Positions 1 to 50,683 of a stretch of 50,683 nt of DNA are shown in pieces. The stretch is taken from NCBI GenBank assembly GCA_905331295.1, contig CAJNYD010000218.1:1-50683 (forward strand), in the 5' to 3' direction. Source of the stretch: Rotaria socialis (taxonomy: Eukaryota). The position numbers and the translations under genes were made by a program. How positions within the stretch are numbered: position 1 is the stretch's first letter; the number at the start of each line of letters is the position of its first letter. Under the pieces are notes generated by a model, which had not been told where the DNA came from, did no database searches, and saw nothing but the letters and a program-made list of their open reading frames with translations.

Positions 1-1412
1 GTATTTCTACAATAGGGTATCCATTTCCGATACACAATCTCGTTACACCAAATGCTTTCAAATTCCTCAGCTATGAGGAACATGGGTATTCATTTTAGTA
101 TCCATTTTAGATATCCACTTGAATGGATATCGTGACTGGTATGTCGACGATACCCAGTGTTAGGATATTATGACATCTCTGACGGTGTCCGTGTATGGCC
201 GTAATATTGCCCCTGTTACAACGCCTTAATACAGCTTAAAACGGCCGTTTTACGACGGAATACGATGCAAAAACGACCGTTTATGGTAATGTTACTCCGG
301 TTTACGGTGGTCCGTTTTCATCGACCTGGGTACTCTTCTGTCAATCTTGAAAACAAAACCATATAAATGAAAATTAAGCTAGCTTTACATAATTGTTTTT
401 ATGATTAGGACTGAGCGGTTGAAGTAAAATTATCGACTTTTTGCGCTTTCAGATACCATAAAAATCCATATTGATTGATCGTTGCCCTGGAATACCAATT
501 TCTTGAGGGTGTGAGTGATATTGAAGAGAAGATACACTCACGCACACACATCTCTGGAGTAGTAGATTTTAATCCATTCTATATCAATTATTAACAAATT
601 CCTAATCGATTATAGTCAAACTTAATCGGTTTTAATCGGTTAACAACTGTGAGCCAATGTTTTTCTGATTATAATTGATGACTTATAATTATTAATCAAT
701 CATAATCTGATCATTTTCCTTTTTTTTACATGGGACAATGAAGCAAGTAAATATATGCATTTCGTGCACACATAAATTGGTTAATAATCTAAGCAAAGCA
801 GTCGTGTTCGTATAAGAACGTGCTGAGCTTCTGCTCTGCTCAAATTTCATAATTATCGAGATCACCAAGAAATTAGTAACATTGTTCGATGATTTCTAGC
901 TTTTGAGCTCATTTGTCTACCCATAAAAAGAGGGCTACTGCAACAAATATGTTTTCAAAGGATAAGCAATCTTATTGCGTGTGGGTGCGTAGTGTCACTG
1001 AAGAAAAATCATTTATGACTGCACTTTACCCCTACGCTCTCTTTCGATTATTTTTATTTTCGTTCAAGCTCAGGTTTAATAGCACGCCATCGTTGACATT
1101 CAAAGGAAGCCGACATATGCATCAATCAATTCGACGCAATAGACATCAAGAAAAAAATATATTTCGAACAGCACAATTAGACTATTTTATGTACAACTTT
1201 TTTCTATGAAAATATTGATTTGAAATTAACAAACTATCAGAAAATCGAAGAATCATTCTTTTTTGTTGGAAAAAAGCAGTTTAAGTAGGATATACGTAAT
1301 GGAATAGGAAGAAAAAAATCTTTGCATTCTCTTGTGTGTAAAAGAAAAAGGTCAAACACTTTGATTTTCATCTGACGCACAAAATTATTTTGCGGAAAGC
1401 AAACAGACGCAG

Positions 1413-2320
1413 GTGAGTATTCGAAACAGTATAAGGCACGTTTTTCTACTTTTTACTACTTTTTTACTCCATTAAAGATGGCTTCAATTTTTTCCAATTT
1501 ACTCATACATCTATATTTATGTGTCAGAGTTTACATTCACTGCGATATTTTTTTACCGTTTCTTCTTTTGTAATTAGACATAGTCGAGATTGCACCAATG
1601 AAACCTATTAAAAATGAAACACATTTCCTCGTAACATTTCATTAAATAGAAAATATACGTCAGACTCAATCTTTACTGGATATAATAGTTTTATCATTTC
1701 ATTTTGATACTAATTTGTTAAGTTCGTAAATTAAATTGCAATCAATGCTGATTGCAATTGATTCTAATGAAAAATCAATTTCATTAAAATTTTATTGAGA
1801 CAAGCAGACTACTTAAATTCACCTTCAACGTCATTTGTGGAAAGACGATTACAAGATTTTGACCGGAAAACGGGATATCTGAATTTTAGTAGAGAAGATC
1901 TTCATATATCAAGGTCTGATCCTATTATGTGTTTATTGGTTGACATACAATACCTCTTCCTAGATATCATATATCGGCACAGTCAGAAGTATTTTTCTAG
2001 CATATTATTAATGGAAGCTCATTCGTGAAACTAGTTATATTAGACTAAACAACATTTCAGACATTTTAGAAAAATTGCCTGGAAGCAGTGTGATCGAGAT
2101 CCAATCGATTCAAGACGACTATACTGTGAGATCTTAACATCTGAATCTCCAAATATCAGTATTATCTATCCGCATCAAACTGAAAAAACAATAAGCTGCC
2201 GAAAAATAGATTTGAATGTCGAACCACATTTTCAGAAAACGTCGCACTTTTACTGTAGTGTGTATCTTCAATCATCTCTATTGTACGAAATATTCTTTAT
2301 TGTTATACTGTTGTTTTCAG
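1413..2320 (+). other. Putative 5'-UTR intron of the SIR2-NACHT gene
   Basis: Consensus donor CAG|GTGAGT at 1413. Pyrimidine-rich acceptor TTGTTTTCAG ending at 2320, 32 nt before the ATG at 2353. Pairing of this donor and acceptor is inferred. Confidence 0.5.
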
Positions 2321-2352
2321 ATATTTGTAATTTCGAGTCCTAAACTAAACGA

Positions 2353-5300
2353 ATGGCTTCTGAAATTCAAAACGTTAAAAATGCCGTAGCTTTAAATAAT
2401 GCACTGATATTTATCGGTACAGGTGTATCCAGTTATACAGCAAACCACGAACAAAATTTTTCTCATTGGAAAGGATTATTACAACATGGTCTTCAACGAT
2501 GTCATCAATCAGGATTGATCAGTGACAAAGACTTTGAAGAATTCAATAGCACATTTCAGAGTAATACCGCAGAAGCTGATGACTACGTACATGTTGCCGA
2601 CCAAATAAAATGTTGCTTCGAAAAGGAAAGTGGCGCTGCAAAAGTTGATATTTACAAATTATGGTTAACGGAAACATTAGGAAATTTGGTCGTTAAAGAT
2701 TCGGAACTGATAAAATCTGTAGGAGAATTGGAATGCCCTATTATAACAACTAACTATGACTGCCTGCTAGAAGATATACTTGATAGAAAACCGCTAACTT
2801 GGAGTAAATATTGCATAGCAGACATTGACAATTCATTAAAGGATCTAAAAAATTACATTCTTCATGTACATGGATATTTTCGAGAGCCAGATACTGTAAT
2901 TTTTAGTAGTGATGATTACACTCGAATTCATGAAGAGCAATTTGACCAATCAAACTTGGGATCACTTATGAAAAGAAAAACTTTATTATTTATTGGATTT
3001 GAGACCGGATTGTCAGATCCACATTTTTCGAATTTATTAAAATGGATATTCAGCGTGACCGGTAGACGATCATTGCCAATGTATAAACTTGTTACGTCAA
3101 ATACAACTAAAGGATTTAATCAAACATCAGATATGCTATTATTGGAGAATATGAAAGAACTTCAATATGGTAACACTCCAAAAGATTTATTAGAATTCAT
3201 AAAAAATCTCAAATCATTTAAACCGTTGATACGCGAAAGTTTATCTCTGGCAGACAGACAAGAAAATATTCGCCAAAAATATTTGAACTATCTTATTCAC
3301 GAATATGGCCACGTGTCTATTTTAGGATATTCGAATAGTAATATCAGTTTATCATTGCAAAGCGTATATGTTGAATTGAAATTCGATCCAACACATCCGT
3401 CCATTAAAGCGATGAAAACAGTAGAAATTAATGAGCAATTCAAGCGTAAACTGTTATCTCACGATTTTTTCGATGAAAATGAAATGCGAAAACTAACTCG
3501 AGCTATTATGGAAAGAAATGAATACAATTCTGCAAGTATTTACAAAGACTTTATGATTGATCAATGGCTAAATGTTTTGTTGAGTAACGAAAAAATATTT
3601 AACAAAAACGAAGCAACTTCTATCAAAGACAAGGTGAAACAATTGAAGAAAAGTATTCTAGAGAAAAATTGTCTTAAAGAAGCAAAACAATATCAAATCC
3701 AGCAGGCATACAATTTATTTAAGCATTTTATAATTCTAGGTCATCCAGGTTCAGGTAAAACTACTCTATCAAAATGGTTAGTAACCAACATGGCGAAGGA
3801 GAGCTTACAGGAGGAAAATACGTTGTTTGACGGTAGTTTTTATATTAAGGAGAAAATCCCGATTCTTATTCCAATTTGGAAATATGTTGATCAATTGAAA
3901 GAAAATCAAAAGGAACAAAAAAAAACTTTGCTGCAGTTTATCTATGAAAATCCAACTTTCAATTCAATATTTTTCAATGATGAAGAGCGAAACGGACTGT
4001 CATCTTTCATCATGAAATCGTTAATACAGGGAAATGTTCTAATTATTTTCGAAGGATTGGATGAAGTTCCTGCTCATGCAGATCGATCTGAATTAATGAA
4101 AGAAATCAATACATTGTTAGAACGAGGAATTGATTATGACGTAACAAATAATAAACTTACGTATTCAATTTATGAAGATAAGGAAATCAATAATACAAAA
4201 GATCCTACGATTGGAAATCGATTTATTGTAACAAGTCGTATTGAAGGGAATTATTTTGAAGAAATTAATTTTTATGTTCCAAGATTAACTATTGAAGATA
4301 TGTCGAACGATGCTCTGAAATTATTTTGCAGTTCATATATGGAATGTATCAAAGATATTTCTATTAAAACAGGAAGACGTGTCAAAGAATACGAAACTAA
4401 TCGATTATATAATAATATTACGAAAAACAAAGATATTTTTCAATTAGCAATCAATCCGCAATTAGCGAGTGTAATTGTTGCAGTGTATTATCAGTATGAA
4501 GGTAAACTGCCAGAGAAAAGAATTGATCTATACGAAATAGCGATTGGACAAATGATAGAACGATTAGTCACTTCTGATATTAATGCTTCTACACATCATG
4601 TAAGTCGAAAACTTGGATTGAATGCTAATTTTTTATGGTCAATAATGCAAGAGGTAGCTGATTATTTGCATAGTAAAGTTGAAGGCCTATCGGAAAATGT
4701 GCTAAAAGAAATAATAAGAAAATGCTTGAGAGATTATCAATCATCGAGTGATCTTACAATAGATATTGATGATTCAATCTCGAAACTTGTGGATATGTTT
4801 AAATATCAAGCAGGTTTGCTTAATGAATTTGGTCATGATAGCTTTCGATTTATACATCGTACATTTCAAGAGTATCTTGCAGCTAAAAATATTGTTTATT
4901 GCTATGGAATTCCACGATCTGCAGATACGATTTATGAAAGTATTAAAACCAAAATTGATACTCCCAATTGGAGAGTTCCTCTCAGCATGACATTTGGAAT
5001 ATTAAGTAAATTCAGTGAATTATTTAATAGTATCATCGCAAGATTGCTAAAAAATGAAGAAGCTCCGTATAATCTACAATCTTGTTCAGTGCTAGTACCA
5101 TTTTTTATTATTGATTCATTGAATGATATGTATTTTTCATCGAACGAAACAGAACACGAACTGATTCGAAAATTAGCCGATATGCTATTGTTTGACTATA
5201 AAAATATGTCCGGTTTTTCGCGATTAAAAGAACATCAAGAATTAATTCATTCCTATTTCTTGAAATTGAAAATCAAATATGTTCATATATTAGAAAAATG

Positions 5301-8300
5301 GTTCATTGAAAAGATACACAGCGAAGAAAGCATTTCCGCATGCGCCAACATTATTTATCAGCTCAAATGGTATAATTCAACATTTCATGAAATATTTTTA
5401 AAAAACTTGCATAATGATACTGATATTTGGAATTGGTCAATCGATTCAATTTTAAGATTTTATTCAAATGAAATTAAAAATCAAGTAGTTTCGGCGCAAT
5501 TGAAATTTAAAGATACGTTAAAGCAAAATCCAGAAATTATCAAACATATCATTGGGACTACTGATTGGTTATGCGTAATTACAGCTCTTTATGGAGGATA
5601 TAAAAATGATAATAGTCCATCAGCTATTTCAGAATATCATGAGCTCGCTCAATTTCTCGATTTATCTGACAAAGAGAGAGCACCATTTATACTTTACTAT
5701 CAAAATGTATGGGATAGAGATGATCCAGCATATGATATGGCCGTACGTGCCGATAAATTATATAATGAAAAACATTGGGATGACAAGCCAATATTTGACA
5801 CGAATGAAATCTATAAAGAATCATTTTTGACAAGCAAAATCATTGAATTTCTCCTTGAAGAAAAGTCTACTAGAGAATTAACCGAAGAATTGCGAAAGCA
5901 AATGCAAAGTCAAATATTGAACAATAGTGAAAAAACCGACGCATTAATTGCTTTAGTCGCTCTCGGGGAATTAGATTTTGTAAATAGTTTTATTAACGAA
6001 GGTGAAGAATTAATTATTAGAAGCTTCAGGAACAGAATACAACAATTAATTTATACTTTAAAAGATCCAATTGCTAGATGCTCATCACATATTGCGAAAT
6101 ATTTACTAGCAAAGCGTTCATTGAAGCATAATCTCAATTTTTCTGATTATTGCAAAATATATTTATCTTTAATAGCCAACAGCGGAGGATTACCAGTTGA
6201 TACAATAGCTTTAGCCGAAGCTGTGGATAATGTGGAAAACAAATACGATCTCTATGCAGAATATTTTGCCTATCAATTCGCTGGTGCTACCCGTGATAAA
6301 CGATATTCAATTGCAGTGCTTTCAGATGTATTTAAAGTGTCCGGTAAAACTGATCAAATTGTAAAACCATTTTTAAAAATTAATGGCGCAGTTCAGATGC
6401 ATAGGCCGATTCGAGCATACCCATGGGCTACCGATATATTTGTTTTTAAATCAAATGATGATGATAGTGATATTCCAATAGCATTTTTCAATTGCTTAGA
6501 AAACATCAATACAAATATCGTATTTGTAATAGAGGTCATTAGTCACATCTTCTTCAAAGAAGGATATTTCAAACGAAACCCTGAATTAGTTCCATTAGCT
6601 ATATTATTAGAATTTGGAATAATGTCTAAAGACTTAGATAGGTCTAAGACTTACAAGAATTTACTACCGGAATTTATTGATGTACCAAATATTAAAGAAT
6701 TTTTATTGGAAAAAATTCAATCAATGTGCAATCCTTACTATAAATCTAGAGCATTATATCAATTAGCTGAATTTTATGATGAAAGAAGTTATGGCTTATT
6801 AAATGAATCTTTTGCATTGACAAAAAATATTTCCGAGGCAATTTTAAAATTTCAAGTTTTGGAAAAGATTTTTAGCATTGCTCACTATAAGGAACCAGAG
6901 CACAAATCATTCATTGAACAAGTAACCGATGAATTAGTCATAACATTTAGTCATATCGAAAGTTTCTATAACCGAATTATCGCATCAGTAAGATTATCAT
7001 TTTATGGATCAGGAGAATTTCGAAAAAAGTACTTGACGATTGCTATAGAAACACTGATTCAAATGGATGAAGATGATGAGAAAATCAAATTGATTATTAA
7101 CTTAAAACCATTGTTTAGTATTTATGATGATCTTCAAAGCAAACTGAATGGAATTATAGGAGCTCTTAGAAATAAAACGCACAATTATTTTATCAATTCT
7201 TACTATGGACGAGTATTATTTAACGAAAAACTGTATGCTGATACTACGAAAGTAAGTTTAGATACAAATAAAAATTCTAATGACGAAATCGTCGATACTC
7301 AAACATCTACTGAACTGGAAGGTTTATTTTTACTGTTTGCACAATTGAATGACACAAAATTATTAATTCATAAAACCGAGAATATAGACCAATTGTGGAT
7401 CGATCTTTTGAAAGACGGTGATAATCAATCTAATATTGAAAAGATCTTAGAGATTGGTTTGCACAATGAAATATTTTTGACAGCACAAGTCGCAATTATT
7501 ATCGATGAGTTAATACGAAAAGAAAAGGCAGATACTATTTCAATTCTTTTTCCATATATTATAAAACCATCCAACGAAGTATTACCCATTGTTCAGAGAT
7601 GGTTTACTGATTATGAAAACAACCAAATCAAACAGCTGGCAGCTCTTTTATTGGCAGAAGCAAAACACATTTTTGAAACAGCCATTGATACAATTGTTGA
7701 GCTATTAAAAGGTGATAATGATCAAATGAGATATAGAGCTCAGCGAATCATTCAACATCCAGAACGAGACGTTGAAGTGCCCAGTAAGAGAATATCTATA
7801 ATAGGAGAAAAAACCTTAATGAAAATTCTCGAAAAAGCATCATCAAAAGAGCAAGTTCTACAAGTTCGAACTTATTTTGGTAGCTTCTTCTACGACTTGC
7901 TATGGGATGATCCTTTAGTTTTTCGGAATTTATTGGAAAAAGTAAATCAATGGAACATGGGAAACTATAACAGAGAAAGAAGAATCCGGCTTCTCTGTAG
8001 AATTCACTTTATAAATCATCATACTTGGAATATAGTAATGAGAACATTAGAATCATCAATGGATGCATCGCATATAGAAGACCTACTTTGTTCAACAATG
8101 TTTTTAACACAATATGATACATTTACACCAGAAAATTGGATAGAATTTGCAAGAATATTATCCGTAACAGATACAAGTCAATTTAGGGATCAATTATTAT
8201 TCGTACACACAGATCTAGACAGAATTGAGTTTATAATCGATAATATTTGTGCATTAACAAATACTTACGATGAAACATATATTGAAATTCTTGAGTCAAA

Positions 8301-9132
8301 ATTAATTAGCGAAATATCTCTCAAAATGGAAAATCTCCCACAAAGTAGTTATAATCAAATAAAACATATAGGCACTTGTAACTATTATGTCTCACGTGAT
8401 CTGAATGAAAGAGTATTAAATGTATTAGGTACTGTTTCAATAAGCATTGTCCTAATGGAAAATTTAATTAAATGGTTAATACAAAAAATGACCAGTTTTA
8501 AAATTTTTGATAATAATAGAATAGAATCGGTTTTGTGTGAAAGTTTATTATCGTTGGTTGCTGCCTGTGTTCAAAAGGACGATTATTTATATCGAAAAGT
8601 AACAAATTCTAGAAATTTTAACAAAGTTCGAATGATTCAACTGTTGGAAAAAATGCTTAATCATCATCCATGTTTTCCGGCTAGAGGTAGCGCTTTTATA
8701 TTACTTTCAGCGATGAATCAATCTGATCACAAAGTAATCCTAAATGCCATGAACACATTACTTGACGAAAATCTTGTGAAAGGATATTCTATCAAAGGAA
8801 TCCCTCTAGTACAATCGTCACCCAATAAATTTGTTGATGATCTATTGGAATATTTAAACAATGAAAGTGCCATAAAAACTTATGAAGTATTAAAAATATT
8901 GACAGAATTTGGTTTAAATGAAAAAATGGATACACATGGAAAATCAAAAATCATAAATTGTTTAGCGAATGAAATTTCACAAATAAAATCAAAGAAACCT
9001 GTTAATTATTTCTATACAGATATAAAAATTCCTTTTACAACAACACTAGAAAATGAATTATATAAAGCTTGGATTAAAATACAAGGACTTTCTGGCAAAA
9101 CTCAATATTCTATTAAACTTGAAGAATCATAA
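2353..9132 (+). CDS. SIR2-like (SIR2_2/SIRim-type) domain + NACHT STAND NTPase + long alpha-helical C-terminal region; NLR-like protein, 2259 aa, no intron in CDS
   Basis: Single 6.8-kb ORF. SIR2 motifs: [21 protein letters not shown] (~2746-2760), LHVHG (~2863-2874), LLFIGF..LSDPHF. NACHT motifs: Walker [10 protein letters not shown] (~3739-3765), Walker [39 protein letters not shown]. Confidence 0.92.
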
Positions 9133-9859
9133 TATTCAATTTGAAATGATGATCTACTTGTAATATCGGTTAATCATGGAAATTATATTACACGTTAACA
9201 TTTACCTGTTATGTTCTCATTCTAATAACCTCTTATATTTCTATTAACAGAGAGTCTCATTTAAATATTTAGAAACTGTTCAAATTGAAACTATTTTTTG
9301 TTTTGTTTTTACATAAGCACAGTTAACAGTCATCGATTAGTTTTTAGAAAAAGACGGGTGTGGGCGAAAAGAACCATTACATCGAAACCCACATCCCACA
9401 TCCTAGCAGAGTGGATGGTGTGTGGTGTGTGGGTGGTTGTCAGAGTGTGCCCATAGCTGTGGGTGTGGGTGGCTGTGTGAGTGTGCGCGTGGCCTCCAGC
9501 GTTAGCTTCAGTATCAGTGCGGAAAATGCTGCCTCAACATCGTCGTCCATATAGCACCCTCGTAGATTTCACTGCAGGTTCACATCTAACCATATCGGCC
9601 TGCGTAACTATGTGACGATGCAGATTCAATTTACAGAATAGGTTATTGGCAATACTGCACACTCAACGGAGACATTAACCATCAAACCATTATAGTAGCT
9701 TAAAGAAACACATCCAATCCCGTCCGACTTGATCTCAACCATATCACGATACTCATGTGAAGGTTCTTTCTCTCCTTCCGCTGTATGTATATTGAAATAA
9801 GTAAACCTAAAAGTGTGTCCCTACTACATAACTAACTAGCTATATATAGCTTCATAGAG

Positions 9860-10110
9860 AACACAGAGAGAAAGAAGATAGATCACGAATAAAGATAGTA
9901 CAAATCAAATAACAAAGGGAGAGAAGATAGACCATGAACATAAAGATAGTACAAACACCTGGATATCTCTCGAACAGGGAAGAGAGAGAGAGAGAAAGAG
10001 AGAAGATAGATCATAAACATAAACATAAAGATAGTACAAAACACCTGGATATCTCTCGAACAGAAGAGAGAGAGAGAGAAAGAGAAAGAAAGATATATCA
10101 TGAACATTAA
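9860..10110. repeat. GA-rich direct repeats (~80-bp unit containing cataaagatagtacaa..cacctggatatctctcgaacag..(GA)n)
   Basis: Two near-identical copies (~9933-10010 and ~10011-10100) plus a partial copy near 9880-9930, next to an N at 10137. Confidence 0.75.
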
Positions 10111-10341
10111 GAGAGTACGAATCAAACAGCAGGTGNGAGACTGGACGGTAGCTGATGTGGATTATCCATTGTTCACTCACTTCCGGAAGCACACCGAATT
10201 ACGGGAATTCCTAGGAATCGGTAGGCCGTGGTTCCATTAATTCCAGAATCGTGTCGAAATGGATAAACGGAATTGGAGGAATTGGTTGGAATGGGATGCA
10301 ATTGACTGGCAGTGATTCCGCGATTCCGGAATTGGTTGTTG

Positions 10342-10475
10342 GTGATTCCGGCAGTTCCGGAATTGTGTTTGAAGTGATTCCGGCAGTTCCGGAATTGTGT
10401 TTGAAGTGATTCCGGCAGTTCCGGAATTGTGTTTGAAGTGATTCCGGCAGTTCCGGAATTGTGTTTGAAGTGATT
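10342..10475. repeat. 32-bp tandem repeat gtgattccggcagttccggaattgtgtttgaa, 4 copies, within a GGAATT/TTCCGG-rich element (~10180-10520)
   Basis: Identical units start at 10342, 10374, 10406 and 10438, with a partial unit at 10470. No variable spacers. Confidence 0.9.
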
Positions 10476-10709
10476 AACGGAATCGGAGGAATTAGAAGGA
10501 ACTGGTTCCGGAATGTTCAACAGTGTGGAATAGGACGTATTCTCATAATGGATTCTATCCTTGTTGAAATGAATAGGGGTATTGTAGTTCAGTTTTAGTT
10601 CCGATCAAAAGAACTATTCGCATAGATCTCATAAGAGACGCCTATGTCGACATCGACACCATCCCAGTGTAGATCCTAACAGTTCTTAGATATGAGAACT
10701 GTTATACCC

Positions 10710-11188
10710 CTAGAATTGAACGATCGTTTTTCAAAAAGCAATATGAAAATTCTTTGTGATATCTCATCTCTATCACCCGATAGCTGAATATTTTTAGAGG
10801 CGGAAGAATTAAAAGATATATTTATTATGTTACAATGTGATATTGTATCATTGTCTAATGAAATTCAAGTATTAAAGCCTATGCACAAGCAATCAAAGTC
10901 AAAAGATATAGTTGATTTATGTTGTGAAGTTTTACTATTAAAACAACCATACACCACGATTATATATCCTGCTATCAGAGCTTTGACTATTCCTGTGTGT
11001 TCAACCACAACAGAACGAAAATTCAGTAAATGAAATTAGTCAAAACTATTGCACGTACTAGTATGTCGGACGATACACTAAGTGATTTGTCTTTATTAGC
11101 TATTGAAAGATATTTTGTTGTTGATGATGAAAAAATAATTGATGCTTTTACCATCAAGCACAAAAACAGTCGAATATTGTTGAAATAA
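10710..11188 (+). pseudogene. hAT-family transposase C-terminal dimerisation-domain relic (ZMYM1-like)
   Basis: Translates as ELNDRFS...ALTIPVCSTTTERKFSK / MKLVKTIARTSMSDDTLSDLSLLAIER...IIDAF, matching the hATC motif PxxxxxxERxFS. Contains stops and frameshifts. Confidence 0.8.
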
Positions 11189-11975
11189 TTGTTATTTATT
11201 CATGTATCTATTTGTCATCTCTTCTCTTTATTGTTCGCATAAATTCATTTAATATAACAGTATAGATACATTGAGTTATCCTTTTTTGAGAAAGTAGAAA
11301 TTCAGAATCTGTTTTTGGTCGCCGAAAAAATCTAAGCTTTAGTGGTGGATGGAATCTTTAAAAGTCGTAGGGCGCCGCCCTACCACCAGAGAATTCCTGG
11401 TTATGCTATTTTGATGGGACTCGGTAACCTGGCCGCTAAAACCGCCGATTTTCATGCGGTTTTTATTACATGGGTTCAAAAAAATTCTGTTCTTTTTGCG
11501 CATGATCATCAGTTGCCTTCTCCCGTGAATTGTCTTTCAATCGCCATGACAATCTTTATGTCATCGATATGAATAGACATTATTTTAAATGGTTTTCTAT
11601 CCACTAAAATAGCGTTGCGATAAAAGACTATCTTTGTTTCATATGAACTCGATTTTTGCATGCGCGAGAGTGATCAGTGTGTGACGGTGTTATGGTATGA
11701 CAAGTCACTGCAATACTATTCGCATATCATCATTACTGATATTAATTATCAAGTGGCAAGTATCTGTATAAATGGTTCTAAAAATTAGAAACGTTTTTCA
11801 ACCAAATATAAAATTCGATGAGAAATTCTACTCACAAGCAGACAATCGAAACAAATTCCTATACATATGGCAAGTTGACAGTGGATGTCGATAGGTAGCA
11901 ATATCATAAAAAATGTAAAGCTTGATATGAACTTGAGTGTGAACATGACTTCTTCAACCAAAATACACTAATATA

Positions 11976-13285
11976 ACGGGTGCGGCAGGATAAATGGCGG
12001 TCTCAGTATTTCGCCGATATCTCCCTTAATCTTAGCCCGAGTTGGCTCCCGTTTTTTTCAAAAGAATCGTCTTTCAAAGTTCTACAAAACAATACTATTT
12101 TTATTAACGCAAATAACTTCCATCATTTTGGTAAAGACGATACAATCGATTGGCCCAACACGCACAACTTTCAAAAACAACAGATTCAGAAATTTTTTTA
12201 ACCGACAATTTTAATTCCTTAATGAGTGTTGTTTTTGAGTAGACTTTGTTCCAATTGATGTTGTTGACCAGCTGATCCCATATTGAGTAGTCCAGTGGGT
12301 TTAAATCTGGACTATTTGGTGGCCATCTGTCTTTCTCAATAAATGTTGGAAAATTGTCTCGACACCATTTTTGTGATAAATGATGCGAGTGAGGCTTGGC
12401 GCCATCTTGTTGAAAGACCCAGTCGCTGCCGAAAAATTGATTCCCATATTTTAAAGCAACAGGAAGCACTTTTTCGATATAAACAGTGTGATCGACTGTT
12501 TCTTCATCCAAGATTACCAAGGGTGTGAGACCCTTGGAACAGGCACCGAGCCAAACCATTACTTTTTGTGGGAATTTTCGTTTCTGCTGAGTGCCACCAT
12601 TTTTATCGGCATCAGCACGATCTACTGCCCACACTCGATCATTTTGGGTATTATAAACACCGTCAATGTCGAACATCTTTTCATCCGAAAAGAGGATTTT
12701 CAAAGTGTCTTCTTTTCGGAAATTTGTTCGAACCCAATTTGCAAATTGTTTCCGTTTGAGCTTTTGATCATCGGAAAGCAATGGTTCGATTACTTTTTTT
12801 TAGGGATATAACCCTAAATCGCTTTTCATTATTCGCCGAACACTTCTTTCGGACATGTCAAGCTCCATTGGTATTTTTCGAGCTGACACCTTTTTCTTTC
12901 GGCGTAACCGGTTCTTTACCTTTTGAATGTTCTCCCTTGTTCGAACCAAACGAGGGCCACCTGGTGGTTTTGATAATGTGATAGTTCCCGACCTCCGGAT
13001 CATTTGACACCACCTTTCGATTGTTCTTAAACCGAGTCCACCGTTTAAATCATGATAAATTTGTTTCGGAGTATCACCTTTTTGGTACTTTGAAAGTACC
13101 ACCTTTTGAAGGTCTTTACTTTTCATCTTCGGAAAACCTGTATTTACTTTGGATATTTAAATGAAATATGGGGATTTGTAGAGCGATAGACGGCGCACAT
13201 TTCAACAAAAAAAGGGACGAATTGGATGGAAAATAAGGAAGATGTCGCGAAAACACTAGACCGCCATTTATCCTGCCGCACCCGT
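11976..13285 (-). mobile_element. Tc1/mariner DNA transposon, DD37D (maT-type), full length
   Basis: Perfect 28-bp TIRs ACGGGTGCGGCAGGATAAATGGCGGTCT (11976-12003 and 13258-13285). TA target duplications at 11974-75 and 13286-87. Internal transposase. Confidence 0.95.
12104..13126 (-). pseudogene. DD37D transposase interrupted by one in-frame TAA at 12800-12802
   Basis: ORFs 12800-13126 (HTH region) and 12104-12781 are in the same frame: LGLYP*KKVIEPLLSD. Catalytic residues FSDEK, QQDGAKPH and SPDLNPLDY, with 37 residues between the second and third D. Confidence 0.9.
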
Positions 13286-13661
13286 TACATTGTAATACGC
13301 TCATGTTCAAAACCATATGCACATGCACTCACACCACACAATTTATCCACACCTGACATTTATAGCACATATACAATTCAGTTTCCATAAGTTCTTATCT
13401 TTTACTGAAAGACATTATCTGTATAATGTTATTTCATTTTTGACAGGATAGGTTATCTTTATCTTGTAATTTCAAGTGGTTAAAAAAAGTAACTTGAATT
13501 AAGATTCATTATTGCAATGCTTTTCTCAGAAATATTCTGTATAAGGAAAAAGCCAACATAAATTTCATGAAGATCAAGATAAGAATGAGCATATGCTTAT
13601 ATGTAAGGTGACATTGTCTTGTAAAAGGACAGAGTAACGTAGAGAAAATATTATTCTCACA

Positions 13662-16600
13662 ATGATTGCTACTATACTCATCGCATTTTGTTTGGTTGCT
13701 GTATCAGCCACCGAAGAAGGTTTGTTGATTAAACATGAAATTCAACAAGCAATTAAGTTTCAATAATTGCAATTCTTATTCATCCCGATTTTAGTAATTA
13801 ACAGACCACAAGGCGTGTGCCTGATCTTCGGCGACCCACATCTTCGTACATTTCCTCCACGACCTCTAGGCTATAGACCACAACTTTGGTGCAAAGAGGC
13901 TGGCAACTATGTCATCATTGAAAATCAATATGTTAAAGGCGTCATTACAGTAACAGACACGCCATGGATAACTGAACGGGTAATATTTTTTGTAGATAGT
14001 GTATTAATATATGCGCAACTGTTTTCAAACTTTTTCAGTTTCAATTTACTTTTTTCAATGGCAGCAAACTTCTATGTACTATCAATGATAATAATAAGCA
14101 GTGTCCTGGCCAAAATGGTATAAAATACTTAATTTTCAAATGGTGTCTGAATAACGCTTACTGTTTATTTAGACGTCGAAGTGAGTGGAAATCCCAGATA
14201 CATCATTATTATGCACAAAGATCTCGGTTTCAGGATTGAGATAAATCAGATTGGCGACGTATACCTCTTTTGCGATCTTTTCATGAAATTTAGTTTATCA
14301 CCTTGTTTTGTGTTTCAGACTCAATACGAGAATATCAACATTCACATGGATTTTGACTTGATCGGTGTATCACACGGTCTTTGCATAAGTGCCCCTCGCG
14401 GTTGTGTTTACGAGGCTGGAAGACGTCATCATGAACTGGCCATTGTGAATCCTAGTCTTAGGCAAAGATTGACAAGTGAACTTGCTGTACCGATTTGTGA
14501 AGAATATCTCGAAAGATCTATCCAAACAGCGTCCATGCTCCAACTGCCAGCCAGTCCGGATATGGTTGAAAACATGCGTATAGCATGCGAAAATGATGTT
14601 CAAACAACTGGTGATCCAAAGGTAACACATCTTCAGTAGAAATTTATGGCCATGAAGTTGAAGAACTATTTCAATTATTTTTAAGGCAGGTGCAGGCATC
14701 ATAGGAGTACTTGTATCGGAGGGTATGAGCGGTTTAGTAGTAACAAATGCTCAATTTCTTAACATGTCGATGCACAATGCCATTATTGTCGAGGAAGCAT
14801 TGAATAATGCAACTGTACATATCGATGCCATTATTGCTCAGGCCATCACAGCTCAACCATCTATACAAGAGAGTACTGCATACGAACTATTTCCAGGAGC
14901 ATCCACTTCTATTTCTACTAATCCAATATCTACATCAACTCTAAGTAGTGCAGATTCACCATGGAAAATGTTTTAAATCATTCTATTTCTTTCATCTTTT
15001 CAGTTGCAACACCTGACGTGAAAAGTTTACAACTATGTCATGTGTGGGGTGATCCGCATATTCTTCAATTTTCTCAAAGGCCAACAACAACACGCTATCA
15101 ATATTGGTGCAAGGATGTTGGCAAACAACAATTACTGAAAAATAAATATGTTAGTGCTACAATAACAGTTCATACGCAAAACTGGATTATTGATGAGGTA
15201 AATAACGATCGAGAGAGATTTCTTACTGATCAAACTTTTCAAAATAAATTCAGTTTAAGTTCACATTTTTTGATGACGATGGAACCATTCTTTGCTCCAT
15301 GGATAATAGCCAACAAAGTTGCAATAGTTCGAGTAAGTCTATATAGTGTGGATATGTGATATATCTGCATCTTTCCGATTAATTCGCGACTACTTCCTTC
15401 TGTCAACATACGTTTTTCGATGATGTTATGATTTGCAATGAAGAATGAAAATATGCAGATTTCCAAAAATTCCACATAAAAATTGAAAACTTCTATTACA
15501 ACTTTCGAAATAACTAGCTTAGCCTCATAATTTCTTCTCTACAACCACATTCAATAACGAATCATAGTAACATTACAGTATTTCAGCCTAAATAACTCAG
15601 AGGAATTCACCAAGTAACTCGAGATCTGATGAACTGATTATAGTGATCAGCTTCTTGAATATGCAGAACATCGCATTTGTCTAATCAACATTTTTTAGAA
15701 TTCCATAGGCACACTGTATAAAAATACCATATCAAGTCATAGTTCTCAAAAAGTAAACGGCTCGATGCGAAATAACACTTCGTCAAGCTTGCGCTGAGAT
15801 ATTTTTGTTTCTATTTATTAAGTTGTTTGAATAGATCGAGCCCACTCTAGAATAGGTCATACTGGACCAACTTCCAAAGATCAAAATGCTTAGAAAACCT
15901 TCATGTACAACTGAAGTAGTTCTATCAGATTTCACATTTCAATACTATAAAAATCTCGTAAAATAGATTTATCGACCTATTCATATTTTGACATTTTACG
16001 GTTTGAAGCAGGCGACATCGGCCACATTTTAAGATTATCGTTATTGAAAACATGATGATAATTCAATTTCATCATTCTTTCCAATCACTTGAAATTGTGA
16101 TGGGCTGTTACGTTTCCCAGATCTTGAGTGTGTGGGTGTGGATGACTGTGGATGCAACTCATATTTTATCTCACACCCGACACCCTCAAATTCACACCCA
16201 TATCCGAGTCTCTTCGAGTCCTGACTAAGGCCTAAAAACGATCCAATAGGTAATTCACAGCAGGAGCTATTTCTTTGTTTACGAAAATATTCAACAACTT
16301 ATAATAATTCTTTTACAACAAAAGGAATCGGTATTACACGACCAACACTGGAACAAATGGACATTATCTATTATACAACAGGCATTCGAATATCTGTCCA
16401 TCAGCTTTATCTGGTAAATGTAATATTATTCTTAAGCATTATCTTTACCTAATTTTATGTTGAAGGCTCCTTGGTATGACATCAGTATTTGGATGCCAGC
16501 CGAATTCACAGCACAGTCGTACGGACTATGCATATCTCCCTCACCAACTTGTGAATGGGAAGCGGGGATTGAACAATTGCAGCGACGTTCGCTGCCCAGA

Positions 16601-17947
16601 ATACCGACAAGCAATCGATCCAAGATTGTACAGAAACTGGCCGATAAATTGTGTGAAGAATACATGATGGCTGGCAAGAGCACTATTATTCAACTAGGCC
16701 TAACCCCTAATAGTGTTATTGAAAATGCTGCAAAACTTGCATGTATCGACGATTTAAAATCATCCGGGATAGAAACTGTAAGACAAATAGGAGACTCAAT
16801 ACCATATTTTGAATCTTTTCATTGCTAATAGTGGTGTACTTAGATGTTAGTATTTAGGTATCCCTAATTATTTCACGTTTGTTTTTAAATGTATATTCGG
16901 TCCACCAAACACTTGAAAAAATTAAGTGTACGTAACTTCATTTTCTGGTCATAGAGAAGATACTGCAACTAATCAAAGAAAGAGTGTTTATATATAGTTT
17001 GGGGTTCCACCAGGGAGTTGCTGATTGCAGAATTAAGTAATTTCGAGATGTATGACTAGTTTTCCAACGAGCATACTAGATTCTGTTACTGTGACCTAAC
17101 AATTTTTTCTGCGCTCACAAAGCTATCCCTTTAGTAATGAAGATTAATGATTCAATTATAATTCTCGACATAGGCCACATTCCAAAAACAAGAAAGATTT
17201 AGATCATAATAATTACGAACTTCCTTTTGGAAAATTGATCTTTTTCATCTTAATAAGCTCTGAAGTCTAGCACAATCAGTGCTTCTTTATGTGAGCATTA
17301 TGGACAGTAAGGCTCCTAAAAATTGTTCCTCAAGGTGTTATTTAATGTTGTTAGCACAGGATCATATGTATTTTTTACAGAAGGAACTACCGAATAACAA
17401 ATTAGAGAACTGAGTAGTAGTTTTATCGAGTTACTTCTGGATGTGACTCCATGTTAGGGTCTGACATCTTTATCTATATGTTGGAGGTCAACATTCTCTT
17501 GTTTGTTTGTTTTCTCTCGTTCTTCTCCCTTTTTGTTTATTGTTATGAAACAGTTATGTCTTATACGTAATAAAGAAAGCCCTGTGAACTCAGGACATAA
17601 CACTCCAGCTTGTAGTTTTATCTTCACTTTAGTTTGGTTCTGGTATCATGCATCTTATGATGTCAGAAGCGATCAGTGGAGCACGTCCTGACACATATGC
17701 TCAGCTGGACGTTTTAATAACAAATGGAGCAACAGCGTTATCTCCGACAATAGCAAATGTTTCACAGCAAATTGACAATTTGATTACTGAAACGCTGGAT
17801 ACGACTGCCCAACCATCTACCACTATTAACATAGTGACAGAAGATTCCAATCCAACCACGCCTCCGTTTTCGAGTGCAAGTGGCGATTTTCTGCATATTG
17901 GATATTTCTATTTATTTTTGATCATTCATTTGCTCAATATTTTCTAA
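13662..17947 (+). CDS. Secreted, probably GPI-anchored protein with two tandem RGM-like GDPH/VWD modules (multi-exon)
   Basis: Signal-peptide exon MIATILIAFCLVAVSATEE (13662-13719). Module 1: CLIFGDPHLRTF...WCKEAG...GLCIS...ICEEY...ACENDV. Ser/Thr linker. Module 2: CHVWGDPHILQF...WCKDVG...GLCIS...LCEEY...ACIDDL. Thr/Pro-rich stalk and hydrophobic C-terminus (..SSASGDFLHIGYFYLFLIIHLLNIF). GT-AG introns, including two long ones (~15333-16320 and ~16777-17631). Confidence 0.78.
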
Positions 17948-19233
17948 CTGTTTCTTAACTGATTGCGTTCATGGGCAGTCATTTTAATGAGAATAAACCA
18001 GAAAAATTGCTTCAATCGCCACATTTTGAAAAAGTTACAAAGCTATAGTAGGATCATTTCTTTTCAGTGAAAATTAAAAAAGGAATATCTTATATCAGAA
18101 GTTGCAGAATGTCTACTCAGGAGAATTCAGAATTCTGTGGACTTATCGATTTAAAGAAAAAACGATGCTTATAGAATAGAATTCTATATTATTATGATTA
18201 AAGTATTTAAATGTGGGTGTTCATGTGATATTAAAATTCTACTCAGGGTGGTTTGAATTCGGTTTAGAATACGTAGAGTTCTAGTTTTTTGCCGGATCTT
18301 CTTCAAGCGAAACAGTAGTCAGTCATATAATGTCCTTATATTAATTTCAATGTTGATTGAATGTAGGCATGCATCGAATCCGGGTAGTACCGAGATCCAG
18401 GTAGTTCGGGTTCGGTGAATGCCTACTCACAACCGCATCCAATGTTATACTGTTATTAAACGTAGGGAAATTAAACAATACATTCGTGGAAATTAGCAAG
18501 CACAAACTTGCAAAATTCGATTGCTAAAAAGTATGAGCTGAGATCAGTAGATTGAACTTGTTTTTTCTTCAAGAGATCAATCAGTTTGCTTGTGATTGAT
18601 TCGTGTATGATTATCTTTCACTATGAATAGCAGAGATCAAACGATGATAGCTATTATTCGGTTTTTCGCCAATATGAGTCCTTTTACTGACGGGCGTCAC
18701 AAGAAGATCAGCTTACCGAAAACTTTTGAAGCAATTATTAGTTCCATTGCGTTGCCATTGTGTGCACTATAATGGCAATGGGGTATTGGTATGGATGTAC
18801 TGATTTCCATTTACTTCATCTCTTTAGTGGCACCCCTCCCTCATTAGCGGGCATAATTCAGGATTATGTTATTTATAAAATGATGATTTATTACTTTTTA
18901 TTACATGTAAACGATATAATTGGCGATAAAAAAACATAACAAGTTTCAATTCAGTCAACAGAATTGACACTTGATGAATGTAGATTGAGTAAAGATAATT
19001 CATAGGTGAAATTGTTTTGGGTACCAGTGTGGGCGAATGTATGCCTGAACGCCTAGATGTTCTGGGTATAGAATTTAAACTCACACCACATTCTGTAACT
19101 AACTATCTGGTAGCTGCAACTTTCCTTCCCTAACTTCTTTGTGTACTCACGGATGCTTCCAATTATCCATCAAAAAAAACAATGGTGTTTTTCTCTTGAA
19201 TATATTTATTTCTATGAACAACAAAAAAATCAA

Positions 19234-19610
19234 TTACAATTTCTTTTTTACATTTTTGATATTCCTCTGCATTGCTAGAAGGTTAGGATGCTTTTCGTAT
19301 CCTAAATTTAGTAAAATAGCTTCTGCACATTCATAAAATGATAATGCATTCATATTAGTCACCTATATTCGAATGCATCACACCTATGTTGTTGTAGGAA
19401 GTGGCTAAAGTTGGATGATTTAAAGGAAGAGCTTTTTCTTCGATTTCCAGTGCTTTTTGATGAAAAAAACGTGCATTTGAATAATCACACATGTTGGAAT
19501 GCGCCAAGCCGATGTTGTTGTAGGAAGTAGCCAAATTTGGATGATTTTCAGGAAGACCCTCTTGGCGAATTTCTAATGCTTTTCGATAATACGAAATTGC
19601 ATTATAATAG
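19234..19610 (-). pseudogene. 3' remnant of a TPR-repeat gene (HPxLATSYNNIG type)
   Basis: Two repeats of ALEI...LPxNHPxLATSYNNIG. A 1-nt frameshift at ~19355 is followed by MNALSFYECAEAIL...HPNLLAMQRNIKNVKKKL* ending at 19234. The 5' part stops at the boundary of the LTR-like segment. Confidence 0.8.
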
Positions 19611-20292
19611 TGTGCCAAGAAGTACGCCCCTCATAAAGGACGAGATTAGATAGGGGTTATATGAACCACTGGACGTCCGCTCATAAGTCATAGAACTAAT
19701 GAACATATAGTCGTGACGTAATTGGACTTATAGTGCTAATGGACATCCTTGTATATGACGACACATAATCACCCACTGAACAATACGTAATCGTTCCCTG
19801 TATTTTTTTCTTTCTCTATATCATTTTCTCCCTATATATCTTTTCGTCTCTATGCATTTTCTCTCTTTGTTTCTCTCTCTCCTATTTATATTTCTCCTTA
19901 TTCTCTCTCTAGTATAAAAACTCGCGTTCCATAAGCAGTACGAGAGTAGTATAAGACGAGTAATATTAGAGTAGTGTGTTGGGCAATTGAGTCGAGTTCA
20001 CTTCTAAACAAGTCAAGTTAGAATTTAGTTGTACTTTGTAATACGTACGATTGTATTTGGTTGTATTGAAAGACAACACACAGAACTCATTTTGGACAAG
20101 AATAAACTCATCGTGTGGAATTGTTTGTTAATATTATACACACAGTGGCTAAAATATATATATAGCTGATACTGATCTACACTTTGTTGTCCATCATCCT
20201 ATCAGGATATATACGCAATTCTATATATCCCGATAGTTATTTGAAGAATATTTACGCGCCCTAAATATTTTTCCGTTACAGGTATTAGCACA
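19611..20292 (+). mobile_element. Probable solo LTR (~680 bp)
   Basis: Starts TGTGCCAAGA and ends TATTAGCACA (TG..CA, imperfect inverted termini). CT-rich tract, then TATAAAAA at ~19913 and AATAAA at ~20101. Begins exactly where TPR homology ends. TSD is not clean (atag/attg). Confidence 0.55.
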
Positions 20293-20506
20293 ATTGTTGA
20301 TTTTAATCTCATCAATGTTGCCATTTAGCCACACTAGTCGAAATTTTTGAATAAAATGAGTACACGCTGGATGTTGGTGTCTGATACTTCTTTATTCAGA
20401 TGCTCTAACAACAGCATCGGTACTTTCTGTCAATGCTTTTTTAATATCCATACTATGTGTTGTTTTATCAATGAAAAATCTTTTGAAGATACCTTTAATT
20501 AATATA

Positions 20507-21404
20507 CAGATGTTTGCAAAAACAACTTGAAAAACATTTATTTAAAAAAAATGATTTCTCTACTATTACAAGTAACTACAAAATCCATTTTTGAGGGCTC
20601 AACCCTCGACAGATATACGACACGCTGCATATACAGCAGCGTAATATCTCTCCCTTTCAATACATATTTATTCAATTGTATGATCGACCAATAATTCGAA
20701 AAATCACAAAATTTCAATATTACATATGTGGAACAATAGCATACGATCTGTTTCTCGTATTTATCGTGAAATAAAAATCTAGTGAGGCCTATCTATTACA
20801 ATATTGACAAATTAGAAGAAGCAGGTTCTCTTAAACATCGAAGTGAAAATGGTCGAGAACGCGCCCTTGGTGAAACAGAAAAGAAACCTATCGCTCAATA
20901 CATTCGATGTGACAATGAAATAACCCTTAGCTAATTAAAAGAAAATTTATCCAACCTGTACCACACATCAGTGTCGACATCAATGGTTAGCCGTCAACGT
21001 CATGAATTTAGTTATAAATATGTTTTACCACAATCTACTCATATGTTAACACCGGATGAAAAAGAGCGCCCTATACAATGGGCTAAGAAACATAAAAATG
21101 ATGATTTTACTGATAACGAAACTGCTATACGAAACGTTTGAAGAGGGCTCCTATTTAATCAACATTTTTCACGTGGAGAAGTCAAAAATGTTGAAATTTC
21201 GATTATAGATATTTTTGTTGGATACAAGAAAAAGAGATGTTTGTCTCATTTTTCTTCTAAAAGTGATAAGTTGGCATATCAAATTATGGTGTCGTGTAGT
21301 ACTCATCCGATGCTATCCACCAAAGTATAAAACAATTCGAAAAACAATTTTCTAGATGATGATATCTGTAAAAGAAGTTATGCAGATTGTTTTGCAAACA
21401 CCTG
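20507..21404 (+). mobile_element. Internally deleted, degenerate Tc1-like transposon
   Basis: TA-flanked imperfect TIRs CAGATGTTTGCAAAA / TTTTGCAAACACCTG. Internal relic translates as YYNIDKLEEAGSLKHRSENGRERAL...IAQYIR...HMLTPDEKERPIQWAKKHKNDDF (Tc1 HTH region). No DDE domain seen. Confidence 0.8.
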
Positions 21405-23555
21405 TAGCATACTAATTTTTTTCTGTGGCTTGTTGCTCTCGCTTAAGCCATGTTTTTATTTGTTTTCGGCGAGTTTCTCCTTTTGTATAATGTTATTATC
21501 AGTAAGTGTATGGGTATGGGTGTGGGTGTAAGAGGAGAGGTGAGGGTGGTTTGTCAGGAAAGAGATGAAGGTGGAGTGATTTCTCTTCTACTGATCATTC
21601 AGATCCCGAATTATATCCTCACACCCTATAGTGTCTGGCCACCAGATTGATAATTAACTCGATGTAATCAAGGTATCTTTGAAAGTATTCTTTATATTGA
21701 GGTTTAGCCTTTTGGGGTGTAGATATGTGTGTAGGTCTCTGGGTATGAATGAATAAACGAAAAACACCCACACTCACCCACCCTCAAGATTTGTCTGTAG
21801 TTCGTGCTTTTCACAATCATTTTTGAAAAAATCTCTACCTGAAATAAAGATGAAAATTTGCGACGTAGAAATTTTATTACACAAGAAACAAGTCAACGAT
21901 GCGTTAGAAGTATGTACATTTGGATGCTTTGTCTGAACTCAATGTTTAAGTAATATATTTTGCTAGATATTGCTTGAAATTATTGATGAGGGTGCGTGTG
22001 GGTGTGGGTGTGAATTCCACATCCACACCTAAAAAATCCGAAGAAATTAATAAACAAATAGTTTTTGACAATGATCTCAGTCTTATATAGAAAAGCATGT
22101 TCAATCAACTCTATATGTGGTTTAATTATTTGACCAAGTGATAACGCCAAAAATCATTTTTAGATTGATAACCTCGATTTTGAACAAAGCGCTTAATACA
22201 ATAAAACCTGATAAGTTCAGAGGAAACGTTTTTTTTTCCCGAGAAATTGGATACGCAATTGAAAGGGATGCGTATTAATAAGTGAATACTTTTTTAAATT
22301 AAGTATTGTGATATTATTTTACCAATTTTAAACTTAAAATTTAGAAAGAAATCGACACTATGTTCCTTAATCATGGCATTGAATGATTTGACTTTTTTCG
22401 TTTCCTTAAATACTGTAATTTTCTTTTTCCTTCGTTCTATTATGGGGATTTACCGGTGTTAAAGCCTGATCATTTTTCTTGATAACGTTCGTAATTGCTG
22501 TTCAAACTATGCTGATAAATGTCATTCCAAGCTACCCAAGTCAAAGAAGTATGGTAGTCTCTGTTAAATTAGACTCGAGTAGTGCCTCACGCCTCATATT
22601 AGAGGGTGGGCTGTGAATTTGGGGTGAAATTATGTATATTCATTTTATCGGTACCCACAACCACAAAATGTTTCATCAATGAATCAATAACACAATTAAT
22701 AAGATTAGAAGACAGAATAAGGTATTTGAATTTTTACTCTTAGTTTGATAATAAACGAATATGATTTAATTATATTTAGATTGAAAATTGAAAATGAACA
22801 AAACATTGTGATTGATTTTTGGAAAAACAAACTCTCTGGTCTAATCGTCATTGTAGCTCGTACATGACTCCATCGATATGGACATAAATACAAACAGAAT
22901 TATTTAAAAAATATTATCAATTAGTTTATTCGATGATAATTCAATTGAAAATATAATAAAATATATCGTTTTGTCGAAATCAAAAAAGTCCTTTACTGAA
23001 AGCATATTTCGATGGAACAAATTTTCTTGGTGATACATTCGTTTAATTATTTATTTTTCGATTAGACTCATCTCGCATAATTAGACTAGACAAGTACTGA
23101 GCAACTAAATCGATTGGTTATAATTACGAAAAAATATTTTCATATACGAAACTGAAATACATCAAAAATAATACCCGTTTCATCGTCTCGGTTGTCACTT
23201 TTTCGGGGCTGGGTGTAACCGTAGGGAAGACTACAACGCTCACATTATAATCTGCACCCCCTCACACATTCAGGTTGTGGGTATGGGTCTTGAATGTATG
23301 AAAGTCACATACAGTCACAGACCAATTCTTAAAATCTTTAATTGTTATAAATATTTATTTGATAAATTTTGACTAGTCACTTCAATTTCTATTACATATA
23401 GGCTAAAAATAGAAAAATGTCTATTTCACCATTGAAGTATATCATAATAAGTTTTTATCCATGTTAGATACCTAAATTCAGATTACGAATTGATGTTTCT
23501 TTTACGAAACTGTATTAATTGATTATAGGAAAAATAGAAAAAGAAAGAGCAATTA

Positions 23556-25554
23556 TTAAAATGATGTTAAATATATAATAAAAATGGAAATACATATAGA
23601 AAATGCATATTTTATATTCATTGCTGTATTTGTTATTGTTTCATCTGTTTTTTTTATTCCCCAAAGATTATCAGTTCCGAAATATTGCATAGCTGCTTGT
23701 TTACTTTTTATTGTTGTACCAGAAAAATCAATTTGACTTATTTTATTTAGACATGAACGATCTGGTTCAAATTTTGGTGATATGACGAATGTTGCCGCTA
23801 AATTCCAGCCACAATTTCCTTCTTCGCCTGTCATTGGTGCTGCATCTACATTTTTTATTATTTAAATTTTTAAAAATTACTTAGAAAGAAAATTTACTTG
23901 TTGCTGTATGTCCTGTACGTGGCATTTCAATATAGGTAAAGTTTGAATTAATTAATGAATATTGTTTAGAAAAATGTCGGGCAATTGGCACTGGTAATGC
24001 TTGGTCCATATCACCTTGATTCATTCGATAGAATTCTTAAAATTTAGCTTTAAATATAATTAAAAACCTACCATGTAATAATAAAACTGGTAATTTAGTC
24101 ATTTTGGTTGGATATTTTCTATAGTATTGATCAGTCGGATATCCTAATATTTGATATTGTTGAATCGGACAATAAACATCAGGCATTACATGTGTTGAAG
24201 CAAATGTATTCATTGATGCTCCTTTTAAATAATCACATGATGGATTTGTTTCTTCGGGATTGAAAGGAGACCACAATTCAGCAAAATTATTATTTAGTTC
24301 AACTAAAATTGAATATCCTACTGCTCCATCTTCATTGGGTGGTTGCGTTACATTTAAAAAATGTCCTAGAACATTTTGATCATCCAAATTACATCGATTA
24401 ATTCGATAGATCAACGCTGGAAAAAGTTGCATCATATTTGGATAAAATATATACGACATCTAAAGAAATAGATTTTTCTAAACGTTTCTTTTTGCTGTTC
24501 TTTTACTTTTTTTGCAATATCTTCAGTAGTTGTATGTAATAAAGAAAGACAAGATGAATTCGTTTGAAAATCTTCTTGCATTTTATAAGTATAGAGTGCG
24601 CGCATTGGATTTTTATCTTCGAAATATTGGGCACATCCTTCTTCATCTTGCGCACAACGTGTAAATAAGTCTAAAAACATGTAATTTAAATATTTATCCC
24701 CATGAACTAATCGTGTTATATCAGTGGGTAATACAGAATCAAGTATAACTCCGTCGACTTGTTCGTTATCTTGAGTCACATGAAGATATCTTTGTAGAAG
24801 ATAAGTTCCTTGACTTGATCCCATTAAAATAACACGTTGATTTGAGTTTAAATTTTGACGATTACTACCCATAATTACTTTTAAAATATATTCTAAATCA
24901 CGTGCTGTATTTGTGTATGTATTTTGTTTTAAACGATATTCATTATCTCTTATATACGGTAAACAAGCTGTGAAATTTTTAACAATCGATGTTGGACATT
25001 CGATTAAACTGCTTTGGCCAACACCACGTTTATCTGTCACATATATTGATACTGAACCATTCAATGCACTAACAACACCAACAGCTTCTAATTCTAAACT
25101 AGTCACTGGAATACCACCGCCACCTATCAAAGAAAAATTATTTATATATATATAATTTTATTTAATATACCTGGTATTCTCCATAAATGATGAGATTGAT
25201 TTTGATATCCCAATAGAAAATAACGTTTAACAAATACTTGTATAGTTTGTGTACATGTCGTGAAATTCGTTGTATTCCAATTGATAGGAACATTTAAAAA
25301 CATACATTGCGCATAAATATTATTTATTGTTACAGGCTAGAAAAGTATTGAAATAGTTTGCAAATATATATATATGAATATATTAAATAAAATACTCCAT
25401 CTGAAAGAACAGAACAACTAGACCAATTTGCTTCAACAATCGGCCAAGAATTTAAAGGTAAACAGCTTTGGCCATTGGCAACATTTGAAAATATTTCAAG
25501 TAAAAGTATAATACTCGATAGAAACCATTTTGTAGAATACCAACGCAGCAGCAT
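23556..25554 (-). CDS. Secreted alpha/beta-hydrolase, TAP-like/S33 serine peptidase type, with hydrophobic C-terminus (multi-exon)
   Basis: Signal-like N-terminus. AQCMFLNVPINW, IGGGGIP, DKRGVGQS, nucleophile GSSQG, GVILDSV, PVLLLHG(DMD) acid, MPRTGHT His. Exons joined by short GT-AG introns. Confidence 0.82.
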
Positions 25555-26509
25555 TGTCAATTGATAATTACTTGTATAATTTTCTTCTTAAATATATAAC
25601 TTGTTTTTTACTAATAGATGTAAAATAATCTTTTATTTGTCAAAAATAGTTTGCGTTGCGATGAATGATTCATAAAAACAGATCCTTGTGTAAATATTAT
25701 TATTGGCGCATATACTTTGATAACGTATACGTCAACATAACATATAGAGTTACCATTACTTCTTTTTTAATAGATTTTAAACGTACACCTTTATCGCTAG
25801 TCATCGAGGCATTAGTGATTAACTAGAGTACGTTTGTTTTTTTAACTCATATTTTTCTGTTCGATTCTTAAGAAACAGTTCACAACTTCATAACTATTCT
25901 GAACATTTTATGATAAAAGGTGACTAAGATTACTATAAATATAATCTAATCGCAAATTGAATATGAAAATTAAATATCAATAGTTCTTCAATAGTTCGAG
26001 CGATGGACTATCTATGTTGTATGACTTTATCTGAATAGATTGCTACTCATCCCAAGGTAACACCGGATCGCCCTATGCGATATGAATAGTAAAATCTACT
26101 GCAATAGAAATCGAGATCTTAACTAATCAAGTCTGTTTTTCACCATCATTTTAAAATATGTAACAATTGTTTTTTAGTCATGTTTATTAAAAGGAGTTCA
26201 ACGTTATTTCTTACATCCTAAAAGCATAGTTGTGCTAGATCACGCGATACCGAAAATTTCTTCATGTTGTTCGATTTTCCCGATCAACTAAACCAATTAA
26301 CAAAAAATTCTAGTGATGATAATACACCACGAGGAGCATTTTCAATCGAATAAACAAGTATATTGATATTAAAAATAGTGGTAGTTTAAGTTTTGGACAA
26401 ACAGGAAGATATTATTATTCTAGTAAATGAACATGATTTTCTATGTCATTTCAATTATATCCCCTCGAGTTGGTGGGGAATTTGATTTTGCGGCAAAATC
26501 AAAATGCTT

Positions 26510-26598
26510 ATACCGCAATACCGCAATACCGCAAATGTTATTGCGGTATTGCGGTATTGCGGTATAGTGGCATTGCGGTATAGCGGCAGTGCGGTATA
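26510..26598. repeat. Inverted arrays of an 8-mer (ATACCGCA x3 / TGCGGTAT x3 or more)
   Basis: ataccgcaataccgcaataccgca-aatgttat-tgcggtattgcggtattgcggtat, read directly from the sequence. Confidence 0.8.
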
Positions 26599-27208
26599 GC
26601 AGTAGCTAGATGTTACATATCCCTTACAGAGACAAACCGGCAAGGGGGAGAAGGTACCACCCCCGCACCCTCACTAGGTACCCCATCCCCACACACTCAC
26701 TGGGTACCCCTCCCCACACCCACAGTAGGTACCAATCCTCGCATCCACACTAGGTACCCNCCCACACCCACACCCTCGCACCCACACCCTCACCCACGTC
26801 CACACCCTCTCCGCATATAATGTTACATCATGCATGAAATGGACATAGGATGCATGTAGCTGGAAGAACTCATACTCACACATGCAACATCCTGTTTTCT
26901 TCGAAAAAAAAATGCAACACACGGCAAATTACTCAGACTGTGTTGCGCCGTACATTGTTTCATCAGTGATTCGCAGAAAAAGTGAACTTGAGTATTTTAT
27001 GCACCTACGTTTTCTCGGAATTTTACGCTGTCAAAAGACGAAGGCATATACTTGTGTAGATGAGTGTTTACAATGTAGCCTAGACATAGTAACTATTGTG
27101 CAGCGTGGTGCTTCGATCGACAAAGCATGGAAAGTAAACACCTATATAAAGCAGTATGCATACTGTGATTTTCTTCATTGTACAGTGTTATTAATTCAAG
27201 AAAAAATT

Positions 27209-39700: not shown

Positions 39701-40807
39701 TATTTCCATTATTCTCTTTTTCGCAAATGTCATTTATAAATTTTTCTAATGACACAGTACTTGGTCGATCGATATTACCAATTGCAGAAGTATTATTGGC
39801 ATCATCGATAGCACTTATACTCTTATTGCCAACTGTAAATAATATCTCAGCATCCTCAGTGATCGACCATTTGAGTGGAAATGTTTGACTATTTGTCGGT
39901 ATAAGCCATATATCAAATAGACCTCGCATATAATCAAAATACCAAGTATCAAATTCATCTTCCAAAGTGAGAGGTTCGGCTAGCTGTAATTTTGTAAGAG
40001 AATAACCCGTATTAACTACACCTCGAGTGCTTAATTGCGTACGAATAAATACATCTAAAACACAACCTTGAGTAAATCGTGTCGATGAGGGAACTTTGTT
40101 TATTGCAGAACGAGATGCATTACCTCGACTAAAAAGCATAAAAAATAAATATTGTACTGGAAAATCATTTCAAAAGTATTGTTACTATGCGAGAAACTTT
40201 TATAAATTAACTTCTTGAAAAAAATCAAAAGAAAAATAGCGGCAAATCACCGATAGATTTATCTTTCTCACAACTTTCTTTCATCTTGTAAACAGGACGA
40301 ATTCCAGACTGGTTAATTCACACAATCAAAACTTTTGTATGTTTTTACTTACTTAGCATGATCATTTTGCTTTTTGATCAATGATGTGAATAAAAATTCT
40401 TCAATAAATTGTTCAACTGATTTCCGATCCTGTTTTACATGAATATAACATGTAATTTGACGTACTAATTCCGTTTCAATCGTTTGTTTTATTTGAACAT
40501 TCGATTGCGGGATAATATTCATTGGATTTGGCAATAATGATTTCATGAAGTATATTTCAACCAGTTTCACCTTTACATCAAAATCATCTTCACCACTTAA
40601 ACAAATTTTCAAATGTTGTAAGTTAATTGGATCATCAAACAAGCGTAGCTGTTGAGCAATATTTTTTAGAGTTTGTTCATTCGGAGCATCATTAAGATTA
40701 GATATGAAATTATTCGAACGGATTTGTGCAAGGTTTGCATCGTTGATAGAATTTATAGAAGCTGTAACTGAAAGAAAATCAAACACAGAAAGTTGCATCG
40801 AAGCCAT
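36796..40807 (-). CDS. Large AAA+ ATPase (NSF/CDC48-like active domain plus degenerate second domain) with SAM-like helical bundle, coiled coil and C-terminal Cys/His cluster (multi-exon)
   Basis: Walker A YGPPG|TGKS split by an intron at ~38735-38790. Walker B VSIDEIDSL. SRH ATNRIHMMDEAFLRR. NFSGA. Second-domain-like SMIVFDLDSLIG. C-terminal CVKC...CVYHDG...FICC...GCKKAKH. Confidence 0.85.
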
Positions 40808-41236
40808 TTTGAATGAAATATGTCAAGGGATTGTCGAATATTACTTAAATAGACGCAAGGATATTCGTCGATCGTTTCTTCCTTTGCCAACTATATATTT
40901 CATAACTATGGAACAAGTTGGATAGTTCCATTCTTTAGTACAAAAGGTAGGCAATGCTTTTTTTCTTGTTACATTCTTATCAGTACTGGATTTTTAGCAC
41001 CGTCTGCACATACACATTCGTCTGGTTTTCTCCATTGTGTAATAATATGAAACTTATCACATGATAAATATGACGTGTTTTTTACCTGCATAAATATAAA
41101 GATACTCGATTTGTTCTTACTAATGTTATATAGGTGGATTTTTCTTTTTTTATGACTAAAGTCAAATATAATTTTCTCGATATAAAATAAAGCAGTTAAA
41201 GTGTTAGATTCTTATTTTTCGGAAACAATCTTAGTG

Positions 41237-44200
41237 ATGAATCACAATTATCAATATAATAACAACATAGATCACTTAGCTCAATCTAATAAAGAACGAC
41301 AGCAAAGAGGTCAATTGTTACAAGTCGAAAGTGAGGTACGTATTATAGAAAACTCAATACAAAATGCTGAGGAAGAACTAAAAACAATCACCAAAGAACG
41401 TATTATGTTACAAGCTCAGCAAAGCAAACATGAACAAGAATTATCTGCATATAATATTCAACTTACTCAAATGACAAATGAAATGCAACGAATCCACAAT
41501 GAATTACACAAGTTACAAGAAGAACAAAAAAATCTTATTATGGAGAGAGATCGAATACAAACGGAACTTAATCGCCAACAAACAGTTCTTCGTTCGGAAG
41601 ATAGAAAATTGCAAGAGCTTCAGAATAAAATGAGAAATCTAGAAAATGAAAAACATCAAATTGAACAGCATCGAATCGAATTAACAGAAGCCTTACGACA
41701 GAGTGAAGCTAATCGGCAAGATCTTGAACGACAAATGGCTGCTGCTGATGTTGAAATTAGTGCACTCGTGAGACAAATTGAACAACTTCGCCAACAAATT
41801 CAAATAGTTGAACAGGCAGTTCAGGAGCTAAACGATCAAATTCAAGAAAATGTCGATCAAATAAATGAACTTGAAGAGAAAATTGCTGAACATAAAAAAA
41901 CAATACAAGAAATCGATATGGAAAAAATCCGAATTGAAGCAGAAATCGAACATATTCAAGATAGAATTTCTAGAATTCAAATGATCATTGATCTGAAAAA
42001 CGATCAAGAAAAAGATCTCTCTCAATATCAAGAGAAACGTGAACAAGAACGAGAAGAAGCATCGAAAACATTGAAAAATGCTCAAACAAGATGTGATGAA
42101 TTGAAAGAAGCAATCAATTCATTAGAAAGAGACTTGAAAACGATGAGAGAACAACTAGCGAAACTTAACACCGAACTGCTCCAACTAGAAGACAAAAAGC
42201 GTCAGGCAACAAACGAAGAGATTTTAGCTAGGTATGGATTTTTTCTTAGTCTTAAGATGAATATAAATCCAACAAAAAACATTGAGCGTACAGATTAAAT
42301 GCACCTTTCATTACTCCTATCGTAAATCATCAATAGTTTTTCACTTTTGTGAAGATAAAAAAGACTTTCTGATATTTATTAACAGAGAAGCAGTTGCTTT
42401 GGCTCAACAAGAATGTGAAAAACTTAAAGCAGAAACTATTCAGATAGAAGCAACATTACAAGAAAAACAGCAAGAAAATAATCATGCGAAAACTAAAATG
42501 ACAGAACTTGAAAATGCACTAAAAACAAAACAAGCAGAATTGACGAAAATCGTCGAAAAAGTCAATCAACTCGATCAAAATTTAAAAAATTGTGAACGAA
42601 AGCTAGAAGAAGCCATTAGGCTACGAGATCAACATAAAGAGACATTGCGTCGAGAAGAAGAAAACGAGCGGAAAGCACAAAATGCAGTTCAAGAACAAGA
42701 TATGATAGTAAAAGATGCTCAAAATAAACTCAATCAATCTGAATTAGACGAAAGTGAAGCAAAATCTGCTTATGATGAAGCAAAGAGATTAGAAGAAGAA
42801 GCTAATAGAGAATTGCAGGAAGCAAAAAATGAGATGAACCAACTTGAAAGTGCCCTGCGGCTTGCACAAGCGGCTCTGGTCATTGCATCCGTAGGATCGA
42901 TGTTATTGATCGGAGCCGTAGGTGCGGCTGAGTACGCTCTTAATTCCTTTCGATCAACGTTGGCGAATGCTGAACGGACGGCTGCGTCACGAAAGGAAGA
43001 ACGTGTGCAGCGATACAATGCTCACCAAACAGCAGTTCAGAAGAAAGCAGCAGCACATACGCATTTACAAGCAGAACAACTAAAACTTGAAACACGACGT
43101 CGAGAATTACATAATCAAACTGAAACAAAAAATCGTGCTAAATATGAACTTGATCAACAAGAAAATGTGGTGAGCGCTCTTACAGATGATCGAAATAAGC
43201 TTGACGATGAACTCACAGATGCTAAACGTCAACAATTAACCAAAGAAAATGAAATTAAAGATCAAGAAAACGAAATTTCAAATCAAAAAACAATCGTCGA
43301 GCAATTGGATAAAGAGCTCACTGTAATCAATACTGAAAAAAACGATGTTGAAAAAAGAACCATTGCAGCTACTCAAGTCCAAAACGCTGCAGTTGAACGT
43401 CATCGGAACGCTGAAGAAGTATTCACCGAAGTGACACATACATTAAAAAATAAAGGTACTGAGCAACAGCTGACACTTGAGAAAATTGATCAGAAGAACA
43501 TGGAACTCGAAGCAAAAAATACTGAAGTTCGTGAAAAAGAAGCGGAAGTTATCAATGCACAAAATAAAGTACGAGCGATCGACGAAGATTTACAAATGCT
43601 TAAGAAAACTAAAGCCGAGTTACAAAAAGACAGGAACGATCAACAGCGTGCTATTCAAATAGAACAGCAAAAACGAGATGAAAATAAAGAAAAACGTCGT
43701 GAAATCCAAAAGCAATTAAAAGAAATTACAAATGAAAAAGAGACATTGATAAAAAAGCAGACCGATATCAAACGACAATTGAAAACAAAAAATACTGAAT
43801 TACTCAACAAAGCAAAGCAAGTGCAGAATATCGAAGCACAAGTGAGTTTTCATAATGATATTTGCATTCTATGGAGTTTCATATCAAAGATTTGAGAGTG
43901 AAGTCCTGTGTAACTATTTTCCTTTGTCCAAGCTTTCTTGTCATTCCGTTATTGCGAGTGAACAAAGTAACGTGAATTTAGTCTCACTTCATCGAACCAA
44001 AAATTGAAGTTGTGTTGAAACAGAGAATGTAACTACCTCATATCTTGACGAGCCAAAATAAATACATATGATGTACTTCCTGAGAAAATTCCCATTAGAT
44101 CTTCTTCATAAAACGGTGTCAGTATTTTGTTAGAGATTTGAATCAGATATTTTCCGTGTGTGTGTGTGTAGGAGTTCAATTGCTTCGGTGCCACAAATTA

Positions 44201-45826
44201 TACGCGTTTTTCACATTCTCATTCAGGAAATATATTCGAGAGAGCTTCACTTTTAAATACGGAATTTACTTTTCAGTGCCTCGATTGATTCGGATTTAAA
44301 ATATTTTGTATTGAATGATCATACGTTGAAACAATTTGTTAACAGTTGAACCTTATATTTCTTAATAGATCAACAGTCGGCAAGGAAAACATAGTACAAT
44401 CACACTTCAACGTGATCATCAACAAACCGAAACGAGACGATTAAAAGGAGAAATAAGTAGTATTGAACAAAAAGTGCAAGATAAAAATCGTCAAATTCAA
44501 CAATTTAATCTAAAGATACAAGAGCAAGAACAAAATAAACAGGTACAGAAAAAATGTCAAGTTTATATATTTTCGTCCATCGTTCTTCGCTGTAGAATAT
44601 CTTAAGATTACATCAACCCGAATTATTCTAAATTGCTATAAGAATCGAATAATCTGTATCACATGAGACCGACGATTGTTCGGAATGAAATTTTCTAAGT
44701 TCAGATTTCGTTGATCTTTTATCAGAAAAATGACCGTTGAGATTTTGAAAGATATCTTCTAAAAAGAAAAGGCTCTCTCAAACTTTTTGAAACGTTTCAA
44801 AATACATAACCAACGATTTCATTCGATAATTCATAGTCTATTTGATACATATATTCAAAATTAAAGTCCCCATGATTTATGCTCCAATAGCGAAACATAT
44901 ACTTCATGTTTTATAATGATTGTCGAGCAATAAAAATGCGACAATAAAGTTCTTTAGTTCTGACAACTGGTTATTTAATACATCTTCAACTTTCTTTATT
45001 TAAAATTGTGATTCATCTTTTTGACAGAATAATAGACGCGTCTTTTCGGACATTTATTTTGATATTATGAGAAGCCCTCATCCAATATTTCCTCAGTAGA
45101 TAAGAAGTCTTCGTTTCATTTATCAATCGCTATCTATGTTTACTTTCCGTATCAACTAGAATATTATCAATGGACGCGTCCCGAAAGTTTTATGAATATG
45201 TAATATATTATCGAATATTGAAAATAGTGTTAAAGCTGTAGTTTCAAAGGGCAGATATTTTCCTGTGAATCAAAATATCGATAAAATTCATATCGCATAT
45301 TGTTCAATTGTATGAGGAGGGCGTGGGTGCAGATGGGAGTGTGTGAATACGGTGTATAGGAAATCTTCTTGCACCCACACCCTCAAAACAAAAAAAGCAA
45401 ATTCAGTTGATCTTGTTTCTCTTGTCTTTAACATAGACGTCTGAAAAAAATATCAGAGAAAGCAAACAAAATCTCACTCATCTTGAACAACGTCTTGATC
45501 CTCTCAATACACAAGTTCAGGACAAACAAACGATCTACAATGAACAATATAATGCACATAGTAAGCTGAGCAGTGAGATGGAAGCACGTAAAATGTCCAA
45601 AGCTGTCATCGATCAACAGCTCAGCGAACTCAACGGAAAAGAGATATCAAAACAGATTGAAATACGAACACAAGTACGCCGTTTTGGAGCACAAAAAATT
45701 TCTTTAAATCAACTTCAACAGCAAAGTACTCAGAATGTTAATGTACAACAGTCACAACATCAAAGAAGATATATTCTACATGACAACGAATATCAAACAA
45801 AAGCGTATAAAAATGAAAATAAATAG
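41237..45826 (+). CDS. ~1000-aa coiled-coil protein with a single central hydrophobic segment; exons ~41237-42231, 42385-43841, 44369-44542, 45437-45826
   Basis: Continuous E/Q/K/L heptad-rich sequence across GT-AG introns. Hydrophobic LAQAALVIASVGSMLLIGAVGAAEYAL at ~42861-42941. No ATPase or other globular motifs seen. Confidence 0.82.
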
Positions 45827-48172
45827 TAGTCGATTATTCTTAAATTCAATATAACCTATCTTTTATCAATAACACTCTCGAGATGATAAATAAATTTAAA
45901 AGGTTTTTGGTATTCTTGCAGAGTTTGTTGACTAGTTTATGTCAAATTGAAATTTGACTTAATCGAAATCTACAAGAAGTTATAAACAAAAAATGGCACT
46001 TGAAACTTTACCGTAAAGTAGAAAAAGAAACAAGAAAATCTCTAGGGCCCAAGGGGCCTCACTAGAAATGGCAGAAGACTACCGAATGAACCCCTCTGTT
46101 ACGATCATACGATTGTCTATGTTGGTGTCGTTGAGAAGCTACTCAATTCGAAAACAGATTGAGCTATCTCTTAACGAAGAGCACAAATCAGTCTGTTAGT
46201 CTCAATTCTTACTTTTTCAGCAATCGATTATTAGGCGAAAATAAGTTTCAAATCAAAATTCTAAATGTGCTTATATTTCAAATAATGTTTAAAAAATGCA
46301 GTTTAAATTCACCGACGCGTTTTGTGTTTATTTTACTGAAATATTGAAATACTATTCAGGGCTCTGTAATTGTAGTATACAAGTACAAACAAAGCAGATT
46401 TTAGAAAAAATGAAAACAAATTTCATACAAATTGGGAAAATTTAGAAGTTTTTCATAGATGTCAATTTATCGATAAGAGTGTCATTAATTGGATTTTCAA
46501 TAATATCAGATTTGAGATCAAGCTGAAGTTTCGATTGGTATTGTCTTTCAAAGAATTGCTTCATTGAAATTTGCAATGATTCTAAGGTTTATGTCGGTAT
46601 AACTTTGTATCTGATAACGGGTGGGGCAAAATTTTTGCATTAGTTTTGCTTTTGATATAACTCTGTGATGCGATGTCATAGAGACTTGATGTTTCTTTAG
46701 TTATGTAGAGCAAACTATCCAGTGGGAAATATATAAAAGAATTTGACTGAAAATGTTTTTCGAAGGCTACGCAAATGGTAGAACAAAAGGCACTGAAAAA
46801 CAAATCCGCAAATTTTATCACATTCTTTTAATCTAGAAATATTTGTTTGAGCTTTTTCATTGCCCACTTTCGGCGCGTTCGAGCACCATATACAAACAGT
46901 TGATTAATAAAACGAAGACTTTGATTTGATATTAAAGTAATTGGTATAGCATACAAGAGAATGCACACAAGACAATTTGATTAAAAAAAAAGCAATTGTT
47001 CAAATTTGGAATTCCAACACAAAAACAAACTTTTGTCTGAGTATCTGACAGAAAAACTGTATCCTATTCCAAATAATATCGTTTAGTGGAGAACTCAATA
47101 AACTTTCTTTTTCGTATAAATCATATAGCTTTTGACAATCTGTCTCAGAGAAGAGTTCATTTTTTGACTACTGTCTACAGTGATGAAAATTCCGTGACCT
47201 AGATGATATCTTACAAGTGTTCGTTTCGGCCGTTATAAAACATGTAGAAACAATTTTTTTTTGTACAGTAATGGTACTCTATCCTTACATAGTAAACTGT
47301 GGATGAGATGAATAAAAAGATAACCTGTCTAATTAAAGAAAGTATTTTTTTAAAGCCAAAACAGTTGCGAAACGGTTCTCCATCCCCTTTTTTCTAAGAT
47401 CATTGTGGCCTTCGAAAAACATTCGTAATCAAATTCTTTTACATATTTTTCCACTAGACATTTTACACTTTCTAAACAAAATAACATCATGTCTCTACAA
47501 TACTTCCTTACAAAGTTATATCAAAAACAAATGTTTGCCCACCTGTTATTATAAAAGATTTGATTCTAACAGTTCAATTTAGTCTACATAATTATTATTT
47601 TACCGAATATTTTAAAGTTATTTTGAAGTCATATTCAAATCCCCTCGACAATAAACCATTTATATGCATCTTTTTGACTTTTAAACAACGAATCAACCCG
47701 AATTCCCAATCGAGTTAACAATTCATTGTAGATTGTATACTGCAACGTTTGACTTCGATGATTGATCAAGCAGTATTATTATTTTAGGATGAGGTTGAAG
47801 AATTTCATTATTATTTTAATTAATTCAGAGGTGTATTTTTTCTGAATATAGAGCAAAACTTTAACTATGGCTTTATATAGTTTCTCTTTGGGTGAGCGTG
47901 TGGGTGTGGGTTTATAAAATAATGAAATCATCACACCCACACCTTCACCCACACACGGGTCATATTTAACAATAAATATAAACTATTGCAAGTTATATTT
48001 ATTTTAAATATAAAGTGGCACTTTCATTTATGGGTTGGACATTGTAAAAAGAAAATCTTAAGGCGTCATACTCCAAACTTTTATTATTCAATATTGAATT
48101 TTATTAAACATTTTTCAGGTTTATTATCATTTTAATTCAAAATTATTTAGGACTAGATTTATATTTAACAAT

Positions 48173-49280
48173 TTATTGTTCTTTAATACAATCTAGACGT
48201 TTTCGATACCATACACATTCTTCTTCAAGTCCATATGTTTCACAGAGATTGGCGAATTTTTCGTATACAATCTGAACACTAAATCGAAATGTTGAATAAA
48301 GTTTACGTAAGCAAACAGGACATAGATATACAGGTTGTCCATCCATTTCAATTTCATGATTGGCACCATTCATCAAACAAACGTAATATATACAGTGTAG
48401 TAAACCAAACAAATGACCTAGTTCATGTAGAAGAGTGCTTACACAACGTCGAAGCATTATTATACGGTGTTCATCAGTGAATTGGGAAGTCATTACTTTT
48501 TTTTGTGATGATAGAAATAATGGATCAAGACGCGCAAATGAATAAACACCAAGACTTTTAATTGGATGCGCTTGCCCGTAAACAAAATTCCAACTGTCTT
48601 CAGGGTAAATATCAGCCATGGTTATAGCTACACATACAAGTTCTCGCATTATATTACGTTTATGACGTGTGCGAGATAAATAATCAAAAAAACTATCGGT
48701 TCGATATTGTATTCTTCCATAAAGCATTCTTGATATCATATCTTTTGAAAAATTAATTTTTGGTAATAATTCAACTTGACATCCAGAAAAAAATGCGCGA
48801 GCAAATTCTATAATTATCTCAAGTGGTCCAGCTCTAAAATTTTATGTTATTAGTTGAATCGAAAAATAAATTCGCTCTCTATACCTTGGATGATCAAAAC
48901 TGCCAACTGGTTGAATATAGATCGTTTTAAAACTAGGATGAAAACAAATGAACAGAAATTCCCTTAGTGAAAATAACGAAAAATATTAAACTATGATGTA
49001 CGTTGCACGAGGAACAGCTTTATATGCCATTTGTTCAAATGATTTCATCGTTTGTCCCATTTCTTCATTAACTGCCAACCAATCACATCCATGAGGTTCT
49101 GGTATTGATTGAAAGCTTTCACTAAGTTTGTTTGTCACGGCCATTTGCATATCTCGCGGTAACTAAAACCAGAATCAACTATGTGAAAGATAAATGTAAA
49201 GCAATCTATATGTACCAGACCTTTGAAACATCACCAAGAGCTTCTGCAATACATTTGGCATCGGGAGGAACAAAGCTCAT
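48173..49280 (-). CDS. Archaemetzincin (peptidase M54, AMZ2-like zinc metalloprotease), multi-exon
   Basis: HELGHLFGLLHC zinc motif with CxxxxCLMNG..LCPVC. ITMADIYP..WNFVYGQA..GVYSFAR. N-terminal exons MSFVPPD.., CDWLA..EEMGQTM, FKTIYIQPVGSF. Confidence 0.92.
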
Positions 49281-50683
49281 ACTTTCTTGGAATTATGTGA
49301 CGTTGATAGAAAATTCTATTAATATAATAATATCGAATAAGAAATCTATGAGATTTCATCCTTTAAATAGAACTTCTTGAGTCGAATTCTCCAACATGAG
49401 TCATTTTTCAAATCATTTTACCGATTTCAGTTACTATTTGTTTGAGTTTACTTGTGATTTAATTCATATGCAGCATGACAGTACCAGAGCGATCTCTAGC
49501 GAAACAAAATTTCTTTTTAATATTCACGCAAAAAAAAAACATTCTCTAAGAAAACTTGTTGTTCATTTAATCCTTTATATCAAAATTACAACATAATGAT
49601 TTAGATCAGTGGGTGTGTGCGTTACCATGTTAGATGATTACCAAATCGTATAGAGTTAATTGATCGAGTCACTGTTAAACTAGTTAGCTAGGATAAAATG
49701 CTATATCTAGAATAGATCCGATTTGATTCGATATTTTTTGATTCAAATTTTATTCGGCGAAACTCGAATTTGCCCTCACATCCACACCTTCAAGAAATCC
49801 AGTTCTTAAGGATTCGTTGTTTTGAAGCTCTGTTTATAATGACAAGGAAGTTAGTCGTCAACGGTACAAAACAAATCGATATCTATTCGTTTTTGATATG
49901 TTCGCCCTACGTTTCAACTTCTGGCCTCGGATTCGTCCTATATTTCCTATATTTAAAAAAGTTCCTACTTTTTCTCCTATATTTCGATGAATTTTCCTGT
50001 ATTTCCTATAAAAATGAAAAAAATTAGAAAATTGCTAAAAACGCTCTTGTCTTAGTATAATTTTCGTGTTTTTTAAACAAATCTATTCGATAATTATTGA
50101 TTCTTTTGTATTCCTAGAATTTTTTTACAGGGACTCTATTTTATTTACAATTTCTTTTCACATTATCAAACGGACTAAATGAAAATAACTGACTATTTTA
50201 AGTAAAGATATTCAAACAAAATACAATAGTCTCTATAAATAGTTGTGTTTTTTAAAAGCTTTTATTGTTGCCTATCATATGCAGTTACGTAAATGGTTTT
50301 GTTCAAGCGTAACGCTGTGACCTTTTTTGACACACTTTGTTTTTCATTATCTTGGAAATTGTGCGAGTTAGAAAGTTCGTTCAAACGTGATTTGATGCAA
50401 CTTGTCATGATATGTTTATGCCATAAAATGACCGTTTTTGGGTTAAGTCTCTTGCTTATAGAGAGGAGCTTTGGTTGCTTGGCTGTGATATAAAAAGACT
50501 CTTTTCTTCAGGGCCACTAATAAGCTGCAGTTTCTTCTGCAACTACTTCTCCAAGTGAAACACTTCTCGAGTTAGTTTTGTAGGGCTTTTTGACCAGGCT
50601 TTAAAACACTAAAATCGTTTTCTCCAAGCTATTTTTGCTTAGATAAAAAGTGCAAGAAAACAACGTGACATTTTTAGTAACGC

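Follow-up and report, generated by a model that had tools for sequence, protein, structure and literature searches.

An apparently eroding NAD site in a SIR2-NACHT-solenoid gene family of bdelloid rotifers, probably of bacterial origin

Proteins that join an N-terminal SIRim domain to a NACHT or NB-ARC module and C-terminal repeats have already been described in fungi and animals, and clade A of the SIRims is reported to contain both fungal and animal SIRim-NACHT proteins (10.1101/2024.09.18.613514). FAM118A and FAM118B are each reported to be weak alone and active together, with intact sites needed in both partners (PMC12700824). Bacterial Avs5 is reported to be a NADase upon filament formation, its NOD being described as inactive, yet ATP binding is needed (PMC11897194). 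Effector swapping among bacterial NACHT proteins is reported as a layout typical of conflict systems (10.1101/2022.07.19.500537). Here we analyse a SIR2-NACHT-repeat gene in a 50,683-nucleotide window (the whole stretch of DNA analysed) from the bdelloid Rotaria socialis. Because fungal and animal SIRims of this layout have already been published, the architecture is known, and a preliminary description of this DNA overstated its novelty. Our preferred but still tentative reading is that bdelloids, early in their history, likely took over a complete SIR2-NACHT-solenoid protein from a bacterium, that it serves as an NLR-like defence switch, and that its SIR2 output is likely damped in the protein encoded here, P0001 (Table 1).

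Table 1. Coordinates of the SIR2-NACHT gene and its parts within the window
Feature	Position	Strand	Basis or remark
Complete single-exon CDS, SIR2_2 - NACHT - helical solenoid	2353..9132	+	P0001, 2259 aa, ATG to TAA
Candidate 5'-UTR intron, 908 bp	1413..2320	+	Splice motifs only
SIRim/SIR2_2 domain, aa 1-290	2353..3222	+	Pfam, FAM118B alignment, fold
Glu217 (GAG), G-x-G loop following the fifth strand	3001..3003	+	Replaces a near-invariant Gly
Pre-NACHT linker, aa 291-445, FISNA-like segment and helical insert	3223..3687	+	Motif YL..LI..Y..V.I.G.....L..VYV.L
NACHT module, aa 446 to about 980	3688..5292	+	End at ~980 set by NLRP3 alignment
HEAT/ARM-like alpha-solenoid, about 1280 aa (~1300), predicted sensor	5293..9129	+	AlphaFold2, profile matches

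Gene structure and domain architecture

The 6.8-kb SIR2-NACHT frame is intact, as first described: it is a single open frame with zero N, and the runner-up among stop-to-stop frames in the window reaches 542 aa. It had also been called intronless among intron-bearing genes. This stands for the coding part, and the neighbours do carry short GT-AG introns (Argonaute at 30456-34694, read directly, and AAA, coiled-coil and M54 genes), but the gene itself may have a 5'-UTR intron. The candidate donor, AG/GTGAGT at 1411-1418, is one of 2 such motifs in the window with both strands counted, and the candidate acceptor, ttgttttcag, ends at 2320 with the ATG 32 bases further on.

The N-terminal domain matches Pfam SIR2_2 (PF13289; E 1.4e-17, 64.6 bits against a cut-off of 24.5), and its model has the ThsA/DSR2/FAM118-type fold (Z 19-21.5, rmsd 3-4 A, ~250-275 residues), with Z 21.5 to FAM118B and 21.2 to ThsA. 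Seven strands of 3 or more residues are counted in the predicted model of aa 1-290, where the SIRim criterion is seven or more, and the SIRim motifs G.G, N.D and HG are present (G22/G24, N134/D136 and H173/G174), while the second G-x-G loop deviates (E217). A search for the zinc-binding Cys tetrad found no C-x(1-4)-C pair within aa 1-290, in line with the earlier claim that the domain lacks Zn-ribbon cysteine pairs.

The linker had been likened to the segment preceding bacterial NACHT domains, and its motif has clear counterparts ahead of NACHT in proteins of Cyanomargarita, Phormidium, Anabaena, Saprospiraceae and Minicystis; model residues from ~304 align to NLRP3 from residue 134. The NACHT module that follows scores slightly below the Pfam cut-off (E 6.8e-6, 26.5 bits against 26.7), but its predicted fold matches the NLRP3 and NOD2 modules (Z about 16, ~400 residues), with further matches to those of NLRC4 and Avs5, and we retain the original assignment. 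Its motifs are Walker A (GHPGSGKT, 463-470), sensor-1 R629, NPQ at 701-703 and winged-helix H835; G463-T470, R629, P702 and H835 are each found in 40/40 sequences of the family alignment, with H464 at 38/40. In the Walker B motif, IIFEGLDE, the first Asp of hhhhD[GAS]hDE is replaced by Glu567, a Glu shared by 34/34 family members and by the protein P0056, whereas 86/86 outside sequences have Asp.

The C-terminal part, originally described as a long helical region, is nearly all helix in the AlphaFold2 model of aa 1061-2259 (pLDDT 88.6, pTM 0.88). Its fold matches are to generic HEAT/TOG structures only (TM 0.09-0.17, best Z 10.7) and point to no ligand. The domain order of P0001 is effector-NACHT-repeat. 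No death-fold effector or LRR was matched by Pfam in P0001, and the C-terminal model holds no repeating strand sheet.

The NAD site in P0001 and across the bdelloid family

The NAD-site motifs had been described as intact. TTNYD (132-136) and HVHG (171-174) are so, and P0001 retains G22-x-G24, W39, N134, H173, D222 and Y272, the last five of which align with FAM118B W65, N163, H206, D255 and Y307, reported as site residues (PMC12700824). Position 217 departs from this picture: Glu stands where 105/108 non-bdelloid relatives, and likewise FAM118B, have Gly. Glu217 is present in 12/12 full-length cluster members compared, and an acidic residue at this position is common to P0001 and its sister orthologs P0018 and P0019. 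The G-x-G loop has a phosphate-binding role in sirtuin structures. Glu217 is predicted to hamper NAD binding, and the NAD-cutting site is likely weakened in P0001 and most of its relatives.

Alignment of the bdelloid family indicates a NAD site that is eroding while the NACHT motifs stay invariant. Of four NAD-site residues that are otherwise near-invariant, one or more are lost in 27/34 family members, a set whose rows are kin to one another and include 15 metagenome proteins. G24 is retained in 18/33 family members versus 107/107 SIR2s outside, H173 in 17/34 versus 107/108 and G217 in 17/34 versus 105/108, the outside conservation being inflated because those 108 SIR2s were chosen by likeness to P0001; N134, D136, H171, G174 and G215 are each found in 34/34 of the family. 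SIR2 is also the least conserved region, with a mean identity of 0.49 versus 0.69 for NACHT. A 36-row tree, with the full site in its outgroup and earliest branches, shows 9 changes in the state of the catalytic His. In R. socialis, P0001 occurs alongside two full-site paralogs, P0024 and P0025, and full-site copies are also kept in R. sordida and Silwood2.

On the model of NLR, Avs5 and FAM118 biology, the solenoid would bind a cue of foreign origin or from damage, ATP binding and oligomerisation would fall to the NACHT module, and the SIR2 domains, once clustered, would cut NAD+. In the ancestral state, represented by P0056, the earliest branches and the two R. socialis paralogs, NAD+ would be drained. 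In P0001, Glu217 would weaken NAD binding, making the protein either a low-output receptor or a sensing or scaffolding partner of the intact-site paralogs, a partnership for which the FAM118 pair provides a precedent. In that published pair both sites must be intact, which differs from a pairing of a dead with a live site. The preliminary description thus holds as regards a bacterial-type tripartite STAND protein, but its statement that the protein depletes NAD+ is in doubt, because of G217E in P0001 and the loss of site residues in most family members.

It is possible, though unlikely, that P0001 is a fully active NAD+-depleting executioner like bacterial Avs5. The five site residues matching FAM118B, the 93% identity of the SIR2 domain between R. 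socialis and R. magnacalcarata, the activity of Avs5 on filament formation and a top Foldseek match of the N-terminal model to EfAvs5 (E 3.8e-9, with a TM of only 0.19) all speak for such activity, but Glu217 and the acidic residue of P0018 and P0019 speak against it, and the family-wide erosion argues that catalysis is often dispensable.

Less probable still is a role for the transferred STAND protein in non-immune signalling, for example in stress or desiccation, with the SIR2 domain serving for docking, as a nucleotide sensor or as a pseudo-enzyme. In its favour, Asp replaces G24 in each of the four named Adineta copies, and in three of them Tyr stands in for the catalytic His. The solenoid, moreover, is unlike an arms-race sensor: it is not the fastest-changing region (mean identity 0.54-0.56, against 0.49 for SIR2) and shows only 0-2 residue differences among four R. 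socialis sequences. Against this, R. socialis, R. sordida and Silwood2 still have copies with the full site, the bacterial relatives carry conflict-type effectors, and bdelloids are reported to employ foreign genes against pathogens (PMC11258130).

A bolder extension of the defence-switch reading, which we consider speculative and decidedly unlikely, is that bdelloids took a complete bacterial SIR2-NACHT receptor whose paralogs, with intact and blocked NAD sites, co-assemble as sensor and executor. If true, this would be an animal NLR with tunable NAD+ depletion as its direct output, and a case of a toxic bacterial effector tamed repeatedly after transfer.

Bacterial relatives and origin

The NACHT subfamily, linker and solenoid of P0001 are common to proteins of Cyanobacteriota, Bacteroidota, Actinomycetota, Planctomycetota and Chloroflexota, which points to a widespread bacterial chassis. 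Eight or more effector types are joined to it: N-termini among these NACHT-solenoid relatives include TIR, trypsin, caspase, CHAT, kinase, calcineurin-like, DUF4062 and SMEK. Bacterial proteins excluded from training of the solenoid profile (L031, L043, L041, L023, P0149, P0125 and P0147) are recovered by it with scores of 260-665 bits, and in Minicystis rosea a SIR2-NACHT ORF is followed by an overlapping ORF that matches the profile at 69.5 bits. Separate domain phylogenies had been proposed in the preliminary description. In two NACHT trees, composed of sequences other than canonical animal or fungal NLRs, the family (SH-aLRT 99) and the family plus P0056 (100) lie inside nested bacterial groups (99 and 99) that include two Actinomycetota genomes and one Saprospiraceae MAG. 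Bdelloids are the only eukaryotes in the SIR2 tree, which contains neither FAM118 nor fungal sequences. Profile scores place the domain in the FAM118-like subgroup, yet nearer its prokaryote-type members: non-bdelloid matches to the bdelloid-family SIR2 profile have a median of 161 and a top score of 194 bits, versus 91 for human FAM118B.

P0056 is 36% identical end to end and has the full NAD site. Among 29 matches it has no close relative except the bdelloid family; its own peptides found no relatives in GTDB contigs or viral contigs, and three samples of about 400 genomes gave distant matches only (2/400, 2/401 and 1/401). Its GARP/FYMINK ratio of 0.65, against 0.23-0.51, hints at a more GC-rich genome of origin. 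The neighbourhoods of seven bacterial homologues, counted without a background control, give weak support for defence islands, with one clear case (L043), and a plasmid search gave 9 distant SIR2 matches. The donor of the SIR2-NACHT gene was not found among the relatives and genomes searched. Atlas neighbours are bacterial SIR2, FAM118B and bacterial and rotifer NACHT-HEAT clusters, which agree with the assignments but are not evidence of transfer.

An old horizontal transfer from bacteria, with later copying within bdelloids, is likely because the NACHT-solenoid nests in an effector-swapping bacterial family and the SIR2 domain is nearer prokaryote-type SIRims than FAM118B. The suggestion that the gene was horizontally acquired and domesticated is accordingly borne out as the likely history by the NACHT trees, the bdelloid paralogs and host-like codon use. 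Under vertical descent the gene would represent rotifers in SIRim clade A (FAM118/SIRanc), an old opisthokont group of NLR-like proteins, and its bacterial look would date from a transfer more than 1 billion years ago. Clade A is reported to include fungal and animal SIRim-NACHT proteins, a profile gave 141 bits on FAM118B versus at most 58 on ThsA, DSR2 and KomC, and the eukaryote-labelled EukProt protein P0265 (Death-NACHT) shares this NACHT type and matches the solenoid weakly (155 bits), so the NACHT-solenoid chassis extends beyond bacteria and bdelloids. We nevertheless regard vertical descent as highly improbable: no named non-bdelloid eukaryote is among the close matches, although most of one 150-row listing has no names; the coding sequence is a single exon; and P0265 and a second eukaryote NACHT, P0264, are placed elsewhere, and a grouping of both with the family is rejected (p-AU 0.018, for a group named after the tree was seen and with long branches).

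The SIR2-NACHT ORF is a genuine part of the bdelloid genome and not contamination, given paralogs across Rotaria and Adineta and host-matching codon use. Homologues occur in five Rotaria and three Adineta taxa, one of them on an 18-Mb A. vaga record, and Didymodactylos has SIR2 fragments. The cluster of P0001 has 14 members in two Rotaria species, with cluster-mates of equal length in R. socialis and R. magnacalcarata, on contigs of up to 558 kb. GC3 is 0.24 versus 0.15-0.26 in host exons (n=7), with which codon use correlates at 0.85. The presence of bacterial DNA as a contaminant or through a chimeric join, to which the single exon and bacterial-type domains might point, is effectively refuted by these observations, and the earlier view of a true host gene holds.

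Comparison with described systems

Eukaryotic SIRim-NLR fusions have so far been predicted, and in the bdelloid family natural single-exon variants, some having the NAD site intact and others not, occur in host animals that are culturable and have described pathogens. NAD+ cleavage as an animal NLR's direct output, and the taming of a bacterial suicide effector after transfer, are therefore testable. A literature search outside subscription papers found none on a SIR2-NACHT family in rotifers. The main text of 10.1101/2024.09.18.613514 has no rotifer, though its Table S4 and figures may list one; NACHT, SIR2 and NLR are absent from the main text of PMC11258130, as are the family terms from 12 of its 16 supplement files; and no row fits the family among the ~6,800 genes listed in an A. 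vaga spaceflight table (PMC12220480), whose gene numbering does not correspond to the NCBI locus tag.

The clade A NLR-like proteins of Bonhomme et al. resemble P0001 in their N-terminal SIRim of the FAM118-like subgroup, central NACHT, C-terminal repeats and animal host, and there too function is only predicted. The sensor of P0001, however, is a HEAT-like solenoid common to a bacterial family and not ankyrin or TPR, the bdelloid family shows recurrent active-site loss, and the data favour a transfer that was separate and later. FAM118B/FAM118A (SIRanc; PDB 9r0p, 9r3e) is the best PDB match to the SIR2 domain by sequence and fold, sharing the five site residues and the absence of a zinc module, but identity is 22-24% in the structural alignment, below the FAM118-clade figure of 41%, and P0001 differs in its fusion to NACHT and solenoid and its Glu at the G-x-G Gly. 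Avs5 (SIR2-STAND; EfAvs5, PDB 9jap) has the same SIR2-NOD-sensor order and serves as a works-like model of an assembly-driven NADase; P0001 is far longer (2259 versus 869 aa), with a different STAND and sensor. A profile match with Avs5 spans only 28 residues (E 0.008), a PDB sequence search with P0001 returned no Avs5, and PADLOC gave no Avs family match, only two weak ones in the NACHT region (MkoA and mad8). Animal NLRs (NLRP3, NOD2 and NLRC4) share the NACHT fold (Z 15-16) at 12-16% identity, whereas P0001 has neither a death-fold effector nor an LRR. The effector-swapping, NLR-related NACHT proteins of bacteria (Kibby et al.) share the NACHT subfamily, linker and solenoid, whereas P0001 stands apart by its Walker B Glu and its place in an animal genome.

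Architecture and host residence of the gene

P0001, the SIR2-NACHT-solenoid protein under study, is encoded in the window by a single ORF (2353-9132, +; 2259 residues) in which Pfam recognizes SIR2_2 (E 1.4e-17) and, marginally, NACHT (E 6.8e-6). Monomer structure prediction, proposed in the preliminary description, was carried out with AlphaFold2 on residues 1-1100 (pLDDT 78.9) and 1061-2259 (pLDDT 88.6, pTM 0.88). The models predict an N-terminal SIRim fold (Z 21.5 to FAM118B, 21.2 to ThsA and 20 to DSR2), a central NLR-type NACHT (Z about 16 to NLRP3 and NOD2) and a long C-terminal HEAT-like solenoid whose structure matches are generic only. The SIR2 motifs, the absence of zinc cysteines from the SIR2 domain and the pre-NACHT linker were all found as originally described.

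The 13 named cluster-mates of P0001 are all from Rotaria socialis or R. magnacalcarata, on contigs of up to 558 kb, which places the window in a bdelloid rotifer, and the flanking host genes are intron-rich, as had been noted. The gene's GC (0.31) and GC3 (0.24) lie within the host-exon range, and its codon use correlates with that of the host at 0.85. With residues 1-900 as query, 74 matches were obtained, 43 of them at 38-100% identity, and those named represent five Rotaria and three Adineta taxa; Didymodactylos has related SIR2 fragments, and R. socialis carries at least three family copies at 60-63% identity. The family is real and bdelloid-wide. Cluster-mates, intron-rich neighbours, host-like GC and codon use, and bdelloid-wide homologs together exclude contaminant DNA in practice.

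Other features of the window
Feature	Coordinates	Strand	Basis
Argonaute gene, intron-rich, N-terminal repeat of about 18 residues	30456-34694	+	
AAA ATPase gene, long exons, C-terminal Cys/His motif	36796-40822	-	
Long coiled-coil gene, adjoining the AAA ATPase gene	41186-45826	+	
Tc1/mariner-type transposase, two frames, apparent terminal inverted repeats	12035-13270	-	DDE_3, E 1.5e-4
Intron-containing gene for a secreted protein, repeated GDPH motifs (VWD-like by eye)	13659-17947	+	
Alpha/beta hydrolase gene, with introns	23400-25600	-	
M54 peptidase gene, with introns	48173-49150	-	
Solo-LTR-like segment	19640-20190		by appearance
Degenerate-repeat-like segment	9850-10600		by appearance

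Origin of the NACHT-solenoid and of the SIR2 domain

Searched exhaustively, a set of 1.84 billion representatives yielded 7175 matches; among the best 150, identity falls to 25-35% outside the family, and many of these relatives align to NACHT and solenoid alike. A GTDB scan gave 338 relatives out of 604 pattern matches, of which 80 were kept, the long ones coming from Cytophagales, Cyanomargarita, Planctomycetota, Anaerolineaceae, two Actinomycetota, Saprospiraceae and another Bacteroidota genome. The solenoid profile scores bacterial NACHT-solenoid proteins absent from its training set at 260-665 bits, and the N-termini of the bacterial relatives include TIR, caspase, trypsin, CHAT, kinase, calcineurin-like, DUF4062 and SMEK domains.

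The bacterial loci L023, L025, L026, L031, L038, L041 and L043 and the proteins P0125 and P0129-P0156 form a widespread family of NACHT proteins of 2000-2600 residues that share one solenoid of ~1300 residues behind at least eight different N-terminal effectors. P0125 (front end NRPS-like by eye) and P0149 are 5000-residue fusions, and P0142 and P0149 combine TIR with an AAA-ATPase-like part. In Minicystis rosea (L030:9980-16442) a SIR2-NACHT ORF is overlapped by one in a different frame that matches the solenoid, and a second SIR2 gene comes next; this is possibly a split three-part gene. P0055, a member of P0001's own family, has exchanged SIR2 for an unrelated N-terminus of ~140 residues, which on visual inspection resembles the tail end of a caspase-type domain.

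In two NACHT trees (104 and 48 rows, picked by score with near-duplicates removed and no canonical animal or fungal NLR included), the family (SH-aLRT 99) has P0056, its nearest outgroup protein, as sister (100); the pair next joins four large proteins, one named Saprospiraceae (99), and then a group containing Actinomycetota proteins (99). Two other NACHTs labelled as eukaryotic, those of P0264 (Adineta ricciae) and P0265 (a Death-domain protein from EukProt), are placed apart, which suggests further transfers. A clade forcing both with the family is rejected (p-AU 0.018, 35 rows), a modest result given long branches and a group named post hoc. P0265 shares the bacterial type of NACHT and also matches the solenoid weakly; the chassis has thus either reached eukaryotes repeatedly or is older there than supposed here. 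P0264 represents a second bdelloid NACHT-HEAT type.

For the SIR2 domain, FAM118B was the sole match in a PDB sequence search with P0001, and a mixed SIR2 profile scores it at 141 bits versus at most 58 for ThsA, DSR2 and KomC; the domain therefore belongs to a FAM118-like subgroup. A family-only profile gives a median of 161 bits for 112 non-family SIR2s, chosen by likeness and where named from Planctomycetota and Minicystis, versus 91 for FAM118B. Separate trees of the two domains had been proposed: the NACHT nests in bacteria, and the SIR2 tree, which has no eukaryote comparators, joins the family with P0056. P0056, sister of the whole bdelloid family, is colinear with P0001 end to end (36% identity), has a full NAD site, lies on a 260-kb contig and has an amino-acid make-up of a more GC-rich type; of the proteins found, it is the likeliest to represent the donor lineage or a relative of the donor. 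Gene transfer is common in bdelloids. The horizontal acquisition claimed at the outset is likely, given the nesting of the NACHT-solenoid among bacterial proteins, and we consider it quite probable that the SIR2-NACHT-solenoid gene passed from bacteria to an early bdelloid.

Variation at the NAD site

P0001 residues W39, N134, H173, D222 and Y272 are the counterparts of FAM118B site residues. The preliminary description rightly called the TTNYD and HVHG motifs intact but missed an erosion of the NAD site. Glu217 of P0001 stands at a position that is Gly in FAM118B and in 105 of the 108 relatives compared from outside the family, after removal of six distant or duplicate rows. The two Gly loops of the domain presumably hold the NAD phosphates, as in sirtuin structures, and Glu217 is predicted to weaken NAD binding. 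Across 34 members of the family (19 of them named and bdelloid, P0001 among these, and 15 unnamed; six near-duplicate or outgroup rows removed from 40), the catalytic His is retained in 17 and replaced by Tyr (13), Phe (3) or Gln (1). G24 persists in 18/33 and G217 in 17/34, the substitutes being mostly Asp or Glu, and the complete set G24, W39, H173 and G217 occurs in only seven of the 34. N134, D136, H171, G174 and G215 are invariant, as are the NACHT motifs, whose single fixed oddity is Glu567 in place of the first Walker B Asp. The family tree has nine changes of His state, with the outgroup and first branches carrying the full site. As the NACHT motifs and these five SIR2 residues are invariant and other NAD-site residues vary, catalysis has likely been lost recurrently while fold and switch persist.

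Proposed mechanism and relation to known systems

The SIR2-NACHT-repeat layout is not new: fungal and animal SIRim-NACHT/NB-ARC-repeat proteins have been reported, with predicted immune roles, in a study whose main text, its tables aside, makes no mention of rotifers (10.1101/2024.09.18.613514). NACHT modules are described as having moved repeatedly to eukaryotes, with SIR2 among the bacterial effectors (10.1101/2022.07.19.500537). Our literature search found no paper on the bdelloid family. New and open to testing are the exchange of effectors on a bacterial chassis and the repeated loss of the NAD site.

Of seven bacterial homolog neighbourhoods, one (L043) is defence-island-like, the rest giving generic kinase/cyclase matches among 84 ORFs. 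The solenoid may act as sensor, the NACHT would bind ATP and assemble, and the SIR2 domains would come together as in Avs5, a SIR2-STAND precedent for such clustering (PMC11897194). In the ancestral state the receptor would have cleaved NAD+, an output likely damped in P0001, beside which the two full-site R. socialis paralogs (P0024 and P0025) could be executors. FAM118, defined as vertebrate-specific with an identity of at least 41%, offers a partial parallel: FAM118A and FAM118B are individually weak SIR2 paralogs that are active jointly, but both partners require intact sites, unlike a pairing of a full-site paralog with P0001 (PMC12700824).
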